Virus record (IMG/VR): IMGVR_UViG_3300046660_000488
Location: 124,001 to 188,000 of that record
Strand: one strand, 5' to 3'
Length of the DNA: 64,000 nucleotides
In this document: positions 1 to 64,000 of the stretch, piece by piece
Layout: every line of letters starts with the position of its first letter
Position numbering within the stretch: position 1 is the stretch's first letter
Translations under genes and position numbers: made by a program
Notes under the pieces: generated by a model
Seen by the model: the letters and a program-made list of their open reading frames with translations, nothing else
The model's database searches: none
Told to the model about the DNA's origin: nothing

Positions 1-507
1 TATGCGTTCCGTGACGAATTGCTGGCGCGCACCGGCGCCCGCAGCCAGCGCATCCAGCAAGGCTACGTCGGTGAGCACATTCGCTTCCGGCTGTCCCAGA
101 CGGCGTCGTATCTGCGGACGTTCAACGCCTTCATGACCTTCAAGATGAAGGTCGGGGACGAACTGATCGAGATCGAGACCGACATGGCGCTCGCTGATTT
201 CCGCAAGCTCTGGGAGTCCGACAAGGTCGAGCGCAAGCTTATCAAGGAACGCATCTGCGTTCCGCACTACAACAACACGTGGGAAGTCGATTTCTTCATC
301 GAACCGGCCGACGTCGGCAATGGATTCGAGAAAATCTACATGGTCATGGCAGAGGTCGAACTGCCGCCCGGCAGGCTCCTGCCGTCAAGCGTGCCGAAAT
401 TCATCAACGACAACCTGATCTATTTGGTTGAGCCCAACGACCTGCGGTTCGTCAACGCCCGCCTCGGCACGCCGGACGAGGTCCGCGCACTGGTCGCCAG
501 CCTCTAG
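1..507 (+). CDS. CYTH-domain (triphosphate tunnel) protein, 5'-truncated by the window edge
   Basis: Frame open from base 1. CYTH-like pattern: RFRL..T.K, IEIE, KER, WEVDFF, AEVEL, RF.N..L. Confidence 0.7.
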   Translation, partial: YAFRDELLARTGARSQRIQQGYVGEHIRFRLSQTASYLRTFNAFMTFKMKVGDELIEIETDMALADFRKLWESDKVERKLIKERICVPHYNNTWEVDFFIEPADVGNGFEKIYMVMAEVELPPGRLLPSSVPKFINDNLIYLVEPNDLRFVNARLGTPDEVRALVASL

Positions 508-1802
508 CGTTTCTTGATCGGCGCGAAGCGCATGCGGCTGGTGGGGATCACCACGCTGGCGTTGAACTCGCCGATGAAATTGGCGGGCATGTCGCTGGCC
601 TGCCACGGGTCGCGGTCCCAGCCTTGGGATCGCGGCGATCCCTTCATTTCGTAATTGCCGACGTTGTCGCGGCGAATGTCGCCGTTGTAATACTCGCTGT
701 CGTGGTTGTCGTTCTCAGTTTCCAACTCGGCGGCGCGCGCATTGGCTTCGTCAGCCGTGTTGAACGTTTCCTTGTGCGTGACGTCGTCGGCGTACTCTTC
801 GCCGTTCCACTTCGCTCGATAGTAAGTCACCGTGTATTTCATCGGTGTGCGGAAGTAGATCACGCACGGAAACTTGTCTCCACCGGCCTTCAGCACGCGG
901 GCCGCGCGGTGGCGACCTTCGTGGCCCTTGACCTTCCCGGTCTCTTGAACCACCCGCAGGAACGGGATGTTGTAAGAGGACTTGTTGAAGTCTGGGTCCG
1001 TCCCCTTCTTGAAATCGTCGAGCGACACCTTGGCGTCGTCCAGCACGTCCTGATACTCGCGCTCGTTCGTCGTCGTCAGACGGATGAAGTCGGCCGGGTT
1101 CATGACGCAGATCATCGCGCCATACATGCTGCGCGCATGCTTCACGCCGCCCTTGTTCAGCGGTAGGCGGACGGTCTCTTCGTTCACCGCGTTGGCGGCC
1201 CGCTCCAGATCGTCCCGCGTGCCGCGCGCCATGACCTCGACCCGGTCGGCCGGGATCGCGTCCGTGATGGCCACCACGCCCATGCCCAAGGTGTGCTTGG
1301 CGCGCCAGCCGTCCTGATCGGTGTAGGCGATCTTGACCAGCACGTTGTTCGCGCCCGGCTCGGCGTAGTTCAGGTCAGGCTCTGCTGAGGCGTGGACGAT
1401 AGGACGGCCGCGAAAGACGCCGCTGGACGATCCGTTCGTGTACTCGGCGTCGGACATCACGCGATAGAGGTGCTTGGGCGGCTCGCCGTCCTGTGTGCGC
1501 GGCAGGACGCGGCCATCCTTGAAGGGACCTTCGATCAGGCCCTCGACCACCGGAGCCTTCTTGTTGGCGGGTTTGCCGTCATCGCCGTAGAAGGTCTGCT
1601 TGCCGGTCTTGTCCTTGTTCGGGGTGTCCTTGGCGCCGGTGGTGTGACCAAAGCCTGTCCACGTCGGCGGCAGGCCGTTGTCATCGACGGTGTTGCCGAA
1701 TTTGGAAGCCTGACGCTTCGTCTCGCCCGGCCCCACGTCGCAGGTGGAGTTGATGCCGGGGACCACGAGGCCAAGTTCAGAAAGGATTTCACGAGCGCGC
1801 AT
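504..1802 (-). CDS. Late multidomain protein (putative internal head protein): MRAREILSE leader, ART-like middle domain, ParB/Srx-like domain
   Basis: TAAATA 5 nt upstream of the ATG. HLYRVMS..HAS..IPADRVEV is ART-fold-like; GHEGRHRA..FPCVIY is ParB-like. Confidence 0.55.
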   Translation of the reverse strand: MRAREILSELGLVVPGINSTCDVGPGETKRQASKFGNTVDDNGLPPTWTGFGHTTGAKDTPNKDKTGKQTFYGDDGKPANKKAPVVEGLIEGPFKDGRVLPRTQDGEPPKHLYRVMSDAEYTNGSSSGVFRGRPIVHASAEPDLNYAEPGANNVLVKIAYTDQDGWRAKHTLGMGVVAITDAIPADRVEVMARGTRDDLERAANAVNEETVRLPLNKGGVKHARSMYGAMICVMNPADFIRLTTTNEREYQDVLDDAKVSLDDFKKGTDPDFNKSSYNIPFLRVVQETGKVKGHEGRHRAARVLKAGGDKFPCVIYFRTPMKYTVTYYRAKWNGEEYADDVTHKETFNTADEANARAAELETENDNHDSEYYNGDIRRDNVGNYEMKGSPRSQGWDRDPWQASDMPANFIGEFNASVVIPTSRMRFAPIKKR

Positions 1803-1807
1803 TGCTG

Positions 1808-1813
1808 TATTTA
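1808..1813 (-). promoter_or_regulatory. T4-type late promoter TAAATA, 5 nt before ATG
   Basis: Minus strand reads gaTAAATAcagcaATG. Confidence 0.75.
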
Positions 1814-1842
1814 TCGACCACAGTTTTCACAGATGCTACTGT
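1814..1842 (+). promoter_or_regulatory. Sigma70-type promoter giving a leaderless transcript
   Basis: TCGACC-N17-TACTGT-N6-ATG(1849). Confidence 0.5.
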
Positions 1843-1848
1843 TTCTTA

Positions 1849-2562
1849 ATGAAGATCGCAGTCATCACAGCATACTACAACGAGACGTTCGAACAACTGA
1901 TGAAGTGTCACGACAGCGTCGTGAAGCAAAGCGGAGACGTCACGCACTTCATGGTCTCGGACGGCAAGCCCCATCCCGATATTGATTACTGGAACGGCGT
2001 GGTCCACATCAAGATTCCGAACCACGGTGACTACGGTGATACGCCGCGCGGCGTTGGTTCTGCTTCAGCCGCAGCCCAAGGCTACGATGCGATCTGCTTC
2101 CTCGACGCCGACAACTGGTACGAGCCCGATCACATCGAGAACATGCTGTACGCGGTCGAGACGACCGGCGCTCAAGTCGTGACGATGGCGCGCCACATCT
2201 ACACCAAGGATTTCCGCCTGCTGGGCATGTGCCACGAATCTGACGGCCTCACGTTCAACGACACCAACTGCTACTTCATCACCCGTCCGGCCTTCCCGGC
2301 TTGCGCGGCGTGGATGTTCAAGGATCAGTCGGACGGCATCGTCGGAGACCGCCGGTTCTGGGAAGCGATCAAGACGGGCGGCTACTCGCGCGCTCACGTC
2401 GCCGCGCCGACGATCAACTACGTCTCGACGCTGGCGTTCCACTACCAGATGTTTGGCGAAACTCCGCCGGACGACTCGAAGGTGATCGTCAAGAAGACGT
2501 ATGACGAGCCGTTCACGATGGTCAGCTACGCCGAGTTCAAGAAGCTTTCCGGTCAGAGGTAG
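1849..2562 (+). CDS. GT-A (GT2-like) glycosyltransferase
   Basis: IAVITAYYNE N-terminus, VSDG, ICFLDADNW (DxD motif). Confidence 0.8.
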   Translation: MKIAVITAYYNETFEQLMKCHDSVVKQSGDVTHFMVSDGKPHPDIDYWNGVVHIKIPNHGDYGDTPRGVGSASAAAQGYDAICFLDADNWYEPDHIENMLYAVETTGAQVVTMARHIYTKDFRLLGMCHESDGLTFNDTNCYFITRPAFPACAAWMFKDQSDGIVGDRRFWEAIKTGGYSRAHVAAPTINYVSTLAFHYQMFGETPPDDSKVIVKKTYDEPFTMVSYAEFKKLSGQR

Positions 2563-3437
2563 ACGTTGTTGTCGCCTTTCAGGTAGGCGATGATGTCCTT
2601 GGCGCCGCGATAGACGCGCTTGTCGCTGTTGGTCCGGACCGTCAGGGAAATCCACGGGGCGGCCTGATAGCGGGCTGTGAACAGCAGGCGAGCGGCTTTC
2701 ATGGCGGCGGTGTCGTTCAGGGCGAACACGGTCGCCTCGTAATTCTCGCCGTTGGCGTGGACGGATACGGCCGCCCAGCCCTTCTGCTCAGCCACACCAA
2801 GGGCCTTAACGAGACTGGGGACACCGGCGACCCCGAACGTGTCCGGACTGGCCTTCAGGGCGTCGTGGTGGGTCTTGTTGATGTCGAAGGCCTTGAAGAC
2901 CTTGTCGTTGATGTTGACCCACGCCTTGTAGTCGCGCGCACGGCTCGCAGCGGCGCTCTTTGCCTGCTGGTACGTCGCGTCTGATTTACCGATCTGGTGC
3001 AGAAGGCGCGGCAGGCTGTTGATGAAGTCCCAGTCGTTGGCCGGGTTGCCGTTGAACGATTTGTGGTCGATGGCGTGAGGCTGGCCCAGCACCTTGCCGT
3101 CCATGGCGATCAGCAGCATTTTCTTGGCCGCGCCGGACATGAAGATGGCCTTGCTGTCAGGGTGCAGCAGGCTCATGGCCTTGGCCATTTCCTTGTAGAC
3201 CTTCGAATTCCCCCAGAGGTTCAGGTGAGACAGACGCTTGCCGTCGAACGCCCACAGGACGACGGGGAATTTCTGACCATCGCCGATCAGTTCGAAGATG
3301 GCCTTGCGGACGAAGTTCGGATCGCTGAAATCGTTTTTGTGGATGGTCGAATCCCCACCGGCGTAGTCCGCCCACTGCGGCTGCGTCGAGCGCTCGAACA
3401 GGGTTCGTGCAAGCGATTTCTGAATTCTTTTGGCCAT
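2553..3437 (-). CDS. Late protein, putative internal head protein
   Basis: TAAATA (3448-3443)-N5-ATG 3437 resets the start to MAKRIQKSLARTLFE; LFE motif near the N-terminus. Confidence 0.5.
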   Translation of the reverse strand: MAKRIQKSLARTLFERSTQPQWADYAGGDSTIHKNDFSDPNFVRKAIFELIGDGQKFPVVLWAFDGKRLSHLNLWGNSKVYKEMAKAMSLLHPDSKAIFMSGAAKKMLLIAMDGKVLGQPHAIDHKSFNGNPANDWDFINSLPRLLHQIGKSDATYQQAKSAAASRARDYKAWVNINDKVFKAFDINKTHHDALKASPDTFGVAGVPSLVKALGVAEQKGWAAVSVHANGENYEATVFALNDTAAMKAARLLFTARYQAAPWISLTVRTNSDKRVYRGAKDIIAYLKGDNNVYL

Positions 3438-3442
3438 AGGCA

Positions 3443-3448
3443 TATTTA
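3443..3448 (-). promoter_or_regulatory. T4-type late promoter TAAATA
   Basis: Minus strand reads ccTAAATAtgcctATG. Confidence 0.7.
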
Positions 3449-3621
3449 GGCAATTTCGTTTCCCAGTCCGAAAAACGAGCTTGCCACCCGGCCGGTGTTT
3501 CCCTATCCATGTCCACGACGCGCCCTTGCTCAGTCTCGGTTTCACCGATTTCACGAGACGACCCGGCCAGACAGGGTTGGGCCTATCTGGTTGATAGCAA
3601 GCGGCGCGTCTCCCTACCGAA

Positions 3622-3656
3622 TTTGGTTGACCAGAATTAACCCACCTGATTAGGTT
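3622..3656 (+). promoter_or_regulatory. Early sigma70-type promoter with TTTGG-TTGAC extended -35
   Basis: TTTGG-TTGACC-N18-TAGGTT-N5-ATG(3662). The same extended -35 recurs near 10050, 14300 and 53627. Confidence 0.6.
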
Positions 3657-3661
3657 GGGGC

Positions 3662-4177
3662 ATGATCTCCGTGACCCATTATTTCCTCGCCGTCACCGGC
3701 ATGTTCGCCCTCGGGTGCATCGTTGGCTACGTGATTTGCCAGTACCGGGCACAGCGGCAGATGGAAGAGTTGGCCAAGCATCACTGGAAGAACCGTGAGG
3801 CTCTTATCGGCGCGGTGACCATGGTCTCCGGCGACATCATCGACGCCATTGACGTCGTGAACACCGACCGCAATTTCGAGAACCTTCATCGCCGCCTGAT
3901 CAAGCTTGGCGAAGAGTACGGCGAAGCCTCGGAAGCCTACCTCGCCTCGACCAGCAGCCGCAGCTACAAGAAGCTGACCTACGCCGATCTGCGCGAGGAA
4001 TTGGCCGACACGGTCATCGTGGCCGTCGATCTGGCCCTGACGCGCACCCCGGACCAAATCGCCTCTGGCCTGACCACCAACCAAGCCAAGTCTGAATTCG
4101 CCAACATCATCGGCCGCAAGCTCCTGAAGTGGGTCGAAAATCGTCAACGCGGTCTGGTCATGACCGATGCGGAGTAG
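3662..4177 (+). CDS. MazG-like NTP pyrophosphatase with an N-terminal hydrophobic segment
   Basis: KLGEEYGEASEA and LREELADTVIVAVD (EExxE..ExxD) motifs; RKLLKW. Confidence 0.7.
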   Translation: MISVTHYFLAVTGMFALGCIVGYVICQYRAQRQMEELAKHHWKNREALIGAVTMVSGDIIDAIDVVNTDRNFENLHRRLIKLGEEYGEASEAYLASTSSRSYKKLTYADLREELADTVIVAVDLALTRTPDQIASGLTTNQAKSEFANIIGRKLLKWVENRQRGLVMTDAE

Positions 4178-4181
4178 CACC

Positions 4182-4460
4182 ATGAAATTCGCCAAGATCG
4201 CCCTCATTGTGGGCGCCGCCGTCTCTCTGTCCGCCTGCACGGTCGGCAAGGGCAAGGTTACCGACATGCTGGAGGCGGACGGCTACACGGACGTCAACGT
4301 CAAGGGCCACGCATGGTTCGGGTGTTCTGACGGCGACGACGCCACGCAAGCGTTCGAGGCCACCAAGAACGGCCACCGCGTCAAGGGCGTCGTCTGCGGC
4401 CACGTCGTGCCGTGGGGCAAGGCTCCGACGACCCGGATTCAGAGCGCCAAGAAGCTCTGA
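4182..4460 (+). CDS. Putative lipoprotein
   Basis: Signal peptide with lipobox LSAC. Confidence 0.6.
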   Translation: MKFAKIALIVGAAVSLSACTVGKGKVTDMLEADGYTDVNVKGHAWFGCSDGDDATQAFEATKNGHRVKGVVCGHVVPWGKAPTTRIQSAKKL

Positions 4461-4463
4461 CCG

Positions 4464-4826
4464 ATGAAGACCGTCGATTACCTCACGTTCTGTGATCTTC
4501 CGAACGGCACGATCTACCGTGAAGTGGAGGTCAACAAGGACGGTGGCCATGGCCTTCCGGGCGAACTTAGTGTTCGTTTCGACGTTTTGCGCGATGACGA
4601 TGGCTGGCCCCGAGACTTCGTCGAAGGTCGCATGATCGTCGAGTCCGGAGACAATCGCGCCCATTATGGCTGCGGCCGGTGGGGTCTGTTCGAATACGAC
4701 AATTTGTACATCGTCTACGACGAATTGGACATTAGGCACACGGTTCGGTTCCTGACCGATCCGATGGAGTTCTTCAATCTCTATGACCACAAGCAGCAAC
4801 GAATTCCCGAAGATAAAGATCGGTGA
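4464..4826 (+). CDS. Hypothetical protein
   Basis: Coupled ORF with coding-like codon usage. Confidence 0.6.
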   Translation: MKTVDYLTFCDLPNGTIYREVEVNKDGGHGLPGELSVRFDVLRDDDGWPRDFVEGRMIVESGDNRAHYGCGRWGLFEYDNLYIVYDELDIRHTVRFLTDPMEFFNLYDHKQQRIPEDKDR

Positions 4827-5463
4827 TCGGATCGAAGTCACGCTGCAACAGCCTTACGGCAATCCGCCGTGGACATTGTGGCATGGCTATCTCGTGGCCG
4901 AATTCAACATCTACGGCGACCGGTTAGACGCCCACGATCAAATGGTCATTCTGGGTGACACACAGGACGGCGGTGGTCAGCCGATCAGCTTCCGCCGGGA
5001 TCAGGTGTTCCCCGAATTTGGCTCCATCCGGCATCTGGGCTACACCGACAAGCTGGAGAAACGCTTCGAACGTCTGTGGCGTGAGCGCCACCGTCCTCGG
5101 AAATGGTGGAACCGGTTGTCCGCTCTCCGCGAGGAAGAGTTGGACTCGCAGATCGAGACGATCCAGATGTCCTTGGCGGCTTTCAGGCTGGCCCAAGACA
5201 TCGCCTACACGCTCAAGGGAAAACCCGCTCGCAGTGAAATAATCACGCGCGTCGGTGCTTACCTCAAGCCCGGCTCTCCAGTCAGTGTGCGTATTCCGGA
5301 GAGAAGCGGAGGTCCGATAACAGTCAATGGCAAGTTCGTTGCTGATTTCAGGGGCTGGCGTTTCTTCCAATTCGACCACGGTGGAACACATGCTTACCGC
5401 GTGCCAGACGTGCAGCCCATTCGAAAGAAAAGAAAGGTTGCAACCAAGGTGAACATCGCTTAA
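4783..5463 (+). CDS. Hypothetical protein
   Basis: 226-aa ORF within the operon. Confidence 0.55.
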   Translation: MTTSSNEFPKIKIGDRIEVTLQQPYGNPPWTLWHGYLVAEFNIYGDRLDAHDQMVILGDTQDGGGQPISFRRDQVFPEFGSIRHLGYTDKLEKRFERLWRERHRPRKWWNRLSALREEELDSQIETIQMSLAAFRLAQDIAYTLKGKPARSEIITRVGAYLKPGSPVSVRIPERSGGPITVNGKFVADFRGWRFFQFDHGGTHAYRVPDVQPIRKKRKVATKVNIA

Positions 5464-5494
5464 GGTGAAGTTGAACTTTGGATAGGAGATCGTC

Positions 5495-5599
5495 GTGAAG
5501 ACGTTCGGCGCTACGCAGCGACAAGGAAACGGAGCACCCCGTGCGATGGCCATTGAAGCCACTCGCACGTGCACGCTCCGACGCCTGCGCGCTCGCTGA
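5495..5599 (+). CDS. Possible 34-aa small protein
   Basis: TAGGAG SD followed by GTG; MKTFGATQ...LRAR. Confidence 0.3.
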   Translation: MKTFGATQRQGNGAPRAMAIEATRTCTLRRLRAR

Positions 5600-5634
5600 A
5601 CCCCACGACCATCACTATTCATAGGAGGCCCGGC

Positions 5635-6207
5635 GTGGCCAAAGAACCGAAAGCCGTGATCGAAGCAACCGATCCGGTCAAGTACATCCCCAACTTCATC
5701 AGCAACCCGGACGAAATCTTCGCCGCGTTGTGGGACAATCTGGACTGGGAGAGAAGGGAGAATACCCCGAGAAGGGAGTATTGGGCCAACTCTCTGGACA
5801 GAGCGTACTCGTACCCGTCCAAATTCGGGATGAAGACTTACTACCCGAGGCCGTCCGTGCCCGAGATCGACGCTGTCTCCGCAGCCTTGGAGTCCTATTT
5901 GGGCTTCAAGTATGAGGGCTGCTTCCTGAACGGCTACGAGAACGGCGCCGACACCTTGGGGCCGCACGCCGACGACGACCCCGGCATCGATCACAATTTC
6001 CCCATCGCCGTCGTGACGGTCGGCTGTAAGAGGGAAATCGAGTTCATGGAAATGGCCACCAAGAGGAAGGTCAGGGTCATGCTGGAGCCGGGTTCTCTGT
6101 TCCTGATGGAGCCGGGAATGCAGTCCACCCACTTGCACAAGATTCCTCCGGCTGGCTTCGTCGCCACCCCGAGGATCAGCCTGACCTTCAGGAAACTGAT
6201 CGCATGA
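5635..6207 (+). CDS. AlkB-like 2OG-Fe(II) oxygenase
   Basis: HxD (HADD), distal H (HKIP), RISLTFR; AGGAGG SD before the GTG. Confidence 0.85.
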   Translation: MAKEPKAVIEATDPVKYIPNFISNPDEIFAALWDNLDWERRENTPRREYWANSLDRAYSYPSKFGMKTYYPRPSVPEIDAVSAALESYLGFKYEGCFLNGYENGADTLGPHADDDPGIDHNFPIAVVTVGCKREIEFMEMATKRKVRVMLEPGSLFLMEPGMQSTHLHKIPPAGFVATPRISLTFRKLIA

Positions 6208-6482
6208 TCCACACGTTCTGGGCGGCCCGTTCCAAACAGGCCTATCGCAACCACCATGGTGGGCCGCCGGTGGATCGTCCGATCCAGTTCGCCTATGAAT
6301 TCGATGTGGGTTCTTACCTGACCCGCTCGAACGGGTTTCAGCCGGGCTTCGCAGAGGCCCGGCTGTTTCCAACCGCCGCGAAGGCCAAACAAAACGTCCG
6401 GTCCAGCAGCAGCGTCATCAAGGTCGATGACTTCGACGCATGGTTTGAGATCGTTCCAGTCGAAGTCAAGGAACCGGCATGA
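6204..6482 (+). CDS. Hypothetical protein
   Basis: ATGA overlap with the upstream stop. Confidence 0.6.
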   Translation: MIHTFWAARSKQAYRNHHGGPPVDRPIQFAYEFDVGSYLTRSNGFQPGFAEARLFPTAAKAKQNVRSSSSVIKVDDFDAWFEIVPVEVKEPA

Positions 6483-6868
6483 GCGTCCACCGCGTTGAGG
6501 TGACCAGCCATGGTCCGGAGCACCTTCAGAAGATTCTGGGCCTAATTCTGACGTCGCCGAGCCAGAAATTCGCCAACGTCCAAATCCCGCCGCATGAGTC
6601 CACCTTCTCCGCATGGCGGGTCAAGGATGGCGTGCTGTTCTTCGGGACGAGCTACGGATCGTCGGCCAAGGACGAGTGGACGAAATTCCCATGCTCGATG
6701 ACCGGCGCCATGGTCGTTCCGATCATCACCGCGTGGCTCGGCGACCAGAAATATCCTCCCCAGCCGCCGTTTGACGGCGACTCCGTCAAGGGATACCTGA
6801 TCAAGACGCGGGTCGGCTATGAGGGCGATTTCTCCGTCGAACCGGCGTGGGTCCATTACGGCAAGTAG
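6479..6868 (+). CDS. Hypothetical protein
   Basis: Coupled ORF. Confidence 0.6.
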   Translation: MSVHRVEVTSHGPEHLQKILGLILTSPSQKFANVQIPPHESTFSAWRVKDGVLFFGTSYGSSAKDEWTKFPCSMTGAMVVPIITAWLGDQKYPPQPPFDGDSVKGYLIKTRVGYEGDFSVEPAWVHYGK

Positions 6869-7582
6869 ATGTTCATCAGCCACATTCGCGCGAAGAACCT
6901 GAAGCCACACGCGGATTGCATCCGGAGCTTCAGTTTCGAAATGAATTTCCGCCATCCGGTGTCGATCATCCACGGCGCGAACGGCTCGGGCAAATCCACT
7001 TTCTTCCGGTTCTTGGCCATGCTGGTCGGGACCGACGAGGCCCACGAGAAGATCGTCCGGCAGATGACGGTGGAAGAGTTCGCGATCCGCGTGGAGGACG
7101 ACGAGCGCCTAACGTCGGCTTCCATGATCGGTCGCGGCATCGAGCGATACGCCATCGACGAGTTTCGAGCCAAGCTCCCGCGCCGCGCCACCTATGACGA
7201 TGGCCACGGCCAACAGTTCGTCAGCGAGTACCGGCCGCCGGAGCAGAACTCGCGCGGCATCCACAAGGCCATGCGTCTGTTCAAGAACATGCCGCACATC
7301 GAATACAAGCGCGGCAAGAGCATGTGCGTCGCTGGCCCGAGCAGCAGTCAGGTACGGCTCATCGGCGTCGGGTTGCTGCGCGCACCCAAGGACATCCCGA
7401 TGCTGCTCGACGACGTCGATACCGGCTATGGTGAGAACGTGGCCAAGCATTTCAACACCCTGATCGGCGACATCCCCGGCCAACAGGTGATCATGTCCTG
7501 CCGAAACTTCGACACGATGAGCGCCTACGTCACCACGACCTTGCAGCGCAACGAAATGCTATTCTCGTCCAATGAGTGGTGA
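6869..7582 (+). CDS. ABC/SMC-like P-loop ATPase with divergent motifs
   Basis: Walker A GANGSGKS; Walker B LLDDVD; the signature is PSSSQ rather than LSGGQ. Confidence 0.65.
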   Translation: MFISHIRAKNLKPHADCIRSFSFEMNFRHPVSIIHGANGSGKSTFFRFLAMLVGTDEAHEKIVRQMTVEEFAIRVEDDERLTSASMIGRGIERYAIDEFRAKLPRRATYDDGHGQQFVSEYRPPEQNSRGIHKAMRLFKNMPHIEYKRGKSMCVAGPSSSQVRLIGVGLLRAPKDIPMLLDDVDTGYGENVAKHFNTLIGDIPGQQVIMSCRNFDTMSAYVTTTLQRNEMLFSSNEW

Positions 7583-7922
7583 CGTCATCCGGGTCGATTG
7601 CCTGCGCGCCGAGCTTCGCGCGGCTGGAGCGCCCTATCTGGTGTTCCATGACCCCAATGGCCCACATGGCGCGAAGCAACCGTTCCTGTTCGAGTGCTGG
7701 GAGCCGTCACCCGAACCACACGTCTGGGCGCGCCTCTACTACAAGACGTTCGACGATATGAAATTCGTCGTGGACAATCACGTCACCGACTGGCGCGCGG
7801 CCGGAGCCAAACAGGTTTTGACCGAAGACAGCCGCTTCCTAGATTTCGTCTTCCCGCTCGCGGATAATCCAACCGAAAATTCGTTTGCGATCAGTGCCTT
7901 ACGAAAAACTCGATCTCGTTGA
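7572..7922 (+). CDS. Hypothetical protein
   Basis: Coupled ORF. Confidence 0.55.
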   Translation: MSGDVIRVDCLRAELRAAGAPYLVFHDPNGPHGAKQPFLFECWEPSPEPHVWARLYYKTFDDMKFVVDNHVTDWRAAGAKQVLTEDSRFLDFVFPLADNPTENSFAISALRKTRSR

Positions 7923-7933
7923 CTAAATAGTTG

Positions 7934-7963
7934 TTGACGGGATGCTCCTGTCAAACGTATAAA
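7934..7963 (+). promoter_or_regulatory. Sigma70 promoter for the tRNA region, with a TAAATA late promoter just upstream at 7924-7929
   Basis: TTGACG-N18-TATAAA. Confidence 0.7.
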
Positions 7964-7970
7964 GACAATT

Positions 7971-8215
7971 ATGACCAACGCACCGAACCACTTCCGCACC
8001 CTGACGACCGGCTTTGCCGGTTGCGGCGACGTGCGCGGTATCGGCGGCGGTCGCGGGGAACGAGAACGTTCCGCCGGGCCGCTCGGTCGTACTGGGGATA
8101 CTGTGGGACGCTAAGCGTCCCCGAAACTCTCCCTCCCGTTACGAACGCGAGAATGCCCGGCGACCAGAAAGTATCTTTCTGGCGGTGAGGCTGTATTTCC
8201 AAAGACAATCTGTAG
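7971..8215 (+). ncRNA. Structured leader or candidate ncRNA ahead of the tRNA cluster, containing a possible 47-aa leaderless ORF (7971-8114)
   Basis: Hairpins at 8007-8021, 8057-8072, 8105-8121 and 8164-8182, plus long-range pairing 8073-8079/8155-8161. Confidence 0.4.
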
Positions 8216-8216
8216 C

Positions 8217-8292
8217 GCGGGTGTAGCTCAATGGCTAGAGCGCTACCTTGCCGAGGTAGAGGTTGTGGGTTCGAGTCCCATCACCCGCTCCA
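8217..8292 (+). tRNA. tRNA-Gly(GCC)
   Basis: Acceptor GCGGGTG/CACCCGC, anticodon loop TTGCCGA, TTCGAG T-loop, U73, encoded CCA. Confidence 0.95.
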
Positions 8293-8325
8293 GATGTCTT
8301 AGGAACCAGTCTCCGCTACTTCCAC

Positions 8326-8400
8326 GGAGCATTCCTCTATCGGCTAAGAGACCCGGTTTTCACCCGGACAAGAGGGGTTCGATTCCCCTATGCTCTACCA
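8326..8400 (+). tRNA. tRNA-Glu(TTC)
   Basis: Acceptor GGAGCAT/ATGCTCT, loop TTTTCAC, TTCGAT T-loop, encoded CCA. Confidence 0.9.
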
Positions 8401-8402
8401 AT

Positions 8403-8477
8403 GTCTCGTTCGTATATCGGTTAGTATGCTGGACTTTCACTCCAGAGGGACGGGTTCGACTCCCGTACGAGACACCA
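8403..8477 (+). tRNA. tRNA-Glu(TTC)
   Basis: Acceptor GTCTCGT/ACGAGAC, loop CTTTCAC, encoded CCA. Confidence 0.93.
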
Positions 8478-8497
8478 AATAAAGTAAAGAAAGGTAG

Positions 8498-8528
8498 TTG
8501 ACACAGATTTCGAAGTAGAGTTTAAGAG
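8498..8528 (+). promoter_or_regulatory. Internal sigma70-type promoter in the tRNA cluster
   Basis: TTGACA, then 17-19 nt, then TTTAAG/TAAGAG in an A-rich spacer. Confidence 0.45.
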
Positions 8529-8551
8529 TAACCGAAGTATTCGACTTGCAC

Positions 8552-8626
8552 GGACCATTAGTCTATGGGTTAAGACGTTGCGTTCTCAGCGCGAAGTAAC
8601 GGGTTCGAGTCCCGTATGGTCTGCCA
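8552..8626 (+). tRNA. tRNA-Glu(CTC)
   Basis: Acceptor GGACCAT/ATGGTCT, loop TTCTCAG, encoded CCA. Confidence 0.9.
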
Positions 8627-8663
8627 AGTCTTGTATTTCACAGTATAGATGTTTCGTTGTGTT

Positions 8664-8738
8664 GGTTCTGTAGCTCAGTGGGAGAGCGTCCGGTTGTCAG
8701 CCGGAAGGTCGCGGGTTCGAAACCCGTCAGGACCGCCA
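8664..8738 (+). tRNA. tRNA-Asp(GTC)
   Basis: Acceptor GGTTCTG/CAGGACC, loop TTGTCAG, G73, encoded CCA. Confidence 0.95.
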
Positions 8739-8753
8739 TCACCAAACATCTAT

Positions 8754-8828
8754 GCGGCTGTAGCTCAGGGGTAGAGTACTGCACTGTCGATGCAGTTGTC
8801 GCGGGTTCAAATCCCGTCAGTCGCGCCA
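8754..8828 (+). tRNA. tRNA-Asp(GTC)
   Basis: Acceptor GCGGCTG/CAGTCGC, loop CTGTCGA, G73, encoded CCA. Confidence 0.93.
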
Positions 8829-8833
8829 TTTCC

Positions 8834-8854
8834 GGACCTGCTAAATACAGGTTC
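8834..8854 (+). promoter_or_regulatory. TAAATA late promoter in the loop of a hairpin between tRNA-Asp and tRNA-Gly
   Basis: GGACCTG-c-TAAATA-CAGGTTC. Confidence 0.55.
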
Positions 8855-8857
8855 AAT

Positions 8858-8932
8858 GCGGGTATAGCACAGTGGTAGTGCGTCAGCTTGCCAAGCTGAA
8901 GGTCGTCGGTTCGAACCCGACTACCCGCTCCA
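8858..8932 (+). tRNA. tRNA-Gly(GCC)
   Basis: Acceptor GCGGGTA/TACCCGC, loop TTGCCAA, U73, encoded CCA. Confidence 0.95.
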
Positions 8933-8950
8933 GTTTTCGCACTTCAGTGC

Positions 8951-9024
8951 GCGGGTATAGCATAGTGGTAATGCAGCAGCCTTCCAAGCTGAGTAGCGGG
9001 GTTCGATTCCCCGTACCCGCTCCA
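8951..9024 (+). tRNA. tRNA-Gly(TCC)
   Basis: Acceptor GCGGGTA/TACCCGC, loop CTTCCAA, U73, encoded CCA. Confidence 0.95.
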
Positions 9025-9025
9025 A

Positions 9026-9439
9026 TCACCGGAGAGGCAACCCACGGGCCTTCCGCCCATTGCCTTTGTTTCTGGCGCCAAACGTCGGCAACTGGCTCGC
9101 GCAGTTCGGGCACACCAATCTGAAATTGACCGGCATGTTGTTGGCGACATTTCCGTCGATGTGGTCGAGGATCAACGAGAGCGGCTTCCCGCGCCATTCA
9201 CTGGTGTTGCATTCCCGGCATAGATAGCCGTCGCGCTCGATGACATATGTTTTGATGGTAGATCGTTCAACCAATTGCCCTTCGGCAAACATTCGACGGC
9301 TAAGGTTGCGTTTCGCCAATCCAGAACAAGCATTCGAACAGAATTTTCCAGTCGAACTTCCGGGATAATATTCAAACTCTTGTTCGCATTCAACGCACTG
9401 TGCTTTAAGCCAGTGCGTTTTTCTTGTTGGGTTGGCCAT
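9026..9439 (-). CDS. HNH endonuclease family protein
   Basis: CxxC pairs, LDHIDG..NN...N, CPNC. AT-richer than its neighbours. Confidence 0.85.
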   Translation of the reverse strand: MANPTRKTHWLKAQCVECEQEFEYYPGSSTGKFCSNACSGLAKRNLSRRMFAEGQLVERSTIKTYVIERDGYLCRECNTSEWRGKPLSLILDHIDGNVANNMPVNFRLVCPNCASQLPTFGARNKGNGRKARGLPLR

Positions 9440-9493
9440 GCTTGCTATAGAAAGAGCTATAGTACATGGTACTAACTTGCGAAAATCCCGTCA

Positions 9494-9766
9494 CTATCCG
9501 TGATAGTTGATGACGGTGTTGCTGAGTTCGATCACGTCGAGCCGGATCGCCACAATGGCTTCTAAGGCCTCTCCGTTCATGACCCCATCCGAGGACGCCT
9601 GTGCTTCGGACAGGTCCATCGTGATCATGGTGACAGCGACGGCCAACCGCTCTTGGAGTTTCGCAGCCTTGCGGTCGGCGTCCGATCCGGGCAGGCCGGT
9701 GCGGATGAGCCCCAGCAGCGCCCGGAGGTTTTCGATAACTTCGGTGAGGTTTACTTTGTCGGCCAT
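9494..9766 (-). CDS. Hypothetical helical protein, paralog of 9770-10027
   Basis: N-terminal NLTEVIENLR; ends HG. Confidence 0.6.
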   Translation of the reverse strand: MADKVNLTEVIENLRALLGLIRTGLPGSDADRKAAKLQERLAVAVTMITMDLSEAQASSDGVMNGEALEAIVAIRLDVIELSNTVINYHG

Positions 9767-9769
9767 GGA

Positions 9770-10027
9770 TCATCCATGTCTCGCTTGGATTTCCCTGCCG
9801 AGCGCGGCAAGATCGCCCATCAATCCGTGCATGATCAGCAGGATGTCCGTATTGACCTGCTGGATCGTTTCAAGCCCTTCTGATTGATCAAGTTGGTACA
9901 TGCTTTCCACCACGTTCAACCGCGTCTCTATGGCGTCGGCTCGTGCGTGGAACTCTGGATCGTATTGCGGTTCGTTCGCTTTGGCGATCACGGTTCGCAG
10001 GGTTTTTATGGTCTCGGTGATGTTCAT
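9770..10027 (-). CDS. Hypothetical helical protein
   Basis: N-terminal NITETIKTLR; ends HG. Confidence 0.6.
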   Translation of the reverse strand: MNITETIKTLRTVIAKANEPQYDPEFHARADAIETRLNVVESMYQLDQSEGLETIQQVNTDILLIMHGLMGDLAALGREIQARHG

Positions 10028-10048
10028 GGCTCATCATACCGCACGATT

Positions 10049-10082
10049 TTTGGTTGACCAAATTTTAATGCGTCGGTAACCA
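10049..10082 (+). promoter_or_regulatory. Early promoter giving a leaderless transcript
   Basis: TTTGG-TTGACC-N17-TAACCA-N6-ATG(10089). Confidence 0.55.
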
Positions 10083-10088
10083 TGAGCT

Positions 10089-10376
10089 ATGTTCTTCCGC
10101 AAACGCAAACCGTGGGCGCCTCCGTCGCCTCTTCTCCACACCTACCGCGTCCTGCGGAACAGCCGGGTGTTCTTTGTCGAGCGCGATGAGTCGGCCGACA
10201 ACGAGGACGTGAAATGGGTCCGCCTGACGCGGTACGTCAATTACTACAACGAGTGCCGGGCGGTCGATTATTTCGACAACCTTGATCAGGTGCACTCGAT
10301 CATCGACCAGAATAACGACCACGCGCTGTTCCAGCAGCCGCCCACCGTCGTCACGACTTTCGAGAAGACCAAATGA
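10089..10376 (+). CDS. Hypothetical protein, paralog of the next gene
   Basis: RKRKP..PLLHTYRV..IDQNN.AL. Confidence 0.6.
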   Translation: MFFRKRKPWAPPSPLLHTYRVLRNSRVFFVERDESADNEDVKWVRLTRYVNYYNECRAVDYFDNLDQVHSIIDQNNDHALFQQPPTVVTTFEKTK

Positions 10377-10711
10377 AGCTGAACCTCAACTGGCTCCGCC
10401 GCAAGAAGAAGCAGCCGGACGTCACCCCGATGCTTCACGAGTACCGGATCATCGAAGTCGCCCACAAGACCTACAACGTCGCCCGACTGGAAGAGGACGG
10501 CACGTGGACCGGCGTTCCTTGGCAGTGGACCACCGTATACGGCGAGAAAAAGTCGGAGGCGAATTTCCCCGGCATCGGTTACGCCAAGCTCGCCATCGAC
10601 GAGGACAATCTAGCACTCATCAAAGAGCGGCAGATCGCTGAATACGAATCACAACTTCCGCGACTGGTCAAAACGGTCCCGAGAACTCCAAGGGTTGACG
10701 ACTGGCGCTGA
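10373..10711 (+). CDS. Hypothetical protein
   Basis: RRKKKQP..PMLHEYRI..IDEDNLAL. Confidence 0.6.
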   Translation: MKLNLNWLRRKKKQPDVTPMLHEYRIIEVAHKTYNVARLEEDGTWTGVPWQWTTVYGEKKSEANFPGIGYAKLAIDEDNLALIKERQIAEYESQLPRLVKTVPRTPRVDDWR

Positions 10712-10752
10712 ACTGTGCTATGGGCCGTATCTGGTCCAATGGTGGAGGCGAC

Positions 10753-11040
10753 ATGGCGGAGATCATCGACTTTGAAATCGCCAAGCGCCTGCATTATCTG
10801 CGGCACAAGTGTGGCATCTGGGTTCAAGTCACTACCGAAAAGCGCGGGCCGCGCAAAGGCGAGACCGCGTTCACCTGCATCGTTGGCGCGACCCACGAGG
10901 AAGCTTATGCTCGCTGGAAGCTGAACGGGGACGGCCCGCGCTGGGAGACCTACGACGGTGCCTTGAACCACGTGCTCTGGCATCGCCGGGACACGGCCCG
11001 CTCCATCGAGCACTACGAGCAGAAAGTGAGGATCGCCTGA
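10753..11040 (+). CDS. Hypothetical protein
   Basis: GGAGG SD before ATG 10753. Confidence 0.6.
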   Translation: MAEIIDFEIAKRLHYLRHKCGIWVQVTTEKRGPRKGETAFTCIVGATHEEAYARWKLNGDGPRWETYDGALNHVLWHRRDTARSIEHYEQKVRIA

Positions 11041-11285
11041 TGGTCGGTGGGAAAATCATCGAAGTCCGTCGCGACGACATCGGCCTGCGTCTGTGGTGCA
11101 TGGACGTCTTCGACGAATGCGCGATCTACGTCCAGCCGAACGCTGACGACGAGGACAACCCCAAGGCGGGTGACTCTCTATGGTGGCAGATGGACAAAGC
11201 TTACTGGACGCCCGCCTCCGGCTGGGTAAAAGATCACCCGATGCAGCGCATCGGCAACAGCTTTGAGGTCCGCCCGCCCCAATGA
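11040..11285 (+). CDS. Hypothetical protein
   Basis: TGATG coupling. Confidence 0.6.
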   Translation: MVGGKIIEVRRDDIGLRLWCMDVFDECAIYVQPNADDEDNPKAGDSLWWQMDKAYWTPASGWVKDHPMQRIGNSFEVRPPQ

Positions 11286-11752
11286 GCAAGATCAAGAAAA
11301 CCTTCAGCATCTACTCGCAGGCGTTCTACGCCAAGCCCGAGATCGAATATCTCGAAGGGCGCGAGGAAATCGTGGGCGGCGTTCACTGGAAGCTTCCGGG
11401 GCGGACCCTGTACCGTCGCGACTACGGCGACGTGAAGGGTCTGTTCCACGACGAGATCACCATCCACTACGACGATCACGGCGCGGGCCTCCATCTGGAG
11501 ATCGACGTGGTGTGGTTCGTCGATAAGGGCGAGAACGTGCCCACCCTTCTCAACCGGGAAGTCGTCCTCCAGCTTCCGGACAGCGACGCCAAGAGCCTTC
11601 TGCGTTCCCTGAACGTGATGGACAATTATTCGCCGCGCCAGCTTGCGGCCGAGTTGGTCACACTCGGTTTCTCGGACAAGACCCTCCGCAGGCTGGAAGA
11701 TCGTTACGAGGTCGAGGACGAGGACGAGGACGAAGATGCTGGTGAAAACTAA
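11282..11752 (+). CDS. Hypothetical protein with acidic C-terminus
   Basis: Coupled ORF ending EDEDEDEDAGEN. Confidence 0.6.
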   Translation: MSKIKKTFSIYSQAFYAKPEIEYLEGREEIVGGVHWKLPGRTLYRRDYGDVKGLFHDEITIHYDDHGAGLHLEIDVVWFVDKGENVPTLLNREVVLQLPDSDAKSLLRSLNVMDNYSPRQLAAELVTLGFSDKTLRRLEDRYEVEDEDEDEDAGEN

Positions 11753-12002
11753 GCGCCGCTACGTCGCCGCCAGCTACCCATGGTGGCTGTCCTCGTTCGT
11801 CCATTCGCTGCTGGTCGGCGGCCCCATCGGCTACGGGTTCCTCACTTTCCTGTGGTGGCTGGCGGGCTATGAGATCAACGTCCCGCTGGCCATCGTCATG
11901 CTCACGTCCGCGTTCCTTGGCGTCGTGATGACGGTCGCTCGCGCGCTCTACCGCAGGCGCCTGCAAGCGCTGCATCCCAACGATTTTCTAAGGTTCGTCT
12001 GA
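11736..12002 (+). CDS. Small membrane protein
   Basis: Two hydrophobic helices. Confidence 0.55.
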   Translation: MLVKTKRRYVAASYPWWLSSFVHSLLVGGPIGYGFLTFLWWLAGYEINVPLAIVMLTSAFLGVVMTVARALYRRRLQALHPNDFLRFV

Positions 12003-12361
12003 TGGGCTACAAGATCAAGTATTTCGGCTGGAACAACGAGGCCGGGCACGACAAGGTGTGGGGCTACGTCCTGTTCGACGGCGTGAAACTCTACAATTTC
12101 TGGGGGCCGCGCGGCAAGAAACTGGCGTTCCAAGAACACGAGTACGATGCGTCCCGGCCGTTCAGCGGCATGGCGCGGCAGTTGGAGACTCGTGCGGCGG
12201 CCAAGACCCGCAAGGGCTATCGCCAGATCGACTCCAAGGACATCGAGACGGAAATCCCCGGCTTCAAACTGGAATTCGAGAAGCAACTGACCATCGCCAA
12301 GATGTTCGAGCGCTTCCGATACCAAGAAGGCGACAACGGCGACGACTTCTGGAACAGTTAA
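12002..12361 (+). CDS. WGR-domain-like protein
   Basis: DKVWGY..NFWGPRG....K..KGY pattern. Confidence 0.6.
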   Translation: MGYKIKYFGWNNEAGHDKVWGYVLFDGVKLYNFWGPRGKKLAFQEHEYDASRPFSGMARQLETRAAAKTRKGYRQIDSKDIETEIPGFKLEFEKQLTIAKMFERFRYQEGDNGDDFWNS

Positions 12362-12400
12362 TTTGAAGCATTGCGGATGTTTAGCCAGCACGACGCTGGC

Positions 12401-12406
12401 TAAATA
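12401..12406 (+). promoter_or_regulatory. T4-type late promoter TAAATA, 5 nt before ATG
   Basis: TAAATAttgcaATG. Confidence 0.75.
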
Positions 12407-12411
12407 TTGCA

Positions 12412-13710
12412 ATGCGCGCAGAACAACTCTTCGAAGACATTTTCCTGACCGACCGGATGTCGGCGTTCGAGGCTATCCGCCAGCATCCGAACCTGTTCGT
12501 GCACTTTTCGTCGGGCATCACCCGCGATGGTCAGCGCTCCCCTAGCGCTCCGAAATTCGGCATCAATCCGAGCAAGACCCATGGCGACCCGCCGGGCATC
12601 TATTTCTACTACAATCGCTGGCTCCTGAAATCGGACGACGTGTCTGACGGCCAGTACGGCGTCCACGGCTCCGAATATTTCTGGGTGTGCAACATCACCA
12701 AGACGTCCAACTCGCTCAACATCGGAGCGATGAAGAAAGAGGACGCCATTCGCCTTGCCAAGCGCAACGGCTGGGAAGACGAATACTACGACTGCATCCG
12801 CAAGGGCAACGTTCTCACGTCATCGCAGACCGCGAAGGCTGCGAAGACCGTTGGAGGCCAGTTCTGGGGCATTATGGACTATCTGGTCAACGAGGCGAAG
12901 ACGCACTCGTGGCTGAAGCTCTTGCGCGGCGTTGACGCGATTTTCGATTCCGGCCTCGGCATCATCAACTACCAAGAACCGGCTCAAGTCATCGTCCTGA
13001 ACAAGGCGCTGATCAAGATCGTCACCTTCGGTACGAACCGCGACAAGCAGGGCAACGTCGTCGCTCGCACCGTCAAAGCGTTCTCGGACAAGATCGGCGG
13101 AAGGTTCAGCTTCAAGTACAAGAGAGCGATCATCGACTTCGAGATCGATGGCGCCCCGGTGCAATGGAGCTTTGACGATTACGGCCGCAAGTCCACGTCG
13201 CAGTTCAAGGAGGGTTTCTGGGTCACTGACACTGAACCTCGCAGCATGGCGTCACAAGACGCCAATTGGTTCGGCGAAGGCCTGATGAAGTCGTACGAGG
13301 CCCTGAAAAGATACGGCAAGCTTGAGAAGACTGGGACGGTCTCCGAGTGGAGTCCACAGTCGGCCGTCGAATTCTCTAAGCAGTTGTTCACCAAGGCGCT
13401 TCTCTACAACCGCACCAACGTCAAAGACGGCGTTCTGATCATCACCGGCGACAACACCGGCGTGCTGTCTTCGTACAACCGGATCGAAGTAAATCACGAC
13501 GGTTCCGTGATGTTCCTGATCGATTTTTACAAGCGTGGTGGCGTTGAGGTTTGCAAGGCAGAAGCCACGTTCCCGGCCAAGACTCCGCGCAGCCATATCG
13601 TCGCCGAGCTTCGCAAGCAGTTGATTTCCTCGGCGAACCAAGCGGTCGAAAAGAAAGAAGTGGTCAGCCTCGAAAAGCTGGCCGCCGTCACAGGGCTCAT
13701 TTTGTCCTGA
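12412..13710 (+). CDS. Late protein, putative internal head protein with an N-terminal ART-like domain
   Basis: MRAEQLFE leader; FVHFS..KFGINP..DPPGIYFY. Confidence 0.5.
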   Translation: MRAEQLFEDIFLTDRMSAFEAIRQHPNLFVHFSSGITRDGQRSPSAPKFGINPSKTHGDPPGIYFYYNRWLLKSDDVSDGQYGVHGSEYFWVCNITKTSNSLNIGAMKKEDAIRLAKRNGWEDEYYDCIRKGNVLTSSQTAKAAKTVGGQFWGIMDYLVNEAKTHSWLKLLRGVDAIFDSGLGIINYQEPAQVIVLNKALIKIVTFGTNRDKQGNVVARTVKAFSDKIGGRFSFKYKRAIIDFEIDGAPVQWSFDDYGRKSTSQFKEGFWVTDTEPRSMASQDANWFGEGLMKSYEALKRYGKLEKTGTVSEWSPQSAVEFSKQLFTKALLYNRTNVKDGVLIITGDNTGVLSSYNRIEVNHDGSVMFLIDFYKRGGVEVCKAEATFPAKTPRSHIVAELRKQLISSANQAVEKKEVVSLEKLAAVTGLILS

Positions 13711-13712
13711 AC

Positions 13713-13769
13713 TAAATATGGCTTTAAGCCATGAGCAATGGCTATAGTTAACTCATACTTTAGAGCCAT
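13713..13769 (+). promoter_or_regulatory. Late promoter followed by a leader with alternative hairpins
   Basis: TAAATA at 13713-13718; ATGGCT at 13718 and 13738; AGCCAT at 13727 and 13764. Confidence 0.6.
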
Positions 13770-13773
13770 TTTC

Positions 13774-14298
13774 ATGCGAGCCATTGAGATTTTCGAGCGT
13801 AGTAGCGCCACCAAAGGCGACTTCAAGACGCTGTATTGCAGCCGCAAGCTGCTGAACGGCAAAGAGATCGTCGAGTGGGCGAAGAGCCAAGGGCTCCCCA
13901 AGTGCTTGGACCCGGATAACATGCACGTCACCGTTGCTTACTCCAAGGAGAAAATCGACTGGTCTGAAATGACCGACAGTTTCGACAACGTCCGCAGCGA
14001 CGGCGGCAAACGCGAAATGGCGCTGTTCGGCCAGAACAAGGACGCGGTGGTCCTGAAATTCGAGTGCCCCGATCTGGACAGCCGCTGGCAGGAATTCAAG
14101 GACGATTTCGGCGCCTCGTGGGATTTCGACGGCTACAATCCCCACGTGACGATCTCCTATGACGGCCTGCCCAAGGGCATCGACATTGACGACATCGAGC
14201 CGTTCGAAGGCGTGCTGGAATTCGGTCCCGAGAAAATGGACATCGTCGATCTGAAGTGGCGCGGCAAGGTCAAGGAAACCAAGCTCGACACCGAATAA
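13774..14298 (+). CDS. acb1: 2H phosphodiesterase, T4 gp57B/Acb1-like anti-CBASS nuclease homolog
   Basis: Two HxT motifs (MHVTVAYS, PHVTISY). GASWDFDGYNPHVTISY resembles the recalled T4 57B segment GATHDFDDYTPHITLSY. Confidence 0.75.
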   Translation: MRAIEIFERSSATKGDFKTLYCSRKLLNGKEIVEWAKSQGLPKCLDPDNMHVTVAYSKEKIDWSEMTDSFDNVRSDGGKREMALFGQNKDAVVLKFECPDLDSRWQEFKDDFGASWDFDGYNPHVTISYDGLPKGIDIDDIEPFEGVLEFGPEKMDIVDLKWRGKVKETKLDTE

Positions 14299-14357
14299 TT
14301 TGGTTGACGAAAATTAGCGGCGCTGGCATGTAGGACGCTCAGTAGGAGTGTCCTATG
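14299..14357 (+). promoter_or_regulatory. Early promoter overlapped by an RBS-sequestering hairpin
   Basis: TTTGG-TTGACG at 14299-14309; stem TAGGACGCTC/GAGTGTCCTA (14331-14355) covers the SD and the A of the ATG. Confidence 0.55.
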
Positions 14358-14564
14358 TCCGGCGACGCCGAATCCGCAGAGATCAGCAACAGCAGCGTTC
14401 TGCGGGACGGCTTCTTCACCACGGTTCCTACGGAGCCGGTGATCAAGCGCGGCGGTCGCGGTTATGAACCCATGACTGAAGTCGAGAAGGTCGTAGGTGA
14501 TCTGATCGGCACGATTCTCGGCCTCGGCATCGTCGTGGCGTTCTGGTGGTTCTTTGTGCGATGA
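14355..14564 (+). CDS. Small membrane protein
   Basis: GGAG SD; C-terminal hydrophobic helix. Confidence 0.5.
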   Translation: MSGDAESAEISNSSVLRDGFFTTVPTEPVIKRGGRGYEPMTEVEKVVGDLIGTILGLGIVVAFWWFFVR

Positions 14565-15400
14565 CCAAGCCTGTCTGGATTCTCGAAACCAACGTGTTCG
14601 CCGAAGTCTGCTTTGACCGGATGGTCGAGCATCTGACGTCCAAGGACATCGAGCACCATTTCGTGCGGGTGATCCCGATGTCGAGTGCTGGCGGCGCGCC
14701 GCGCATCGACGGCAAGGTTCCGATCCTCGCCCCCAGCACGCCGGTTGTCGTCTACGGCTCCATCGGCACGCAGGTTCTGGCCCGCCAGCAAGGCTGGACG
14801 CCGGGCGTGTGGACCGACAACGAGAATTTCAACTACGAGACCTACCGGGACAAGCTGGGCGACCTGCTGCTGAACCACGACATGGTTCGCATGCCGCTGA
14901 GCGAGGTGAAAGCCTATCTCGACGCCTCGGGTATGGACACCGTGTTCATGAAGCCCAATCTCGACACCAAGGAATTCGCCGGGCAGGTCATCACCGTGGC
15001 CGCGTTCGACGAATGGTTGGCCGGGATGATCGACACCGGCTACCTGAACAAGGACAGCGATTTCGACGTGGTCGTCTCGCGCCCCAAGGAATTGGGCGTG
15101 GAGTGGCGCGCGGTCGTGGTCAACGGCAAGGTCTCGTCGTGCAGCATCTATCGCCAGTGGCAGAGCGTGCGGCCCGAGCGCCACATCCTGCCGGAGGTCG
15201 AAGACCTGATCATGCAGGCCCACGCCAAGTTCGCTCCGGCCGACGTCTACGTGATCGATATCGCACAGGAATACTCGGTCGTGAACGGCGTTCGCGATTA
15301 TGTGTTCAAGGTGATCGAATATAACACCTTCAACTCAGCCGGTCTGTACGACTGCGACGTCGCGGCCATCATCGACGACATCAACGCTTTCGTGAGTTAG
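14561..15400 (+). CDS. ATP-grasp domain protein (R2K/DUF4343-like)
   Basis: FMKP...KEF.G, EWR.VVVNG, YVIDIA, KVIEYN.FNSAG.Y. Confidence 0.75.
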   Translation: MTKPVWILETNVFAEVCFDRMVEHLTSKDIEHHFVRVIPMSSAGGAPRIDGKVPILAPSTPVVVYGSIGTQVLARQQGWTPGVWTDNENFNYETYRDKLGDLLLNHDMVRMPLSEVKAYLDASGMDTVFMKPNLDTKEFAGQVITVAAFDEWLAGMIDTGYLNKDSDFDVVVSRPKELGVEWRAVVVNGKVSSCSIYRQWQSVRPERHILPEVEDLIMQAHAKFAPADVYVIDIAQEYSVVNGVRDYVFKVIEYNTFNSAGLYDCDVAAIIDDINAFVS

Positions 15401-15402
15401 AC

Positions 15403-15813
15403 ATGGCTAAGGACGCAAGAGCTTGGGTTCCGAAGACGATTCCGGCGACTGGCCGGAACCTTCTCATCCGCCTGACCAAGCTGTTCGTCCCCAAGTCTCG
15501 CTTGGTCTGGGTCCGCGACGCATGGGACAACAAGTGGCTGTGCGTCGCCTTCCCGTCAGCCTATGACGAATTCGGCCTGCCGCTGTTCAGCGCGTACCGT
15601 TACTGGCCGTTCTACCTCCGCATGACCCTGAATTCTGACGGAAGCGTCAGCACAGGGCGCGATGACAATTACATCTATCACTGGATCGAAGCGGCGCCCG
15701 CCGCGCAGACGGTGATGATGCTGAAGAATTACGACACCTACGCCAGTTTCGTGCGCGATGAGTCGCAAGACCCGCCGGTCTATATCGGCGGCGGTGGCGT
15801 CACCACGATTTAA
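15403..15813 (+). CDS. Hypothetical protein
   Basis: 136-aa ORF in the operon. Confidence 0.55.
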   Translation: MAKDARAWVPKTIPATGRNLLIRLTKLFVPKSRLVWVRDAWDNKWLCVAFPSAYDEFGLPLFSAYRYWPFYLRMTLNSDGSVSTGRDDNYIYHWIEAAPAAQTVMMLKNYDTYASFVRDESQDPPVYIGGGGVTTI

Positions 15814-16069
15814 GGCAGAGCTACCGGCAAATTTTCGTTTACCACATTCGATACGAGGTCACATTTTCTTCACCCAACACTGGTTGGCGGTGAATTCTAC
15901 CTCATTCTCGGGCATATTCTTGCCCATGCTACGTTTTTTGGCAGGTCTGGTAGAATTTGTCGCACTAAAAACTGGTCCGAGAGGGTGATTTTATATTGCC
16001 AAGGGTAACGTGGTTACCGCATTATGAAGATGTAGCATCGTGTTCATTTGATGCGCGGAGGCATATTCG

Positions 16070-18019
16070 ATGTCATTGTCACTATTCGATACTTTCAAGG
16101 AAAAGTACGCCAAGTCGAAGGTCGAGGTCATGCCGTTGGGCGACTACCTCGAACTCTGCAAGACTGAGCCGATGGCGTATGCCACCGCGCCCGAGCGTAT
16201 GATCGCCGCAATTGGCGAACCCCAACTGGTGGACACCGCGAGCGATCCGCGCCTGTCCCGCGTGTTCCTGAACCGCACCGTCAAGGTCTACCCGGCCTTC
16301 AAGGATTTCTACGGCACGGAAGCTGTCGTGGAACGGATCGTCTCGTACTTCCGGCAAGCGGCCCAAGGGCTGGAAGAGCGCAAGCAGGTTCTGTACCTTC
16401 TCGGCCCGGTCGGCGGCGGCAAGTCGTCCATCGCCGAGCGTCTGAAGCAACTGATGGAAGCCAACCCCATCTACGTGCTGGCTGTCGATGGTCCGGACGG
16501 CAAGCCGGAACTCAGCCCGGTGTTCGAGACCCCACTGGGCCTCTTCCCGGCCGAGCACTACGCCTCGACGATGGCCGAGCAATACGGCATCAACAAGCGC
16601 TACCTGAACACCATCATGAGCCCGTGGGCGTCCAAGCGCTTGCGTGAATTCGAAGGCGACATCACCCAGTTCAAGGTGGCCAAGGTCTGGCCGTCGCGTC
16701 TGGAACAAATCGCCATCTGCAAGACCGAACCCGGCGACGAGAACAACCAAGACATTTCCTGCCTCGTGGGCAAGACCGACATCCGCAAGCTGGAGTTCTT
16801 CAGCCAGAACGATCCGGACGCCTACGCCTTCTCCGGCGCTCTGAACCGGGGCAACCAAGGCATCATGGAATTCGTCGAAATGTTCAAGGCGCCGATCAAG
16901 GTGCTGCACCCGCTGCTGACGGCCACGCAAGAAGGCAACTACGTCGGCACGGAAGCGATCTCGGCGATCCCGTTCAACGGCACGATCCTCGCGCACTCCA
17001 ACGAGAGTGAGTGGCAGTCGTTCCGCAACAACAAGAACAACGAAGCCTTCCTCGACCGCATCTGCGTGATCAAGGTCCCCTACTGCCTGCGCGACACCGA
17101 AGAGAGCAACATCTACCAGAAGATGCTCAACGGCTCGACGCTGTCGGAAGCCCCGCTGGCTCCGGAAACCCTCTCGCTGCTGTCGCGCTTCAGCGTGCTC
17201 AGCCGCCTGAAGGACCACCCCAACTCGACCCTGTGGTCGAAGATGCGGGTCTATGACGGCGCCAACATGAAGGAGACCGATCCGCGCTCCAAGTCGGTGC
17301 AGGAATACCGCGACGACGCTGGCGTGGACGAAGGCATGAACGGTATCTCGACTCGCTTCGCGTTCAAGATTCTGTCGAACGCCTTCAACTACGACACCGA
17401 AGAAATCGGCGCCGACCCGGTCCTGCTGATGATGGTGCTGGAGGAAGCGATCCGCCGTGAACAATTCCCGGCCGAGATCGAGAAGAAATACCTCGGGTTC
17501 CTGAAGGACGATCTGGTTCGCTCCTACGCCGAATTCGTCGGTAGTGAAATCCAGACGGCCTACCTCGAAGCCTACGACGAGTACGGTCAGAACCTGTTCG
17601 ACCGCTACATCGAGTACGCCGACCACTGGCTGCAAGAGATCGACTACAAGGACCCCGACACCGGCAACCTGTTCAACCGTGCGGTCCTGAACAACGAACT
17701 CGAAAAGATCGAGAAGGCGGCGGGAATCGGCAACCCGAAGGACTTCCGCCACGAGACGGTCAATTTCGTCCTGCGTCAGCGGGCTCGTGGCAACTCGGTG
17801 ACGTGGACCAGCTACGAGAAACTGAAGCGGGTCATCGAGAAGAAGATGTTCTCGTCGGTCGAAGAGCTTCTTCCGGTCATCAGCTTCGGCTCGAAGCAGG
17901 ACAAGGACACGGAACGCAAGCACAAGGACTTCGTCGAGCGGATGGAGAAGAAGGGCTACACGGCCCGCCAGACCCGCCGCATCGTCGAGTGGTACATGCG
18001 GACCCGCAAGTCGGGCTAA
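16070..18019 (+). CDS. prkA: PrkA/YeaG family AAA+ ATPase / serine kinase
   Basis: Walker A GPVGGGKS; EPGDENNQDIS; EFVEMFKAPIKVLHPLLTATQEG; full length. Confidence 0.97.
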   Translation: MSLSLFDTFKEKYAKSKVEVMPLGDYLELCKTEPMAYATAPERMIAAIGEPQLVDTASDPRLSRVFLNRTVKVYPAFKDFYGTEAVVERIVSYFRQAAQGLEERKQVLYLLGPVGGGKSSIAERLKQLMEANPIYVLAVDGPDGKPELSPVFETPLGLFPAEHYASTMAEQYGINKRYLNTIMSPWASKRLREFEGDITQFKVAKVWPSRLEQIAICKTEPGDENNQDISCLVGKTDIRKLEFFSQNDPDAYAFSGALNRGNQGIMEFVEMFKAPIKVLHPLLTATQEGNYVGTEAISAIPFNGTILAHSNESEWQSFRNNKNNEAFLDRICVIKVPYCLRDTEESNIYQKMLNGSTLSEAPLAPETLSLLSRFSVLSRLKDHPNSTLWSKMRVYDGANMKETDPRSKSVQEYRDDAGVDEGMNGISTRFAFKILSNAFNYDTEEIGADPVLLMMVLEEAIRREQFPAEIEKKYLGFLKDDLVRSYAEFVGSEIQTAYLEAYDEYGQNLFDRYIEYADHWLQEIDYKDPDTGNLFNRAVLNNELEKIEKAAGIGNPKDFRHETVNFVLRQRARGNSVTWTSYEKLKRVIEKKMFSSVEELLPVISFGSKQDKDTERKHKDFVERMEKKGYTARQTRRIVEWYMRTRKSG

Positions 18020-18097
18020 GCACTGACGGAGAGGCGTCTATTTTGGCGCCTCTCCACCACCGCCACGATTGCTTTAGTACCATTTCTGAGTAGGCAT

Positions 18098-19432
18098 ATG
18101 ACTGGCTGCATCATTATCGACCGTCGCAAGAACCCCAAGGACAAGAGTCTGTCCAACCGCCAGCGGTTTTTCGAGCGGGCCAAGAAGGCTGTGCGCGAAG
18201 CCGCCAAGCGGACTCTGGCTGGCCGTTCGCTGTCGGACACGGGTGATGCGATCATCAATATCCCGACCGAAGGCTTGGGCGAGCCCCATTTCCATCACGA
18301 CAACAACGTCGGCGAATACGACATCGTCCTGCCCGGCAATCGGCAGTTCATCGTCGGCGACAAGATCAAGAAGCAACAGGACGGCGAAGGCGGCGGCCGT
18401 GGTAGCGGCGGCAATGGCGAAGGCGGTGAGGACGATTTCCAATTCGCCCTGACGCACGAAGAATTCCTCGACGTCATTTTCGACGATCTCGAACTGCCGG
18501 ACCTGATCAAGAAGACCGAACGCAACGCCGTGGCGTTCGCGCCCAAGCGCGCGGGTCACACCAACGTCGGCATGCCCTCCAACCTGAACGTCGAGAAGAC
18601 GGCTATCGCAGGCATCGCCCGACGCTTGGCTCTGCGGGCGCCCAAGAAGCGCCAAATCCGCGAGCTTGAGGACGAATATCGCGAAGTTCTGGCCAAGTTC
18701 CACGACGCTCAGGACTCCGGCCTCATCTACGCCCTGACCACGCGACTGAACGAGATCATCACCGAAGTCGTGGCGCTGGAACGCAAGATGGCGGCGGTCG
18801 GCTTCCTCGACGACGTGGACCTTCGCTACAACAACTTCGTCCAGCAGCCCAAGCCGATCACTCAGGCCGTGATGTTCTGCATCATGGACGTGTCGTTCTC
18901 GATGGGCGAGCGCGAGAAGATCATCGCCAAGAAATTCTTCATCCTGATGAACCTCTTCCTGAAGCGTCGGTACGAGAACATCGACGTGGTCTTCGTTCGC
19001 CACCACAGCGAAGCCATCGAATGCGACGAGGAAACGTTCTTCACGAGCCGTGAAGGCGGCGGAACGGTCGTGTCGTCCGGCTATCGCAAGATGATCGACA
19101 TCATGAAGGATCGCTACGCCTCGGATGACTGGAACATCTACATGGCCCAAGCATCGGATGGCGACAACTACGATGGCGACAACGGCGAGGTCACCCGCTA
19201 CCTGAGCGAGGAAATCCTGCCGGTGATCCAACACTTCACCTACATCGAAATCGTCGATGAGTGGCGTAAGCAATTCTTCGGCGACCCGTCCGGCGGCTAC
19301 AGGTCCAACCTGTGGCAAACCATCGACGCGATTGCCAGCCAGTTCGAAAACGTCTCGGCCGCCATGCTCGAAGACGAAAGCGAAGTGATCCGCGTGTTCC
19401 GCAACCTCTTCAAGTCAGAGAAATCCCAGTGA
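18098..19432 (+). CDS. yeaH: YeaH/YhbH family vWA-domain protein
   Basis: IIDRR.N...KS..NRQRF, VLPGN, MIDAS-like MDVSFSM, GGT, ASDGDN. Confidence 0.95.
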   Translation: MTGCIIIDRRKNPKDKSLSNRQRFFERAKKAVREAAKRTLAGRSLSDTGDAIINIPTEGLGEPHFHHDNNVGEYDIVLPGNRQFIVGDKIKKQQDGEGGGRGSGGNGEGGEDDFQFALTHEEFLDVIFDDLELPDLIKKTERNAVAFAPKRAGHTNVGMPSNLNVEKTAIAGIARRLALRAPKKRQIRELEDEYREVLAKFHDAQDSGLIYALTTRLNEIITEVVALERKMAAVGFLDDVDLRYNNFVQQPKPITQAVMFCIMDVSFSMGEREKIIAKKFFILMNLFLKRRYENIDVVFVRHHSEAIECDEETFFTSREGGGTVVSSGYRKMIDIMKDRYASDDWNIYMAQASDGDNYDGDNGEVTRYLSEEILPVIQHFTYIEIVDEWRKQFFGDPSGGYRSNLWQTIDAIASQFENVSAAMLEDESEVIRVFRNLFKSEKSQ

Positions 19433-20898
19433 CCACGCTTCCCCTCTGGACAGATTCTGAATGGTCGTTCGAGCGCATCCGTCGCGTCTATGACGAGTGC
19501 GAAAAGATCGGCATCGGTGAGCTTGGTCTGGACATCTACCAGAACCAGTTCGAGATCATTTCGTCCGAGCAGATGATCGACCGCTACACCAGCGTCGGCA
19601 TGCCGCTCTACTATAACCATTGGTCGTTCGGTAAGCAGTTCTCGCGCGAGTGGGACAGCTACAAGGCTGGCAAGTCGGGTCTCGCGTACGAGTTGGTCAT
19701 CAACAGCAACCCCTGCATCAATTACTTGATGGAGGACAACACGATGACGACCCAAGCTCTCGTCATCGCGCACGCTGCTTTCGGCCACAACCATTTCTTC
19801 AAGAACAACTACATGTTCAAGACGTGGACTGACGCCGACGCCATCGTCGATTACCTCGTGTTTGCCCGCGATTACGTGGCCGAGTGCGAAGATCGTCACG
19901 GCCGCCAAGCGGTAGAAACTTTCCTCGACAGTTGCCATGCTCTGCAAGAGTACGGCGTGAACCGCTACGTGCGGCCGTCCAAGCTGTCCCTGAAGGATGA
20001 GCGCAAGAAAGCCGCCGAGCGCGAGGCGTACCTGCAAACGCGGGTGGACGAACTGTACCGGATCATCCCCGACAAAACGGCCACCAAGGAGAAGGAAAAG
20101 TTCCCGAAGCAGCCGGAAGAGAACCTTCTGTATTTCTTCGAGAAGAATTCACCGAAGCTGGAGCCGTGGCAACGTGAGTTGATCCGCATCGTTCGCAAGA
20201 CTTCGCAGTATTTCTACCCGCAAGGTCAGACGAAAATCGCCAACGAAGGCTTCGCGACGTGGACACACTACACGATCATGAACCGTCTGCACGACAAGGG
20301 CCTGACGACTGACGGCGCGCACCTCGAATTCCTGAAGCTGCATGCTGGCGTCATCTTCCAGCCGGACTATGACGACAAGTATTTCTCTCTGCCGCTGAAC
20401 CCCTACAAGCTGGGTTTCGAAATCCTGCGGGACATCGAACGCATCTGCAAGGAGCCCACGGACGAGGATCGCCACTGGTTCCCCGACATCGTCGGCGAAG
20501 ACCCGGTCGAGGTGATCAAGGACGCCGTCGCCAATTACCGCGACGAAAGCCTGATCCGCCAGTTCCTGTCACCCAAGGTGATCCGCGATTTCCGGTTCTT
20601 CCAACTGAAGGACAACCGGGAATCTGACCACTATCTGGTCGAGACGATCCAGAACGAAAAGGGCGTGCTGGATATTCGCGACAAGCTGGCCCAGCAATCC
20701 GAACGCGACACGCGCCTGCCGAACATCGAGATCGAGGAATGCGATCTGGAGAACCGACGCCTGTACCTTCGCTACTCGCCCAACGGCACGAAGGAATTGA
20801 GCGACGCCACCGAAATGATGCGGCACGTCCGCCGCCTGTGGGGCTACAGCGTCTACCTCCGCGACACCAAGGGCAAGCTTCTGGGACTGGTTCAATGA
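19429..20898 (+). CDS. ycgB: SpoVR/YcgB family protein
   Basis: GMPLYYNHWSFGK, AYELVINSNPC, HAAFGHNHFFKNN, NEGFATWTH; GTG start overlapping the yeaH stop. Confidence 0.95.
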   Translation: MTTLPLWTDSEWSFERIRRVYDECEKIGIGELGLDIYQNQFEIISSEQMIDRYTSVGMPLYYNHWSFGKQFSREWDSYKAGKSGLAYELVINSNPCINYLMEDNTMTTQALVIAHAAFGHNHFFKNNYMFKTWTDADAIVDYLVFARDYVAECEDRHGRQAVETFLDSCHALQEYGVNRYVRPSKLSLKDERKKAAEREAYLQTRVDELYRIIPDKTATKEKEKFPKQPEENLLYFFEKNSPKLEPWQRELIRIVRKTSQYFYPQGQTKIANEGFATWTHYTIMNRLHDKGLTTDGAHLEFLKLHAGVIFQPDYDDKYFSLPLNPYKLGFEILRDIERICKEPTDEDRHWFPDIVGEDPVEVIKDAVANYRDESLIRQFLSPKVIRDFRFFQLKDNRESDHYLVETIQNEKGVLDIRDKLAQQSERDTRLPNIEIEECDLENRRLYLRYSPNGTKELSDATEMMRHVRRLWGYSVYLRDTKGKLLGLVQ

Positions 20899-21203
20899 CG
20901 AGCATGGTGCAATTCGAGGTCGTTCAACGCCTGACATCGGAAGGCTGGGGCGACCCATCCGCCGCGACGGTTGATTCCGAAATAGGTGGTCCGGTTTACC
21001 TGACGCGGTGGGGTGATCTCGTCCGCGTTCAGGCAGACGGGTCGGTCGAGGTCGCTTACTGGGGGCGAGCCGCATTTCCCGAAGAGCTAAGCGCGATCAC
21101 CAAGCGCCTGTCCGAACGATGGTCTTTCGCCCCGGCCGAAATTCCAGCGGCTGATCCTCCGGAGGCGGACGGTCCCACCTGTGGGCTTGATGGTTGCCCA
21201 TGA
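20895..21203 (+). CDS. Hypothetical protein
   Basis: ATGA overlap. Confidence 0.5.
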   Translation: MTSMVQFEVVQRLTSEGWGDPSAATVDSEIGGPVYLTRWGDLVRVQADGSVEVAYWGRAAFPEELSAITKRLSERWSFAPAEIPAADPPEADGPTCGLDGCP

Positions 21204-21283
21204 ACGAAGACCACTGGGTGTTCTGGGTGATCATCATCATCCTGTTGATGAAGGGGGTTTGGGACTACGAGGACGAAGAATAA
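21200..21283 (+). CDS. 27-aa membrane peptide
   Basis: MNEDHWVFWVIIIILLMKGVWDYEDEE; ATGA overlap. Confidence 0.4.
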   Translation: MNEDHWVFWVIIIILLMKGVWDYEDEE

Positions 21284-21373
21284 CGTTCTCGCAAACGAAA
21301 TTTTGGTTGCATTCTGCGACCAAGGTTGTATTATTTGCGTTCTGAGTTTTCGATTGGGATACGAGTTCATTTC

Positions 21374-21658
21374 ATGACCACATTCTCCACCCCGGAACGC
21401 CAGTGCTCGACCACGCTGGAACGAGCGTCCTTCAACCTGAAGGCCGCCATCGATTTCCTGCTGCGTCGCACCACCGGTCTGGCGTCCCAGATGGACCCTG
21501 ATCGCGCCCTGAAGGAAATCGAGACGGCCCAAGCCCGCCTCGACGAACTGCGCGACATCGTCATCGCCGCCTACAACACCAAGCACGGCATCGTCCCCAA
21601 GGCCAAGCGCGTGGCCAAGCCGCGCATCGTCGCCAACGACGTGGTCCGCGCGGCTTGA
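21374..21658 (+). CDS. Hypothetical protein with an ssrA-like C-terminus
   Basis: Upstream promoter TTGCAT-N16-TATTAT; ends ANDVVRAA. Confidence 0.6.
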   Translation: MTTFSTPERQCSTTLERASFNLKAAIDFLLRRTTGLASQMDPDRALKEIETAQARLDELRDIVIAAYNTKHGIVPKAKRVAKPRIVANDVVRAA

Positions 21659-22182
21659 TGCGGACAGTCGCTCTCCTGATATTGGCTCTGACGGTCGCCG
21701 CGTGTGGCGACCAACGAACCGATGATGACGTTGATCTGGGCGGTGGACCCGCGATCCAGATCAATGTCCAGAAGGAAGAGCCCCACCCGGTCGATACGAC
21801 CCGGTACGACATTCTGGACCTGTCCCAGACCGTCTCCACGCCCGTGGAGAATATGCCCCAACCGGTTGACGAGAAGCCCACCGTGGCGGAAAATCATCCG
21901 GTTGTGGTTTCCCAAAAACCCCGCCCTATCGAGAGCTACGGCGCCGCGTCGCTGAAGACTCTGGGGATCACCCGCAGCGACATCGAAATTCAACCGAAGG
22001 CTCGGCCGGTGAGCACCGCCGCCCAACCTTCCGGCGATCTTTATGCCGATGGATACCGCTATGCGCGCGATTTGGGGACGTTAGACACTCGCTATTGTCG
22101 AGAGCGACCCAAATCCTTCATTGCAGGCTGTATGGAATACATGCTAGGGATGAATTCACAGTTGGAGTTGGCGACTCGATGA
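21658..22182 (+). CDS. Putative lipoprotein
   Basis: Signal peptide with lipobox VAAC. Confidence 0.6.
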   Translation: MRTVALLILALTVAACGDQRTDDDVDLGGGPAIQINVQKEEPHPVDTTRYDILDLSQTVSTPVENMPQPVDEKPTVAENHPVVVSQKPRPIESYGAASLKTLGITRSDIEIQPKARPVSTAAQPSGDLYADGYRYARDLGTLDTRYCRERPKSFIAGCMEYMLGMNSQLELATR

Positions 22183-22603
22183 GCGACTACAAGACCATCG
22201 TAGCGGACCTTGAAGCTAAGGCGAAAGCCGAAGGCGCCGAGTACTCGGCCGCGAATGACCGTTACATGGCCGCCGTGAAATTGCAGGCGAACGCCAAGGA
22301 CGCGACGCAAGCGGCCTACAAGGCGATGATCAAGGTCATCGAAAGCGAAGACATGTTTCTGGCTGAAGGCCTGAAATTCGCCGCCGCTCACGAGCACCAA
22401 GAGACCTGCGGATTGCTGGTCACCAAGTTGCTTGGTGAACGAAACGACATCGCAAAGTCCCACACCGCACTCAAGACCCTGCACGACCTGACGATCATGC
22501 GTCGGTTCGCCGCCTCGCTGCTGGCGGCCGGTCTGGACCCGGCGCTGATGCTGACCGGCGTCGAGACGTTCTCGGAACGCGACCCCTATGGGACCAAAGC
22601 GAA

Positions 22604-22607
<4 letters not shown>
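22179..22607 (+). CDS. Hypothetical coiled-coil protein
   Basis: Ala/Lys-rich helical sequence; coupled. Confidence 0.6.
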
Positions 22608-23955
<1,348 letters not shown>

Positions 23956-23971
<16 letters not shown>

Positions 23972-24324
23972 ACTACGTCCCCGACGCGGTGACGATCACG
24001 AGCGTGCATTGGATGATGTACAATGCTTGTTTCGACCTGACTGACGCTCAGATCATCGACCTGTTCCAAAAGTCGGGCAAGCTGCGGGCCATCGTGGCTG
24101 AGGATTACTCGGACCTCACGGAGCCAACGACGTGGGACACCGATCAGATGGAGCAGATGCTTCAGGAATTCGCGGTCCACATCCTCGACCTTCCCGGCTG
24201 GCCGAACAACGGCGAGCGGGCCAGAGCCACGGAATCGGCCTGCATCTTCGACCAGACCATGCGCGACAGAATCGCGGATGGCACGGTCATCGACGAAGGC
24301 TGGTTGGAGCATGCCGATGATTGA
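23956..24324 (+). CDS. Hypothetical protein
   Basis: Overlapping ORF with GTG start. Confidence 0.55.
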
Positions 24325-24613
24325 GATCGTTCCCGAAGGCATCCGGCCTGAATTCGCGAAGATCGAGGACGTCCAGTTGGTCGTCACCACCTTCGGCGGC
24401 AAGACTCCCACGACGCTTGGTATCCGCGTCACGTTCTCTCGGGAAGACCCCGAAGACGAACCCATCGTTCGCGACTATGAACTGTTCCAACCGAACCTGT
24501 TCATGGACGCGCGCTTCCTTCACCCGATTCCGGATTCCGTCGAAGACTACCGGTATCGTGAAGTCACCATTCTCTGGAATGGCGACAAAATCCTACGTAT
24601 CAAGGGGTCCTAA
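24317..24613 (+). CDS. Hypothetical protein
   Basis: GGAG SD; coupled. Confidence 0.55.
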   Translation: MIEIVPEGIRPEFAKIEDVQLVVTTFGGKTPTTLGIRVTFSREDPEDEPIVRDYELFQPNLFMDARFLHPIPDSVEDYRYREVTILWNGDKILRIKGS

Positions 24614-24614
24614 C

Positions 24615-25016
24615 ATGGCTGAGAAGAACACTCCCAATCCAGTTGACGTCCACGTCGGCGCGCGCGTCCGCTACATGCGGAAGGCTCTGGGCATGTCCCA
24701 GACCGAACTGGCCGACGCGCTGGGCCTGACGTTCCAGCAAGTCCAGAAGTACGAACTGGGCACGAACCGCGTCAGCGCTTCGAAGCTGTACGAGATCGCC
24801 AAGAAGATGAAGGTCACCATCGGCTTCTTCTTCGAAGGCCTCGAAGCGACGCAGGGCGACAACAACGACGCCGCCGTCAAGATCGACCGGAACCTGAACG
24901 AAGCCATGGCCGTCATGATCGACGTCCCGTCGTTGATGTCCCTGTCGAAGCTGTCGCGTCCCAAGCTCGTCATCGTCGGCAATCTTGTCGAGTCGATGAT
25001 CGGCGAAGCCGCTTAA
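24615..25016 (+). CDS. XRE/Cro-C1 helix-turn-helix regulator, alphaproteobacterial type
   Basis: PNPVDVHVGARVR..R..LGMSQ..LA..LGLTFQQVQKYE.G.NRVSAS.L. Confidence 0.92.
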   Translation: MAEKNTPNPVDVHVGARVRYMRKALGMSQTELADALGLTFQQVQKYELGTNRVSASKLYEIAKKMKVTIGFFFEGLEATQGDNNDAAVKIDRNLNEAMAVMIDVPSLMSLSKLSRPKLVIVGNLVESMIGEAA

Positions 25017-26038
25017 GCTGCTCCAGCCTGCGCGCGAAGTTTCTCGTTGATCTTCGCGCGCATGGCACGATCCCATTCGGGCACGCGGTCGTACTGGTGC
25101 ACGATGGGATAGAGTTCGTCGTCCTCTGCGGACGCGAACACCTCTCCATCCCGCAGGACGGGCTCAGGGCACAACAGGTTCGGCCGGAAGGCGTCGATCT
25201 TGTTGGGGTCCGCAGTCGTGCCCGCTTGGCAGACGACGCCGTCGTCGTGGCGCCCGAACCGGGTGATGCTCGACCATGCGGCCATGTCGAGCAGGATGTT
25301 GTAGCCGCTCTGGTCGGCCACGCCGTATCCCGACGACTTGGCGATCATGCCAACGCTCAGACACATGTCGGCCACGGTCTGGGCCGATCCCAGCAAGACG
25401 CCGACATTGTAGATTTCCTTGTCCATGACGCGGTCGGCGAGCGATGGGTAACCCGCCTTCACGTTGTCGCATCCCCACGGCTCGTCGCGGTAGCTCAGAC
25501 CTTCGGCCGCCGCGTATAGCTGGTACTCTCCCTCGCCGTCGTCCAGCCAGCGCTCCAGCGCCAGCGACGGGTTGGACTGGAAGGCCACATCGCGGATGTC
25601 GGTGACGATGGCGAACCGCAGGCTATGGGGGTTCTCGTCGTCGCTCAGCCCGTCGATGTGGTTGATGATTTCGTGGAAATCATAGAAGCGCGCATTGAAG
25701 ATCGACTGCGGCATCGGCTTGACGAAGAGCATGAAGCCCAGCGCGTTCAGTCGCTTGATGACGTCGAGGTTGTTCTTCGTGGCTGGCGGCAGATCGTTGT
25801 CTACCTGCGGGAGACCTCCTGTGTCGCGGATGCTCGCGGCCAACAGGCTGTCGTAGATGATGACGGCTTTCTTGCCCTCGAAACCGGAGGTCACTAGGCT
25901 CAGCGCCCAGACTTCGATCTTGGACCAGTCGTAGCCACCGGCTGCTGCGAGAACAAGATCGTTCTTGCGCTCGATGACGTTCATTTCTTCAAGGATCGCG
26001 CCAAATTTGACGATCACGTCTTCTTCACTGGGCATCAA
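25013..26038 (-). CDS. Putative GT-A glycosyltransferase
   Basis: YDWSKIEVW..SL..SGFEG, RF, VTDIRDVAFQSNP, NVGVLLG, DQ..YN. Confidence 0.65.
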   Translation of the reverse strand: MMPSEEDVIVKFGAILEEMNVIERKNDLVLAAAGGYDWSKIEVWALSLVTSGFEGKKAVIIYDSLLAASIRDTGGLPQVDNDLPPATKNNLDVIKRLNALGFMLFVKPMPQSIFNARFYDFHEIINHIDGLSDDENPHSLRFAIVTDIRDVAFQSNPSLALERWLDDGEGEYQLYAAAEGLSYRDEPWGCDNVKAGYPSLADRVMDKEIYNVGVLLGSAQTVADMCLSVGMIAKSSGYGVADQSGYNILLDMAAWSSITRFGRHDDGVVCQAGTTADPNKIDAFRPNLLCPEPVLRDGEVFASAEDDELYPIVHQYDRVPEWDRAMRAKINEKLRAQAGAA

Positions 26039-26065
26039 ATATGGTCCAAAAATGAATTAAGTAAC

Positions 26066-26295
26066 GCAAGTGGAGGAAGACTAAGACGACAACGAAATGC
26101 GAAGCACGAACCTCGAAATACGAAGAACGACATGCCTTGAGCCCGGTAACGAAGAACGATAGTCTCCCGAAGGAAACAGGGGGTTGTTTGCCGGGTAACG
26201 AGGCTGGTGCTTTTACGGAGTCATGCGCTCGTAAGCGAATGACAATGCCTTAATCTATCCTCCACTCACGCCGCCCGTCCGAAGACAGGCGTGTC
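26066..26295 (-). ncRNA. Candidate structured ncRNA of about 230 nt
   Basis: Closing stem 26069-26085/26249-26266, nested stems, two cUUCGg tetraloops and G-U pairs only on the minus strand; no ORF. Confidence 0.65.
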
Positions 26296-26304
26296 CTCGC
26301 TCCC

Positions 26305-26895
26305 CTAGAGCAGCGAGTATTTCTCCACCAAGGCCGCGACGAACGCCGGGATGACAATCCGGGTCGAGCCGTTGATGATTTCGATCTGGTCGGCGATGGC
26401 CACTTTCTGGCGCCGAATGTCGTTCAGCGACTTGGCGGTGGCCTCGGCCGTCGCTTCGTCCACCAGTGCGACCGACAGAGACTCCGGCGCGCGGCTGTAG
26501 CGATCCGTCGCGGGCTGCGAGGCGCGCTTTTCAGCGGCCTCCAGTTGGCGGACGATGATCTTCACGTCCTGCGCGGTGACGTCCTTGCCAATCGTGCCGT
26601 AGATGGTCTCCATCTTGCGGAGCGATTCGGACTGACGCAGCAGGTCCGGAATACCGGCGCGCTCGTTGGCCTCGCCACGGGCGTTGTGCAGGGTGTTGAT
26701 GGCCTCGACCAGCGCAAGCTTTTCAGTCTGCGACTCGATCATCTTGGCTTGCGCGTCGGCCAGCGCAGCCTTCACGGACGCTTCGTCCTTGTCGTCGTAG
26801 ATCGACAGGGTGGCGCTGGTGGTGATCTGAACTTCGGCGGCCTTCCGCTCAAGAAGCTTCTCGATCTGGTACGCCTTGCGAAGGGTCACTTCCAT
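26305..26895 (-). CDS. Coiled-coil hypothetical protein
   Basis: MEVTLRKAY start; long amphipathic helices. Confidence 0.7.
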   Translation of the reverse strand: MEVTLRKAYQIEKLLERKAAEVQITTSATLSIYDDKDEASVKAALADAQAKMIESQTEKLALVEAINTLHNARGEANERAGIPDLLRQSESLRKMETIYGTIGKDVTAQDVKIIVRQLEAAEKRASQPATDRYSRAPESLSVALVDEATAEATAKSLNDIRRQKVAIADQIEIINGSTRIVIPAFVAALVEKYSLL

Positions 26896-26984
26896 TTTCG
26901 TTCTCGTTTCTCTGATTTCACCCAACCTACCACCCCCGCCCGCGCATCGCAATATTCTCGTGCACGATAAGTGGGGTGTTTATG

Positions 26985-27021
26985 CCTCCGTAAATACTTT
27001 TAGACCCACTATTATCGGAGG
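26985..27021 (+). promoter_or_regulatory. Late promoter with an upstream anti-SD
   Basis: CCTCCG (26985-90)-TAAATA (26991-96) ... CGGAGG (27016-21). Confidence 0.7.
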
Positions 27022-27028
27022 AACACTA

Positions 27029-27511
27029 ATGGGCCAGAAATCATACAAGGGTGGAACGGACGTCCCGTTCAAAGCCAATGACTTCAAAGTATACTTTTCC
27101 GTCAAGCAAGGAAGCCGTGTCACAAGAAATGTCATGGATGCCAAGATGGACTTTCTACACCGGAAACTCTACCTGACTATCCGCCAACCGATGTCCGAAA
27201 CCTTCTTCTTCGACTTGATGGAATCTATTCGGATGTCTGCCCCGACCGTCGTTATGGTCGATGCGAACGGAGCACCTGTGCTCGGCTATGAACTGGCCGA
27301 AGCTCGGGTTTCGCACCACACCATGACGTTGGACTATTCGGACAACGACTGGCTGGTGCACATCCTACATTACGACTTCGAGAACATCGTCGTCACGGAT
27401 GGCAAACCTCTCTCGCAGGGTGACATGGAACTGACTGAAGGCTACCTGTCACCGCAACAAGCTTGTGAAGCGGTTATGGCTGCTCAGGCTAATCAGGCTC
27501 AAGCCAGTTGA
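27029..27511 (+). CDS. Late protein, tail-tube (gp19/gp54)-like
   Basis: Late promoter; P.LGY.L..A......LDYSDND..V..L.YDF resembles a tube-protein C-terminus. Confidence 0.45.
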   Translation: MGQKSYKGGTDVPFKANDFKVYFSVKQGSRVTRNVMDAKMDFLHRKLYLTIRQPMSETFFFDLMESIRMSAPTVVMVDANGAPVLGYELAEARVSHHTMTLDYSDNDWLVHILHYDFENIVVTDGKPLSQGDMELTEGYLSPQQACEAVMAAQANQAQAS

Positions 27512-27752
27512 TGTAATTATAGGCGTCGTTCTTGTATGCTTTCCAGCAGAAGAACGGCGCCACCCATACCAGCATCAGAACCCACGTGTGCGGATCATGT
27601 CGATGCTCGGGATAGAATACGAACATGGCGGTGGCGAAACCGGCCATCAGCATGAACATCCACGACATCGAGCCGTAGAAAAACAGGTACTTGCGCGCCG
27701 CCGCTGCATACCGGCAGTCGCGCTCGTAGACGTCGTAGAGACTGTTACCCAT
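27489..27752 (-). CDS. Small membrane protein
   Basis: Two transmembrane-like segments. Confidence 0.6.
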   Translation of the reverse strand: MGNSLYDVYERDCRYAAAARKYLFFYGSMSWMFMLMAGFATAMFVFYPEHRHDPHTWVLMLVWVAPFFCWKAYKNDAYNYINWLEPD

Positions 27753-28056
27753 CGAGTGCTCCTGACAACCTGATCAAGGTCAGTTCCGAAATGAAGCGCT
27801 GGCGATCACCGCGAACTTGCGGCCGACCCTCGCGGTCATAGAACACAAACCAGTCCGGAGACAGAACGCTGTACCCGGTGGAGTGTCCATCGAGATTTTC
27901 GGAGTACCAGTGATCCAAGTCGATCTCACACACCGTGGCCCGGACGTGCTCGGTTGTCCCCACGTATTGCTCCGTCGTCGTGTATCCACGGCCGACCTCA
28001 CCCATGTGATCCACCAACCGCCGGACCATCGTCATTTCGTCGCGACGGATGAACAT
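27745..28056 (-). CDS. Hypothetical protein
   Basis: Coupled ORF; start uncertain. Confidence 0.55.
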   Translation of the reverse strand: MFIRRDEMTMVRRLVDHMGEVGRGYTTTEQYVGTTEHVRATVCEIDLDHWYSENLDGHSTGYSVLSPDWFVFYDREGRPQVRGDRQRFISELTLIRLSGALDG

Positions 28057-28119
28057 CGCGCACGTTGATCACCATCGAAAAATCTTGTCAATTGGTTTAC
28101 GACTTGATACGATTCCAGC

Positions 28120-28857
28120 ATGCGGATTATCTCGCCCTTCCAAGATTATTACGACGGCGTCCAGCAGCACGGCTACGACGACCGGTCGTTGGTCTATGAT
28201 CGTCGCACCGTCGAGCACCAGATCGAGCGCGGCCACAAGCACAAGCCCAAGCCGCCTTTCCTCGGCGACGACGTCCTGCCGCCGTTCCACTGGGAGCGGC
28301 CGAACATCGAGTACGTGCGCGCTAATTCGCGCGGCTGGCGCGACGCGCCCAGTCGGGCCATGCTCTATTTCTGTGGCAAGGCCTACCCGTTCTGGATCGC
28401 GATGGACCACCGTCGCTACAACGACTATCCGCGCGTCGAGAGCAAGAAGGTTTATTCGTTCGAAGCCGAGTTCAACGACTTGGTGCAGGACAAGGCCTCG
28501 TCTTGGTGGTGGGACGACCGCTTCAAAATCTCGCAGGCCAAGCATGTGGACTGGCTGGCCAAGCACACCGGGATCGAGATCGACCCGGCCATCCACTTCA
28601 AGTACAAGTCGCCGATCCTGCTCTACCTCGAAAGCGAGAATGAGCCGGTGCTGATCGTCAATCCCTGCCTGAAGGATTACGCGATCCAGAAGGTGATCGA
28701 CCCCTACAGCGCGTTCCAAGAGATCGACATGTTCCTTGGCGGCGTTCTGGGTTCCATCGAAAAAGACGGCCCACCCATGACCGACGTGCAGAAGGTGTCT
28801 TCGCACGGCATGGACCCCAAGTGGAGCTTCCGCAAGAAATCGGAGTCGAAAAAGTGA
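28120..28857 (+). CDS. Phage hypothetical protein
   Basis: Leaderless promoter TTGTCA-N17-TACGAT-N6-ATG; MRIIS.F.DYYD...DPY.AFQEI.MFLG...HG.D.K.SFRK. Confidence 0.7.
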   Translation: MRIISPFQDYYDGVQQHGYDDRSLVYDRRTVEHQIERGHKHKPKPPFLGDDVLPPFHWERPNIEYVRANSRGWRDAPSRAMLYFCGKAYPFWIAMDHRRYNDYPRVESKKVYSFEAEFNDLVQDKASSWWWDDRFKISQAKHVDWLAKHTGIEIDPAIHFKYKSPILLYLESENEPVLIVNPCLKDYAIQKVIDPYSAFQEIDMFLGGVLGSIEKDGPPMTDVQKVSSHGMDPKWSFRKKSESKK

Positions 28858-29243
28858 GCCAAGCTGTCGCCTACTATGCCTTCGGCATCAACCTGAATGT
28901 CGGGGTGTTCGACGACGAGCGCTTCGAGCCCATCGTCGCCTATCTGGCCAACAACTGCTTTCTGGAGAAGCGCTACAGCGGCAACGGCTACGACGCCCGC
29001 TGGCTCGGCATCGAACTGAAGTCCTTCGACGAAGCCAACGATTTCCCGGTCACCAACCTGACCTTCCAGCGCTCGGCGCTGGGCGAGCAGGTTGCCGATT
29101 TCATGACCAAGCGCCGGGTGGCGCTTGAGTACATTCAGAACGAGTTTTCGGATGGGTTCGCACCGGCCGAAGACGTGGCCGAGTTCGTGCAGATCGTCGA
29201 GGGCATGGAGCCCTCGTTCTTCATCACTTGGGGTTCGTCTTGA
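28854..29243 (+). CDS. Hypothetical protein
   Basis: GTGA overlap. Confidence 0.6.
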   Translation: MSQAVAYYAFGINLNVGVFDDERFEPIVAYLANNCFLEKRYSGNGYDARWLGIELKSFDEANDFPVTNLTFQRSALGEQVADFMTKRRVALEYIQNEFSDGFAPAEDVAEFVQIVEGMEPSFFITWGSS

Positions 29244-29397
29244 ACCATCCGCCGCACGCCGCGCAGTTCTGTTGACGGCCGCCCTCCGGGGCGTCCTCTT
29301 CCCAATAGATGGCGTGCTTGCCGAAACGGCACAGGATAACGCGCTGGAACCACAGGTGGTTGATCGGCTCGCAGGGGATTTCGGTCGGTTCAGCCAT
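29224..29397 (-). CDS. 57-aa Cys/His protein absent from the ORF track
   Basis: TAAATA (29408-29403)-N5-ATG; MAEPTEIPCEPINHLWFQRVILCRFGKHAIYWEEDAPEGGRQQNCAACGGWFKTNPK. Confidence 0.6.
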   Translation of the reverse strand: MAEPTEIPCEPINHLWFQRVILCRFGKHAIYWEEDAPEGGRQQNCAACGGWFKTNPK

Positions 29398-29412
29398 GAC
29401 AGTATTTAGACC

Positions 29413-29853
29413 TCAGCCCCAGAACATCTTCACGAGGGTCATGTCGTAGCGAAAACGGTCCTCGTCGCCATCGACGCGATACGACGTCCAGTATTTCTGC
29501 TCGGCGAGAAATCGACCGTCGTTGGACACCATCGACCAGCTTCGGTCGAACCCGTGGAACGTCAATCTCTTGAGCAAAACGTGCGATTCTCTCGACGGGT
29601 TCGTATACGTTCGACCGCCGTCAGGCTCGCTCGATATGCTTTTACGCCATGCCAACCGACTTATGCGTTTCTTCTTGAAAGGCGTGCGATTTGACTCATT
29701 ACGCAGGATGATCTTGAAGCTGGCACGCTCGATAACGCGCTCTTCAAAAGCATAAGCATCGGCTGTGCAGGTCAGCAATTTCTGTTCACTTTCGCGATAG
29801 CCTTGGGCCAAACTCTCGATGAGGTCTTTGCTGATTTCAACCCGGTGACCCAT
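29413..29853 (-). CDS. Hypothetical protein
   Basis: Start MGHRV; C-terminal DEDRFRYDMTLVKMFWG. Confidence 0.55.
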   Translation of the reverse strand: MGHRVEISKDLIESLAQGYRESEQKLLTCTADAYAFEERVIERASFKIILRNESNRTPFKKKRISRLAWRKSISSEPDGGRTYTNPSRESHVLLKRLTFHGFDRSWSMVSNDGRFLAEQKYWTSYRVDGDEDRFRYDMTLVKMFWG

Positions 29854-30193
29854 GGAACTCGCCGTATTTCTGGTAAACCAGACGGTACATCGAATTCCAC
29901 ATGATGACCAGCATTTCCTGCGTGTTGTCATTGGCCATCAGGCGCTTGCGGGCGATCTCCCGCTCGGCGAACGGCATTTCGATCATGTGCTCGCTGATGA
30001 AAGTCGCCATGGTCTCGCGGTCCATGACCTCGCCGAGAATGTCCTTGTCGATCTGCGGGTTGCTCTTCGACATTTCTTCGGGGATGCCGAGCAGATTCCG
30101 CAGTTCATCCTCCCGCACCACCAGCACGTTAAGCTGATGGTTCAGGATGGCCATGTGCTTTGCAGCCTTCTCGGCAGTCCAGATTTTGTCCAT
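29837..30193 (-). CDS. Late hypothetical protein
   Basis: Full TATAAATA (30206-30199)-N5-ATG resets the start to MDKIW. Confidence 0.65.
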   Translation of the reverse strand: MDKIWTAEKAAKHMAILNHQLNVLVVREDELRNLLGIPEEMSKSNPQIDKDILGEVMDRETMATFISEHMIEMPFAEREIARKRLMANDNTQEMLVIMWNSMYRLVYQKYGEFHGSPG

Positions 30194-30198
30194 GGCAG

Positions 30199-30206
30199 TA
30201 TTTATA
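30199..30206 (-). promoter_or_regulatory. Perfect T4 late consensus TATAAATA
   Basis: Minus strand reads TATAAATActgccATG. Confidence 0.8.
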
Positions 30207-30228
30207 GCCCGCTTTATTATAGCCCGTC

Positions 30229-30420
30229 TTAAGTCGAGTGCGTGATGACGTTCTCGTTGCACTTCGGGCAGACGATGAAGTAGTAAGTATCCGTGCCGCC
30301 ACCGTAGTCAGTCTTGGTGTACGATTTCTCTTCGCTCTTGGTGTACTCCATGATGGAAGCACACTTGCGACAGGTAGCACGGTGAACATGCTTCGGGTCA
30401 GTGCCGACTATTTGCACCAC
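30229..30420 (-). CDS. Zn-ribbon small protein
   Basis: CRKC...CPKC. Confidence 0.7.
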   Translation of the reverse strand: MVQIVGTDPKHVHRATCRKCASIMEYTKSEEKSYTKTDYGGGTDTYYFIVCPKCNENVITHST

Positions 30421-30653
30421 GGGAACACCTCGACTTTCGTGTCATTGGTTTCTTGGATACCGATGTAGATGTTCTCGTAGAACACGTGGTCGATCCCGTT
30501 GTCGTTCATCCGCTTCTGGAATTCACGCAGGTGTTTCTCAGCAGAGGCGCGCGACAGGTTTCCAACGCCGATATAGAAAACGCGCGTAGCTCGCGGTCCG
30601 ATGACCTTGACGGTCCCGTCCTCACCGACCACGACGCTAGATGCCTTGCTCAT
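30408..30653 (-). CDS. Hypothetical protein
   Basis: GGAG SD-like element; VFYIGVGNLSRASAEKHL. Confidence 0.55.
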   Translation of the reverse strand: MSKASSVVVGEDGTVKVIGPRATRVFYIGVGNLSRASAEKHLREFQKRMNDNGIDHVFYENIYIGIQETNDTKVEVFPWCK

Positions 30654-30713
30654 CGAATGCCCTTTCTCCAAGGGTCATTGTCGCCCAGCCGCAGAATTTA
30701 GGTCAACTTTCGT

Positions 30714-30983
30714 TTACCATTCCCGCAGTTTCATCGTCAGGAACTGGGCGAGTTCTTTGACCGTCTCTTCCGTGAACGGCTCGTAGTCGTCGAGGCTCAT
30801 GGTCCCCAAGCCGTAGGACGATTTGCAGCGCGTCAGGTTGTAGGAATATGACCCTTCCGGCGCGTTCACGCCGAAGTAATCGCTCAGCCAGTCGGCGATG
30901 TCGTCGGTGTCGAACCGCAGAGCGGCTGTCACCTTGTGAAGCTCTGGCTGACCGTCGAAGGAGTCCGGAGCGTCTGTCATCAC
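30714..30983 (-). CDS. Hypothetical protein
   Basis: Coupled to the deaminase gene. Confidence 0.6.
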   Translation of the reverse strand: MMTDAPDSFDGQPELHKVTAALRFDTDDIADWLSDYFGVNAPEGSYSYNLTRCKSSYGLGTMSLDDYEPFTEETVKELAQFLTMKLREW

Positions 30984-31513
30984 ATGATCCTGTCGAGAAT
31001 GCGATCCACTGCCCGGCGCCAGAACGGCTTGCCGCGCTTCAGGGGATGGTCGATGCGGGCCGGGGTCTCACCGGCCACGAAACGGACGCGGACCTTGGCC
31101 TCGCGCAGCATCTTCTGGGTGACCTTGAACTCGTCGGAGTAGGTGATGTCGTCCCAGTTGGGCTCGACCGTCACGACCTCACAGATGCCCGCCTGAATGA
31201 TGCCGCGAGCACAATGCGCGCACGGGTACATGGACTGGTAGATGCGACAGCCCAGCGTCGAGTTGCCGGAGGCCGCCGCGTTGAACAGAGCGTTGCGCTC
31301 GGCATGCTCCGACCACAGGTACTTGTCCGGCCGATCATGGCGTTCGTCTATGTCGTCGCGGATGTTGCGGGGGAAACCGTTCCAGCCCATCGACACCGCG
31401 ACGTTGCGCGCGTCCACGATTACCGCGCCGACGTGTCGGCTCCGGTCCTTGCTCCATGACGCGACCAGTCGCGACATAGACATCCAACGATCATCCCACC
31501 CACGCTTGCTCAT
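30980..31513 (-). CDS. dCMP deaminase family protein
   Basis: SKDRS.HVGAVIV, GWNG.PR, HAERNA, PCAHC; TAAATA at 31544-31539. Confidence 0.92.
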   Translation of the reverse strand: MSKRGWDDRWMSMSRLVASWSKDRSRHVGAVIVDARNVAVSMGWNGFPRNIRDDIDERHDRPDKYLWSEHAERNALFNAAASGNSTLGCRIYQSMYPCAHCARGIIQAGICEVVTVEPNWDDITYSDEFKVTQKMLREAKVRVRFVAGETPARIDHPLKRGKPFWRRAVDRILDRIM

Positions 31514-31560
31514 AAACTGCCTACAGAACGCTTTTCAGTATTTAGGTGGGTGGGACAGGA

Positions 31561-31902
31561 TCAGGGTAGTTCGTCGTCTTCGCGCCGCGCCCGCTTGAAA
31601 AACTGTTGGCGAATGCGTTTCTGTTGCGCTAACCGCTCTTTGGATTGCGCTTTGTTGTAGAGTTCGTCGTTGTTGGTGGCCACCGTGATAATCGTTCGTT
31701 GGTGCGGACAGTAACAAATCCGCATTTCACTTTCGCCGATATTGACTGTGGTCCAAACTGAAGTTCGTGTGTTTTTGTAGAAGAAATCCCGTGCTTGAAA
31801 TGTCTTAAACTGTTCTTCGATTTTGCTCAGAACGTCCGGCGTCAGTTCAAATCCAAACCTCTCGACCGCACGTTCTTTGGCATGCTTGCTTGCCTTGAAC
31901 AT
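31561..31902 (-). CDS. Hypothetical protein
   Basis: SKHAKER..ERFG; preceded by an inverted repeat at 31911-31944. Confidence 0.55.
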   Translation of the reverse strand: MFKASKHAKERAVERFGFELTPDVLSKIEEQFKTFQARDFFYKNTRTSVWTTVNIGESEMRICYCPHQRTIITVATNNDELYNKAQSKERLAQQKRIRQQFFKRARREDDELP

Positions 31903-31977
31903 GGCACTCTCAATAGTAGACGCCCAATGGGGCATCTACTATTGTGCACAGCGTGCAAATTCAGGTCGATATTTTCG

Positions 31978-32448
31978 TCAGTATCCAGTCATGAAATGAT
32001 GGAACTTGATTTCTTCTGGCTTGAATTTGAACGGCATTTCTTCATCGTATTCTTTGAACATGCTTTCCAGCGTGCCGAAGAGAGCCTGAATGCCGCGCAC
32101 GAGATCGTCGTACGGCGGGACTTTTTCAGCCTCGGCGTCGTCGTAGATGTGCATGGACGATCCCCACCCAAAGAACCATCGGTTCTTCCCGGCGTTTGGG
32201 TCCATGTTGGTCGCCATCCACGAACCCTCAACTTGGTTCTCAAGCTCGTGCAGATAGTCGTCCAAGCCTCCCATGTCGCGGTCATTGACGATGGTGTCTT
32301 TGACCGCCTTGCCGCATTTGGGGCAGAACGGCACGCCGATCCGCTCCGGATGCTCGCAGCTATGCTCGATGCGCTCCGTCACCGGATAATGTTCGTCGAA
32401 ATCGATAACGACGCCGATCCCGGCGTTCGAGTACCACGAGGTTCCCAT
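31978..32448 (-). CDS. Zn-ribbon protein, paralog of 32992-33462
   Basis: AGIGVVI...SCEHPERIGVPFCPKCGK. Confidence 0.65.
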   Translation of the reverse strand: MGTSWYSNAGIGVVIDFDEHYPVTERIEHSCEHPERIGVPFCPKCGKAVKDTIVNDRDMGGLDDYLHELENQVEGSWMATNMDPNAGKNRWFFGWGSSMHIYDDAEAEKVPPYDDLVRGIQALFGTLESMFKEYDEEMPFKFKPEEIKFHHFMTGY

Positions 32449-32449
32449 A

Positions 32450-32992
32450 TCAAGCAGCCTTCTTCCACGGCGGGTCGAACATGTAGGTTTCGAGCCTCGC
32501 GCCGCGCGGTTTCCAAATGTTGAGCTTCGGATGGCCGAGCAGGCGATCCGCGAGCAAATCGAAATCAGCCTTCTGCATGTCGAAGCGGAAGACGTTGTTG
32601 TGGTAAATTTCCCAGCGATAGTGCTCAAGGATGGCGATGTCCAAGTTGATGGACACCAGATAGTCTTCGAACCGTGTGAGCGGCCCGCAGATGCCTTCTT
32701 CGTGTTCGTTGAGCGGGTATGAGATCGTCACGACCTCTTCGTCAATGATCTCGGCGTCGGTGTCCCATTCGCACACCGGCACGATCTTGTGTCGGCGACG
32801 GACAAGGTCGCGGTCGAAGACCAACAAAGCGCCGCCGTGGCGCCAGCCGGTCTGCTTGGCGAAGAACGTCGAGGTGTTGGCGCTCCGCGACGTCGAGAAA
32901 TACGGAGCGCCGTGGTTGTTGTTCACCTGCCCGGCGAGCATCATCATCAACACGCGGTCGATGGATGTTCCATGGAACAGGGGCGTGAACAT
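32450..32992 (-). CDS. Putative ADP-ribosyltransferase-fold protein
   Basis: LFHGT, FSTSRS, LVFDRD, EHEE.I. Confidence 0.5.
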   Translation of the reverse strand: MFTPLFHGTSIDRVLMMMLAGQVNNNHGAPYFSTSRSANTSTFFAKQTGWRHGGALLVFDRDLVRRRHKIVPVCEWDTDAEIIDEEVVTISYPLNEHEEGICGPLTRFEDYLVSINLDIAILEHYRWEIYHNNVFRFDMQKADFDLLADRLLGHPKLNIWKPRGARLETYMFDPPWKKAA

Positions 32993-33462
32993 CAGCAGGA
33001 GACGTGCAGGCCGACGACGAAACCCACGTCGGTTTCCGGATCGAAAATCTGCTCGATGGTGTCTTCAGGCAGGTTCATCTTGGCGATGGCCTTCGTCAGG
33101 TCAGCGTGAATCGTCACCTTGAGTTCATCGAGAGTGGGCACTTCGCTGATCGGAATCACCTCGTACTCACCGTTGTCCGATCTCATCGACTCATAGTAGC
33201 CGATGAAAAACCCGGTCTGTTCCTCGCCCTCGTATAGGTCGCTGGTGCTGAGGCTGGTCAGGCCTTCCAAGGTTTCAAGGAAGGCCTTGGGCTTAACCGC
33301 TGGCTTGTCCTTGGTCTCGACCTTCTTGCCGCACTCAGGGCAGAATTTCAAACCAAGGCGTTCCGGGTGTTTGCACGACGGTTTCTCGACCGTGCCGAAG
33401 TCGATCTCACCCGCGCGGATGACGATGCCGATCCCGGCGAAGGCGGTGTAGCTGCAACTCAT
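32992..33462 (-). CDS. Zn-ribbon protein
   Basis: AGIGIVI...SCKHPERLGLKFCPECGK. Confidence 0.65.
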   Translation of the reverse strand: MSCSYTAFAGIGIVIRAGEIDFGTVEKPSCKHPERLGLKFCPECGKKVETKDKPAVKPKAFLETLEGLTSLSTSDLYEGEEQTGFFIGYYESMRSDNGEYEVIPISEVPTLDELKVTIHADLTKAIAKMNLPEDTIEQIFDPETDVGFVVGLHVSC

Positions 33463-33474
33463 GGCGACGCTCGC

Positions 33475-34686
33475 TTACTGGAATTCCGTGCCGCCCTTGC
33501 GGCCACCATAGTCTGGGCTCACCCACTTCACGATCTTGCGGCCGTGGCGGATGTGGCGGTTGTTACCGCCGTCGAGCCCGGTGATCACCACGCCCTCGCG
33601 GATGTGCTTGCCGCTGAAGCTGTCCTTGCCGTCGCGCACGGCGCGCAGGGCGTCCGCGTCGAACGGACCCTCGTAGAGCTTGGGAACGACGTCCATGCCC
33701 CATTGCTCGGCCAGCATGGCGACCGTCTCATAGGGAAGCCAGAGGCCGTTGGTCGTCTCACCGACGAACACGTCGAACAGGGCGATGCCGACGTCCTTCT
33801 TGTTGCGGCCGTACTTCAGGTCTTGGGCGCCGTAAATCTCGGCGAAGGCGCGCACCGGCAGGCCCGCGCAGATCGCCATGCTGAAGGCGGCGATGTTCGG
33901 CTCGAATTGCTTCAGGATGCTGTTCAGGGCGCGGGTGTAGACGTTGTCGTTCGGCTCGCCGTCGTCTTTCGTCTTCTTGAAACTCATGCCCTTCCCGGCC
34001 ATCAACTTCGACGAAATGTAGACGCTCTTGGTCACGCCGAAACAGTGCTCGTGGTTCAGGCCGGGCACGTAGCCGATCTGGACGTTGAAGCCGTGAATTT
34101 TCTCCGTGCCGATGACGGGCTCACCCGGCTCGAACATGTCGGTCTGGTCTTGGATACTGTCGAAATCGTAGCGCAGCGAAACGCCGAACGAGTTGAAGAC
34201 CGACCCTTGGTTCTCGGGTGGTATCTCCGGCTCGTACTTGGTGATGCCGAGCTTGGCGGCGACGTCCGTGCCCACGGTCACGTAGTAGCTGTGGCCTTCG
34301 CCTTCCAGCGGGAATTCGTACTCGGGGTTCCCCTCCAACTCCCAGAGCAACGTGGGGTCGGCGTCTTCCGGAATCGGGACCGGGATCAGCGGCAGGACGA
34401 TGCCTTGAGAGTAGATGCCGCGCAGCCGGAGGGGATGGACGCGATTGCCTTGCGGCCCGGCCAGCCTGCCCATGTTGGTTTCACGGTTCCAGAAATTGTG
34501 GCGGACCAGAATCCAGTCCGGAACGATGGCGCCTTCGGGGACGTAGATGATCGCGTCGCCGGGCTTGTACTGGTTGCGGCCGACCACGCATTCATAGCCG
34601 CCGACCTTGGCGACCGACAGGACGTCGCCGGTGGGGTGATCGTAGACTTCGTCGATCTTGCGGACTTTGACAGCGAAGGTGGACAT
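33475..34686 (-). CDS. RNA ligase, DRB0094/Rnl5-like, with an N-terminal OB-like domain
   Basis: Motif I TEKIHG, EIYG, FDV, EGVV, KWVS.DY. Confidence 0.88.
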   Translation of the reverse strand: MSTFAVKVRKIDEVYDHPTGDVLSVAKVGGYECVVGRNQYKPGDAIIYVPEGAIVPDWILVRHNFWNRETNMGRLAGPQGNRVHPLRLRGIYSQGIVLPLIPVPIPEDADPTLLWELEGNPEYEFPLEGEGHSYYVTVGTDVAAKLGITKYEPEIPPENQGSVFNSFGVSLRYDFDSIQDQTDMFEPGEPVIGTEKIHGFNVQIGYVPGLNHEHCFGVTKSVYISSKLMAGKGMSFKKTKDDGEPNDNVYTRALNSILKQFEPNIAAFSMAICAGLPVRAFAEIYGAQDLKYGRNKKDVGIALFDVFVGETTNGLWLPYETVAMLAEQWGMDVVPKLYEGPFDADALRAVRDGKDSFSGKHIREGVVITGLDGGNNRHIRHGRKIVKWVSPDYGGRKGGTEFQ

Positions 34687-34691
34687 GCGAT

Positions 34692-34745
34692 CCTGACCAA
34701 TGGTTTCTCGTAAACGAGATTAGCCGGTCAGGGCCGCATCGTCAA
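34692..34745 (-). promoter_or_regulatory. Sigma70 promoter inside an RBS-sequestering hairpin
   Basis: TTGACG (34745-40)-N17-TAATCT (34722-17); stem CCTGACC/GGTCAGG plus TCTCG/CGAGA. Confidence 0.7.
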
Positions 34746-35009
34746 TCCGGCTCGGGCGTTCATGAAGGCGTCGAAGCGGTACTGCAAGCACTTGCTCTCG
34801 TAGCTGATGTAGAGGATCAGAACGTCAGCGTCGTATTTGCCGCCCACACGATGCAGCTTGTCGTACTGGTCGATCACCGTTTGGATGAACGTCCGAAAGT
34901 CTTCCTCAAACATCGTCGGGAATTGGAACATTTCCAACCCTCGGTTCACCGATCCCGCCCAGTACTCAAGCGATTCGATGACCTTGTTCAAATATAGACG
35001 CCAGTGCAT
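34728..35009 (-). CDS. Hypothetical protein
   Basis: 93-aa ORF coupled to adk. Confidence 0.55.
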   Translation of the reverse strand: MHWRLYLNKVIESLEYWAGSVNRGLEMFQFPTMFEEDFRTFIQTVIDQYDKLHRVGGKYDADVLILYISYESKCLQYRFDAFMNARAGLTMRP

Positions 35010-35011
35010 GG

Positions 35012-35584
35012 CTACGCTTTCTTGAGTGCCGCCACGATCTTTGCGTGAACGTCTTTGATGGCGGCCATGCCATCGACCTTAATTTCTCGAACGCCAGTGT
35101 TGCCGTAGTAATCGAGTACCGGTGCGGTCTTCTCGAAATAGGTGGCCATGCGCTTGGCGAAGGTCTCGGGGTTGTCGTCGGCGCGACCGTCCGTCTTGAA
35201 ACGGTCGGTGATGCGCTGGAGCAGGACGTCCTGATCGACGCTCAATTCGACGACGGCGTCGATCTTGCAACCACCGCCGCAGGAAACGGTCAGCAGTTCG
35301 TCGAGCGCGAACGCTTGCGCGCAGTTGCGCGGGAATCCGTCGAAGATGATGTTCTTGCCATCATGGCGGATCAACTGTTCGTCGATCAGCTTCAGGACCA
35401 GTTCGTCCGAAGCAAAGATGCCGTTGTCGATCAGGCTCTTGATGTGTCGGCCGCGCTCGGAGTCTTCCGTTGCTGCGGCTCTGAGCATGTCACCCGTGGA
35501 GAGTTGAACCCAACCCTGCTCGACGAGTAACTTAGACTGCGTGCCTTTACCCGAACCGGGCGGGCCGAAGATTACGATTTGCAT
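35012..35584 (-). CDS. adk: Adenylate kinase (short, lidless type)
   Basis: GPPGSGKGTQ, STGDMLR, FDGFPR, GRADDN. Confidence 0.96.
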   Translation of the reverse strand: MQIVIFGPPGSGKGTQSKLLVEQGWVQLSTGDMLRAAATEDSERGRHIKSLIDNGIFASDELVLKLIDEQLIRHDGKNIIFDGFPRNCAQAFALDELLTVSCGGGCKIDAVVELSVDQDVLLQRITDRFKTDGRADDNPETFAKRMATYFEKTAPVLDYYGNTGVREIKVDGMAAIKDVHAKIVAALKKA

Positions 35585-35588
35585 GGGA

Positions 35589-35647
35589 CAGAGGATTTCC
35601 AGAGCGACTGTAGGATCAGTCTACAGTAGTCCGGAAATCCTCTGCAA
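35589..35647 (-). promoter_or_regulatory. 56-bp inverted repeat overlapping the adk promoter
   Basis: CAGAGGATTTCC/GGAAATCCTCTG (12 bp) plus ACTGTAG/CTACAGT (7 bp); TTGCAG-N18-TAGACT. Confidence 0.65.
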
Positions 35648-35652
35648 TATTG

Positions 35653-35865
35653 TCAGCCGACGATTTCGCCTGCCAGCTTGCGGGAGATCGCGCTGGCCAC
35701 GTGACGCGGCTTGACAGCGACCCGGCCGAGCGGGTCGGCGTCGTCGTACTGCGTCAGGATGGAGTTGTCGAACGAGCCCACACCCTTCACCTTCGTGGCG
35801 GTGCGACCGACAACGTATTCATACGTGCGATCTCCGACTTCGATGGTGCGATAGTGTCCAGCCAT
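35653..35865 (-). CDS. Hypothetical protein
   Basis: AGAGGA SD before MAGHY. Confidence 0.55.
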   Translation of the reverse strand: MAGHYRTIEVGDRTYEYVVGRTATKVKGVGSFDNSILTQYDDADPLGRVAVKPRHVASAISRKLAGEIVG

Positions 35866-35940
35866 GTTCTTCCTCTCATCATCGGCGTAATTGCCTGAGA
35901 CGAGCTTGTGGATTATTTTCAAGCTCGTCAACCAGATTCT

Positions 35941-37098
35941 TCACCATCCGCCGTTCTGACGAGTTCCGTTCGTCGCGCGAGCACGTTGGTGTTCATCCTC
36001 GCCCGGCTGCACGCCTTCCACGTCGTGGAACACGTAATTGTACTTTTCATAGCGGTAGCCATGCTTGGGGATCAGCGTCGCCAGCGTCTGGAAGTCGGCC
36101 TTGAACGCCTTGGCCTCGGGTAGCGTGTCAAACAGCGCGCAGACGCCGAACCCGCCACCATTGATGTAGCGCACCGTACCGGGCTTGGTGAAGCTCGTGA
36201 CGTCAACGTCTTCGCGCAGGATGCGAACACGGTTTGGCATCTTCGGATAGCAGGCGTAGGTGTCGCCTTCCTCGGCTTCGATCTCCATGCCCTCGTCCTC
36301 GTCGTCTCCGTTTTGGAGACGGACGAACACGAATTGCTTCTTGCTGATTTCATCGGTGACGCGGGCGTTGACGATGAAGCTTTCGGCGCCGCTGTTGGCA
36401 TCTTGCCAACGCTTGCTGTTCCAATGGCTCCAGCCAAGGCCGTCCTCCGACAGGACCAGCTTGAAGGGCGGCTCACGACTGAATTCGCGCTCTTCGTAGG
36501 TGCGAATGTAGAATTGGCCGATGTACAGGTATTCAATCGTGCTGGTCCCCAGATTGACGACGTCGCCGGGGATCGGTGTTTTGCGTTCAACGACCGGCTT
36601 GATGTGAAGCTGGTAGGACTGGTGGTTCTCTCGGGTCAGCCAGTTGACGGCGCCCTTGCGGCCCCAAATGTAGCGGCCGACGAACTTGCCATTGCTGACC
36701 TCGCCGCGCAGCAGGATGTCCAGCAGGTTTTCGGCGCTGATCTGAAGCTGGAAACCGCGCGGGTCAGTGATCTGGAACCACTTGTTGTTGGTGCGGTAGC
36801 GGCTCTCGACCGTATCGACCAAGAACCCCTCTTGCAGGACGTTGTCGATGACCACGGGCGTCTTCCGGCCGATAACTCGGGAGACGCGCTCGCTCTTCCC
36901 GGTCTCCTTGTTCGTCACCCAATCCCACGTCTTGCCGTCGCCGCACCAGCCATCGACAGAGTCCTTGCGTTTCTCGAACGCCTTGTCCGTGCCGTAAGGC
37001 GTGGCGAAGGCCAGCGGCGGATCTTCGTGGCTCCATTCAGCGAGCTTTTCGGTCCCGACGTACAGTTTCTCGGGAAAATTGAGGATGTCTTCAGACAT
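35941..37098 (-). CDS. Phage hypothetical protein
   Basis: 385 aa; DPRGFQLQIS..NL..IL...NG...G.YIW. Confidence 0.7.
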   Translation of the reverse strand: MSEDILNFPEKLYVGTEKLAEWSHEDPPLAFATPYGTDKAFEKRKDSVDGWCGDGKTWDWVTNKETGKSERVSRVIGRKTPVVIDNVLQEGFLVDTVESRYRTNNKWFQITDPRGFQLQISAENLLDILLRGEVSNGKFVGRYIWGRKGAVNWLTRENHQSYQLHIKPVVERKTPIPGDVVNLGTSTIEYLYIGQFYIRTYEEREFSREPPFKLVLSEDGLGWSHWNSKRWQDANSGAESFIVNARVTDEISKKQFVFVRLQNGDDEDEGMEIEAEEGDTYACYPKMPNRVRILREDVDVTSFTKPGTVRYINGGGFGVCALFDTLPEAKAFKADFQTLATLIPKHGYRYEKYNYVFHDVEGVQPGEDEHQRARATNGTRQNGGW

Positions 37099-37189
37099 AA
37101 TCGGAGGTCCAGATCGGGAGCGAAAATCTGGTAAACCATATCTGAACCTGCTGAGTTATGTCCAGAGCCGATTTTTCGGAGGCCCTTGA

Positions 37190-37195
37190 TAAATA
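37190..37195 (+). promoter_or_regulatory. T4-type late promoter
   Basis: gaTAAATAc, then a leader with a GGAG SD. Confidence 0.7.
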
Positions 37196-37225
37196 CGGGA
37201 TATTCTCAGTTGGAGATCAACCACT

Positions 37226-37585
37226 ATGCACCCTATTTCGAAAATCAATTTCGGTGACGACGCCGGTAAGATCGCAGTCCAGTTCTACAAGGGCAGTTCG
37301 GTTGTTGAAGGCTACGTCCTGAAGCAAACCGGCACGAAGTCCTTCAAGGTCACGGACGACGGCGTCACCGTCTACAAGGCCAAGCTGATCGCTGACGGCA
37401 CGCCGAGCGCCGCTGGCGAAATGACGATCAACGTCTATCCGTTCGTCGGCAGTGCCGTCTCGAACGTCGCGCAGCACGCTGTGTCGATCTCGATGAACCA
37501 CGTCCGTACGGCCGAAGGCAACAAGTACATCTGGTCGCTGACGAACCCGACCTCGGTTGGCTACGCGAAGATCGACACGGTCTAA
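37226..37585 (+). CDS. Late (putative virion) protein, paralog of the next gene
   Basis: Late promoter; DAGKIAV.F..G..VVEGY..KQ.GT. Confidence 0.6.
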   Translation: MHPISKINFGDDAGKIAVQFYKGSSVVEGYVLKQTGTKSFKVTDDGVTVYKAKLIADGTPSAAGEMTINVYPFVGSAVSNVAQHAVSISMNHVRTAEGNKYIWSLTNPTSVGYAKIDTV

Positions 37586-37586
37586 G

Positions 37587-37961
37587 ATGCTCCCGATCTC
37601 CGGTGACAATATGGGTAGCGATGCCGGACGCATCGCTATCCTTTTCCACAACGGAGTTGAAGTGGTAGACGGGTTCCTGATCGCGCAGATCGGAACCCGT
37701 CGCTACCTCGTCAGCGATGGCGCTGGCGAATTCAAGGTGATTTTGGCCAAGACTGTCGAGGCCGCAACCAACCTTCAGCCGGGATACGCCACCATCCTGT
37801 GCTACCCCAATATCGACGGAACGATCTCCACGATCCCCGAGCACATCAAGACTATCACCATGTTCACCTGCAACACGGTTGAAGGTCATCGCTATGGCTG
37901 GCGCTTCGACCGCGCTGATCAGCCGGGCGAGTGCAACATCGCCCGCATTCCGGCGGCTTAG
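37587..37961 (+). CDS. Late (putative virion) protein
   Basis: DAGRIAI.F..G..VVDGF..AQ.GT. Confidence 0.6.
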   Translation: MLPISGDNMGSDAGRIAILFHNGVEVVDGFLIAQIGTRRYLVSDGAGEFKVILAKTVEAATNLQPGYATILCYPNIDGTISTIPEHIKTITMFTCNTVEGHRYGWRFDRADQPGECNIARIPAA

Positions 37962-38569
37962 ATCGACCCACCCACCAAGACTGCACCCACGCAATCGAAC
38001 CGGTAGACCGACAGGTCTCCCGCCGTCGTGCTGTATTCGTTGCGCTTGATGACGAAGATGTTGGTGTCGAACGTCGGCACACCCGCACCCACGGCCTTGG
38101 TGATCAGCGTGAACTGCTGGCCAGTCTTCATGCCGGTCGGTGCCGGAATGGCGACATCGCCATCAACTTCCAGATATCCGATCTCGTAGTAAGCGTCCCA
38201 GACGGCCGCGCCGCCGCTCTGCGTCAGGGCGGTGAACTGTCGGGTCAGCGGGGTCCAGCCTTCAGCATAGCCCTCCAGCACGCCTGTGGCCTCGTTGTAG
38301 CGGATGGAGCCGTTGCGCGGCACATCGCTGGCCACGGTGACCCAAAGGCCGTCCACGGTGATCTCTACGCTTCCTGTCGTGGTGTTGAACCTGATTTGGC
38401 CCGGCTGTGCACCAAAGCGGCGCTGCTCTTCAGTTCCCTGCGGAAGGAACAAGGAGTCAGTCGCTCGCGACAAGTCGATCTCAGATTCCGTCGCCCAACT
38501 CTGCGAGGGATCGCGCAACAATGCTTTGGTGCGACGCTTGGTGAAAAGAATGTCCAGTGGGAAAACCAT
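37958..38569 (-). CDS. Late structural protein (tail fibre/baseplate-type repeats)
   Basis: TAAATA (38580-75)-N5-ATG; LP.GT..QR...GQIRFNTTT and GSIRYNEAT repeats. Confidence 0.6.
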   Translation of the reverse strand: MVFPLDILFTKRRTKALLRDPSQSWATESEIDLSRATDSLFLPQGTEEQRRFGAQPGQIRFNTTTGSVEITVDGLWVTVASDVPRNGSIRYNEATGVLEGYAEGWTPLTRQFTALTQSGGAAVWDAYYEIGYLEVDGDVAIPAPTGMKTGQQFTLITKAVGAGVPTFDTNIFVIKRNEYSTTAGDLSVYRFDCVGAVLVGGSI

Positions 38570-38636
38570 GGACTTATTTATTGCCGGTAATTAACCACGT
38601 ATTGTACAAGTAGAGTCATAGGAGACATTCATTTCT

Positions 38637-39557
38637 ATGGCCAAGAAACCCAAATCCATTCCCGACATCAAGATCACTGCACCTGCGGTGGCTCCGGTTC
38701 CGCAAGTTGCCGAGACCACTGAAGCGTCGGTTGTGCTTCCCCAGAAGCCGCACATCTGCATCGCCACGCCCTGCTACGGCAGTCAGGTGTTCCAGAACTA
38801 CTTCCTGAGCGTCATCAGCCTGATCATGACGGTCACCCACCGTCGCGACATCGACATTTCGTTCATCGTTCGTGGCGGCGACTCGCTGATCACGCGCTCG
38901 CGAAATTCGATCACGGCCGAATTCCTCGCCAGCCCGCAGTACACCCACCTGCTGTGGATCGACGCCGACATCGGCTTCCGCCCCGAGGCGATTTATCGCC
39001 TGATCGCGGCGAACAAGGACATCGCGGCGGGCATCTACCCGCTGAAAGCTCTGCAATTCCCCGAGCAAATCCCCGCGATGTCGCGTGACGAACTGATCTT
39101 CCGTCACACCGGCTACCCCTTCAACCCGACCGGCAACACCTTCCGCGTCGAGAACGGCTTCGTGCCGGTGAAGGACGCGCCGACCGGCCTGATGCTGATC
39201 AAGCGTGAAGTCTTCACGAAGATGATCGAGAGCTATCCGGAACTGAAGTACAAGCCCGACCACCAAGTCGGCTTGGAAGCCATCGCCGAGAAAATCAACG
39301 ACTACTACTACAACTTCTTCGACACCTTCATCGACGAAGAAGGTCGCTACCTCTCCGAAGACTACGCATTCTGCCGTCTGTGGCAGAAAGTCGGCGGCGA
39401 AGTCTACGCCGACGCCAACTCCAAGCTGACGCACACCGGCCTGTACCAGTATCAAGGCGATTTCGCCAAGATGCTGAAGTACAAGTACACCGAAACGCCG
39501 GACGCTGTTCCGACGACGGTGGCGCCGCCCGCTGAAGCCCCTCCGGCCAGCGAGTAA
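38637..39557 (+). CDS. GT-A glycosyltransferase
   Basis: IATPCYG, SLITRSRN, LLWIDADI (DxD), GLMLIKR, LSEDYAFC. Confidence 0.8.
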   Translation: MAKKPKSIPDIKITAPAVAPVPQVAETTEASVVLPQKPHICIATPCYGSQVFQNYFLSVISLIMTVTHRRDIDISFIVRGGDSLITRSRNSITAEFLASPQYTHLLWIDADIGFRPEAIYRLIAANKDIAAGIYPLKALQFPEQIPAMSRDELIFRHTGYPFNPTGNTFRVENGFVPVKDAPTGLMLIKREVFTKMIESYPELKYKPDHQVGLEAIAEKINDYYYNFFDTFIDEEGRYLSEDYAFCRLWQKVGGEVYADANSKLTHTGLYQYQGDFAKMLKYKYTETPDAVPTTVAPPAEAPPASE

Positions 39558-39562
39558 GCATC

Positions 39563-39871
39563 ATGGGGATCGAGCTTGCGGGCGGCGGCCCGGTAACGGA
39601 AGATCACCGGGACATTGACCCGGTGACTGGTCAGCAGAAGGGCTACATCGTCCTGACCGCTGACGAGCGCACCAAAGGCTTCGTGCGACCGCTTCGGCGG
39701 TCGTACACCCACACGGTGTGCGGCGAGCAGACGACGATGGCTCAGTCCATCGCCGAGACGTTCGCAACGGACCCGGAATTCTATTCGGGGACGTTCTGCT
39801 CCAAGTGCCTGACCCACCGGCCACTGGCCGAGTTCAAGTGGCACGGCACGGACGAAACGGTCGGTAGCTAA
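39563..39871 (+). CDS. Hypothetical Zn-binding protein
   Basis: HTVC...FCSKC. Confidence 0.6.
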   Translation: MGIELAGGGPVTEDHRDIDPVTGQQKGYIVLTADERTKGFVRPLRRSYTHTVCGEQTTMAQSIAETFATDPEFYSGTFCSKCLTHRPLAEFKWHGTDETVGS

Positions 39872-39880
39872 CCGGCGATA

Positions 39881-39905
39881 GGGCGGCCTTCGGGTCGCCC
39901 TTTTT
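39881..39905 (+). terminator. Rho-independent terminator
   Basis: GGGCGGCC-TTCG-GGTCGCCC followed by TTTTT. Confidence 0.9.
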
Positions 39906-39962
39906 CGTTGACGAGACGATAATCAACCCGTATCGGTTAGGCTCCACCAGTAAGGACTACCG

Positions 39963-41822
39963 ATGACCAAGCTCTCGTCGAAATATCGCTCTGTCACCTG
40001 CGGAGCCCTGACCAGCGCAAATGTGTCCGAGACACACACGCTGTCGGGCTGGGTGCACAACGTGCGAGATCACGGCGGTCTGGCCTTCATCGACCTGCGC
40101 GACAATTACGGTATCACGCAACTGGTGCTGAACCCGACCGAATTCCCCGAGATCGCCCACATCCGCAAGGAAAGCGTCATCCGGGTTATCGGTGAGGTCG
40201 TTCCGCGTCTGGCTGGCACGACGAACGCCAAGCTCTCCACCGGCGGGATCGAACTGAAGGTCGCGCACGCCATGGTGCTGTCGGAAGCCGTTGAGCTTCC
40301 CGTGCCCGTTTTCGGCGAGCCTGACTACCCCGAAGAGCTTCGCCTGAAGCATCGCTATCTCGACCTTCGCCGCGAAGGGCTGCACAAGCGCATCCAGCTT
40401 CGCTCGGACGTGGTCAACTTCCTGCGCGAGCGGATGCTGGGCGAAGGCTTCAAGGAATTCCACACGCCCATCCTGACGGCGTCGTCGCCGGAAGGTGCGC
40501 GCGATTTCCTCGTGCCCGCCCGCCTGCACCCCGGAAAATTCTACGCCCTGCCGCAAGCCCCTCAGCAATTCAAGCAATTGCTGATGGTCGCCGGGTTCGA
40601 CCGATATTTCCAGATCGCGCCGTGTTTCCGCGACGAAGCTGGCCGGGCCGACCGGTCGCCGGGCGAATTCTACCAACTCGACATCGAAATGAGCTTCGTC
40701 GATCAGGAAGACATCTTCCGGATGATCGAGCCGATCCTGTTCGACACGTTCGCCAAATTCCGACCGCAGCGAGACGTCTCGCCCGACAGCGGCTTCCTGC
40801 CCGGCACGGTTGCGGACAAGCTCAACATTTCGTCCTACCCGTTCAAGCGCATCCCCTATCGGGAGAGCATCCAGAAATACGGCACGGACAAGCCCGACCT
40901 GCGGAACCCGCTGGAAATGCAGGACGTGTCGAACGTGTTCAAGGGCGGCGGCTTCGGCATCTTCGCCTCAATCCTCGACGCCGATCCCGACAACCGCATC
41001 TGGGCGCTCCCCGCCTATGGCGGCGGCGCCAACTCGTTCACGCGAGGCATGGACTCGTGGGCCAAGGAACAGGGCCTGCCGGGCATGGCCTACATCGCGT
41101 GGAAACCCGAAAGCACCGACAACGATCTCGAAATCTCCTTCACCACCGCCACCGGCCCCGTCGCCAAGGCGCTAGGTAACGACGGCGCGGACAGGCTGCG
41201 CGACCGGTTCATGATGGCCGGAGGCGACGCCCTGTTTTTCTTCGCTGGCAAGCCGGACGATTTCTACAAGATCGCGGGCGCGGCGCGCACGAAGCTGGGC
41301 GAAGACCTCGGGCTGATCGACAAGAACCGGTTCGAATTCTGCTGGATCGTGGACTTCCCCATGTACGAGTTGAACGACGAGGGGAAGATCGACTTCAGCC
41401 ACAACCCGTTCTCGATGCCGCAAGGCGAAATGGATGCGCTGATCGGCCAAGACCCGCTCGACATCCTCGCCTACCAATACGACATCGTCGTCAACGGCAT
41501 CGAACTGTGCTCGGGCGGCATCCGGAACCACAAGCCGGAGATCATGCTGAAGGCCTTCGAGATCGCGGGCTACGGCCCGGAAGTCGTCGAAGAGAAATTC
41601 GGCGGGATGTTCAACGCCTTCAAGTACGGCGCTCCGCCGCACGGTGGCCTCGCACCCGGCATCGACCGCATGGTCATGCTGCTGGCTGGCGTGGACACCA
41701 TCCGCGACGTCATCGCTTTCCCGCTCAACCAGCAGGGCCAAGACCTGATGATGGGCGCGCCGTCCGAGATCACCGACAAGCAATGGAAAGAGTCCGGTAT
41801 CCGCCCGGCGCTGAAGGTCTGA
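39963..41822 (+). CDS. aspS: Aspartyl-tRNA synthetase, probably non-discriminating Asp/Asn type
   Basis: [34 protein letters not shown], motif 2 FRDE, motif 3 [14 protein letters not shown]. Confidence 0.97.
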
Positions 41823-41827
41823 CGCCC

Positions 41828-41983
41828 GTGAAACTGCTCGCCAATTTCGCGTTGAGCTTTGGCGTCGGCTGGTGCATCGCCGGGATCGTCAAAGCCGTGC
41901 GTGATGAAAATCTGTCGGACCGCCAGAAATACGCGATCTGGTTGGTCGTGTTCCTTGGCATCCTCGGCGTCCTCTGGCTCTAA
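41828..41983 (+). CDS. Small membrane protein
   Basis: Two hydrophobic helices. Confidence 0.5.
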   Translation: MKLLANFALSFGVGWCIAGIVKAVRDENLSDRQKYAIWLVVFLGILGVLWL

Positions 41984-41993
41984 CGGATCATCC

Positions 41994-42365
41994 ATGCCGC
42001 ATCTTCGCACCCTGCACGTCGAATACTCCGAAGGCGTGGTCTTCGACGATCTGAAGACCCTGAACATGCTGCTCGAAGCCAACACGGACATCCGTGGCCT
42101 GTTCGACTTCATGCGAGACCCCGGCCCGGTGTTCCATGGCTTCCTGAAGGTCACGGACGGCGCGGTCACGATCACCTCGAACGAGGAAGGCATGTTCTCC
42201 GGCTATCGCAACTGGGCGAACGTCTGGGGGTGCTTCACCGAAGACGCGGCCGAGTTGATCGCCAAGCACATGACCGAAGGCCGTCTTGTCTTCCGCCGTC
42301 GCGACGAAGACCCCGGCGTGCCGGACAAGGTCTTCATCATCCAACCCGGAACCGTCAACCACTGA
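41994..42365 (+). CDS. Hypothetical protein
   Basis: Coding-like codon usage. Confidence 0.6.
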   Translation: MPHLRTLHVEYSEGVVFDDLKTLNMLLEANTDIRGLFDFMRDPGPVFHGFLKVTDGAVTITSNEEGMFSGYRNWANVWGCFTEDAAELIAKHMTEGRLVFRRRDEDPGVPDKVFIIQPGTVNH

Positions 42366-42374
42366 GGCGCCACC

Positions 42375-42566
42375 ATGGCCAACGACCTGAGCTTCGAAGA
42401 CTGGTGCGCTGAACTCGACCGGATCGCGAAGGCGGATGGCATCGAGAAGAGCTACACCGAACAATGCGGCGCTGAGAGCTTCCGTGACAGCTTCGACGGC
42501 GGCATGACCCCGCAGGAAGCGTGGGATGAGGAAATCTACGCGGCCCAAGCCTGCGGCTGTTTCTGA
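42375..42566 (+). CDS. Hypothetical protein
   Basis: GAGG SD; GMTPQEAWDEE. Confidence 0.6.
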   Translation: MANDLSFEDWCAELDRIAKADGIEKSYTEQCGAESFRDSFDGGMTPQEAWDEEIYAAQACGCF

Positions 42567-42940
42567 TGCCTCGGATCGCTACTCCAAAGGCGATCAAAGC
42601 CGCCCGCAAGCGTCCGGAAAAGCTGCGCGCCAAGCCGTACACGCGGTCCGAGATTTTCGACATCGACCTGTACGTCAACGAGACCACCGGCGGGAACACG
42701 CTGAAAAATCAGCACCTGATGCGTCTCATTCACGCACAGACACTGAACGCTAAATATCCGCGTGCCCTATTTGAAGACGACGAAGACACCCCGAAAGAGA
42801 TCGAGGCGGATGACGTCGCGCTTTCCTATCATATCTGTGATAGCTACGATAATCCGGGCGTTTATTGCGCGTATGACGACGTCGTCGATCCCTCCAACGA
42901 TTTCTGCTGTTACTGCGGTCAGCCGGACGAGCGAAAATAG
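42566..42940 (+). CDS. Hypothetical protein with Cys-rich C-terminus
   Basis: TGATG coupling; FCCYCGQP. Confidence 0.55.
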   Translation: MPRIATPKAIKAARKRPEKLRAKPYTRSEIFDIDLYVNETTGGNTLKNQHLMRLIHAQTLNAKYPRALFEDDEDTPKEIEADDVALSYHICDSYDNPGVYCAYDDVVDPSNDFCCYCGQPDERK

Positions 42941-42944
42941 TCCG

Positions 42945-43241
42945 ATGGTTGCCTTGCATCAGGCAATCTATGCTTCACTGAGCCATGGTCGCGTGTTGTC
43001 GGCACAGGATGTTGACGACCGCGTCCGCCCGGCTATCGTTGACCTCTGGTTCGACGGCCGGATGCCGTTCAAGATGGGCAAGGAATGGGTCGTCGGCGCG
43101 ATTGTCCGACACGAACACTTCGGCCAAACGAACATTGAGGTGATCGTTGTCGGGCCGGGTAAGCCACAGTTCAAGGACCACTATGTCAAATCCTACTGGC
43201 GAGAATGGCGTTCAACCGGGCCTTGGCTTGGACGAAAATGA
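42945..43241 (+). CDS. Hypothetical protein
   Basis: ATG 5 nt after the upstream stop. Confidence 0.45.
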   Translation: MVALHQAIYASLSHGRVLSAQDVDDRVRPAIVDLWFDGRMPFKMGKEWVVGAIVRHEHFGQTNIEVIVVGPGKPQFKDHYVKSYWREWRSTGPWLGRK

Positions 43242-43383
43242 CATCGTCTATCGGCTCCGCAAGCGGGCCGAGATCAGGCGGCAGATTCCCGGCCGCAAGG
43301 CGGTCGAGGAAGGCAAGCCGGATCGCATGGCCGACCTACTCGATGAGGCGGCGGACGAAATCGCGAGACTGCGTGGCCAATGA
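43183..43383 (+). CDS. Hypothetical protein
   Basis: AAGGA SD; DIVYRLRKRAEIRRQI...LL.EAADEI.RLR. Confidence 0.6.
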   Translation: MSNPTGENGVQPGLGLDENDIVYRLRKRAEIRRQIPGRKAVEEGKPDRMADLLDEAADEIARLRGQ

Positions 43384-43820
43384 CCAAACCTCTGACGTAC
43401 CCACAACAGCACATCTTGGACTTGATATTGGACGGTGGTCCATACCGGCTCTTTGAGATCGAGAGCGAACTGAGGCTCAACCCCGGTTTTCGAACCGTTG
43501 TCCGCAACCTGATCGCCAAAGGGCGGCTCAGGTACAATGGCGATCAACTCGAAGCCATCGTCTGGCACGAGCGCCCCGACGAGTATTTGAACTGGGTTCA
43601 CATCAATGGCTGTCAGATGACAGCAACGTTTGACGGTGAATTCTACCGCATCTTCAATTTCAAGTACGACACGCCAGAGAATGGCAAACGCGCTCTGCGT
43701 GACCTGTCTCGTATCTGGGGCGTGACCGTATTCACGCACCATTACCCAGATGACGACAAGGAATTCTGGGATAGCATGCTGGCCAAATACTACGTCTACA
43801 TGCCCATCCCACCTAAATAA
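43380..43820 (+). CDS. Hypothetical protein
   Basis: ATGA overlap. Confidence 0.5.
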   Translation: MTKPLTYPQQHILDLILDGGPYRLFEIESELRLNPGFRTVVRNLIAKGRLRYNGDQLEAIVWHERPDEYLNWVHINGCQMTATFDGEFYRIFNFKYDTPENGKRALRDLSRIWGVTVFTHHYPDDDKEFWDSMLAKYYVYMPIPPK

Positions 43821-43825
43821 GGTGG

Positions 43826-44365
43826 ATGTTTACTTTCCGAATTGAAGGCGCGTTCGACGCCGAACAACTGCTCGACAAGCACAAGTGGCCGACCCGCACC
43901 GTGACGGTCATCCAGCGTGGCGCCGACTGGTACTCGCGTGGCCCCAGCCACCTCGTGGTTCCGATGAGCGACGTTGGTTCACCGCTGGCCAGCAAGGACG
44001 CTCCGACCGAAGCGCACATGCACGCGATCTTCGATCACTGCGAGGGTCTGACGGACGATGACCGGGTGCTGGTCAACTGCTGGCTCGGCCAGAGCCGGTC
44101 GAGCGCCACGATGCTGGGCATCCTGATCCTGTACGGCATGGAGCCGCAGGAAGCGCTGGACGCGGTCATCGAGCAACGGCCTGTCGCCATGCCGAACCTG
44201 TTGATCTGCAAGCACATCGACAGCATCTTCGGCCTCGGCACGGAGACCTACGACGTCACGGCCGACTATGTCGGCAAGGAACTGCGAAAGGTCGGTCTTG
44301 CCCCTGACAAGCCGACCACCGCCGCTGTCGCTCAGATGAACGACATCATGAAGCTGTTCAAGTAA
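43826..44365 (+). CDS. Protein tyrosine phosphatase-like (CX5R) protein
   Basis: VLVNCWLGQSRSSA...RP.A.PN. Confidence 0.8.
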   Translation: MFTFRIEGAFDAEQLLDKHKWPTRTVTVIQRGADWYSRGPSHLVVPMSDVGSPLASKDAPTEAHMHAIFDHCEGLTDDDRVLVNCWLGQSRSSATMLGILILYGMEPQEALDAVIEQRPVAMPNLLICKHIDSIFGLGTETYDVTADYVGKELRKVGLAPDKPTTAAVAQMNDIMKLFK

Positions 44366-44708
44366 AGTTGGCGGAAACCCGCTCGCCATTCACGTCGTAG
44401 TAGAGAGTGCGCGGCTGGCTGTTTTGGCCACCTTGAACCGAATTCAGTGCGACCAGCTTGATGTAGCTCTCGGCCTCGGTTTGCGTCATGAACGTCGCGA
44501 AGAGCGCTCCACCTTCTGGGATATGGGCCATGCCTGTCTGTTTGTTGGAAGCATATTCGTACAGTGGCATGCGGTAATAGTTGCGTGCGATACCGCCGAA
44601 CAGACGCTTGGTTTCATGGAGCTTGAAGCACGAGTACCAGATCACGTCCTGCTCATCGCGGGTTTCGACGATCTTGTACTTTGGATAGTTGACGGTGCGA
44701 AGCGGCAT
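44358..44708 (-). CDS. Hypothetical protein
   Basis: 116-aa ORF. Confidence 0.5.
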   Translation of the reverse strand: MPLRTVNYPKYKIVETRDEQDVIWYSCFKLHETKRLFGGIARNYYRMPLYEYASNKQTGMAHIPEGGALFATFMTQTEAESYIKLVALNSVQGGQNSQPRTLYYDVNGERVSANFT

Positions 44709-44773
44709 GCCAGTCGAGTTTCCCTGAATTTGACACGATAATGCACGCTCGGCAAGCAAAGTCAAGGATCAAA

Positions 44774-44809
44774 TAAATACTGCCACAATTCGTTAAGGAG
44801 ACAGTGGCA
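44774..44809 (+). promoter_or_regulatory. Late promoter with a start-codon-sequestering hairpin (T4 gene e-like)
   Basis: TAAATA at 44774-79; TGCCAC/GTGGCA(tg) stem enclosing AAGGAG. Confidence 0.7.
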
Positions 44810-45447
44810 TGGACGTGCTCGCAATTCAGAAGAAGCTCAAGGCCGCCGGTTACGATCCCGGCACACAGGACGGTGACCTTGGTCCGAAGACCTTCACCGC
44901 CATCGTCAACTACACGGTCCGCAAAGACCTCGGAGCACTGAGCGTCCTGCTCGGCCGCGCCTTGGCCGCCGACCTGCGGAAATACGACATCACCACCGGC
45001 GCCCGTATCTCGCACTTCCTCGCGCAAGCCGCGCACGAGACCGGCGGGTTCAAGCGCTTCAACGAAATGGGCTCGGGCAAAGACCTGAACCACGACGGCT
45101 TCGACGACTACCTTCAGAAGTACGACTTCCGCAAGGACTTGGGCAACACCGGTGTCGGCTTCGGCCCGCGCTTCAAGGGCCGTGGCATCTTCCAACTGAC
45201 CGGCTTCTTCAATTACGTCACCTACGGCAAGCGCATCGGCATCGACTTGGCCAAGACGCCGGAGAAGGCCGCCGAGCCGGACATCGCCGTCCTGATCGCC
45301 TGCTTGTTCTGGACTGACAAGAAGATGAACCCGCTGGCCGACGCTGGCAACATCCGCGAGATCACCCGTCGCATCAACGGCGGCGCCAACGGTCTGGCCG
45401 AACGTCAGGAATACTTCAACCGCATCAGCGGCTTGCTGGGAGCCTAA
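44809..45447 (+). CDS. Endolysin: PG-binding domain plus GH19 catalytic domain
   Basis: IQKKL..AGYDPG..DG.LGPKT; HFLAQAAHETGGF..E; FKGRG.FQLTG..NY; TRRINGG.NGL..R. Confidence 0.92.
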   Translation: MDVLAIQKKLKAAGYDPGTQDGDLGPKTFTAIVNYTVRKDLGALSVLLGRALAADLRKYDITTGARISHFLAQAAHETGGFKRFNEMGSGKDLNHDGFDDYLQKYDFRKDLGNTGVGFGPRFKGRGIFQLTGFFNYVTYGKRIGIDLAKTPEKAAEPDIAVLIACLFWTDKKMNPLADAGNIREITRRINGGANGLAERQEYFNRISGLLGA

Positions 45448-45448
45448 G

Positions 45449-46801
45449 ATGATTCGAGGCATGGATTACTTCTACGACGCCCAAATCTATCGGTTCTTGG
45501 AGCAGATCGTTCGCGCCTATTCCGGTTTCAAATACATGACCGGATCGCGCGCGGGCCTGCCTCCCGTCGAGCAAGTCGTCCCTGTTCGGATGGCCCCCAC
45601 CGACCGACTGGTTGCTTCGATCATGAAGAACCTGTCGGACAACACCCTGTTCGCGGCGCCACTGATTGCGGTGTACATCACCGGCGTCAGCGGTCGCCGC
45701 GACGACCTCCAGAACCCGGCCCACGTGGACACTCGTCAAGTCGTCGAGCGCGCCATCGACCCGGTCTCCGGAGAGTATGAGCACGGTCGCGGCAAGTCCT
45801 ACACGGTCAAGCGCCTGATGGCCCTGCCGATGACGATGACCGTCAACGTGGACGTCTGGACGACGAACCTGAACCAGAAGCTTCAGCTTCTGGAGCAGAT
45901 CACCATCGCCACCTACCCGGACTTCGACATCCAGAACTCGAACAACGCGCTCGACTGGACGGCCCTGACCCGCGTGCAGGTTCGCGACGACATCACGTTC
46001 ACCTCGCGCGCCATCCCGATTGGAACGGCCGACGAGATCGACATCATGACGTTCACGCTGGACATCCCGTTCTGGCTGTCGCCGCCCGCGATCATCACGC
46101 AACAGATGCTCATCGAGCAAATCGTCACCGACGTCTCGGAAGAGAAACCCACACCGGGCATCGTCACCGATTCCGGACACTACGGCGATCCGATGTGGCA
46201 ACAGGTCACGACGCCGGGCAACTACCGGGTCAACGTCTCCGGCAACGAGATCACCCTGATCAATGACGCTGGCGAGCCCTTCGACGACCAAGGCTACCCC
46301 AACTCGTGGGAGCGCCTGATCAACCAGTACGGCGTGCTCCGTCCGGCGGAAAGCAAGCTGATCCTGAAGAACGAGATCGAAGAGCCGCTTGGCATCGTCG
46401 GAACGCTTCAACCCGATCCGACGCGACCGAACGTCCTGTTCTGGCAGATCGACCCCGACACGCTCCCGGTCAACACCTTGCAGCCGATTGACGGCGTCGT
46501 CGATCCGCACAAGTCGTTCCCCGGTGGTGGATTGCCCCAACCCGTCCCCGGCCAGCGCTATCTGATCGTCAGCGACATCGGAACCAGTCAGGTCTGGGGT
46601 GTGCTGAACGCCAAGTATGGCGACATCATCGAATACTCCACGCTGGGCTGGAACGTGGCGTTCAACGCCGCTCTGAACACCAGTTCCACGCAATACGTGC
46701 TCAACCTCGCGAAGGGCGCGCAGATGAAATGGACCGGTGAAGACTGGACTATGGCCATTGACGGCGAGTATCCACCGGGACTGTGGCGTCTAAACTTGTA
46801 A
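45449..46801 (+). CDS. Tail sheath stabilizer/completion protein (T4 gp15-like)
   Basis: YFYD.QI.RF..Q, VPVR.A..DR, P......VDVWT.N..QKLQLLEQI, IDI.T.T. Confidence 0.75.
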   Translation: MIRGMDYFYDAQIYRFLEQIVRAYSGFKYMTGSRAGLPPVEQVVPVRMAPTDRLVASIMKNLSDNTLFAAPLIAVYITGVSGRRDDLQNPAHVDTRQVVERAIDPVSGEYEHGRGKSYTVKRLMALPMTMTVNVDVWTTNLNQKLQLLEQITIATYPDFDIQNSNNALDWTALTRVQVRDDITFTSRAIPIGTADEIDIMTFTLDIPFWLSPPAIITQQMLIEQIVTDVSEEKPTPGIVTDSGHYGDPMWQQVTTPGNYRVNVSGNEITLINDAGEPFDDQGYPNSWERLINQYGVLRPAESKLILKNEIEEPLGIVGTLQPDPTRPNVLFWQIDPDTLPVNTLQPIDGVVDPHKSFPGGGLPQPVPGQRYLIVSDIGTSQVWGVLNAKYGDIIEYSTLGWNVAFNAALNTSSTQYVLNLAKGAQMKWTGEDWTMAIDGEYPPGLWRLNL

Positions 46802-46808
46802 TCTGTGC

Positions 46809-46863
46809 TTGACACAAGCATAGGGTAGTGTACTGTGCGGCTTCCTACAACGCAGGAGGCCGC
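46809..46863 (+). promoter_or_regulatory. Sigma70 promoter with an SD-sequestering hairpin
   Basis: TTGACA-N16-TACTGT; stem GCGGCTTCCT/AGGAGGCCGC (46837-46863). Confidence 0.7.
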
Positions 46864-46865
46864 GC

Positions 46866-47234
46866 ATGACTCATTTCGTTCTCGTTCCCATGGAAGTCGT
46901 CGAGGACCGTGGCGACAACTACACTCGCGTGTGGGTTCCCGGCCTGACTTCGGCGGGTATCGGCGGCGACATGCGGACCAGCGATCTGGAGCAGTATCAG
47001 GGCGCGACGACCTACACCGAGAACGAATTCACCCAAGCCTGCGAACAGGTTCTGGGCATCGAAGTCGCTCAAGTCATGCTCAAGGGCACGGTCGGCGGCA
47101 AGGTCACCACCATGAACATGGCGATCAACCAAGCGTTCGTGCACGGCTGCACCGACGCCAAGGCCATCGCCGTCCTGCGCTCCATCGCCAAGGGCCTGAA
47201 CGATCTCGGCTATCTGGCCTTCCGTCAGGACTGA
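46866..47234 (+). CDS. Hypothetical protein
   Basis: AGGAGG SD. Confidence 0.65.
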   Translation: MTHFVLVPMEVVEDRGDNYTRVWVPGLTSAGIGGDMRTSDLEQYQGATTYTENEFTQACEQVLGIEVAQVMLKGTVGGKVTTMNMAINQAFVHGCTDAKAIAVLRSIAKGLNDLGYLAFRQD

Positions 47235-47239
47235 TCAGC

Positions 47240-47677
47240 ATGGAACCCCTCTACACCAAGCGCGAATTCGTCGATGCGATGAAGGCGGTCCTCGGCGACA
47301 GCTTCAAGATCAGCACGCAGGAAACCGTCCGCAACCTGACGATCCCGCTCGAAGCGGCCGTCCTGCGTGCGTTCACCTACGGCTCCGACGTCAAGGTCGC
47401 CGACATCCTGCGCTGGGCCTATAAATCCACGCTGGAGAACCAGACGATCAAATTCAAGGAAGCCATCGTGCTGACCATGGAGCAGCGCTCCAAGCTGGCC
47501 GACATGATCGACGCCCGGCGCGGAGTGAGCGTCAGCGGCCATCACCGCGATGATGCTCGGGACCATCGGGTTCTGGCTCACCACGGCTTCCTGACCATCT
47601 TCACCTACGCCAACGGCGACCACTACGAAGTGACGGACGCCGGTCACCAATTCCACGATGCTAATCCGTTCGACTAG
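47240..47677 (+). CDS. Hypothetical protein
   Basis: Coding-like codon usage. Confidence 0.6.
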   Translation: MEPLYTKREFVDAMKAVLGDSFKISTQETVRNLTIPLEAAVLRAFTYGSDVKVADILRWAYKSTLENQTIKFKEAIVLTMEQRSKLADMIDARRGVSVSGHHRDDARDHRVLAHHGFLTIFTYANGDHYEVTDAGHQFHDANPFD

Positions 47678-47685
47678 GAGGGACC

Positions 47686-48456
47686 ATGTTCGCAATCATC
47701 ACCTCGCGCCTCCGCGCCACACTGACCTACCTCCTGTTCGTCGGCTGTTTCGCTGGCGGCACGGCCGCGCTCCTGTCGTGGATGCTCTCGGCCAACGGCA
47801 CACCAGCGACGGACCCACGATCCATCACGGGTCTGGCCATCATCATCGGCTCCGTGGTCGGCTCCCATGCGTGGGCCGTCTGTGGGTCCATCCGCGAGGC
47901 CCCGCCGCTCCCGAAGGCGCTGCGCGTGTTCGCCAAGATCGTGACCCATTTCCAGTCGGCCATCAGCGTCATGACCATCTGCGCGCTGCTGTTCGTCTAC
48001 GGGCCGCCGATCTCGCAGATCACGCTGTGGGTGTCCGCCATCGTGTCGGGCTGGATGACCGCTGTCGCCTTCCCGATCCGGCGTCATCGCATCGCCTTCA
48101 CCAAATTCGCGGCCGAGCGCCAGAAGATCGCCGTTGAACTGAAGACGGCCATCGAAGACGTCCTGACGCGACCGGTGGCCGGGTACACACCCGAAGGCAT
48201 CGGCCACATCTACGCCCCTTTCTACGCGCCCATCGCAGCGATAGCTACGGTCGGCTATCTGCCGGAATGGGAGCGCCGGGTTTGGCGCGGAGCGATGATC
48301 CAGACCGAACGCCTCGTCCCGAACCTGTCGCACGAAGTCCCGGCTCTGAAGCTGATCATGGAGACCTGCGAACGGTTCACGTCGCTGGACATGAAATCGA
48401 CGGAGAACGACAAGCTCATGCTCGAAAGCTGCATCGAGCGCCTGAAGGTGGCCTGA
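47686..48456 (+). CDS. Multi-pass membrane protein
   Basis: AGGAGG SD; four hydrophobic segments. Confidence 0.65.
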   Translation: MFAIITSRLRATLTYLLFVGCFAGGTAALLSWMLSANGTPATDPRSITGLAIIIGSVVGSHAWAVCGSIREAPPLPKALRVFAKIVTHFQSAISVMTICALLFVYGPPISQITLWVSAIVSGWMTAVAFPIRRHRIAFTKFAAERQKIAVELKTAIEDVLTRPVAGYTPEGIGHIYAPFYAPIAAIATVGYLPEWERRVWRGAMIQTERLVPNLSHEVPALKLIMETCERFTSLDMKSTENDKLMLESCIERLKVA

Positions 48457-48479
48457 TCACCTCGAAAGATATGGACTAC

Positions 48480-48525
48480 AAAAGCCGTGGTGGGCGATGC
48501 TTAGGCATCATCCCCACGGCTTTTT
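48480..48525 (+). terminator. Terminator-like hairpin abutting the next start codon
   Basis: AAAGCCGTGG/CCACGGCTTT plus GATGC/GCATC; flanked by A- and T-runs. Confidence 0.6.
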
Positions 48526-48526
48526 C

Positions 48527-49075
48527 ATGTCCACGTTCTACTGCGTTCGCAACACCCAGACTGGCGCCTACCTGATCCACTCCATCGGCTATACGACGCG
48601 GTGGGCCAAGGCTGGGCACGTCCATGGCTACACGACCGCCCTCGAAGCGGCCAAGATGCAGCGGGCCTACAACTGGGCGCGCCGCAACGTCGCCAACGAG
48701 AAACCGATCTACGGTGACAGCGAACTGGTCGTGCTCAACGCCGACGAGGCAGAAGATCATCAGGCCAAACGTCTGGCGGACATGCTCACCAAGATGATCG
48801 ACGGGGTCGCCTACGATCTGGTCAACGAAATCCTGATGAAGGGCAACCCGAAAGAGGTTCGCTACGTCCTGTCATTCGAGACCGATGAAGAGCCTGACCT
48901 GAAGAATGTCGGCGGCGTCAAGATCATCACCAAGAAAACCGACATGCCCAAATACAGCACGAAGAAATTCGCGCTTGGCGTCGCCTCCGAAAAAGACATG
49001 GTCTACCTGCGATTGAGTTTCGACGGTCTGGTTGGCGCGTGGGACATCATCGAATTCAAGAAAGTATCGTCATGA
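48527..49075 (+). CDS. Hypothetical protein of a paralogous family
   Basis: FYCVRNTQTGAY N-terminus; SEKDMVYLRL C-terminus. Confidence 0.6.
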   Translation: MSTFYCVRNTQTGAYLIHSIGYTTRWAKAGHVHGYTTALEAAKMQRAYNWARRNVANEKPIYGDSELVVLNADEAEDHQAKRLADMLTKMIDGVAYDLVNEILMKGNPKEVRYVLSFETDEEPDLKNVGGVKIITKKTDMPKYSTKKFALGVASEKDMVYLRLSFDGLVGAWDIIEFKKVSS

Positions 49076-50046
49076 GCAAACACGTCATCGTCACCGGCGG
49101 AGCCGGATACATCGGCTCTCACGTGTGTCTGAAGTTGAAGGAAGCCGGGTACAAACCGGTCGCGTTCGACAACCTGTACAACGGCCAAAAATCGGCGGTG
49201 AAATGGGGACCGTTCCGCGACGGCGACGTGCGAAATTACGAGTCGATCAAGTCGGCCATCAGCAAGTATGAGCCCGTGGCGGTAGTGCACATGGCTGGCC
49301 GGATCGAGGTTGGCGACTCCGTCCGTAACCCGGCCAATTACTACCACACCAACGTCGGTGGGACGGCCAACGTTCTGAAAGCCTGCGTGATGAACAACGT
49401 CCCGATGGTGTTTTCTTCCACCTGCGCGACATTCGGCTTCCCTATGGCCGTCCTCGACGAGACCCATCGCCAGCAGCCGCTGAACCCGTACGGCGACAGC
49501 AAGATGCTGGCCGAGCGGATGATGCTGGGGACCATGGAGAACAGCAAATGGCAGGGTATCATTCTGCGCTATTTCAACGCTGCTGGCGCCGATCCTGAAG
49601 GCCGCATCGGCGAAGACCACACGCCGGAGACGCACCTGATCCCGCTGCTCCTGCAAGCGGCCATCGACGGCACCCCGTTCGATGTCTACGGCACGAATTG
49701 GCGAACCGACGACGGAACCTGCGTGCGCGATTACGTCCACGTGATGGACCTCGCAGACGCCCACGTCGCGGCCGTGAAAAAGCTGGAAGGCGCGACTGAC
49801 GTGCTGGAGTTCGTCGATTACAATCTCGGCACGGGCAAAGGCTATTCAGTGTTCGAGGTGATCGCCACCGTCGAGCGGATCACCGGCAAGGAAATCAACT
49901 GGGTGGCGGCCGACCGGCGGCCGGGCGACGCCGATGCTCTGGTCGCCGATCCGTCGCGCGCGCGGCGCGGGCTCCACTGGGAAGCACAGTACGACCTCGA
50001 CGATATGGTCAAGCATGCCTATGCGTGGTTGACAAGCAAGTCGTAA
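49072..50046 (+). CDS. galE: UDP-glucose 4-epimerase
   Basis: VTGGAGYIGSH, NPYGDSK (YxxxK), LRYFNAAGA, RDYVHV.DLA.AH, RRPGD. Confidence 0.95.
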   Translation: MSKHVIVTGGAGYIGSHVCLKLKEAGYKPVAFDNLYNGQKSAVKWGPFRDGDVRNYESIKSAISKYEPVAVVHMAGRIEVGDSVRNPANYYHTNVGGTANVLKACVMNNVPMVFSSTCATFGFPMAVLDETHRQQPLNPYGDSKMLAERMMLGTMENSKWQGIILRYFNAAGADPEGRIGEDHTPETHLIPLLLQAAIDGTPFDVYGTNWRTDDGTCVRDYVHVMDLADAHVAAVKKLEGATDVLEFVDYNLGTGKGYSVFEVIATVERITGKEINWVAADRRPGDADALVADPSRARRGLHWEAQYDLDDMVKHAYAWLTSKS

Positions 50047-50057
50047 ACCAGTATAGA
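50029..50057 (+). promoter_or_regulatory. Sigma70 promoter within the 3' end of galE driving the ncRNA
   Basis: (TGG)TTGACA-N17-TATAGA. Confidence 0.75.
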
Positions 50058-50063
50058 CGCAAT

Positions 50064-50344
50064 TGGAATGTGACGTGGCATGGCACCCGCAAGGGGATCG
50101 CGACAGTCTTGGGGTTCAAGTCCCCTTCACGTCATGGGGCGACGGTCCCAGCATTTCAGCAAGGCCGGTCGGTTTGGATGATCGCAAAGTCCGGGCCGCC
50201 CGTGGACTCCCTTGTTGGTACGAAACAGGTGCGCTTGGCAGTGCATCGTTGATCAGGACAGCCATCCTGACATAGCGCGTACGAGCTTGGATCAGTTATG
50301 CGGGCACAGGCAGTGTAGGTGGCCGCTCTCTTCGGAGGGCGGCC
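50064..50344 (+). ncRNA. Candidate ncRNA of about 280 nt with a 5' tRNA-like domain
   Basis: Own promoter; acceptor-like stem 50072-78/50127-33; T-arm GGGG-TTCAAGT-CCCC; further hairpins; terminal 10-bp cUUCGg hairpin; no credible ORF. Confidence 0.65.
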
Positions 50345-50353
50345 ATCATCGTT

Positions 50354-50668
50354 TTAGAACAGGATCACCGGGACCGTGGCGATCCCCAGTTCCTTGGCCG
50401 CGTTCGCGCGGTGGCGACCATCTTCCTTGCCATTGGCGTAGATGATCAGCGGATCGAGCGTCCGCCCGCTCTGGATGTGGTTCTTCAGGTCGTCGATATT
50501 GTCGCGCGAGACGTCGTCGATTTCGAGCGGCCGAACCTTGCTGAGGTATTCGTCCGGGGTCATGGACACCATCCTCCCACCGTTCTGCTGATAGTTGGCC
50601 TCGCCGTACCACTCATCGCGAGGGGCCAGCGGATAGGAACGGGCTTCGGTCAATTCGTGAAAGCGCAT
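50354..50668 (-). CDS. Late ParB/Srx-like small protein, putative internal head protein
   Basis: TAAATA (50678-73)-N4-ATG; MRFHELTE leader; DPLII...EDGRHRA..A..LG...VPV. Confidence 0.7.
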   Translation of the reverse strand: MRFHELTEARSYPLAPRDEWYGEANYQQNGGRMVSMTPDEYLSKVRPLEIDDVSRDNIDDLKNHIQSGRTLDPLIIYANGKEDGRHRANAAKELGIATVPVILF

Positions 50669-50712
50669 GCGGTATTTATTGACGCCGATTGACTGGTAAA
50701 CTAAATTAACGT

Positions 50713-50871
50713 ATGGAAACTGCTCGGATCGATTGGAAGTGGGCGCGGCGAGAATTCGTCAACACGCTCCGTCTCTATTTTCTTCCGGTCACGTTCCTGT
50801 GGACCTTGATCACCAAGGGCCGCGAACCGGCCGTGGCACATGTCACGGCTATCCTTGAATCAAACCTCTAA
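50713..50871 (+). CDS. 52-aa small protein absent from the ORF track
   Basis: TTGACG-N17-TAAATT-N5-ATG; METARIDWKWARREFVNTLRLYFLPVTFLW. Confidence 0.55.
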   Translation: METARIDWKWARREFVNTLRLYFLPVTFLWTLITKGREPAVAHVTAILESNL

Positions 50872-50901
50872 TTATACGGGTGTAAAGCAAATGTTGGACG
50901 T

Positions 50902-52425
50902 ACGCAGCTAACGAAGACCTTCGACCATCGCTCCGAAGAGTCTTCCATCTATAACACATGGGAACAGGAAGGAGCTTTCGCGCCACGCGGAAATGGTCCT
51001 GCCTACTTCCTTCCGATGCCACCGCCGAACATCACCGGCATCCTGCACATGGGTCACGCCCTCTTCGCGACATTGCAGGACATTTCGACCCGATACCACC
51101 GGATGGCAGGCGATTGCACGCTCTGGCTCCCCGGCACGGATCACGCGGGTCTGGCGACGAACACCAAGATCACGGCGCTTATGCTGGAAGACGGGCTGAA
51201 CCCCGACGATCCGGAAGAATTCGACCTGTTCGCCGACATCTACAAGAAGAGCCTCCGCAACACGATCAGCGGCCAACTCCGTTCCTGCGGCGCCAGCGCC
51301 GACTGGAGCCGTGAGACGTTCACGCTGGACGAAGGGTACTCCCGCGCCGTTCTGACGGCCATGGAGCGCTGTGAGGCCGCTGGAATGCTCTATGGGCAGG
51401 ATGGGCAGTGGTGGCTCAACATGAAGCCTCTGGCTGACCGTCTGCTGGCCGAACTCGATGAAGGAAACATCGAGATCATCCCGGCCGGGCAGGAAGGCAC
51501 GCTCCGCAACTTCATCGAGAAAATCGAGCCGTGGTGCATCAGCCGCCAGATCAGGTGGGGCCACAAGCTCCCGATCTGGATCAGGGGCAATGCGCGCATG
51601 ATCTCGGCGGAATCGCCGGGCGGCGGCTGGAAGCAGGAAGACGGTTGCCTCGACACGTGGTTCTCGTCGGCCCTCTGGCCGTTCGCCACGCTGGGCTGGC
51701 CGGACGACACCGAGGACATGCGTCGGTTCTATCCGGCCGCGATGATCGAGACGGCTGACGACATCCTGTTCTTCTGGTGTGCTCGCATGCTGATGATGGG
51801 CCTTCTGCTCACCGATCAATTGCCGTTCAAGACGATCTTCCTGCACGGGCTGATCCGCGACAAGCACGGCAAGAAGATGAGCAAATCGGAAGGCAATGGC
51901 ATCGACCCGCTGGAGATCATCGACCGCTACGGCTGCGACAGCATGCGCTTTGCGCTGGCTGAATCCGCCACGCCCGGTCAGGACATGCGGATGTGGGACG
52001 ACAAATTCCAAGCCGGAAAGGCCCTGCGGACGAAGCTGTGGAACGCGGCGCGCTATGCGCTGAGCCACTACGACCGCATGGGACGGCCAGAGATCGAAGC
52101 TCTGGCCAACCTCAACCGCATGGACGACTTCCATTTCGTCAAGCGGACGCAGGAAGCCTCTGAGACCATCCAGATGGCCTACCGCGACCTTCGATACCAT
52201 GAGGCTGCACACGAGCTTCGTCGATACATTTTCGACGATCTGTGCGGCACGTTCATCGAAGCCACGAAGAGCCGTCTCTACGACGACAACGATCCGAAGG
52301 CCCTCAACACCTTGATGTGGGCTCTGGACATGACTTGCCGGATGGCTCACCCGATCATGCCGTTCGTCACCGAACGCATCCGGGCGACGTTCTCCGACAA
52401 GCCTTTGATTACTGACACTTTCTAA
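50902..52425 (+). CDS. valS: Minimal valyl-tRNA synthetase lacking the editing domain; start codon non-canonical or frameshifted
   Basis: KTFD..E..IY..WE..G.F, PPPNITG.LHMGHA, PGTDHAGLAT, WCISRQ..WGH, DTWFSSALWP, KMSKS.GN. Confidence 0.9.
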   Translation, partial: TQLTKTFDHRSEESSIYNTWEQEGAFAPRGNGPAYFLPMPPPNITGILHMGHALFATLQDISTRYHRMAGDCTLWLPGTDHAGLATNTKITALMLEDGLNPDDPEEFDLFADIYKKSLRNTISGQLRSCGASADWSRETFTLDEGYSRAVLTAMERCEAAGMLYGQDGQWWLNMKPLADRLLAELDEGNIEIIPAGQEGTLRNFIEKIEPWCISRQIRWGHKLPIWIRGNARMISAESPGGGWKQEDGCLDTWFSSALWPFATLGWPDDTEDMRRFYPAAMIETADDILFFWCARMLMMGLLLTDQLPFKTIFLHGLIRDKHGKKMSKSEGNGIDPLEIIDRYGCDSMRFALAESATPGQDMRMWDDKFQAGKALRTKLWNAARYALSHYDRMGRPEIEALANLNRMDDFHFVKRTQEASETIQMAYRDLRYHEAAHELRRYIFDDLCGTFIEATKSRLYDDNDPKALNTLMWALDMTCRMAHPIMPFVTERIRATFSDKPLITDTF

Positions 52426-52456
52426 ATACTTCGGGCCACGGTTTAGGTCGTGGCCC
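52423..52456 (+). promoter_or_regulatory. Late promoter overlapping the valS stop, followed by a GC hairpin
   Basis: TAAATA at 52423-28; GGGCCACG/CGTGGCCC at 52433-56. Confidence 0.55.
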
Positions 52457-52481
52457 ACCATACTCAAACCATTTGAAGTCC

Positions 52482-53354
52482 ATGACCGTATTCAACAAAG
52501 TTGCGACCGAAATATTCGGTGAGCTTCCTCCGCAAAAGATGCGTCAGGTTGCTTCAGAAATCGAGCAATACTATTTCAGCAAGTACAAAGGTCCAACTGA
52601 GGTCCCCACTCGTTTTAGGGATTTCTTGCCGTATTGCAAAATCCACGCGCAGCCGTCGTACAAGCTGGCCTCCATCAGGCCTCACCAGTATCAGAACGAC
52701 TTGGCGAATAATCTGTCAGGCGTGGCCAATGGTCACCACCATGTGCTGATCAATAGCTCGCGGCAGATGGGCACGACGACGATGCTCATGCTGTTCCAAC
52801 TGTGGTCCGCGCTTCGCACGCCGCTGTCGGACATCCATTTCGCGACGTGGAACCTGAACAGCGCCCACGAAGGCCTCGACCGCATTCGTACGGTTCTGCC
52901 GCACTTGCCGCTCACGTTCGGTGAGGTCGCCTCGATGACGAAATCGGAACTCAAGTTCACCAACGGCTCGCGAATTTCCGGCGCCGCGATAGGCTCGAAC
53001 CACATTGCCGGAAAGCGGTTCTCCACCATCGTCATCGACAACGCCTCGATGGTGGGAATTCACGCTTCTCGGAAGCAAACCCTCGACGACATTTTGCACC
53101 AAGCGGCCGTCTACAACACGCGGGTCGTCATCGCGTCTCAGCCCGGCTATGTCGGCGAGTTCTTCCACAAACTGTGGGCCGATCCGGAAACCGACATCGG
53201 CGGCAAGAGCCGGTTGCAATTTGCCAAGGTCGTCCTGAACTGGCGATCCAACCCGCTGCAAAATACGGGCTGGGCCGCAAGCCATCGGGCGAACCTGCCG
53301 ACGAGCCAGTACCGTCAGGAATTCGAGAACGAGTTCATCTACAAAACAGCTTGA
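52482..53354 (+). CDS. Degenerate large-terminase (gp17) ATPase-domain paralog
   Basis: YQ motif, SRQMGTTT, F.NGS.I, IVIDN, ASQP, YRQEFENEF; no nuclease domain. Confidence 0.75.
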   Translation: MTVFNKVATEIFGELPPQKMRQVASEIEQYYFSKYKGPTEVPTRFRDFLPYCKIHAQPSYKLASIRPHQYQNDLANNLSGVANGHHHVLINSSRQMGTTTMLMLFQLWSALRTPLSDIHFATWNLNSAHEGLDRIRTVLPHLPLTFGEVASMTKSELKFTNGSRISGAAIGSNHIAGKRFSTIVIDNASMVGIHASRKQTLDDILHQAAVYNTRVVIASQPGYVGEFFHKLWADPETDIGGKSRLQFAKVVLNWRSNPLQNTGWAASHRANLPTSQYRQEFENEFIYKTA

Positions 53355-53610
53355 ACAGGGTGATGTCCCGGTCGCTGTGGACGATGTAGCGCCGGTGCGG
53401 GATGCTGCGGCGAAGCACGACGTCAGCCCGTTGGACCTTGCCCTTGGCGTTGTCCACCAGCCACTGGTAATAGGGCATCGCCACTTCGCTGATGGTCACG
53501 AAATCCACCCCGACCGGGAAATCGACGAACCACGGCTGGTTCTTTCCGCCGTGTCGGTCGATCACGAATGGCGAGGATTCGCATGACATACCATCAACGA
53601 ACGGACCCAT
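53335..53610 (-). CDS. Hypothetical protein
   Basis: C-terminal SDRDITLFKLF family motif. Confidence 0.55.
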   Translation of the reverse strand: MGPFVDGMSCESSPFVIDRHGGKNQPWFVDFPVGVDFVTISEVAMPYYQWLVDNAKGKVQRADVVLRRSIPHRRYIVHSDRDITLFKLFCR

Positions 53611-53626
53611 CGCACACTCGACCCAA

Positions 53627-53679
53627 TTTGGTTGACCAGATTACCCGATCCTCTATAATCTCGGCGTCAAGGAGACGCC
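53627..53679 (+). promoter_or_regulatory. Early promoter with an SD-covering hairpin
   Basis: TTTGG-TTGACC-N16-TATAAT; GGCGTC/GACGCC stem (53663-79). Confidence 0.7.
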
Positions 53680-54024
53680 ATGAAAATCGAGTCGATGGGG
53701 GACATCCCTGACAGGGCCTGCCAATACGTCCCGATGACGAACGCCGAGGTGGCCGAAGCCGGTAAGGCGATCTTCCAACACCGTTGGCTACCAAGCTGGC
53801 TGGTGAAAGAAACCGACCTGCTGCACGCGATTTTCCGCCCCCTGATGTTCCTGTCGGCGCTCCAGCGCCGTGAAATGGTCATCGACGGCGTCGTCGATGT
53901 CATCGGCACGTTCCGCAGCCTCACCGGCCACACGGTCAACGGCTTCCCGATCTTCGACGAAATCCGCATGGTCAACGCCGCCGACAAGCAGCGCGTCACC
54001 GAATGGATGTCGCTCCATTGCTGA
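53680..54024 (+). CDS. Hypothetical protein
   Basis: AAGGAG SD. Confidence 0.65.
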   Translation: MKIESMGDIPDRACQYVPMTNAEVAEAGKAIFQHRWLPSWLVKETDLLHAIFRPLMFLSALQRREMVIDGVVDVIGTFRSLTGHTVNGFPIFDEIRMVNAADKQRVTEWMSLHC

Positions 54025-54143
54025 CGTGGGCGCGCGTTCTCTTGATGCTGTTCGTCTGCCTGTCGCCGTTCTTGCTGGCGGTGGCTCTCTGGGCGATCTT
54101 TGGCGCTGACAAACTATCCAAGTGGCTGGGGCTGAAACGATGA
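54018..54143 (+). CDS. 41-aa membrane peptide
   Basis: TTG start; LLMLFVCLSPFLLAVALWAIFG. Confidence 0.4.
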   Translation: MLTWARVLLMLFVCLSPFLLAVALWAIFGADKLSKWLGLKR

Positions 54144-54409
54144 CGACCAAGATGGCCACGACCGCCGAGTTCGCCATGTTCACCTCGCCGGTCTACTGGA
54201 TCAAGGTGTCGGCGACGGCGCCTCAAACCGAAGAGCAGACCTATGATCTGTGCAAGCGCTGGATCGAGTCCCGCTGCGGCGCCAGCATCTGCTACTTCGA
54301 CGACATCGAGAAGACGTTCTATTTCGGAAGCGAAGGCGACCGGATGATCTTCCGCATGTGGCTGGCCGACAATCCGACGTTCGAAGAATGGGACGCGGAG
54401 CTTAGCTGA
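54140..54409 (+). CDS. Hypothetical protein
   Basis: FYFGSEGDRMIFRM motif. Confidence 0.6.
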   Translation: MTTKMATTAEFAMFTSPVYWIKVSATAPQTEEQTYDLCKRWIESRCGASICYFDDIEKTFYFGSEGDRMIFRMWLADNPTFEEWDAELS

Positions 54410-55008
54410 TGTCCAAGTCGTTCTTCTACAAAATCCAAGACCCGACGACCGGCCTGTACTGGGGCGGCTACAAGACGATGTGCGGCGCGAAAGTCGGCAC
54501 ACGCTTCGTCGGCATGAACGAGGTCCAATTCGTCTACGACTGGATGGAGCGACACCACGGCGGATGCCCCGCGCACTGGGAAGTGGTCTACGTCGAGATA
54601 GAAGAGCACGAGCGCCAGAGGTTGTCCGGCGACAATCTCAAGATCATCACCAGCACCAACGCCGTGAGCAAAATCCTCACCAATGCCGGGTTCCGCCGCA
54701 CGTTAGATGCTGGCATCCATTTCAAGAAACTACGGGCGAATGGTGAGCTTCACGACTGGCTGGTCATGGCCGAGCTTACCGAAGAACTGGAATATGCCCG
54801 GTCGAAACCGAAGCGCGTCAAGTTTTTCGAAGCACTGAACATCCCGTCCGAGCACTATCGTCTTGAAAGTCCGCGCGTGGTCGTGTTCAACAACCATTCG
54901 GCCGCGACGATGGCCAAGTTGGGTGATGCGGCTGGCGCGATGATCGAGATCGAATACCTCTGCAAGAGACTCGCCAGCGTGATCAACGTCGCGGTGGAAT
55001 CAGTCTGA
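54409..55008 (+). CDS. Hypothetical protein of a paralogous family
   Basis: FYKIQDPTTGLYW N-terminus. Confidence 0.6.
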   Translation: MSKSFFYKIQDPTTGLYWGGYKTMCGAKVGTRFVGMNEVQFVYDWMERHHGGCPAHWEVVYVEIEEHERQRLSGDNLKIITSTNAVSKILTNAGFRRTLDAGIHFKKLRANGELHDWLVMAELTEELEYARSKPKRVKFFEALNIPSEHYRLESPRVVVFNNHSAATMAKLGDAAGAMIEIEYLCKRLASVINVAVESV

Positions 55009-55598
55009 TGCCCGACGTCGTCACCGTTGAAGAGTACAGCCTGCTGGACGAGGCGACCGGCAACTGTCTGCGCGTGTCAAGCTTCAAGCACTCGTTCGAC
55101 AAGACCGGCACGACGTGGAAAACACGTGCCGCCGCCATGCGGACTCTGATGAATTACACAGCCCGCCGGGCGCGTGTCGATAACCCGCATCTGCCCCAGA
55201 CGCTGAAGCTGAAGAAGCGCGTGTTCACGGTCGAAGATTGTGGCTATGAGGAAGGGTTCGACCATTCCTACATCCAAGCCGTCGTCCGTACACTGGACCA
55301 ATGCGACACGCGACCGATGAAGCAAACCAAGGAACAGTTTCCCACTGAACTTGAACGCATCCTCGAAGCCATCATCACCTTCGTCCGGAAAGACAAATAC
55401 TACCACTACTGCATCGAGGCCAAGCTTCGGGCAGAAATTCCAACGATCAAAGTGCGCGGCATGCACGTCTATGACGCCGGTCTTGCTCGCGTTTATTTCA
55501 TCACCCGCGAGGAAGACTTCATCATCATGCGGATGGCGCTCGCTGGTGAAATCATCCGCTACTATGACTTCAAGGCAGAGCGGGCGGTCATCCTGTGA
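55008..55598 (+). CDS. Hypothetical protein of a paralogous family
   Basis: YSLLDEATGNC; REEDFIIMRMAL. Confidence 0.6.
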   Translation: MPDVVTVEEYSLLDEATGNCLRVSSFKHSFDKTGTTWKTRAAAMRTLMNYTARRARVDNPHLPQTLKLKKRVFTVEDCGYEEGFDHSYIQAVVRTLDQCDTRPMKQTKEQFPTELERILEAIITFVRKDKYYHYCIEAKLRAEIPTIKVRGMHVYDAGLARVYFITREEDFIIMRMALAGEIIRYYDFKAERAVIL

Positions 55599-56188
55599 TC
55601 GAGGTTCGCTGGAGGATCATCGACCCAATATCCGGCAGGTTCTGGTCCGGCGAACGGACGTCCACGACGCAGATGGACTTCAACCGCTGCGTCAAACGCT
55701 ACCTGAGCCGGGACGGTGTGATCTACAAGACCGAGGCCCATGCCACCCACGCCTACCGCCAGTACGCGGCGCTGAAACTGGTCAGCATGCCGTTCTTGCC
55801 GGACGTCCAGATCATCGAAGAACACCTCCCGGTCGAGATCGCCAAGGCGTTCGTTCCGGATATCGACATCAACACCGACCTCCATTTTCAGGAACAGGTC
55901 TTCAAGGTCCGGTTTCCAGAAGGCGGCGCGGAGGATAACCGCGACGTCCTCGCCATCGCCCGCACGGTACGTGGGCGAGAGGACCGCGAGCGGTTCCAAT
56001 TCATCGTGAAGCGAGGGTGGAAGGACGAATTCCCTGTCAACCAGATCGGCGAGCACATCGTCGTCTCAAACTCGAAGGGTGGCCGCACCATCGCCATTAC
56101 TTCCGAAGCCGATCTGTTCTTCCTGCGTTGCTCGTTAGAAGAATGTAAAGCATACGACAGAATCACCGGTCGCAAAGTACTGCCTTGA
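55595..56188 (+). CDS. Hypothetical protein of a paralogous family
   Basis: WRIIDPISGRFW; SEADLFFLRCSL. Confidence 0.6.
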   Translation: MIEVRWRIIDPISGRFWSGERTSTTQMDFNRCVKRYLSRDGVIYKTEAHATHAYRQYAALKLVSMPFLPDVQIIEEHLPVEIAKAFVPDIDINTDLHFQEQVFKVRFPEGGAEDNRDVLAIARTVRGREDRERFQFIVKRGWKDEFPVNQIGEHIVVSNSKGGRTIAITSEADLFFLRCSLEECKAYDRITGRKVLP

Positions 56189-56247
56189 CATCTGAAGTTT
56201 AGAGGGATAGTGTGCGCGCTCAGATCACTAAAGAGGAGTCCAAGCGA

Positions 56248-56409
56248 ATGCTGTTTGACGAAACCCTCGGGTCGCCGGAGCAACGGCTGGCCAACTGGCT
56301 CAAGAGCCTCGGCGACGCCGACCTCGTTGCGGCGAGCAAGAATTTCTCGCCGGGCGACATGCTGCTCGACATCCAAGGCGAAATGCGGCGGCGCGCCGTC
56401 CCCGCCTAA
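56248..56409 (+). CDS. Small hypothetical protein
   Basis: TTGACA-N17-TAGTGT promoter; GAGGAG SD. Confidence 0.5.
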   Translation: MLFDETLGSPEQRLANWLKSLGDADLVAASKNFSPGDMLLDIQGEMRRRAVPA

Positions 56410-56448
56410 TCTTATTGACGTTGGGATTTTCGTTTACTAAAAGTGGGC

Positions 56449-56946
56449 ATGGCTCGCGTAAACGAAAATCCCATCGTCCTGCCCCATTGGGCCGTCCTCG
56501 CCGCACCGGTGCTGGACATCTTCCTCTACACCATCGGCCGACCGCAGCGGATCGAAGTCCAGCAAAAGGGCGACGAACTCCGCATGTACTGCGTGGTGAG
56601 CAAGGAAGCTCTTACCAAAATGAACGGCAGTCGTGGGAAGTTTGGTTCGCAATGCGGCCATGCCTACCTGCATGCCTACTGGGACGCCGAGCGGCGTAAC
56701 CCGATCACTGCCCTGCGCTATCGCTACAGCGGCGCGGCGGCTAAGATCACGATGGTCGAAGAGACCACCGCTGGACTCATCGAGCTAAACCAACTCGCTG
56801 AAACTGATCCGGACTTGGGCGCCAGCCTGACAACGGACGCTGGCCGCACGACGTTCAAAGAGCCGACCGTCACGACACTTGGCCTTGGCCCAACCACCAA
56901 GGCCGATGCGGACTGGCTGCTCAACGGCAACTCGATGCTCACCTGA
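56449..56946 (+). CDS. pth2: Peptidyl-tRNA hydrolase, Pth2 family, with an N-terminal extension
   Basis: M..SRGKFGSQCGHA, KI, DAGRT...PTVT.LGLGP; leaderless promoter TTGACG-N17-TAAAAG-N5-ATG. Confidence 0.85.
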   Translation: MARVNENPIVLPHWAVLAAPVLDIFLYTIGRPQRIEVQQKGDELRMYCVVSKEALTKMNGSRGKFGSQCGHAYLHAYWDAERRNPITALRYRYSGAAAKITMVEETTAGLIELNQLAETDPDLGASLTTDAGRTTFKEPTVTTLGLGPTTKADADWLLNGNSMLT

Positions 56947-57269
56947 TGGACTGGCGCTCGCTCCGAGACGATCCCTACGACTGGCGGCCGTTCAAGGACG
57001 CGCCCAAGGACGGAAGCCGGATCATGGCGGGGGCCATCTTCCCAGAGGATGGTTTCAGTGTTCGCACGCCCTTCAGCGTAATCGTCCACTGGGGTTGCTC
57101 GACCCACGGCCTCCTATCCTATCGAAGTGGTGGGGTTTGCCGGTCTAAGCCAGTCGAGTCTTGCAAGTTAGGCTGGCTCGGAGAAATGGGCGAAGAGTGG
57201 ACGCCGCGCTTTGTTTGCTGGACAGACGCACCAGAACCGCCAGCCGAATTCTTCGCTTTGGAGTCTTGA
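56946..57269 (+). CDS. Hypothetical protein
   Basis: WRP..DAPKDGSRI...W...P.PP pattern. Confidence 0.55.
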   Translation: MDWRSLRDDPYDWRPFKDAPKDGSRIMAGAIFPEDGFSVRTPFSVIVHWGCSTHGLLSYRSGGVCRSKPVESCKLGWLGEMGEEWTPRFVCWTDAPEPPAEFFALES

Positions 57270-57300
57270 TTTCGTCAACCAAATAGTGTAGGTTGAAATC

Positions 57301-58761
57301 ATGACCAAAACCGTCGTCACACGCTTCGCCCCGTCGCCGACCGGCTACCTCCACATCGGAGGGGCACGCACGGCACTGTTCAACTACCTCTATGCCAAGC
57401 ATATGGGTGGCCAATTCGTGCTTCGGATCGAAGACACGGATCGCGAACGCTCGACGCCGGAATCCGTGCAGGCGATCTTCGACGGCCTGAAATGGCTGGG
57501 CATCCCGCACGACGGCGACGTCGTCTTCCAATCGGCGCGCGAGGCTCGCCACGTTGAGGCGGTGCAATACCTGCTCGACAAGGGCCGGGCCTATCGCTGC
57601 TACCTGACCAAGGACGAGCTTGAGGCCATGCGGGTCAAGGGCAAGGCCTTCCGCTCGCCGCACCGCGATGAGCCGGGCTGGGAGCCGCCGACCGATGACC
57701 GTCCGTTCGTTGTTCGTTTCAAGGGGCCGACCATCGGCCGCACGAACATCAACGACATGGTCAAGGGGAGCGAGGCCGCTGGCGTCTGGTTCGACAACTC
57801 GACGTTCGATGACCTGATCCTGCTGCGTTCAGACGGATCGCCGACCTACAACCTCGCGGTGGTGGTCGATGACCACGACATGGGTGTCACCCACGTGATC
57901 CGGGGCGACGACCATCTGAACAACGCTGGCCGTCAGACTCTGCTGTACGAAGCACTGGACTGGGAAATCCCGGTCTTCGGCCACGTGCCGCTGATCCTGA
58001 ACCCGGAAGGCAAGCCGCTGTCCAAGCGCAACGGCGACGCCGCCGTCTCCGACTATGCGGCTCTCGGCTACCTGCCGGAGGGCATGCGTAACTACCTCAC
58101 CCGTCTGGGCTGGGGTCACGGTGACGACGAAATCTTCTCGGACGCTCAGGCCATCGAGTGGTTCGACGTCGCCGATGTGGTGACTTCGCCCGCCCGCTTC
58201 GACTTCAAGAAGCTGGACGCAGTGAACCAACACTACATCAACGCGATGGATGACGTCACCCTGTCCAACATGGTGATCGACATCCTGAATTCGCGTCGCG
58301 ACGAGCCGTTGAACACCACCGCCGCCCATGCCGTGATGCGCGTTGTGCCCCTCATCAAGATGGGCACGCCGACCGTGGTGGCTCTGGCCAACGCGGCGGA
58401 TTTCGCGACGGTCCTCGACCAACCCCTGACCGACAAGGTCGCGGCGATGTTGGAGGACGACGTGGTCAAGCATCGCCTGTCGGTGCTGACCTCGGAGATC
58501 ATGCTGGCGCCGTGGAACGTTGATTCTCTGAACGAAGCCATCCGTGGCTACGTTCACGTCAACGATCTGAAGATGAAGGATGTCGGCCCGCTGCTGCGCG
58601 GTGTGCTGACCGGCCTTGATCGGGCACCGGACCTTGGCATCTGCCTTGTGGCCATCGGCCGTGAGCGTTCGCTGGCCCGTCTCAACGACGTGGTCAACCG
58701 CCTCACGTTCCCGCCGGTCAACAAGATGGATTCGCATCCAGCGGTTGACGGCCAAAACTAA
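57301..58761 (+). CDS. gltX: Glutamyl-tRNA synthetase
   Basis: VVTRFAPSPTGYLHIGGARTAL, LRIEDTD, PTYNLAVVVDD, VIRGDDH, LSKR; leaderless promoter TTGATT-N17-TAGGTT-N6-ATG. Confidence 0.97.
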   Translation: MTKTVVTRFAPSPTGYLHIGGARTALFNYLYAKHMGGQFVLRIEDTDRERSTPESVQAIFDGLKWLGIPHDGDVVFQSAREARHVEAVQYLLDKGRAYRCYLTKDELEAMRVKGKAFRSPHRDEPGWEPPTDDRPFVVRFKGPTIGRTNINDMVKGSEAAGVWFDNSTFDDLILLRSDGSPTYNLAVVVDDHDMGVTHVIRGDDHLNNAGRQTLLYEALDWEIPVFGHVPLILNPEGKPLSKRNGDAAVSDYAALGYLPEGMRNYLTRLGWGHGDDEIFSDAQAIEWFDVADVVTSPARFDFKKLDAVNQHYINAMDDVTLSNMVIDILNSRRDEPLNTTAAHAVMRVVPLIKMGTPTVVALANAADFATVLDQPLTDKVAAMLEDDVVKHRLSVLTSEIMLAPWNVDSLNEAIRGYVHVNDLKMKDVGPLLRGVLTGLDRAPDLGICLVAIGRERSLARLNDVVNRLTFPPVNKMDSHPAVDGQN

Positions 58762-58843
58762 ATCTGGCAAACCAAATAGGTCGGCCGGACCCTGATGGAC
58801 AACCCGGTCGGAACTGACCGGGTGGTTGGGGTTTAATGTTGAG

Positions 58844-58883
58844 CGGAGGCCTGTCACCCCAGTGGGACAGGCCTCCGTTTCTC
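58844..58883 (+). terminator. Terminator between convergent genes, with a second hairpin at 58802-58823
   Basis: CGGAGGCCTGTC/GACAGGCCTCCG followed by TTTCTC. Confidence 0.8.
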
Positions 58884-58884
58884 G

Positions 58885-59466
58885 TTAGTGTCGCTGGATA
58901 CGGAACAGTCCGCGATCATCAGACCCACGCATCCCCTGAGCCGCCATATCCTCAGCATCCGGGCAGAACGTGTACGGCACGTTGCCATTCCCCGCGCCAC
59001 GCTTCTGGCGGAGCGCGTCCTTGTACGTCAGGCGGCTGACATGGCCGGAGACGTGCACGTTGGTCTTCAGGTAGGGGTCGATGTTCGGCGAGAAGATCGT
59101 GTCGAACCATACGCCGCCGTCATCGGGGAAGAACACCAGATAGCCGGTGGCGATCTCCAGCATGTGGCGCTCGCCGCCCTGCAACTGCATGAACCGCGTC
59201 TCGCCGGTGTACGTCGCCATCGTGCCTTCGACGTCCTTGACCACGACATCGGCGATGTTCTTGGTGATCCGTGCCCGGACGTTTTCGAAACTCGTCTGCG
59301 TGGCGCCTTGCTTCTTCAGCATGGCGATGTGGTCTCGAACCCACTTGGGGAATCGCAGGGCTTCGATGTCGGAGGCCGTGAAGTCCATCGGGTTGGCGAG
59401 GATCGTGCCCAACACCGGTCGTTTCTTGACCTCGTACGCCAACAGGACGTTGGTGTCGCGCATCAT
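58885..59466 (-). CDS. Hypothetical protein coupled to the neck gene
   Basis: TGATG coupling. Confidence 0.6.
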   Translation of the reverse strand: MMRDTNVLLAYEVKKRPVLGTILANPMDFTASDIEALRFPKWVRDHIAMLKKQGATQTSFENVRARITKNIADVVVKDVEGTMATYTGETRFMQLQGGERHMLEIATGYLVFFPDDGGVWFDTIFSPNIDPYLKTNVHVSGHVSRLTYKDALRQKRGAGNGNVPYTFCPDAEDMAAQGMRGSDDRGLFRIQRH

Positions 59467-60560
59467 CAGAAATCGACCCCCGGCTTGCGCTTGGTGACCG
59501 CCTTGGACAGGGCTTGCTTCTGTTTCTCGACGTCACCGTTCTTGAACGTGGTGTCCTTGGTGTTGTTGAGGAAGTCCCACAGCAGACGGTGAGCCGAAGT
59601 CCACTCCTGCTCTTGGTAATTGATCTCCTGCATCTGCCAGCCCTTGTCGATGCGGCGGAAGAGGACGCTGGGCGAATAGTCGGTCCGCAGGTAGTAGTCG
59701 CCAATGTCGGCGCTTTGCGGGAAGCTGGTTCCAGCGCCCAAGGTCTCGTAGCCGTTGGGCGGCACGCCGTCGCCAGCCCAGACGAACGGGTACTCGTCGC
59801 CAAGCTCGGAGCCCGGACGAATCCAGAAATGCTGGGTCTCGAAATTGCGATGCAGGAAATTGGCCTTGGCGCTCTCGATGATCGCCTCGTTGATCCCCAG
59901 ATCGGTTCCGATGGTGGTCATGATGTCGCCAATGCTTCCCTGATCCAGACCGAACGGATCGGTGGCCTGCTTGTCGAGGATGTCTTGGAATTCCTGCGAG
60001 GCGGTCATCGGCTTGGCCTTGATCCGCCAGATGTGGGCGAACCACGTGGACGAGTAACCGTCCGTCGCCTTGTGGGCGTCGGTGATCACATAGAACTTGT
60101 TGATGGCCGGGCGCTCTTCCCAGACCGTGGGGCCGGGGATGCTGTCGTCGCGAAGGTGGGGAAGCTCGATGACGTCGCCTTCGATCAGTCGGCGGCCGAG
60201 CATCGAGAGCATGTCGTTCAGGTGGAACTCGATCATCACCGTGTCGTCCTGAATGAACATGGCGTACTGGCTCATGCTCCCTTCGAGGTCGCCGACGTTG
60301 TACGTGCCGCGAAGCTCGTAGACCGTGTCGGAATATTTGCGGTCGCGGTTCTCCAGCAGCAACGGGTCTTGGATGCTGGTGATCCCACCGTTGGCCACGG
60401 CCGCGTTGGCGATCCCGTTGGCCGTCTGGTCGTAGACACCCTCGTAGAGGTGGCAGTAGACCGCTGTCCCCGAGATATCCATGTGCTCGGAGATCAGGTT
60501 ATCGATGAATTTGTAATCGAGGTCTTTGAGACCACTATTCCACATTGAGAGGCGCGCCAT
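59466..60560 (-). CDS. Neck protein (T4 gp14-like)
   Basis: TAAATA (60571-66)-N5-ATG; DY.FID..I.E...I.G, IQD.LLLENRDRKY, LGR.LIEGDVIELPHL, W..HIWR.K..P...SQE..DIL. Confidence 0.75.
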   Translation of the reverse strand: MARLSMWNSGLKDLDYKFIDNLISEHMDISGTAVYCHLYEGVYDQTANGIANAAVANGGITSIQDPLLLENRDRKYSDTVYELRGTYNVGDLEGSMSQYAMFIQDDTVMIEFHLNDMLSMLGRRLIEGDVIELPHLRDDSIPGPTVWEERPAINKFYVITDAHKATDGYSSTWFAHIWRIKAKPMTASQEFQDILDKQATDPFGLDQGSIGDIMTTIGTDLGINEAIIESAKANFLHRNFETQHFWIRPGSELGDEYPFVWAGDGVPPNGYETLGAGTSFPQSADIGDYYLRTDYSPSVLFRRIDKGWQMQEINYQEQEWTSAHRLLWDFLNNTKDTTFKNGDVEKQKQALSKAVTKRKPGVDF

Positions 60561-60568
60561 GCCTCTAT

Positions 60569-61087
60569 TTAGGTGGCCAGCATCCCATTAAACGGACTTC
60601 CCGTCAGGTCGATGATGATGTCCGGTCGTGGCGTCAGCCCGGTGCTGCGGCCGGTGTTCCAGTCGCGCACGATCTCATGAACGCTGGAGCACCACTGGCC
60701 ATCGGCTTGGACCGCGTTGGTGAAGACAATCTCCACCCGGTCAGCCCGCTTGTCCACGGCCAGAACACCGTCTTCGGTAGGTCTGGCGACCCATCCCTCA
60801 CCAGTCCAGCAGTAGTGGCAGACGCCCCATTGCTTGAACATGACGCGCATGGTGTCACAAAATCGGTCTCTGGATACAGCGTCAGGGAAATCGGTGAACA
60901 GTTGGAAAGTGTCGCCATTCCGACATACGACGAACAGCATAGGTCTCATCTGAGCCTGAACTTCGCAGGTGCTGAAGAAACCTTGGTGCATCTTGACGAC
61001 AGTGTCGTGCAAGGCGCGGTAATCCTTCATATCGTTAGGTATAGGCTTCACTGGCCCTATCCCAATATGGGAGAATTTCCGTTCCAT
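60569..61087 (-). CDS. Hypothetical protein
   Basis: AT-richer ORF; EGW...RVEIV. Confidence 0.5.
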   Translation of the reverse strand: MERKFSHIGIGPVKPIPNDMKDYRALHDTVVKMHQGFFSTCEVQAQMRPMLFVVCRNGDTFQLFTDFPDAVSRDRFCDTMRVMFKQWGVCHYCWTGEGWVARPTEDGVLAVDKRADRVEIVFTNAVQADGQWCSSVHEIVRDWNTGRSTGLTPRPDIIIDLTGSPFNGMLAT

Positions 61088-61211
61088 CGACAGTCATCCA
61101 AAATCATTAACTGTCATTTACCCCGAAAAGTTGTGGTGGTCAACCCGGTAAATTGTCACACGAAGCGTTCGAACACACATTTTGTCTTGCCAACCTTTCA
61201 TAGTTAACGCT

Positions 61212-61255
61212 GGATATTTCAACCCCTCTAAATATCCGGTGTAAACAAGAGGGTT
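61212..61255 (+). promoter_or_regulatory. Late promoter with an upstream anti-SD, inside an inverted repeat
   Basis: GGATATTT/AAATATCC; AACCCCTC (61221-28)-TAAATA (61229-34) ... GAGGGTT (61249-55). Confidence 0.6.
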
Positions 61256-61259
61256 CACC

Positions 61260-61976
61260 ATGACCAACATCGTCATTCTAACCGGAGCGGGCATTAGCGC
61301 CGAATCCGGCATCCAAACGTTCCGCGACAGCAATGGCCTGTGGAACAATCACCGCGTCGAGGACGTCGCCACGCCGGAGGGTTTCAAGAACAACCCGCGC
61401 CTCGTGAACGATTTCTACAACGTCCGCCGGGCGGAACTTAAGACGGTCGAGCCCAACGACGGTCACCGGGCGCTGGCGAAGCTGGAAGAGGCGTGGAAGG
61501 ACATCGGCGGCTTCCTGCTGATCACCCAGAACGTGGATGACCTGCACGAGCGCGCCGGATCGAAGAACATCGCTCACATGCACGGCGAGCTTCGCGGCAT
61601 CCGTTGCACCGGCGAGGACTGCCGCAACCACGGCTACACCGACGACAACATCGGCATCGACACCCTGTGCGAAGACTGCGGCTCACCCATGCGGCCCGAC
61701 GTCGTCTGGTTTGGCGAGTTCCCCAAGTACCTGTCCCAGATCGACCGGGTGCTCGACAACACCGACATCCTGATCGTGATCGGAACGTCCGGGCAGGTCA
61801 TGCCCGCCAGCCTGTTCCCGACCGCAGTGCGACACATGAACCCCAAGGCCAACATCATCGAGGTCAACCCCGACCCGACGCGGGCGGCGGCGTTCAACTA
61901 CATCGTGGAAGGCGCTGCGGCGGTGGTTCTACCCGTGCTGGTGGACAACCTAATCGAACAGTGCAAGCCACGCTAA
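61260..61976 (+). CDS. cobB: Sirtuin, CobB/Sir2 NAD-dependent deacylase
   Basis: GAGISAESGIQTFR, TQNVDDLHERAG, HMHG, Zn-binding Cys residues, RPDVVWFGE, IGTSG.V.PA. Confidence 0.95.
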   Translation: MTNIVILTGAGISAESGIQTFRDSNGLWNNHRVEDVATPEGFKNNPRLVNDFYNVRRAELKTVEPNDGHRALAKLEEAWKDIGGFLLITQNVDDLHERAGSKNIAHMHGELRGIRCTGEDCRNHGYTDDNIGIDTLCEDCGSPMRPDVVWFGEFPKYLSQIDRVLDNTDILIVIGTSGQVMPASLFPTAVRHMNPKANIIEVNPDPTRAAAFNYIVEGAAAVVLPVLVDNLIEQCKPR

Positions 61977-62003
61977 ATATTGGAAACAACGAGGTTTCCA
62001 ATG
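61974..62003 (+). promoter_or_regulatory. Late promoter with a hairpin covering the SD and ATG
   Basis: TAAATA at 61974-79; TTGGAAAC/GTTTCCAA(tg). Confidence 0.75.
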
Positions 62004-62762
62004 GTCGCCCAGACTCCCCGCGATTTGATGATCAAAGACATTCGCATCGCACTTGGCGGCACGATTGTCCGCGTCGAACTTGAACGCGAAGAATACGATT
62101 ACTGCATCAACGTAGCGTTGGATCGCTACCGCCTGCGGTCCGGTAACGCCGTCGAGGAAAGCTTCACGTTCCTCGACGTTCAGCCGGACACGTCCTTCTA
62201 CAAACTGCCTGAAGAGATTCAGGAAGTGCGTGAGGTCTATCGTCGTATCAACGGCAACAGCGGCGGCGCCACCATCGACCCGTTCTCGCTGGCCATGACG
62301 CAGAACATCTACATGATCCAGAACCCCGGCGGACTCGGCGGCGGCGGCTCGGGCCAACTGGCGACCTACGATTTCGCCATGCAGTATCAGAAGCTGGTCG
62401 GCCGCATGTTTGGCCGAGACCTGACCTTCACGTGGAATGCCTCGACGAAGATGATCAACTTCCACCGCCAGTTCAACGCGGTCGAGCAGGTCGGCCTGCA
62501 CGTCTACAACGCCAAGCCGGAAAGCATCCTGCTGGTCGATGTCTACGCCAAGCCGTGGCTGCGTTCCTACGCCATCGCTCAGGCCAAGTACCTTCTGGGT
62601 CAGGCCCGTAGCAAGTTCGGTAGCTTCGCTGGTCCGCAAGGCGGCATCACCCTGAACGGCGACGCCCTGAAGTCCGAGGCTCAAGCCGAAATGGACAAGC
62701 TGGAAGAAGAGGTCAAGAACCTGATCGACCAGAACATGGGCTACGGCTTCACCATCGGATAA
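62001..62762 (+). CDS. Neck protein (T4 gp13-like)
   Basis: I...LGG..V.VEL..E.Y, Y.LP.E...V, W...Y..A..K..LGQAR.KF....GPQGG..LNG..LK.EA. Confidence 0.82.
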   Translation: MVAQTPRDLMIKDIRIALGGTIVRVELEREEYDYCINVALDRYRLRSGNAVEESFTFLDVQPDTSFYKLPEEIQEVREVYRRINGNSGGATIDPFSLAMTQNIYMIQNPGGLGGGGSGQLATYDFAMQYQKLVGRMFGRDLTFTWNASTKMINFHRQFNAVEQVGLHVYNAKPESILLVDVYAKPWLRSYAIAQAKYLLGQARSKFGSFAGPQGGITLNGDALKSEAQAEMDKLEEEVKNLIDQNMGYGFTIG

Positions 62763-62764
62763 TA

Positions 62765-62804
62765 TTGTTGTCCATGCTCCGGTACTGTTATGCTGGAGCA
62801 TGGA
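62765..62804 (+). promoter_or_regulatory. Sigma70-like promoter inside a perfect 10-bp hairpin covering the ATG
   Basis: TCCATGCTCC/GGAGCATGGA; TATGCT-N5-ATG. Confidence 0.65.
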
Positions 62805-63546
62805 CGACAAACATCACCAACTCAAAAAAGACCTCGCAATGCTGGAAGCCATCGACCGCCAATCGTGGTCGCCGGGTCAGCACGCCAAGGACATCGCCCG
62901 GCGGGCTGGTGAGGCGTTCCATGGGAGTCTCGCGGCGCTCGGGGCCACGACCAACCGCCGGACGCTGGACACAGGCTTCCAGCACGAAGAAGACCTGTTT
63001 CGTCCGGAGAACATCGACCACGTCGTCTACAGCGTCGTCCGGAACATCGAAGGCGAGTTGAGCGCAGGGATCAGCAACTACCTGCAACGCCTGCCAGCCA
63101 AGACCGTCTACGACTGCACCACCACCATGGGCATGGACAAATTCGTCGATGATCTCACGGTGATTCTCGCTGGCGCGCCCGGCGGGACCGTCGCGCTGAT
63201 CAGCAATGACGTCTACAACGTGGTGCGGACCGCGCGGAAAACGAAATTCGTTTACGAGCCCATGCAGACGGACCAAGTCATCGCCAAGGTCGGGACCATC
63301 CTGAACCGGGGCATTTTCCTCGACCTCAACGCCAAGCGCAACACGCCCGCGTACATCTGCTATCCGGGCTGGATCATGGCGCCGCCAAGAGACCATCTGG
63401 TCGAGTACACCGGCTTGAAGCAATTTGGTCTCGTCGGCCCGGCATGCCACACCTTCGACACCAATTACGCGCCGTCGTTCCACCTCAGCCGCATCACACC
63501 GCTGGGCGTCGAGTTCGATTCACCGAGCGACATCCCGTTCGCCTAA
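62800..63546 (+). CDS. Truncated, degenerate major-capsid-protein (gp23)-like paralog
   Basis: GAPGGTVALISNDVYNVV and KVGTILNRGIFLDLNAKRNTPAYICYPG resemble the recalled gp23 segments GRGEGNFIIASRNVVNVL and FAGVLGGKYRVYIDQYAKQDYFTVGYKG. Confidence 0.45.
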   Translation: MDDKHHQLKKDLAMLEAIDRQSWSPGQHAKDIARRAGEAFHGSLAALGATTNRRTLDTGFQHEEDLFRPENIDHVVYSVVRNIEGELSAGISNYLQRLPAKTVYDCTTTMGMDKFVDDLTVILAGAPGGTVALISNDVYNVVRTARKTKFVYEPMQTDQVIAKVGTILNRGIFLDLNAKRNTPAYICYPGWIMAPPRDHLVEYTGLKQFGLVGPACHTFDTNYAPSFHLSRITPLGVEFDSPSDIPFA

Positions 63547-64000
63547 GCGGCCTTTTCCTTGGCCAGCGAGACGAACATGCGGGCCATGATCCACAGCGTC
63601 TCGTTCTCTTCGATGGTCAGGATGTGGCCGTGTCCACGGCGTTCGTCCTCGTGGATCGACCAGTTGACGCCATGCAGCAATTGCTCAAGGCCCTCAATCT
63701 CCCAATCGTCTATGCGATAGGCGGCGAGGCGCTTGGGGAACCCGTCCAGCAGGGCGCGTAGCTCGTCGAACCGCTTTGGTGTCCGAACGTAGAAACAGCG
63801 CTCGTGCATGTCGCGGTAGGCTGGATCGTCGGCCACACGGAAATCCTTGGGGTACTGGGCGGCGAAGGCTTCGACCGCCTCGATCTCTTTGTGCCCAAGG
63901 CCGTAGATGGCCACGCCGATCCAGTGTAGGTCGTAGAGCCGCATTTCGGCCAGCCAGCGGGGGCCGTCGTTGTAATTAGGGCGTCCGGTCGTCCAATAGG
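63543..64000 (-). CDS. Hypothetical protein, 5'-truncated by the window edge
   Basis: The frame stays open from ATG 63944 to the window end. Confidence 0.55.
   Translation of the reverse strand, partial: YWTTGRPNYNDGPRWLAEMRLYDLHWIGVAIYGLGHKEIEAVEAFAAQYPKDFRVADDPAYRDMHERCFYVRTPKRFDELRALLDGFPKRLAAYRIDDWEIEGLEQLLHGVNWSIHEDERRGHGHILTIEENETLWIMARMFVSLAKEKAA

What the first reader, a model, noticed from the sequence alone, without database searches (positions are those of the whole stretch)
8217..9024. tRNA array limited to Gly, Glu and Asp, with same-anticodon pairs differing in the anticodon loop
Seen: eight tRNAs, all reading G-starting codons. Three anticodons are duplicated with divergent bodies and loop flanks: Gly GCC TTGCCGA/TTGCCAA, Glu TTC TTTTCAC/CTTTCAC, Asp GTC TTGTCAG/CTGTCGA. 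Cognate AspRS and GluRS are encoded in the same window. Inference: loop-variant redundancy resists host anticodon nucleases, and phage synthetases may form private tRNA/aaRS pairs.
Basis: partly seen in the sequence, partly recalled or inferred. Interest (0 to 1): 0.6.

Follow-up and report, generated by a model that had tools for sequence, protein, structure and literature searches.

The report
Sorted tRNA block of a megaphage
The eight Gly/Glu/Asp tRNA genes are real, but they are one amino-acid-sorted block of a 578-kb rhizosphere phage that carries 69 tRNAs for all 20 amino acids, so the restriction and the duplicated anticodons are ordinary for this genome; the unusual part is that its tRNA-Asp anticodon loops are of a type seen in many phages but not in the bacteria sampled.

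Summary
Context changes the meaning. The window belongs to a complete 578,292-bp phage with 69 tRNA genes (45 anticodons, all 20 amino acids) in arrays sorted by amino acid. Twenty anticodons are duplicated genome-wide. The duplicated anticodons GUC and GCC serve the two heaviest codon demands. Loop flanks differ no more than tRNA bodies. The 'private tRNA/aaRS pair' idea fails as a general explanation: there is no phage GlyRS, and the CUGUCGA tRNA-Asp variant occurs in phages without AspRS. The nuclease-evasion idea stays open. Both Asp tRNAs lack the C38 identity base. Their loops recur in more than 150 viral contigs and in none of 121 sampled Pseudomonadota. All five clade genomes carry a T4 Rnl1-type RNA ligase. 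Verdict: new member of a known kind (huge phages rich in translation genes), moderate interest.

The parts
7934..7963 (+). promoter-like element P1 (TTGACG-N18-TATAAA), 283 nt upstream of the first tRNA
   Evidence: Regex scan and sequence. GTTGAC-N16-19-TWNAWN motifs are enriched in non-coding DNA (17 of 29 hits against 16% non-coding) and precede several other tRNA arrays. The generic sigma-70 scan did not list it. Function is inferred.
7964..8216 (+). leader between P1 and the first tRNA; holds a 47-codon ORF (7971-8114) called in the JGI annotation and two short hairpins
   Evidence: No Rfam family matches here. Role unknown.
8217..8292 (+). tRNA-Gly(GCC), loop UUGCCGA (G37, non-canonical), U73, G1-C72, C2-G71, CCA encoded
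   Evidence: (71.5 bits). The G37 loop differs from UUGCCAA in 4 of 4 reference Proteobacteria and is rare in viruses (11 IMG/VR contigs).
8326..8400 (+). tRNA-Glu(UUC), loop UUUUCAC, G1.U72 and G2-C71 acceptor, A73
   Evidence: (48 bits). The acceptor type is shared with the G004 Glu tRNAs and with Tranquillimonas tRNA-Glu.
8403..8477 (+). tRNA-Glu(UUC), loop CUUUCAC, G1-C72 and U2-A71 as in the widespread bacterial type, but A73
   Evidence: (59.3 bits).
8498..8526 (+). promoter-like element P2 (TTGACA-N17-TTTAAG) in the 74-nt spacer, 54 nt upstream of tRNA-Glu(CUC)
   Evidence: Function is inferred.
8552..8626 (+). tRNA-Glu(CUC), loop UUCUCAG, G1.U72 acceptor, G73
   Evidence: (54.4 bits). 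The same loop occurs in the G004 orthologue.
8664..8738 (+). tRNA-Asp(GUC), loop UUGUCAG (U32, G38; lacks C38), G73, G1-C72, G2-C71
   Evidence: (66.4 bits). The same loop occurs in G001 and G004 and in 32 IMG/VR contigs. Not found in 121 Pseudomonadota.
8754..8828 (+). tRNA-Asp(GUC), loop CUGUCGA (G37, A38; lacks C38), G73, G1-C72, C2-G71
   Evidence: (67.5 bits). The same loop occurs in G002 and G003 and in at least 119 IMG/VR contigs. Not found in 121 Pseudomonadota.
8858..8932 (+). tRNA-Gly(GCC), canonical loop UUGCCAA, U73
   Evidence: (75.4 bits).
8951..9024 (+). tRNA-Gly(UCC), canonical loop CUUCCAA, U73; 82% identical to the preceding Gly-GCC with the same acceptor stem
   Evidence: Up to 91-92% identical to tRNA-Gly of some Pseudomonadota.
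9026..9439 (-). HNH endonuclease gene abutting the array (2 nt after the last tRNA)
   Evidence: PHROGs HNH endonuclease families, E = 1.7e-21. A role in moving tRNA genes is inferred.
39963..41822 (+). bacterial-type aspartyl-tRNA synthetase, 31 kb from the array
   Evidence: Pfam PF00152 and PF01336; NCBIfam NF001750, 742 bits. One copy in each of five clade genomes.
57301..58761 (+). bacterial-type glutamyl-tRNA synthetase, 48 kb from the array
   Evidence: Pfam PF00749 and PF19269; TIGR00464 gltX_bact, 458 bits. Present in 4 of 5 clade genomes.
22604..23971 (+). cysteinyl-tRNA synthetase (not cognate to the array)
   Evidence: cysS, 441 bits.
51016..52425 (+). ValRS-like class I synthetase of 469 aa without the CP1 editing domain (not cognate to the array)
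   Evidence: The valS models match in two pieces and score below their cut-offs. Conserved in G001-G004.

Best explanation
The locus is one of about ten tRNA gene arrays of a complete 578-kb tailed 'megaphage' from a rhizosphere metagenome. Its nearest cultured relatives are Sinorhizobium phage Phosso and Agrobacterium phage Atu_ph07. The phage carries a near-complete decoding set of its own: 69 tRNA genes, 45 anticodons, all 20 amino acids, two CUA suppressors, and at least 11 aminoacyl-tRNA synthetases. The arrays are sorted by amino acid. This block holds the genome's entire Gly, Glu and Asp set, and a relative (G004) keeps a five-gene version (Asp, Gly, Glu, Glu, Gly). The three extra same-anticodon copies mainly add supply. 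GUC and GCC serve the two most demanded codon sets of the phage, and GAA is also common. The copies are old or separately acquired (64-75% identical), so they differ in loops as much as everywhere else. An HNH endonuclease gene abutting the array may help such genes move between phages. The tRNAs would be transcribed from phage promoters (two promoter-like sites) and have CCA encoded. They would be charged by the phage AspRS and GluRS and/or host enzymes, and tRNA-Gly by the host GlyRS only. They would keep phage translation going when host tRNA pools are insufficient, depleted or attacked. A separate layer is superimposed. Both tRNA-Asp genes and one tRNA-Gly carry anticodon loops that are not the bacterial ones. 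The two Asp loop motifs are recurrent phage-type motifs kept on otherwise unrelated tRNA bodies, so the loop itself is under selection. The most plausible cause is escape from host enzymes that recognise the canonical loop (anticodon nucleases or modification enzymes), not pairing with a phage synthetase. Shown: gene content, sorting, duplication pattern, loop distribution in viruses versus sampled bacteria, aaRS census. Inferred: transcription units, who charges what, the supply function, nuclease escape.
For: Genome context: single 578,292-bp contig with direct terminal repeats, estimated 100% complete; T4 gp15-like tail protein 40% identical to Phosso and 38% to Atu_ph07; rhizosphere source. 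69 tRNAs for all 20 amino acids, and all Gly/Glu/Asp genes lie in this array. Amino-acid sorting: 33 adjacent same-amino-acid pairs against 2.3 expected in G000, and also in G001 and G002. Related huge phages carry 57, 57 and (partial genomes) 52 and 24 tRNAs. G004 has an Asp-Gly-Glu-Glu-Gly block and G002 an Asp-Glu-Glu-Glu block. Supply: demand per anticodon is GUC 68.6 per 1000 (rank 1), GCC 61.8 (rank 2) and UUC 31.4. Copy number against demand gives Spearman 0.46, p = 0.002; multi-copy median 34.7 against single-copy 14.3, p = 0.001. This replicates in G001 (rho 0.38, p = 0.02). Loop flanks against bodies: 0.30 and 0.34 differences per site. Twenty anticodons are duplicated, 11 with different loops. 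Non-bacterial loops: Asp is CUGUCAC in 110 of 121 sampled Pseudomonadota, CUGUCAA in 5, and no G37 or G38 form was found. CUGUCGA occurs in at least 119 viral contigs and UUGUCAG in 32. Loop-masked body identity is 0.72 and 0.70 within loop types and 0.71 between them. C38 is one of five strong, conserved Asp determinants (PMC9976931). Not aaRS-dependent: 0 of 5 phages with CUGUCGA tRNA-Asp have an AspRS. No GlyRS in any of the five clade genomes. tRNA-attack pressure: a T4 Rnl1-family RNA ligase is present in 5 of 5 clade genomes and 0 of 14 control cells. HNH endonuclease next to the array.
Against: The copy-number/demand relation is absent in G002 (rho 0.01), and some high-demand anticodons (GGC-Ala 60.0, GGU-Thr 35.6) are single-copy. 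My gene calls are crude (84% coding). Pure dosage does not explain why copies are so divergent, or why particular non-canonical loops recur across phages. There are no expression data: no RNA run holds the stretch. The host is unknown, so no comparison with host tRNA or host nucleases was possible. PrkA homologues point only broadly to Pseudomonadota. The bacterial control sampled one phylum only. Promoter assignments rest on a motif I defined myself.
Confidence: 0.6

Rival explanations
1. Reader's model, part 1. The same-anticodon pairs exist because loop variants make the set robust to host anticodon nucleases: whichever loop a host nuclease recognises, one copy survives.
For: Both Asp loops and Gly-GCC #18 differ from the loops of the reference Proteobacteria. 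The Asp loop motifs are virus-typical and conserved on unrelated bodies. All five clade genomes encode a T4 Rnl1-family RNA ligase, the enzyme family T4 uses to repair nuclease-cut tRNA, and G002 also has RtcB. The principle is shown experimentally for T5 tRNA-Lys against PARIS (PMC11464382) and proposed generally for anticodon-loop mutations (PMC10264068).
Against: Nine of 20 duplicated anticodons have identical loops, and loop flanks differ no more than bodies. In other phages the CUGUCGA tRNA-Asp is normally the only Asp tRNA (111 of 119 loci), so redundancy of variants is not needed for whatever the loop does. Duplicates track codon demand. The host and its nucleases are unknown, and I know of no anticodon nuclease specific for Gly or Glu tRNAs in bacteria (my knowledge, not tested).
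Confidence: 0.3
2. Reader's model, part 2. The phage AspRS and GluRS form private (orthogonal) pairs with the variant tRNAs, which host synthetases charge poorly.
For: Both tRNA-Asp genes lack C38, a strong Asp determinant, and #23 also lacks G2-C71. Seven of eight tRNA-Asp genes in the clade lack C38, and every clade genome has an AspRS. Al-Shayeb et al. suggested that huge phages charge 'their own tRNA variants' (PMC7162821).
Against: No GlyRS exists in the genome, yet Gly-GCC is duplicated with a variant loop. Duplicates also occur for Lys, Asn, Gln, Pro, Leu and Ala without a phage aaRS, while Ser and Arg have a phage aaRS but no same-anticodon duplicates. The CUGUCGA tRNA-Asp occurs in phages of 141-177 kb without any AspRS (0 of 5). 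AspRS and GluRS are ordinary bacterial-type enzymes by family score. They lie 31 and 48 kb from the array, and linkage is not conserved in relatives.
Confidence: 0.12
3. Neutral history. The second copies are leftovers of duplication and horizontal gain, possibly helped by the adjacent homing-type endonuclease. They have no distinct role, and loop differences are drift within what the ribosome and synthetases tolerate.
For: Loop flanks diverge at the same rate as bodies. The neighbourhood is highly variable, with almost no synteny to relatives. An HNH endonuclease abuts the array. 15 of 55 other tRNA-rich viral loci also hold same-anticodon duplicates. The copy/demand relation is absent in G002.
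Against: The same two Asp loop motifs recur in many viral contigs on bodies that are about 70% identical, which drift does not predict. Asp and Glu duplicates recur in four of five clade genomes. Copy number tracks demand in G000 and G001. All eight genes keep full cloverleaf scores.
Confidence: 0.2
4. Host-range model. The pairs provide tRNAs with two identity architectures so that synthetases of different hosts can charge at least one copy. For example, Glu-UUC #20 resembles the widespread GUCCCC type, and #19 resembles the G1.U72 type seen in Tranquillimonas.
For: Alignment A1 shows two bacterial tRNA-Glu architectures, with one phage copy resembling each in acceptor stem and loop. Relatives span 45-59% GC, suggesting different hosts.
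Against: There are only five bacterial reference genomes. Neither phage copy is close to any bacterial tRNA-Glu: no Glu match is listed among the top hits of the 401-genome search, which scored only two candidates per genome. The phage has its own GluRS, which makes dependence on host GluRS less pressing. The model does not explain the Asp pair, where both copies are non-bacterial.
Confidence: 0.1

Closest known systems
Huge phages with expanded translation gene sets (Al-Shayeb et al. 2020, Nature 578:425; PMC7162821)
   Same: Genome over 500 kb from a metagenome, dozens of tRNAs distinct from cellular ones, many aaRS genes, and RNA ligase for cleaved tRNAs. That paper reports up to 67 tRNAs and up to 15 aaRS per genome and already proposes that phage aaRS charge phage tRNA variants.
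   Different: 69 tRNA genes by ARAGORN, about the top of the range reported there. High GC (59%), standard code, rhizosphere origin, and nearest cultured relatives infect Rhizobiales. Whether this genome belongs to one of the named clades was not tested.
Phage tRNAs with anticodon-loop changes predicted to escape anticodon nucleases (van den Berg et al. 2023, eLife 12:e85183; PMC10264068)
   Same: Phage tRNAs whose loops differ from the cellular loop for the same anticodon.
   Different: That work compares phage tRNAs with tRNAs of a known host with characterised nucleases. Here the host and its nucleases are unknown. The deviations are at positions 32, 37 and 38 of Asp and 37 of Gly, and they coexist with a second copy.
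T5 tRNA-Lys versus PARIS (Burman et al. 2024, PMC11464382) and T5 tRNA-Tyr versus retron-Eco7 (Azam et al. 2024, PMC11555353)
   Same: tRNA genes in phage arrays that rescue translation when a defence system destroys host tRNA, either through a non-cleavable anticodon stem-loop variant or through oversupply from a strong promoter.
   Different: Those are experimentally shown for Lys and Tyr in E. coli phages. Nothing comparable is known for Gly, Glu or Asp, and nothing was tested here.
Sinorhizobium phage Phosso (PV764938, 469 kb) and Agrobacterium phage Atu_ph07 (MF403008, 490 kb)
   Same: Closest cultured relatives by a tail protein (40% and 38% identity over the full length). Giant myoviruses of soil and plant-associated Alphaproteobacteria with tRNA genes.
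   Different: Phosso's tRNAs in the region inspected are scattered singly among protein genes. No AspRS match was found in either. Dense amino-acid-sorted arrays and the aaRS set belong to the uncultured clade.

Membership tests
tRNA (Rfam RF00005) | Full cloverleaf match above the gathering score (29 bits) | tested here: met
   All eight match model positions 1-71 at 48.0-75.4 bits. ARAGORN agrees.
Bacterial tRNA-Asp identity set (Giege & Eriani 2023) | G73 and anticodon G34 U35 C36 | tested here: met
   Both genes have GTC and discriminator G.
Bacterial tRNA-Asp identity set (Giege & Eriani 2023) | C38 in the anticodon loop | tested here: not met
   G38 in 8664-8738 and A38 in 8754-8828. C38 is present in 110 of 121 sampled Pseudomonadota.
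Bacterial tRNA-Asp identity set (Giege & Eriani 2023) | G1-C72 and G2-C71, strictly conserved in bacterial tRNA-Asp | tested here: inconclusive
   8664-8738 has both. 8754-8828 has G1-C72 but C2-G71 (read from the sequences).
Bacterial tRNA-Gly identity set | U73, G1-C72, C2-G71, C35 C36 | tested here: met
   All three Gly genes start GCGGGT, end ..CCCGC-T-CCA and have NCC anticodons.
Widespread bacterial tRNA-Glu(UUC) type (GUCCCC.., CUUUCAC, G73) | G1-C72, U2-A71, loop CUUUCAC, discriminator G73 | tested here: inconclusive
   8403-8477 has the acceptor pairs and the loop but A73. 8326-8400 and 8552-8626 have G1.U72 and G2-C71 and other loops. T11, T13 and A24 are invariant in alignment A1.
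Nuclease-insensitive phage tRNA (van den Berg 2023; T5 tRNA-Lys/PARIS) | Anticodon stem-loop differs from the host tRNA at the nuclease's recognition or cleavage site | tested here: inconclusive
   Loops differ from those of sampled Pseudomonadota for both Asp genes and one Gly gene, but the host and the nuclease are unknown.
Nuclease-insensitive phage tRNA (van den Berg 2023; T5 tRNA-Lys/PARIS) | The tRNA resists cleavage and rescues infection | not testable with these tools
   Needs cleavage and plaque assays.
Private (orthogonal) phage aaRS/tRNA pair | A cognate phage aaRS exists for each variant tRNA | tested here: not met
   AspRS and GluRS are present. No GlyRS of either type: the PF00587 hits are ThrRS, SerRS and a HisRS fragment, and PF02091 has no hit.
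Private (orthogonal) phage aaRS/tRNA pair | The variant tRNA occurs only together with the phage aaRS | tested here: not met
   0 of 5 phages carrying the CUGUCGA tRNA-Asp encode an AspRS; four of them are at least 97% complete.
Private (orthogonal) phage aaRS/tRNA pair | Host aaRS does not charge the variant; phage aaRS does | not testable with these tools
   Needs aminoacylation kinetics.
Huge phage with expanded translation machinery (Al-Shayeb 2020) | Phage genome over 200 kb with phage structural genes, many tRNAs and several aaRS | tested here: met
   578,292 bp with terminal repeats; gp15-like tail protein; 69 tRNAs. Eleven aaRS-type genes (Arg, Cys, Asp, Glu, Thr, Ser, Ile, Met, Tyr, Trp, PheRS-alpha-like), plus a ValRS-like protein and a HisRS fragment.

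The most novel reading that the evidence does not exclude
This megaphage clade may maintain, beside ordinary-looking tRNAs, a systematic 'disguised' second set. Its members keep the anticodon and discriminator needed for charging but differ from cellular tRNAs where host defence or modification enzymes look. Examples are tRNA-Asp without C38, tRNA-Gly with G37 and, elsewhere in the genome, Lys, Asn, Gln, Cys and Thr tRNAs built on long-variable-arm (class II-like) scaffolds, each next to a normal twin and conserved in all five relatives. The Gly/Glu/Asp pairs would be the mild end of that strategy.
Probability: 0.2. Interest if true: 0.75.

Novelty: new member of a known kind. Interest (0 to 1): 0.35.

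Why it matters
As stated, the finding is ordinary for its genome. The work adds three things. (1) A concrete case in which a 'restricted' array is shown to be a sorted slice of a complete set. (2) Evidence that two non-canonical tRNA-Asp anticodon loops, both lacking the C38 identity base, are recurrent phage motifs. They were not found in 121 sampled Pseudomonadota and do not depend on a phage AspRS. This gives a sharp, testable question about what selects them. (3) A well-defined set of natural same-anticodon tRNA pairs, with cognate phage synthetases for two of three amino acids. These would be convenient material for testing how far tRNA identity and nuclease recognition can be separated.

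Tried and rejected
- DNA similarity search of the array against 50,697 phage records gave only generic tRNA-level matches.
- The flanking AAA-ATPase protein found no relatives in IMG/VR. Relatives were reached through AspRS instead.
- Grouping by first codon base (the 'G-starting codons' idea): rejected. Different-amino-acid neighbours share the first base in 8 of 26 cases, and the Val and Ala tRNAs lie elsewhere.
- The Asp loop types as two old paralogue lineages: rejected. Loop-masked bodies are no more alike within types than between them.
- TAG recoding despite two CUA tRNAs: no signal. TAG ends 97 of 675 called genes, and downstream frames are no more open or coding than after TGA or TAA. 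Only code 11 was used.
- Recent capture of the tRNAs from a host: not seen. The best identity in 401 Pseudomonadota is 91-92% for Gly-UCC and at most 86% for Gly-GCC, with no Asp or Glu match above 72% among the top-listed hits (that search scored only two candidates per genome).
- Host assignment through PrkA: not discriminating, at 63-67% identity to both Alpha- and Gammaproteobacteria.
- Conserved synteny around the array: only one weak flanking match to G004.
- The first tRNA-Glu pattern had a wrong spacer and found nothing. It was corrected.
- Expression: no RNA run holds the stretch. Read laying was not used, because contigs of DNA runs cannot show expression.
Full report
**1. The observation**

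ARAGORN finds eight tRNA genes in the 64-kb window, all on the + strand between 8217 and 9024. In order they are Gly(GCC), Glu(UUC), Glu(UUC), Glu(CUC), Asp(GUC), Asp(GUC), Gly(GCC) and Gly(UCC). Rfam's tRNA model matches all eight over its full length at 48-75 bits, against a gathering score of 29. No other RNA family is found in the window.

The partners are 75%, 64% and 75% identical overall. AspRS (39963-41822) and GluRS (57301-58761) are in the window. So are CysRS (22604-23971) and a 469-aa ValRS-like protein without the editing domain (51016-52425). A second assembly is identical across 14.5 kb including the array.

**2. What the window belongs to**

The window is bases 124,001-188,000 of a single 578,292-bp contig with 59% GC. 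The contig is a JGI metagenome record classed as a virus with direct terminal repeats and 100% estimated completeness. The one run that holds the stretch completely is a rhizosphere metagenome.

A T4 gp15-like tail protein in the window is 40% identical over its full length to Sinorhizobium phage Phosso (469 kb) and 38% to Agrobacterium phage Atu_ph07 (490 kb). AspRS led to four uncultured relatives in IMG/VR: 516,805 bp (G001, complete), 607,744 bp (G002, complete), 240 kb (G003) and 415 kb (G004).

**3. The array in its genome**

The whole genome has 69 tRNA genes with 45 anticodons. They cover all 20 amino acids, plus two tRNAs with a CUA anticodon. The genes lie in about ten arrays sorted by amino acid:
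- Thr x3
- Ser/Cys/Tyr/His
- Cys/Ala
- Gly/Glu/Asp
- Trp/Lys/Met/Leu/Arg
- a 24-gene block with Ile, Val, Gln, Met, Pro, Asn, Ala, Phe and Thr

Adjacent genes share the amino acid 33 times, against a permutation mean of 2.3 and a maximum of 8. The same holds in G001 and G002. The eight genes of the finding are all of the genome's Gly, Glu and Asp tRNAs.

Sorting by first codon base is not a rule. Among neighbours with different amino acids, 8 of 26 share the first base, and the Val and Ala tRNAs are elsewhere. That condition is met.

**4. Duplicated anticodons**

Twenty anticodons are present more than once in the genome. In 11 of them the loops differ, and the bodies are 55-83% identical. Across all same-anticodon pairs, positions 32, 37 and 38 differ at 0.30 per site and the rest of the molecule at 0.34 per site. 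G001 gives 0.33 and 0.38, and G002 gives 0.46 and 0.37. So the loop differences in the three focal pairs are what the overall divergence predicts. Three of three pairs differ here and 8 of 17 elsewhere, which is too few to call a difference.

Copy number follows the phage's own codon use. With my crude gene calls (675 genes, 84% coding), the demand served by GUC is 68.6 per 1000 codons (rank 1). GCC serves 61.8 (rank 2), UUC 31.4, CUC 28.7 and UCC 12.7. Copy number against demand gives Spearman 0.46 (p = 0.002). Multi-copy anticodons have a median demand of 34.7, against 14.3 for single-copy ones (p = 0.001). The relation replicates in G001 (rho 0.38, p = 0.02) but not in G002 (rho 0.01). Support for dosage is therefore moderate.

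**5. Relatives**

The two complete relatives have 57 tRNA genes each, and the fetched parts of the two partial genomes hold 52 (G004) and 24 (G003).
- G004 has a block Asp-Gly(GCC)-Glu(UUC)-Glu(CUC)-Gly(UCC) with single copies.
- G002 has Asp-Glu(CUC)-Glu(UUC)-Glu(UUC).
- G001 has three Glu(UUC) genes and two Asp genes.
- G003 has two Asp genes.

The focal array therefore looks like the five-gene core seen in G004 plus three further genes: Gly-GCC with G37, the Glu-UUC of bacterial type, and the Asp with CUGUCGA. Synteny around the array is weak. Only the AAA-ATPase gene just upstream has a distant match, 4 kb upstream of the G004 block. An HNH endonuclease gene starts 2 nt after the last tRNA on the other strand. 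That is compatible with movement of tRNA genes between phages, but it was not tested.

**6. Are the loops unusual?**

In five reference Proteobacteria, the Asp loop is CUGUCAC (3 of 3 genomes in which it was captured). Gly-GCC is UUGCCAA (4 of 4) and Gly-UCC is CUUCCAA (5 of 5).

With a pattern anchored in the D-arm and T-arm, 110 of 121 sampled Pseudomonadota have a tRNA-Asp with C38, and every listed match reads CUGUCAC. Five have CUGUCAA. None has G37, or U32 with G38.

With UUGUCAG it matches 32. ARAGORN confirms tRNA-Asp in 114 and 25 of these loci. With the loop masked, bodies are no more alike within a loop type than between types (medians 0.72, 0.70 and 0.71). So the conserved or convergent feature is the loop motif itself.

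C38 is one of five strong, evolutionarily conserved Asp identity determinants (Giege & Eriani 2023). Both Asp tRNAs here lack it, as do seven of the eight in the clade.

The Gly-GCC loop with G37 is rare even in viruses (11 contigs). The Glu loops are common among viral tRNAs. For Glu, four of five reference bacteria share one type (GUCCCC.., CUUUCAC, G73), and Tranquillimonas has another (GGCCCG.., UUUUCAA, G1.U72). Phage gene 8403-8477 resembles the first in acceptor and loop. Genes 8326-8400 and 8552-8626 resemble the second in acceptor.

Among 401 Pseudomonadota, the closest matches are to Gly-UCC (91-92% identity) and the two Gly-GCC genes (at most 86%). No Asp or Glu match above 72% appears among the top-listed hits, although that search scored only two candidates per genome. 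No recent capture from the bacteria sampled is visible.

**7. Private tRNA/aaRS pairs?**

Six-frame Pfam searches and NCBIfam scans give this set for the genome: ArgRS, CysRS, AspRS, GluRS, IleRS, MetRS, SerRS, TyrRS, TrpRS, a short ThrRS, a PheRS-alpha-like ORF, a ValRS-like protein and a 171-aa HisRS fragment. No GlyRS of either type was found, and no LysRS, AsnRS, GlnRS, ProRS, LeuRS or AlaRS.

Same-anticodon duplicates exist for Gly, Lys, Asn, Gln, Pro, Leu and Ala without a phage enzyme. Ser and Arg have a phage enzyme but no same-anticodon duplicate.

AspRS is present in all five clade genomes and GluRS in four. However, five other phages (141-177 kb, four at least 97% complete) that carry the CUGUCGA tRNA-Asp have no AspRS at all. 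In such phages this tRNA is normally the only tRNA-Asp (111 of 119 loci).

The synthetase genes lie 31 and 48 kb from the array, and their distance to the cognate tRNAs varies widely in relatives. The private-pair idea is not excluded for Asp in this clade. It is not needed for the variant loop, and it cannot explain the Gly pair.

**8. Nuclease evasion?**

This cannot be tested without the host. Circumstantial points in favour:
- The Asp loops are phage-typical and were not seen in the sampled bacteria (section 6).
- A T4 Rnl1-family RNA ligase is present in all five clade genomes and in none of 14 control cellular genomes. G002 also has RtcB.
- The principle is demonstrated experimentally for T5 tRNA-Lys against PARIS, and oversupply of tRNA-Tyr works against retron-Eco7.

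Points against 'redundancy of variants' as the reason for the pairs:
- Nine of 20 duplicated anticodons have identical loops.
- The Asp variant works as a single copy in other phages.
- Copy number follows demand.

**9. Transcription**

A TTGAC-N17-19-TAnAAn motif lies 283 nt upstream of the first tRNA (7934-7963) and again in the 74-nt spacer before Glu(CUC) (8498-8526). Similar motifs precede other arrays, and the motif is enriched in non-coding DNA. The generic sigma-70 scan did not list them. Two transcription units are therefore an inference only. No RNA run holds the stretch.

**10. Verdict**

The locus is a sorted block of the tRNA complement of a huge phage. This is a known kind of system (Al-Shayeb et al. 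2020 report up to 67 tRNAs and up to 15 aaRS). The second copies are best explained by supply for the most used codons, combined with old or horizontal origin.

The non-bacterial anticodon loops are a real, separate feature shared with many phages. This applies above all to the two tRNA-Asp loops without C38. Its cause is open. Escape from host enzymes that read the canonical loop is the most plausible reading, and pairing with a phage synthetase the less likely one. Novelty: new member of a known kind. Interest: 0.35.

Noticed in passing
outside the window: G000:C1 c508664-508748, c508998-509082, 516932-517019, 516221-516306, 104252-104338, 42360-42445: tRNAs with Lys-UUU, Lys-CUU, Asn-GUU, Gln-UUG, Cys-GCA and Thr-UGU anticodons are 85-88 nt long. 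They have 13-16-nt variable regions forming a short hairpin and class II-type D regions. Each except Thr-UGU sits beside a normal ~76-nt tRNA with the same anticodon. The same pattern is present in all four relatives, and Rfam scores 80-89-nt tRNA hits in relatives at 56-64 bits. A text search found no paper describing this.
   Followed up: partly
outside the window: G000:C1 c109999-110073 and c110080-110155: Two tRNA genes with a CUA (amber-reading) anticodon, also present in G001-G004. TAG still ends 97 of 675 called genes, and there is no read-through signal.
   Followed up: partly
window 9026-9439 (-): An HNH endonuclease gene starts 2 nt after the last tRNA of the array. It may be a homing element that moves neighbouring tRNA genes.
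   Followed up: partly
outside the window: G000:C1 105645-106160: A 171-aa HisRS/HisZ-like fragment lies between the two tRNA-His genes. Counterparts sit at the equivalent place in G001 (352621-352986) and G004 (378802-379167).
   Followed up: partly
window 51016-52425 (+); outside the window G000:C1 193418-194725: The ValRS-like protein lacks the CP1 editing domain. The ThrRS (435 aa) matches only profile positions 169-554, so it lacks the N-terminal editing region. The ValRS-like form is conserved in all relatives.
   Followed up: partly
outside the window: G000:C1 c76600-77199: A T4 Rnl1-family RNA ligase (PF09511) is present in all five clade genomes and in none of the 14 control cellular genomes. 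RtcB is present only in G002.
   Followed up: partly
window 16070-20898 (+): A PrkA / DUF444 (YeaH) / SpoVR three-gene cluster is carried by the phage. PrkA is 63-67% identical to Alpha- and Gammaproteobacteria. No counterpart was found in G001 or G002.
   Followed up: partly
window 13738-14298 (+): A 186-aa protein matches Pfam Acb1 (anti-CBASS 2H phosphoesterase) in the precomputed annotation and PHROG 'RNA ligase'. It could be counter-defence or RNA repair.
   Followed up: no
whole genome G000: 64 of 69 tRNA genes encode the 3' CCA, whereas 93 of 114 CUGUCGA-type tRNA-Asp genes in other viral contigs do not.
   Followed up: no
outside the window: G000:C1 520441-521112: A PheRS-alpha-like ORF directly follows the last gene of the largest tRNA array. 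Counterparts exist in G001 and G004.
   Followed up: no
outside the window: G000:C1 c457430-457499: ARAGORN reports a 70-nt tRNA-like gene with a two-base 'anticodon'. It may be a pseudogene or a false call.
   Followed up: no

What the first reader, a model, noticed from the sequence alone, without database searches (positions are those of the whole stretch)
13774..14298. Acb1-like cyclic-nucleotide nuclease apparently built for packaging into the virion
Seen: a 2H phosphodiesterase with both HxT motifs and gp57B-like flanks, plus an extra MRAIEIFE leader and a late promoter. Known: T4 Acb1 (57B) degrades CBASS cyclic di- and trinucleotides. Inference: this copy is loaded into the head, cut after IFE and injected, giving pre-emptive anti-CBASS or anti-type III activity from the start of infection.
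Basis: partly seen in the sequence, partly recalled or inferred. Interest (0 to 1): 0.85.

Follow-up and report, generated by a model that had tools for sequence, protein, structure and literature searches.

The report
Leader-tagged Acb1 nuclease in a megaphage
A 578-kb soil phage encodes a genuine Acb1-type enzyme of the kind that destroys bacterial cyclic-nucleotide alarm signals, and its conserved eight-residue tag, its late-type promoter and many relatives fused to portal or prohead-protease proteins suggest, without proving, that it travels inside the phage head.

Summary
ORF 13774-14298(+) is a strong Acb1-family 2H phosphodiesterase (Pfam E=7e-37), with both HxT motifs and a confident Acb1-like model. 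An eight-residue leader, MRAIEIFE, lies outside the domain. A T4-late-like motif, CTAAATA, lies upstream and is one of 19 copies against 1.5 expected.

The packaging idea is not shown, but it has more support than a single sequence could give:
- The leader is conserved in the closest homologues from other megaphages.
- Unrelated late-promoter genes of the same genome carry it too.
- It is the only low-confidence part of two structure models.
- It ends in I-x-E, the T4 gp21 cleavage type, and resembles the T4 Alt and IP targeting peptides.
- At least 44 of the 71 closest Acb1 domains in IMG/VR are fused to portal or prohead-protease proteins; others sit in large multi-effector proteins.

Weak points:
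- I could not retrieve this phage's own prohead protease. Its cultured relative Atu_ph07 has a gp21-type one.
- There are no virion or RNA data.
- T4 Acb1 does not cut cA4, so the anti-type-III claim holds at most for cA3.
- Iyer et al. predicted injected 2H domains in 2017.

Verdict: a new variant of a known kind. I put head loading at about 0.45.

The parts
13712..13718 (+). T4-late-promoter-like motif CTAAATA upstream of the Acb1 gene
   Evidence: One of 19 [AC]TAAATA copies against 1.48 expected. The same motif precedes structural, neck, terminase and lysis genes. Function as a promoter is inferred.
13718..13786 (+). 5' leader region with five copies of ATGGCT/AGCCAT forming alternative hairpins, one of which spans the start codon
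   Evidence: the repeat finder. RNA fold -25.4 kcal/mol, z=-2.4. Role unknown.
13774..14298 (+). Acb1-family 2H phosphodiesterase gene (174 aa plus stop)
   Evidence: Pfam Acb1 E=7e-37. AF2 pLDDT 87, with Foldseek top hits Acb1 7t26/7t27.
13774..13797 (+). Leader MRAIEIFE, a candidate capsid-targeting and cleavage peptide ending in I-F-E
   Evidence: Conserved as M[KR]xx[ED][LI]FE in homologues. Codons vary synonymously. pLDDT below 50. Shared with other late genes.
13798..13824 (+). Linker RSSATKGDF between the leader and the first strand of the domain
   Evidence: Outside the Pfam profile. Low to intermediate pLDDT. Variable in the alignment.
13825..14262 (+). Acb1 catalytic domain (residues 18-163)
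   Evidence: Pfam envelope. Invariant or nearly invariant Y21, H51, T53, H124, T126 and W162.
13924..13932 (+). First HxT motif (H51-V52-T53)
   Evidence: Read from the sequence. Aligns to H44/T46 of T4 Acb1.
14143..14151 (+). Second HxT motif (H124-V125-T126)
   Evidence: Read from the sequence. Aligns to H113/T115 of T4 Acb1.
12400..13710 (+). Adjacent upstream gene (432 aa, 12412-13710) with CTAAATA 5 nt before its ATG and the leader MRAEQLFE. It belongs to a large uncharacterised family whose members often start with the same leader.
   Evidence: AF2 pLDDT 91.6 with residues 1-10 below 50. The gene pair is syntenic in L002 and L003.
504..1814 (-). Unrelated 432-aa gene (504-1802) with ATAAATA 5 nt before its ATG and the leader MRAREILSE
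   Evidence: No similarity to the 12412 gene.
50354..50679 (-). 104-aa gene with ATAAATA 4 nt before its ATG and the leader-like start MRFHELTE
   Evidence: It misses the strict pattern and is borderline.

Best explanation
The ORF encodes an active Acb1-type 2H phosphodiesterase that cleaves cyclic di- and trinucleotide defence signals of the CBASS type. It is made late in infection. Its first eight residues act as a T4-style capsid-targeting propeptide that brings the enzyme into the prohead core together with other leader-bearing effectors, such as the neighbouring 432-aa protein. The gp21-type (S77) prohead protease then cuts after I-F-E, and the mature enzyme is ejected with the DNA into the next host. 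Shown: family membership, catalytic residues, fold, conservation and portability of the leader, enrichment of the promoter motif, and fusion of sister domains to head proteins. Inferred: late transcription, targeting, cleavage, ejection and substrate range.
For: Enzyme: Pfam Acb1 E=7e-37. The AF2 model has pLDDT 87 and its best Foldseek hits are Acb1 7t26/7t27 and the phage BCSR5 phosphodiesterase. H51/T53/H124/T126, Y21, F118 and the lid residue W162 are conserved.

Leader: conserved as M[KR]xx[ED][LI]FE in 9 of the closest homologues and in megaphage loci L002-L004. Its codons differ synonymously, so selection acts on the peptide. It lies outside the Pfam profile and is the only segment with pLDDT below 50, both in this protein and in the neighbour. 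A pattern derived from outside homologues matches only 3 of 741 open ATG frames in the window. All three are real genes with the late motif: 3 of 16 against 0 of 71, Fisher p=0.005. Other unrelated proteins in related megaphages carry MRxxEILxE after the same motif. The leader ends in (I/L)-x-E, the T4 gp21 site type, and resembles T4 Alt (MELITE|LFDE, cut at ITE-6) and the IP targeting peptides (PMC9026906).

Head association of the clade: the best PDB sequence hit is the C-terminus of the Pam3 portal protein, E=2.5e-20, against 4.6e-9 for free Acb1. Of 71 full-length nearest IMG/VR ORFs, 34 carry portal domains, 10 carry prohead-protease-type domains (S78, XkdF, DUF2213) and 2 carry Mu F. 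Others carry ART, NUDIX or GNAT domains. Only 10 of 75 are stand-alone. P0005 is leader-Acb1-ART-PolyVal.

Lineage: the nearest cultured relatives are Phosso and Atu_ph07. Atu_ph07 gp204 is an S77 protease. The S77 proteases collected via Atu_ph07-like and PA5oct-like queries start MxxxL-x-E. [quoted passage not shown]
Against: There is no direct evidence: no virion proteome and no RNA run. The S77 protease of this genome is not in the window, and five searches failed to retrieve it. The promoter motif lies 55 nt from the ATG, unlike the 4-6 nt of other late genes, and hairpins lie between, so regulation may differ. Stand-alone Acb1 proteins of T4 and of a KVP40-like phage also have short N-terminal extensions, yet T4 Acb1 is known only as an intracellular enzyme (PMC9117128). 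The Rak2-like phage EJP2 has Acb1 without a leader. The Acb1 homologue of phage G was not seen in its proteomic data (PMC12484599). The gene sits among auxiliary genes, not in a head module.
Confidence: 0.45

Rival explanations
1. It is an ordinary intracellular Acb1, made in the infected cell like T4 Acb1. The N-terminal octapeptide is a family-typical extension, for stability, folding or regulation, with no role in head loading.
For: T4 57B and ValKK3 Acb1 also carry 9-12 residues before the first strand. T4 Acb1 is characterised only as an enzyme acting in infected cells (PMC9117128). The gene lies among auxiliary genes. Ten of 75 close relatives are stand-alone.
Against: It does not explain why the same octapeptide heads unrelated proteins under the same late motif. 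It does not explain why both models leave the leader unstructured. It does not explain why most sister domains are welded to portal or prohead-protease proteins.
Confidence: 0.35
2. It is a 2',3'-cyclic phosphodiesterase for RNA end-healing that works with the phage RNA ligase against tRNA or mRNA nucleases, and is not an anti-CBASS enzyme.
For: PHROG 755 is labelled 'RNA ligase'. An Rnl-type RNA ligase lies at 33475-34686(-). PMC7824862 read the 2H enzymes of jumbo phages this way.
Against: The Acb1 profile scores 127 bits against 21 for LigT. The nearest structures are Acb1 and a phage phosphodiesterase with a lid. The Acb1 stacking and lid residues are kept. The gene is 19 kb from the ligase and not in an operon with it. 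PMC5512222 noted that such phage 2H domains are not linked to ligases.
Confidence: 0.1
3. The shared N-terminal peptide reflects constraints at the nucleotide level on the 5' ends of near-leaderless late mRNAs, such as promoter-downstream or ribosome-loading sequence. It is not a protein signal.
For: Most late genes have the motif 4-6 nt before the ATG, so their mRNAs would be almost leaderless.
Against: Most late genes with that spacing do not have the peptide. The Acb1 gene itself has a 55-nt leader. The peptide is kept across phages while its codons change synonymously.
Confidence: 0.05

Closest known systems
Acb1 (T4 gp57B; Erwinia phage FBB1 Acb1, PDB 7T26/7T27)
   Same: Same Pfam family, 2H fold and HxT/HxT tetrad. 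It keeps the Tyr of strand 1, Phe118 and the lid Trp.
   Different: Identity is only about 22% in the structural alignment. It has an extra leader and linker of about 17 residues and an 11-residue C-terminal tail. Asp stands at the position of the adenine-reading Glu141, and there is no Trp at the W74 column. By sequence it is closer to portal-fused domains than to free Acb1.
T4 internal proteins IPI-III and Alt with their capsid-targeting sequences, processed by gp21
   Same: A short N-terminal peptide with hydrophobic residues at positions 4 and 7, ending in (I/L)-x-E. It is shared by unrelated non-essential proteins scattered outside the head module and expressed late. Alt starts MELITE|LFDE (PMC9026906).
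   Different: Targeting and cleavage are proven for T4 and only inferred here. The cargo here is a signal-degrading nuclease, which is not among the known T4 head cargos.
2H/Acb1 domains fused to portal, MuF or prohead-protease proteins and to polyvalent proteins (Iyer et al. 2017, PMC5512222; Pam3 portal gp3, PDB 8HDS)
   Same: Closest relatives by sequence, with the catalytic residues kept. The predicted logic is the same: deliver a nucleotide-signal-degrading enzyme with the DNA.
   Different: Those are covalent fusions to head proteins. This one is a free 174-aa protein that would need a targeting peptide instead.
Burkholderia phage BCSR5 phosphodiesterase (PDB 9Q2Y/9Q2G)
   Same: Foldseek rank 3-5, TM about 0.6-0.68. 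A 2H phosphodiesterase with a lid that opens and closes.
   Different: About 21% identity. I did not look up its function or substrate.

Membership tests
Acb1 (PF23474) anti-CBASS 2H phosphodiesterase | Profile match above the curated threshold over the whole domain | tested here: met
   126.8 bits against a cut-off of 27; profile positions 1-142 of 144
Acb1 (PF23474) anti-CBASS 2H phosphodiesterase | HxT/HxT catalytic tetrad | tested here: met
   H51, T53, H124 and T126 align to T4 H44, T46, H113 and T115. The His residues are invariant in 27 sequences.
Acb1 (PF23474) anti-CBASS 2H phosphodiesterase | Compact 2H fold closest to solved Acb1 | tested here: met
   AF2 pLDDT 87.2. Foldseek top hits 7t26/7t27, E=2.5e-8, TM 0.56-0.71.
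Acb1 (PF23474) anti-CBASS 2H phosphodiesterase | Base-stacking aromatics (Y12, W74, F107, W147), the adenine-reading E141 and the C-terminal lid | tested here: inconclusive
   Y21, F118 and W162 are present. The W74 column holds Ala, with Phe85 two residues away. E141 aligns to Asp156. The alignment is approximate in the loops.
Acb1 (PF23474) anti-CBASS 2H phosphodiesterase | Hydrolysis of 3'3'-cGAMP, cA3 and related signals, but not cA4 | not testable with these tools
   Needs a biochemical assay. Specificity is known only for T4 Acb1 (PMC9117128).
T4-type capsid-targeted internal (ejected) proteins | N-terminal propeptide of 20 residues or fewer ending in (L/I)-x-E, with hydrophobic residues at about positions 4 and 7 | tested here: met
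   M-R-A-I4-E-I6-F7-E8. Compare IPIII MKTYQEFIAE and Alt MELITE (PMC9026906, PMC5694885).
T4-type capsid-targeted internal (ejected) proteins | The same propeptide on several unrelated proteins of one genome | tested here: met
   Genes at 12412, 1802(-) and 13774, with 50668(-) borderline. 3 of 741 open frames match, Fisher p=0.005. The same holds in L003, L004 and L011.
T4-type capsid-targeted internal (ejected) proteins | The propeptide is not part of the folded domain | tested here: met
   pLDDT below 50 for residues 1-12 (Acb1) and 1-10 (neighbour), against 87-92 overall
T4-type capsid-targeted internal (ejected) proteins | A gp21-type (S77) prohead protease in the same genome | tested here: inconclusive
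   Absent from the 64-kb window and not retrieved from the rest of the contig. Present in the relative Atu_ph07 as gp204.
T4-type capsid-targeted internal (ejected) proteins | Presence in virions in processed form and ejection into the host | not testable with these tools
   The phage is uncultured, from a rhizosphere metagenome, and no RNA or proteome data are held.
Portal-, MuF- or protease-fused and polyvalent virion-delivered 2H domains | Covalent fusion of the 2H domain to a head-assembly or polyvalent protein | tested here: not met
   This ORF is a free 174-aa protein with stops on both sides. Relatives are fused.

The most novel reading that the evidence does not exclude
A short, portable T4-Alt/IP-like N-terminal tag, M[KR]xxE[IL][FL](x)E, is the head-loading signal of a clade of soil megaphages. 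They would use it to pack a changeable set of anti-defence enzymes: Acb1, Acb1 fused to a further domain, and a large unknown family that may be ADP-ribosyltransferase-like. Signal-degrading nucleases would then be injected cargo. The same logic may hold for Acb1 of T4-like phages, whose N-termini resemble the IPI targeting peptide and whose gene sits next to ipI.
Probability: 0.35. Interest if true: 0.75.

Novelty: new variant of a known kind. Interest (0 to 1): 0.62.

Why it matters
Acb1 is known as an enzyme made after infection. If it is also delivered ready-made with the DNA, cyclic-nucleotide defences such as CBASS could be disarmed before any phage gene is expressed. That changes how the timing of the arms race is modelled. 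It would also explain why so many Acb1 domains are welded to portal and prohead-protease proteins. A defined eight-residue loading tag would in addition give a simple sequence handle for listing the ejected-protein repertoire of uncultured megaphages, and a testable tool for loading cargo into phage heads.

Tried and rejected
1. Start at ATG 13738 (186 aa). Rejected: the gene call and all homologues start at the Met of the leader.

2. Retrieving this phage's own prohead protease. It is not in the window. Walking 49 kb of the Phosso annotation found none either.

3. The neighbour 12412-13710 as an Alt-like ADP-ribosyltransferase. This was an ESM-Atlas lead only (score 0.88). Its family has invariant H31, Y66 and E189. 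However, it has no Pfam hit, no BLAST similarity to the ART domain of P0005, no informative Foldseek hit in PDB or BFVD and no match in cultured phages. I leave it as an unconfirmed lead.

4. The two 432-aa leader proteins as paralogues. Rejected, E=0.12.

5. Transcript evidence. Only DNA runs hold the locus.

6. Literature on Acb1 in virions or fused to portals. Nothing in Hobbs 2022, the 2025 2H-PDE survey, the Pam3 structure paper or recent reviews. Prior art is Iyer 2017.

7. A near-identical phage record. None found.

Full report
**What is there**

The window is positions 124001-188000 of a 578,292-bp IMG/VR contig, IMGVR_UViG_3300046660_000488, from a rhizosphere metagenome. It has 55-62% G+C. 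It belongs to a T4-core megaphage. The window carries:
- a gp15-like tail-sheath stabiliser, a neck adaptor, a virion structural protein, a terminase ATPase piece and an endolysin;
- a PrkA-DUF444-SpoVR operon;
- four aminoacyl-tRNA-synthetase genes.

The nearest cultured relatives, judged by the gp15-like protein, are Sinorhizobium phage Phosso (40%) and Agrobacterium phage Atu_ph07 (38%). No near-identical phage record exists.

**The enzyme**

ORF 13774-14298(+) encodes 174 aa. It matches Pfam Acb1 at E=7e-37 over the whole profile. LigT-type profiles match only weakly. The two HxT motifs are H51-V-T53 and H124-V-T126. They align to the catalytic H44/T46/H113/T115 of T4 Acb1. The strand-1 Tyr (Y21), F118 and the lid Trp (W162) are also kept. 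The adenine-reading Glu141 aligns to Asp156, and the W74 column is not conserved in this clade (residues from PMC9117128). An AlphaFold model built on 25 homologues has mean pLDDT 87. Its best Foldseek matches are Acb1 of phage FBB1 (7T26/7T27) and a lidded phosphodiesterase of Burkholderia phage BCSR5, well ahead of LigT. So the protein is a member of the Acb1 family and probably active. Its substrate range cannot be read from sequence.

**The leader**

The first eight residues (MRAIEIFE) and a nine-residue linker precede the Pfam domain. Five observations argue that this is a separate module.

- Conservation. The closest homologues start MRLKELFE, MKILDLFE, MKLIELFE, MKLNELFE, MRLSELFE and MRIQELFE. 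In three other megaphage contigs (415, 106 and 561 kb) they start MKIEDLFE, MKIIELFE and MRAFELFE. The codons differ synonymously, so the peptide is what is conserved. More distant members start MKTFNEFLNE and MKSFKQFLAE, close to the T4 IPII/IPIII targeting peptide MKTYQEFIAE.
- Not part of the fold. Residues 1-12 are the only part of the model with pLDDT below 50.
- Portability. The gene just upstream (12412-13710, 432 aa) starts MRAEQLFE. An unrelated 432-aa gene (504-1802, minus strand) starts MRAREILSE. A 104-aa gene (50354-50668, minus strand) starts MRFHELTE. A pattern written from homologues outside the window matches only 3 of 741 open ATG frames. All three are real genes carrying the late motif: 3 of 16 against 0 of 71, Fisher p=0.005. 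Related megaphages have further unrelated proteins that start MREFMEILTE, MRAYEILNE and MRRREILRE.
- The neighbour's family. It has 229 cluster representatives at E<1e-3 and is full of such starts, including MRAIELFE, almost the Acb1 leader. In its model too, residues 1-10 are the only low-confidence part.
- Cleavage-site type. The leader ends in (I/L)-x-E, the cleavage-site type of T4 gp21. It resembles T4 Alt, which starts MELITELFDE and is cut at ITE-6. In T4 the first ten residues of IPIII suffice to load foreign proteins into heads. Positions 4 and 7 matter for targeting, and positions 8 and 10 for cleavage (PMC9026906). Here these positions hold I4, F7 and E8.

**The promoter**

CTAAATA lies at 13712-13718. 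[AC]TAAATA occurs 19 times in the window against 1.5 expected. It stands before a virion structural gene (59466-60560), the neck adaptor (61980-62762), the terminase piece (52473-53354), the endolysin/gp15-like pair (44809 onward) and the leader-bearing genes. It is a one-base variant of the T4 late promoter TATAAATA, and a gene for a sigma-factor-like protein is reported in Atu_ph07. A late promoter is therefore a reasonable inference. For most genes the motif ends 4-6 nt before the ATG. For the Acb1 gene it ends 55 nt upstream, and the interval holds five copies of ATGGCT/AGCCAT that can form alternative hairpins, one spanning the start codon. I could not explain this. It may mean extra control of this gene.

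**Relatives are welded to head proteins**

This was the most informative result. The best solved-structure sequence match is not free Acb1 (E=4.6e-9). It is residues 465-619 of the portal protein of cyanophage Pam3 (8HDS, E=2.5e-20). In cultured phages the best tblastn hits lie inside annotated portal, head-morphogenesis or prohead-protease genes of Rhizobium, Pseudomonas, Synechococcus, Ruegeria and Edwardsiella phages.

Among the 75 untruncated nearest IMG/VR loci, only 10 ORFs are stand-alone. Of 71 ORFs scanned:
- 34 carry a portal domain;
- 10 carry a prohead-protease-type domain (S78, XkdF or DUF2213);
- 2 carry Mu F;
- several are proteins of 1,000-2,400 aa that also carry ADP-ribosyltransferase, NUDIX, GNAT or topoisomerase domains.

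The catalytic residues are kept throughout. P0005 is leader-Acb1-ART-PolyVal. In L002-L004 the leader-Acb1 unit carries a further conserved domain of about 195 aa with no Pfam match. That domain is absent here. So this clade of Acb1 domains is typically a capsid-interior passenger. The window's copy is the free form, which would need a tag to get in.

**Protease**

Atu_ph07 gp204 is a gp21-type S77 protease: 32% identity to T4 gp21, E=5e-18. [quoted passage not shown] Atu_ph07 virions hold 131 proteins, most of unknown function. The proteases collected with Atu_ph07-like and PA5oct-like queries start MxxxL-T/Y-E, like the LIE-9 of gp21. I failed to fetch the protease of this very contig. That is the main gap.

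**What the evidence does not support**

T4 Acb1 does not cleave cA4 (PMC9117128). Activity against type III CRISPR would therefore be limited to cA3-type signals, if it exists at all. T4 Acb1 is known only as an intracellular enzyme. Phage G's homologue was not seen in its proteome. A Rak2-like Acb1 has no leader. The neighbour's possible ADP-ribosyltransferase nature stayed an unconfirmed lead.

**Prior art and novelty**

Iyer et al. 2017 (PMC5512222) already described 2H domains fused to MuF or portal domains and in polyvalent proteins. They proposed that these domains are injected to degrade nucleotide signals. The T4 targeting-peptide system has been known since 1996. Neither Hobbs 2022, the 2025 survey of viral 2H phosphodiesterases, the Pam3 paper nor recent reviews mention virion-borne Acb1. 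The new element is a free Acb1 with a conserved, portable, Alt/IP-like tag in a megaphage clade. That makes it a new variant of known kinds, and it is testable.

**Verdict**

| Claim | Probability |
|---|---|
| Acb1-family enzyme | about 0.95 |
| Late expression | about 0.7 |
| Loaded into the head via the leader | about 0.45 |
| Cut after E8, given loading | about 0.7 |

Noticed in passing
window: 1808-1814(-), 3443-3449(-), 12400-12406, 29403-29409(-), 30199-30205(-), 38575-38581(-), 43813-43819, 50673-50679(-), 60566-60572(-), 61973-61979: In about ten genes the [AC]TAAATA motif ends only 0-6 nt before the start codon. If it is a -10-type late promoter, these mRNAs would be leaderless or nearly so, and none has a Shine-Dalgarno sequence.
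   Followed up: partly
window 13718-13786: There are five copies of the hexamer ATGGCT/AGCCAT in 69 nt between the late motif and codon 4 of the Acb1 gene. They allow mutually exclusive hairpins, one of which (13736-13743 with 13779-13786) encloses the start codon. This could be translational or attenuation control.
   Followed up: partly
window 12412-13710 (+): A 432-aa protein of a large, Pfam-less, metagenome-only family: 229 cluster representatives and no hit in cultured phages. H31, H57, D59, Y66, D179 and E189 are invariant, and the model is confident (pLDDT 91.6) but has no informative structural match. A language-model search hints at ART-PolyVal or AcrIF11-like ADP-ribosyltransferases. 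The gene pair with Acb1 is conserved in L002 and L003.
   Followed up: partly
L083 (T4 NC_000866) 11592-12411: In T4, gene 57B (Acb1) lies directly beside ipI. Its N-terminus MMEFKDFSTG resembles the IPI targeting peptide MKTFKEFTST: F4, K5 and F7 are identical, and positions 6, 8 and 9 are conservative. The Acb1 of a KVP40-like phage starts MKLSKFLE, and that of Alishewanella phage Slickus01 starts MNITELYE. I found no report on whether T4 Acb1 is in virions.
   Followed up: partly
PDB 8HDS chain A (Pam3 portal gp3), residues 465-619: The deposited portal sequence of cyanophage Pam3 ends in an Acb1-like domain (E=2.5e-20 to this ORF). My term search of the structure paper found no mention of it. 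The domain did not appear among Foldseek matches, so it may be unmodelled or removed in the virion.
   Followed up: partly
L002:6511-7488, L003:6496-7083, L004:6481-7074: In three related megaphages the leader-Acb1 unit continues into a conserved C-terminal domain of about 195 aa (55-64% identical among them) with no Pfam match. This domain is missing from the window's gene.
   Followed up: partly
window 52473-53354 (+): A gene of only 290 aa matches the ATPase part of large terminase subunits (PHROG 2, E=9e-11). The terminase may be split or interrupted in this phage.
   Followed up: no
window 16070-20898, 22604-23971, 39963-41822, 51016-52425, 57301-58761: The phage carries a complete PrkA-DUF444-SpoVR operon. 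It also carries CysRS, AspRS, a short Ile/Val/Met-type synthetase-like protein (469 aa) and GluRS.
   Followed up: no
L247:28586-29215, L249, L254, L263, L272, L087 (S77 proteases): The gp21-type proteases collected with Atu_ph07-like and PA5oct-like queries all begin MxxxL-(T/Y)-E. This mirrors the LIE-9 motif of T4 gp21 and the leaders found here, and is compatible with a shared targeting and self-cleavage peptide.
   Followed up: partly

Follow-up and report, generated by a model that had tools for sequence, protein, structure and literature searches.

What does the gap between two minus-strand genes of a very large phage encode, if anything? The gap was noticed in a window of 64,000 nucleotides, which is positions 124,001 to 188,000 of the IMG/VR virus record IMGVR_UViG_3300046660_000488. 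It lies behind the gene of a 196-aa protein (26305-26895, minus strand, stop codon at 26305-26307) and before the ATG (26033-26035) of a 340-aa gene (25013-26035, minus strand), and no ORF of 40 aa or more overlaps it on either strand. The original prediction read it as a new multibranched non-coding RNA, perhaps an RNP with the coiled-coil protein whose repeats are protein-binding sites, or alternatively as a riboswitch-like leader. Our results confirm and extend the observation, and they support the reading as a new non-coding RNA. The gap encodes a previously undescribed structured RNA of about 210 nt, which many very large phages carry directly behind one conserved helical-protein gene and which, judged from assembled contigs, accumulates as a discrete RNA in a related phage, though its function is unknown.

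In fact, every feature named in the original prediction is found in the sequence, at or within a few bases of the predicted positions. The closing helix of 9 bp (26258-26266 with 26069-26077) extends through G.U pairs to 15 bp, so that P1 is formed by a purine-rich 5' strand at 26258-26272 (GGCGUGAGUGGAGGA) and a 3' strand at 26063-26077 (UCCUCCACUUGCGUU) with 11 Watson-Crick and 4 G.U pairs. It is continued by the 8-bp P1b, containing one U.G pair, between 26249-26256 (AGAUUAAG) and 26078-26085 (CUUAGUCU), and the two together make about 23 bp of near-continuous duplex; an equivalent second helix is seen in relatives, for example in L016 (L numbers denote the homologous loci). The element proper, from closing helix to closing helix, is thus 26063-26272 on the minus strand (210 nt). 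Inside it lie a 5' hairpin at 26220-26243 (GUCAU...AUGAC with an inner CGCU/AGCG stem), which occupies the position of a lineage-variable hairpin in the family alignments, and an apical hairpin at 26162-26177 (GUUUCC-UUCG-GGAGAC), with UUCG-capped hairpins at the same place in relatives such as L016 and L018. Another 8-bp GC-rich hairpin with a UUCG loop is located at 26272-26291, between the stop codon and the closing helix; it has no U-tract and is not a canonical terminator, and one or two similar hairpins occupy this position in the high-GC relatives. On the other side, a pyrimidine-rich tail, a GGA ribosome-binding site and the ATG of the next gene follow at 26033-26062, a layout also seen in relatives.

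Such a fold is more than chance. RNAfold gives -98.3 kcal/mol against -77.6 +/- 4.7 for dinucleotide shuffles (z = -4.42, with 0 of 200 shuffles as good), while the opposite strand gives only z = -2.36. The long-range helix scores 31, whereas the maximum is 27.5 in 56 other long intergenic stretches of the same genome, and shuffled member regions score 18.9 +/- 3.0. Moreover, no Rfam 15 family matches it. The window at gathering threshold gives only 8 tRNAs, the region 25900-26450 at E <= 10 gives only two chance hits of 10-14 bits, and in 11 related loci only tRNAs and one freshwater-2 motif match, all elsewhere in those loci. Literature searches found no description of this RNA.

To see whether the element is inherited with its neighbour, we looked for relatives through the upstream protein. 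Pattern scans of viral contigs with either flanking protein found nothing, a word-index search found only the window's own coiled-coil protein, and blastn of the RNA finds no relatives because the primary sequence is too diverged; homologs appeared only through tblastn on neighbours' loci and an exhaustive profile search, and a metagenome scan added only two loci. The protein, predicted to be all-helical (AF2 model pLDDT 95), belongs to a large, unnamed phage family with 1489 representatives at 50% identity, whose alignment begins at M1, and the conserved N-terminus MEVTLRKA fixes the ATG at 26895. Homologs of 24-35% identity are each followed by an unannotated gap of about 285-320 nt with the same layout, namely in L002, L004, L006, L007, L009 and L011-L013, in the cultured phages CcrColossus, CcrPW, Kabachok, Gurke, Kikimora, Bambus, Domovoi and fHe-Yen9-04 (jumbo phages of Caulobacter, Brevundimonas and Yersinia are among the loci), and in the IMG/VR loci L022-L039. 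In about 26 distinct loci the gene is followed on the same strand by the same element of roughly 200-270 nt, and 25 of 27 distinct loci have a perfect 9-16 bp helix spanning 206-266 nt with lineage-specific sequence, the median helix score being 31. However, the linkage is not absolute, since in PA5oct a true member of the protein family is followed by a glutaredoxin-like ORF and no evident RNA.

The covariation of the element is strong. MAFFT on all diverse cores aligns the 5' half poorly, and the test therefore used a sequence-only MAFFT alignment of 13 closer sequences. For three helices, 95.2% of cells are paired, against 48-58% when partners are slid, 19 of 26 pairs show double changes, and 0 of 500 shuffles reach the observed values. 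P1 is among the covarying helices, and G.U pairs sit at its base in most members, which would be A.C on the other strand. A covariance model (R1) built without the window finds the window copy full-length at 26051-26276 on the minus strand (model positions 1-246, 22 bits, E 1.9e-5), and it hits L004 at 7e-6. The element is present once per genome in the five whole records where the model could be tested; but R1 does not detect AT-rich members such as L045 and L023-L037, or gives only partial hits, and its search of the window's whole genome returned nothing although the window search did, so that absence calls with R1, including for PA5oct, mean little.

These comparisons also bear on the interior helices. 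CCCGG at 26191-26195 pairs with CCGGG at 26142-26146 and is placed by the model alignment in the family P3b, of which 5 of 6 pairs are compensatory. The P3a 5' strand (26199-26206) has two exclusive readings: CCUCG (26199-26203) pairs with CGAGG at 26111-26115 in the minimum free energy fold and in the original prediction, while CAGCCU (26201-26206) pairs with AGGCAUG at 26131-26137 in the family alignment. AAGCAC at 26207-26212, pairing with GUGCUU at 26102-26107, is the probable equivalent of a tentative P2 (xxCAC/GUGxx), which lies at a constant position with different sequences in 8 relatives, for example AAAGCAC/GUGCUUU in L011; however, per-sequence shuffles of P2 were not significant, and neither P2 nor the interior junctions are statistically established.

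The 11-nt direct repeat of the original prediction, TCGTTCTTCGT at 26120-26130 and 26149-26159, is part of a family-wide array with a 7-nt period. The upstream copy (26147-26162, CUAUCGUUCUUCGUUA) is aligned to the conserved UUGUUCGUUG block 5' of the P3b 3' strand, and the array itself lies at 26087-26134, reading CAUGUCG, UUCUUCG, UAUUUCG, AGGUUCG, UGCUUCG, CAUUUCG and UUGUCG. A G recurs every 7 nt and is preceded by UC, the family consensus being YNNKUUG; 8 in-phase units are counted in the window and their Gs align to the invariant Gs of the family. Across the family there are 4-9 units, each with four free spacer bases and a conserved YYG triplet (UUG; UCG in the window). At least 5 in-phase units occur in 20 of 24 sequences (shuffle P = 0.067 each), with U 79%, U 78% and G at positions 5-7. 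The counts of YYG triplets at lags 7, 14 and 21 are 102, 83 and 60, against about 15, 13.5 and 12 expected (z = 21.9, 19.1 and 13.6), and the 5' halves show no such peak. The Fourier power of G occupancy showed no 7-nt peak; the periodicity is clear only for the triplets, and the Yersinia phage copy has 8-nt rather than 7-nt spacing. In the window, part of the array can pair with the 5' half (AAGCAC/GUGCUU, CCUCG/CGAGG), and therefore it may not be single-stranded.

Is the element an RNA in the cell? The only runs holding the window are DNA, and the evidence comes from assembled contigs of one relative (L023) rather than from mapped 5' and 3' ends. In four RNA-seq runs from three studies, whole contigs of 174, 202, 171 and 159 nt cover only L023 1804-2029, where P1 is 1817-2029, and two of them end at or 2 nt short of the last base of the P1 3' strand. 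Depth is zero on the helical-protein gene in all four runs and on the start of the downstream gene; the only other matches are short partial contig pieces at 964-1132 (run X6, flagged as probably DNA) and at 2231-2270 (runs X4 and X6). The natural variants of these contigs fall in unpaired positions or keep pairs, with one exception. None of the three outcomes that would have contradicted the original prediction, an Rfam match, absent covariation or absent discrete RNA, occurred. A DNA-level element (origin, iterons, packaging or recombination site) or a chance structure could be imagined from the short direct repeats and the long inverted repeat, but it is very unlikely in view of the one-strand G.U pairs, the strand asymmetry of the fold, the helix scores, the compensatory changes across lineages and the RNA-only coverage; moreover, a 7-nt period does not match the DNA helical repeat.

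The riboswitch-like or other cis-regulatory leader is likewise disfavoured and very unlikely. The element is a large conserved multibranched fold lying 27 nt upstream of the next start codon, yet the downstream gene is not conserved: it is an enzyme-like 285-340-aa gene in the window and L004, unrelated small ORFs in L002, L006, L011-L013 and Dolichocephalovirinae, or tRNA genes in L007, L028, L034 and L045. In the window this gene, called a glycosyltransferase in the original prediction, has no Pfam hit and its homologs are mostly unnamed. The ribosome-binding site and ATG lie 10-27 nt outside P1, the ribosome-binding site is not sequestered, most members have no U-tract after P1, the RNA contigs stop at P1, and no Rfam riboswitch matches.

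A cis-acting 3'-UTR element of the helical-protein mRNA is harder to set aside, though we regard it as unlikely. It would be a processing or stability structure (an RNase III stem plus a 3' protective fold) and/or an autoregulatory operator by which the protein limits its own synthesis, as in the T4 gene 32 or ribosomal-protein operators, and the RNA would have no function of its own. The same-strand adjacency in about 26 loci, the duplex of about 23 bp as a plausible RNase III substrate, and the periodic triplets, which fit cooperative protein binding, speak for it. However, the RNA accumulates without detectable mRNA of the protein gene in the four runs, a conserved and covarying interior of 200 nt is far more than an end-protecting hairpin needs, and the element lies 3' of the gene, away from its ribosome-binding site. 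This reading overlaps with an RNP reading rather than excluding it.

The module lies inside or beside same-strand tRNA arrays in 8 of 9 lower-GC loci, the spacer from P1 to the tRNA is 9-10 nt in three lineages, and aminoacyl-tRNA synthetase or Thg1 genes are found beside it; in the window CysRS is next to the module, while the tRNAs are 17 kb away (8217-9024) on the other strand. We infer that the RNA is transcribed with the protein gene, and with tRNAs where these follow, and is then cut out or trimmed back to the nuclease-resistant P1 duplex, by RNase P at the tRNA 9-10 nt downstream and/or by RNase III in the stem. Phage T4 RNAC and RNAD are stable RNAs of unknown function encoded with tRNA genes and confirmed by Northern blot (PMC9697503), a placement that the present RNA has in L007, L028, L034 and L045 but not in the window; no sequence or structure relationship to them was shown, and the present RNA is larger and tied to a protein gene.

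As to its role, we infer that the scaffold presents the triplets as a multivalent binding site for an oligomeric RNA-binding protein, one triplet per subunit. HutP binds XAG triplets separated by 4-nt, sequence-independent spacers, that is with a 7-nt period, one per subunit of a ring (PMC2425495). Here the triplet is UUG/UCG/CUG and the array is embedded in a closed multibranched RNA that is stable on its own rather than in an attenuator leader; no HutP- or TRAP-like protein was detected, in so far as the neighbour has no Pfam family, the rest of the genome not having been scanned. Multivalent protein-titrating sRNAs such as CsrB/RsmZ and CrcZ offer an analogy only; their motifs appear to sit in hairpin loops at irregular spacing, while here there is a strict 7-nt phase with a different motif, no homology and no Rfam match. 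The best candidate partner is the co-inherited neighbouring protein, giving a phage RNP, but this is inferred only from gene linkage. That protein is mildly acidic (pI 5.4; family median 6.2) and has no recognisable RNA-binding domain, although R6, K7, R70, R161, R162 and K164 are conserved. Its Pfam, PHROGs and PDB sequence searches were empty, and fold searches gave only uncharacterised phage or giant-virus proteins, PDB 3kdq (unknown function, Z 10.3) and a partial DUF6847 resemblance. Taken as a whole we give this reading a probability of roughly 0.6: a real, new, stable structured ncRNA family is very likely, the array as a protein-binding platform is about an even chance, and the neighbouring protein as the partner is possible but less likely than not.

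Alternatively, the triplets could be a decoy for a host RNA-binding protein or ribonuclease, for example a defence nuclease aimed at tRNAs or an Hfq-like protein, so protecting phage tRNAs or mRNAs, with the neighbouring protein unrelated or only a helper. The multivalent array, the tRNA context and the abundance and stability of the RNA in metatranscriptomes are compatible with this, and some units read AUUUUUG, which may resemble Hfq/Sm-site sequences. Yet it seems doubtful: the hosts are very diverse (element GC 36-62%) while the RNA travels with the same phage protein, which points to a phage partner, and we know of no host factor with a 7-nt-spaced UUG preference. A type III toxin-antitoxin RNA, with tandem repeats of about 34-40 nt next to an endoribonuclease toxin gene, does not fit either, as the repeat unit is 7 nt and the neighbouring proteins have no Pfam or PHROG match, although the defence library PADLOC was not searched. 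Y RNAs (YrlA) with Ro60 share a closing stem with a multibranched body and occur in phages, and CcrColossus has a Ro60 homolog and a Y-like RNA (PMC12135203); however, TROVE/Ro60 (PF05731) is absent from the window's genome and from a further genome (G001), it lies far from the element in CcrColossus (about 93 kb) and Kabachok, and no Y RNA model matches. The phi29 pRNA is also a phage-encoded structured RNA, one that works with phage proteins, and one member of the neighbouring protein family is virion-associated in PA5oct, but the Rfam pRNA family does not match, the size, fold and genomic place differ, and no link to the packaging motor was shown. A scaffold-protein reading was rejected, the CcrColossus major capsid gene (gp81) being far from gp272, the neighbouring protein there.

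A more speculative and unlikely possibility is that the RNA and protein form a phage ribonucleoprotein of a kind not yet described, in which several copies of the helical protein would assemble along the array on a rigid RNA scaffold. The particle would either be carried in the virion, considering the virion-associated PA5oct member and that the RNA turns up without flanking DNA in wastewater RNA libraries, or act on the phage's own tRNA pool, for example by guarding or handling tRNAs against host tRNA-directed defences, considering the tRNA arrays with a fixed 9-10-nt spacer.

Jumbo and huge phages carry many genes of unknown function and few known non-coding RNAs. This locus defines a widespread pair of a structured RNA and a conserved protein gene, neither of which belongs to a described family, and which occurs in cultured, genetically tractable systems such as Caulobacter phage CcrColossus, Brevundimonas phages and Yersinia phage fHe-Yen9-04. 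The RNA has an unusually clear anatomy, with covarying helices and a strictly phased triplet array, so that hypotheses about protein binding can be tested directly. Its recurrent placement in tRNA arrays and beside phage aaRS and Thg1 genes suggests a role near tRNA or translation, and a link to the phage translation toolkit. What is new is the family, while the mechanism may turn out to resemble known multivalent protein-binding RNAs.

The window is bases 124001-188000 of a 578,292-bp virus record with direct terminal repeats and 59% GC, that is, a huge phage. On its minus strand, the gene of the 196-aa helical protein ends at 26305-26307 and the next gene starts at 26035, and the 269-nt gap between them holds no ORF of 40 aa or more on either strand. 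All the helices, the tetraloops and the 11-nt repeat named in the original prediction, which proposed a multibranched RNA in this gap, are indeed present where it placed them. The gap folds better than shuffles, with a fold energy of -98.3 kcal/mol and z = -4.42 against dinucleotide shuffles, while the plus strand gives only z = -2.36. Moreover, the closing helix is longer than originally predicted, with 15 bp (26258-26272 with 26063-26077) plus 8 bp (26249-26256 with 26078-85), and its score of 31 exceeds every one of 56 other long intergenic stretches of the same genome, whose maximum is 27.5. No Rfam 15 family matches the element, even at E <= 10, and literature searches, which did not cover subscription-only papers, found no prior description of it.

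The element is conserved and travels with one protein gene. A word-index search saw no relatives of the 196-aa protein; however, loci fetched through the downstream gene turned out to encode 29-35% identical homologs of it, each followed by a gap of about 300 nt, and a profile search then found 1489 representatives at E <= 0.001, nearly all of 180-210 aa. The family has no Pfam, PHROG or PDB sequence match. Its members occur in cultured jumbo phages, namely the Caulobacter phages CcrColossus (gp272) and CcrPW, seven Brevundimonas vB_BpoS phages, Yersinia phage fHe-Yen9-04 (g381) and, by profile comparison, Pseudomonas phage PA5oct (gp180), as well as in many IMG/VR contigs of 100-560 kb. In every cultured phage except PA5oct the gene is followed by an unannotated same-strand gap of 284-315 nt. 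In PA5oct the gene (EST35_0180, 2501-3064 of the fetched locus) is a true member of the family (hhalign 98.8%), but it is followed by a glutaredoxin-like ORF and no evident RNA.

The genes beyond the gap differ between phages: there is an enzyme-like 285-340-aa gene in the window and in the related locus L004, while other phages have unrelated small ORFs or tRNA genes. The role of a leader of the downstream gene is very unlikely. In the window this gene (25013-26035, minus strand), which the original prediction called a glycosyltransferase, has no Pfam match; it has 232 mostly unnamed homologs, including some in Nocardia, and only two of them are fused to a Glycos_transf_2 domain.

In 25 of 27 distinct loci a perfect 9-16 bp helix spans 206-266 nt, and its 5' strand is purine-rich and its sequence lineage-specific, for example GGCGUGAGUGGAGGA, GGGUGAAAGUGGG, GGGGUGGAAGCGG, GGGGCGGGGACGGAAG, GAGAGAUAGAGAG and CGAAAAGAAAGAG. 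The median helix score is 31 against 18.9 +/- 3.0 for shuffles, and each of nine positions shows 3-5 pair types. A sequence-only MAFFT alignment of 13 members, folded with RNAalifold, gives the closing helix P1 (14 bp) and two inner helices, P3a (6 bp) and P3b (6 bp), where the latter two are separated by a sequence-conserved internal loop, CUUGCUG opposite UUGUU. Although these 13 sequences fall into only a few lineages, 95.2% of cells in the alignment are paired, against 48-58% when the 3' partners are slid by 1-3 columns, 19 of 26 pairs have changes on both sides, and 0 of 500 shuffles reach the observed values. G.U pairs are frequent at the base of P1, so the structure belongs to the strand that is sense for the protein gene. 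A DNA element and chance are each very unlikely as explanations. A further helix, P2 (xxCAC/GUGxx), sits at a constant position with varying sequence in eight members, but it is not significant per sequence and is therefore only tentative.

A covariance model (R1) was then built from those 13 sequences, without the window. It finds the window copy full-length on the minus strand (26051-26276, 22 bits, E 1.9e-5), finds L004 at E 6.9e-6, and finds exactly one copy in each of five whole phage records, though it is insensitive to AT-rich members. For example in Yersinia phage fHe-Yen9-04, the gap after g381 (3080-3378 of locus L045) has a 12-bp long-range helix (3125-3136 with 3320-3331) and is followed by tRNA-Thr, yet R1 misses it. 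In the window the model aligns CCCGG/CCGGG to P3b and GCCU/AGGC to P3a, while the minimum-energy fold instead uses the CCUCG/CGAGG and AAGCAC/GUGCUU helices of the original prediction; these two readings exclude each other, and it is still uncertain which one holds.

It is notable that the alignment shows invariant Gs exactly 7 nt apart in the 3' part of the element. Every one of 24 sequences has at least 4 consecutive in-phase units and 20 have at least 5, where the shuffle probability of 5 or more is 0.067 per sequence. The unit reads Y-N-N-K-U-U-G, with 79% U and 78% U before the G. Pairs of YYG triplets at lags 7, 14 and 21 number 102, 83 and 60, against about 15, 13.5 and 12 expected (z = 21.9, 19.1 and 13.6), while the 5' halves show no such peaks. 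There is also variation across lineages: the window has eight in-phase units and uses UCG, the last six running UGUCG, UUCUUCG, UAUUUCG, AGGUUCG, UGCUUCG and CAUUUCG; the Gurke/Kikimora lineage uses CUG or GUG; and the UUG repeats of the Yersinia phage copy are spaced 8 nt rather than 7. Conserved triplets with free 4-nt spacers mark sequence-specific recognition rather than a helix, and the closest documented case is HutP, whose sites are XAG triplets with four sequence-independent spacer bases, bound by subunits of a ring (PMC2425495).

As for expression, no RNA run holds the window. However, for the relative L023, four RNA-seq runs from three studies contain short whole contigs of 174, 202, 171 and 159 nt; the samples are a freshwater metatranscriptome, a wastewater metatranscriptome and two wastewater RNA-seq libraries, one of which (X6) is flagged as probably DNA. 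These contigs cover only 1804-2029, where P1 of the element is 1817-2029, and they end at 2029, 2027, 1958 and 2019. Depth is zero on the protein gene (1201-1764) in all four runs and on the start of the downstream gene, though short partial contig pieces also lie at 964-1132 (X6) and 2231-2270 (runs X4 and X6). Contaminating DNA would cover the flanks as well, so this is RNA. The variants in these contigs lie in unpaired positions or keep pairs (G.U to A-U, C-G to U.G, A-U to G.U), with one exception. Altogether, although the evidence is from assembled contigs, this shows a discrete, comparatively stable RNA for a family member, while the window's own copy is inferred by homology. In L023, a match to the Rfam freshwater-2 motif (RF02980, 55.6 bits) also lies at 2635-2707, about 600 nt downstream of the RNA element.

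The genomic context repeatedly brings the module close to translation genes. In the related loci L007 and L034 the protein gene and the RNA lie inside same-strand tRNA arrays, in L028, L034 and L007, which are three different lineages, a tRNA starts 9-10 nt after the last base of P1, and L045, L010, L027, L030 and L036 have tRNAs nearby. The array of L007 includes a tRNA with anticodon CUA at 3088-3162 (amber-reading; labelled tRNA-Pyl by ARAGORN), which may hint at stop-codon suppression or recoding in that phage. In the high-GC huge phages the neighbours include Thg1, CysRS and a class Ib aaRS. In the window, a phage-encoded cysteinyl-tRNA synthetase (22604-23971, plus strand; PF01406, 385 bits), 1 kb away, and an HTH_3 protein (24321-25016, plus strand) converge on the module, and the same genes neighbour it in the loci L002, L004 and L006. 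The tRNA cluster of the window is 17 kb away (8217-9024, plus strand) and consists of eight tRNA genes restricted to Gly (GCC x2, UCC), Glu (UUC x2, CUC) and Asp (GUC x2). The element is not the Ro60-associated Y RNA known from CcrColossus (PMC12135203): TROVE is absent from the window's genome and from a second genome, G001, and in CcrColossus it lies about 93 kb from this element. The authors of the CcrColossus genome reported that Rfam found no RNA other than tRNAs (PMC3556154).

For the neighbouring protein, AlphaFold2 with 69 homologs gives a confident all-helical model with a small two-strand sheet joining the termini (pLDDT 95). Fold searches return only uncharacterised proteins of phages (CcrColossus, Erwinia pEa_SNUABM_47, Vibrio Vp_R1) and of Klosneuvirinae, one solved protein of unknown function (3kdq, Z 10.3) and a partial DUF6847 resemblance; the structural relatives found in BFVD include proteins of giant eukaryotic viruses rich in translation genes, namely Catovirus and Yasminevirus (TM 0.62-0.64). 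The protein is mildly acidic (pI 5.4), but it keeps the basic residues R6, K7, R70, R161, R162 and K164, except that the window's protein (26305-26895, minus strand) has His at residue 70 where 99% of the family has Arg. Although the window's RNA is also unusual in using UCG instead of UUG triplets, L004 has UCG-type units with Arg, so no clear correlation emerges. Moreover, PA5oct gp180 is flagged in its record as detected by virion mass spectrometry (preprint 10.1101/679506).

To sum up, our analysis revealed a conserved, covarying and strand-specific RNA fold with a phased triplet array, linked strictly to one protein gene apart from the case of PA5oct, and accumulating as a discrete RNA in a relative. 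From these results we infer that the RNA is co-transcribed with the protein gene and with downstream tRNAs, and that its ends are defined by the duplex of P1 and the adjoining 8-bp helix P1b, through RNase P at the tRNA plus trimming, or through RNase III. A purely cis role for the protein's mRNA is possible and overlaps with the idea of an RNP. The triplet array is likewise inferred to serve as a multivalent site for an oligomeric protein; a host factor is the main alternative as its partner, while most simply, though only tentatively and at less than even odds, the partner is the co-inherited neighbour.
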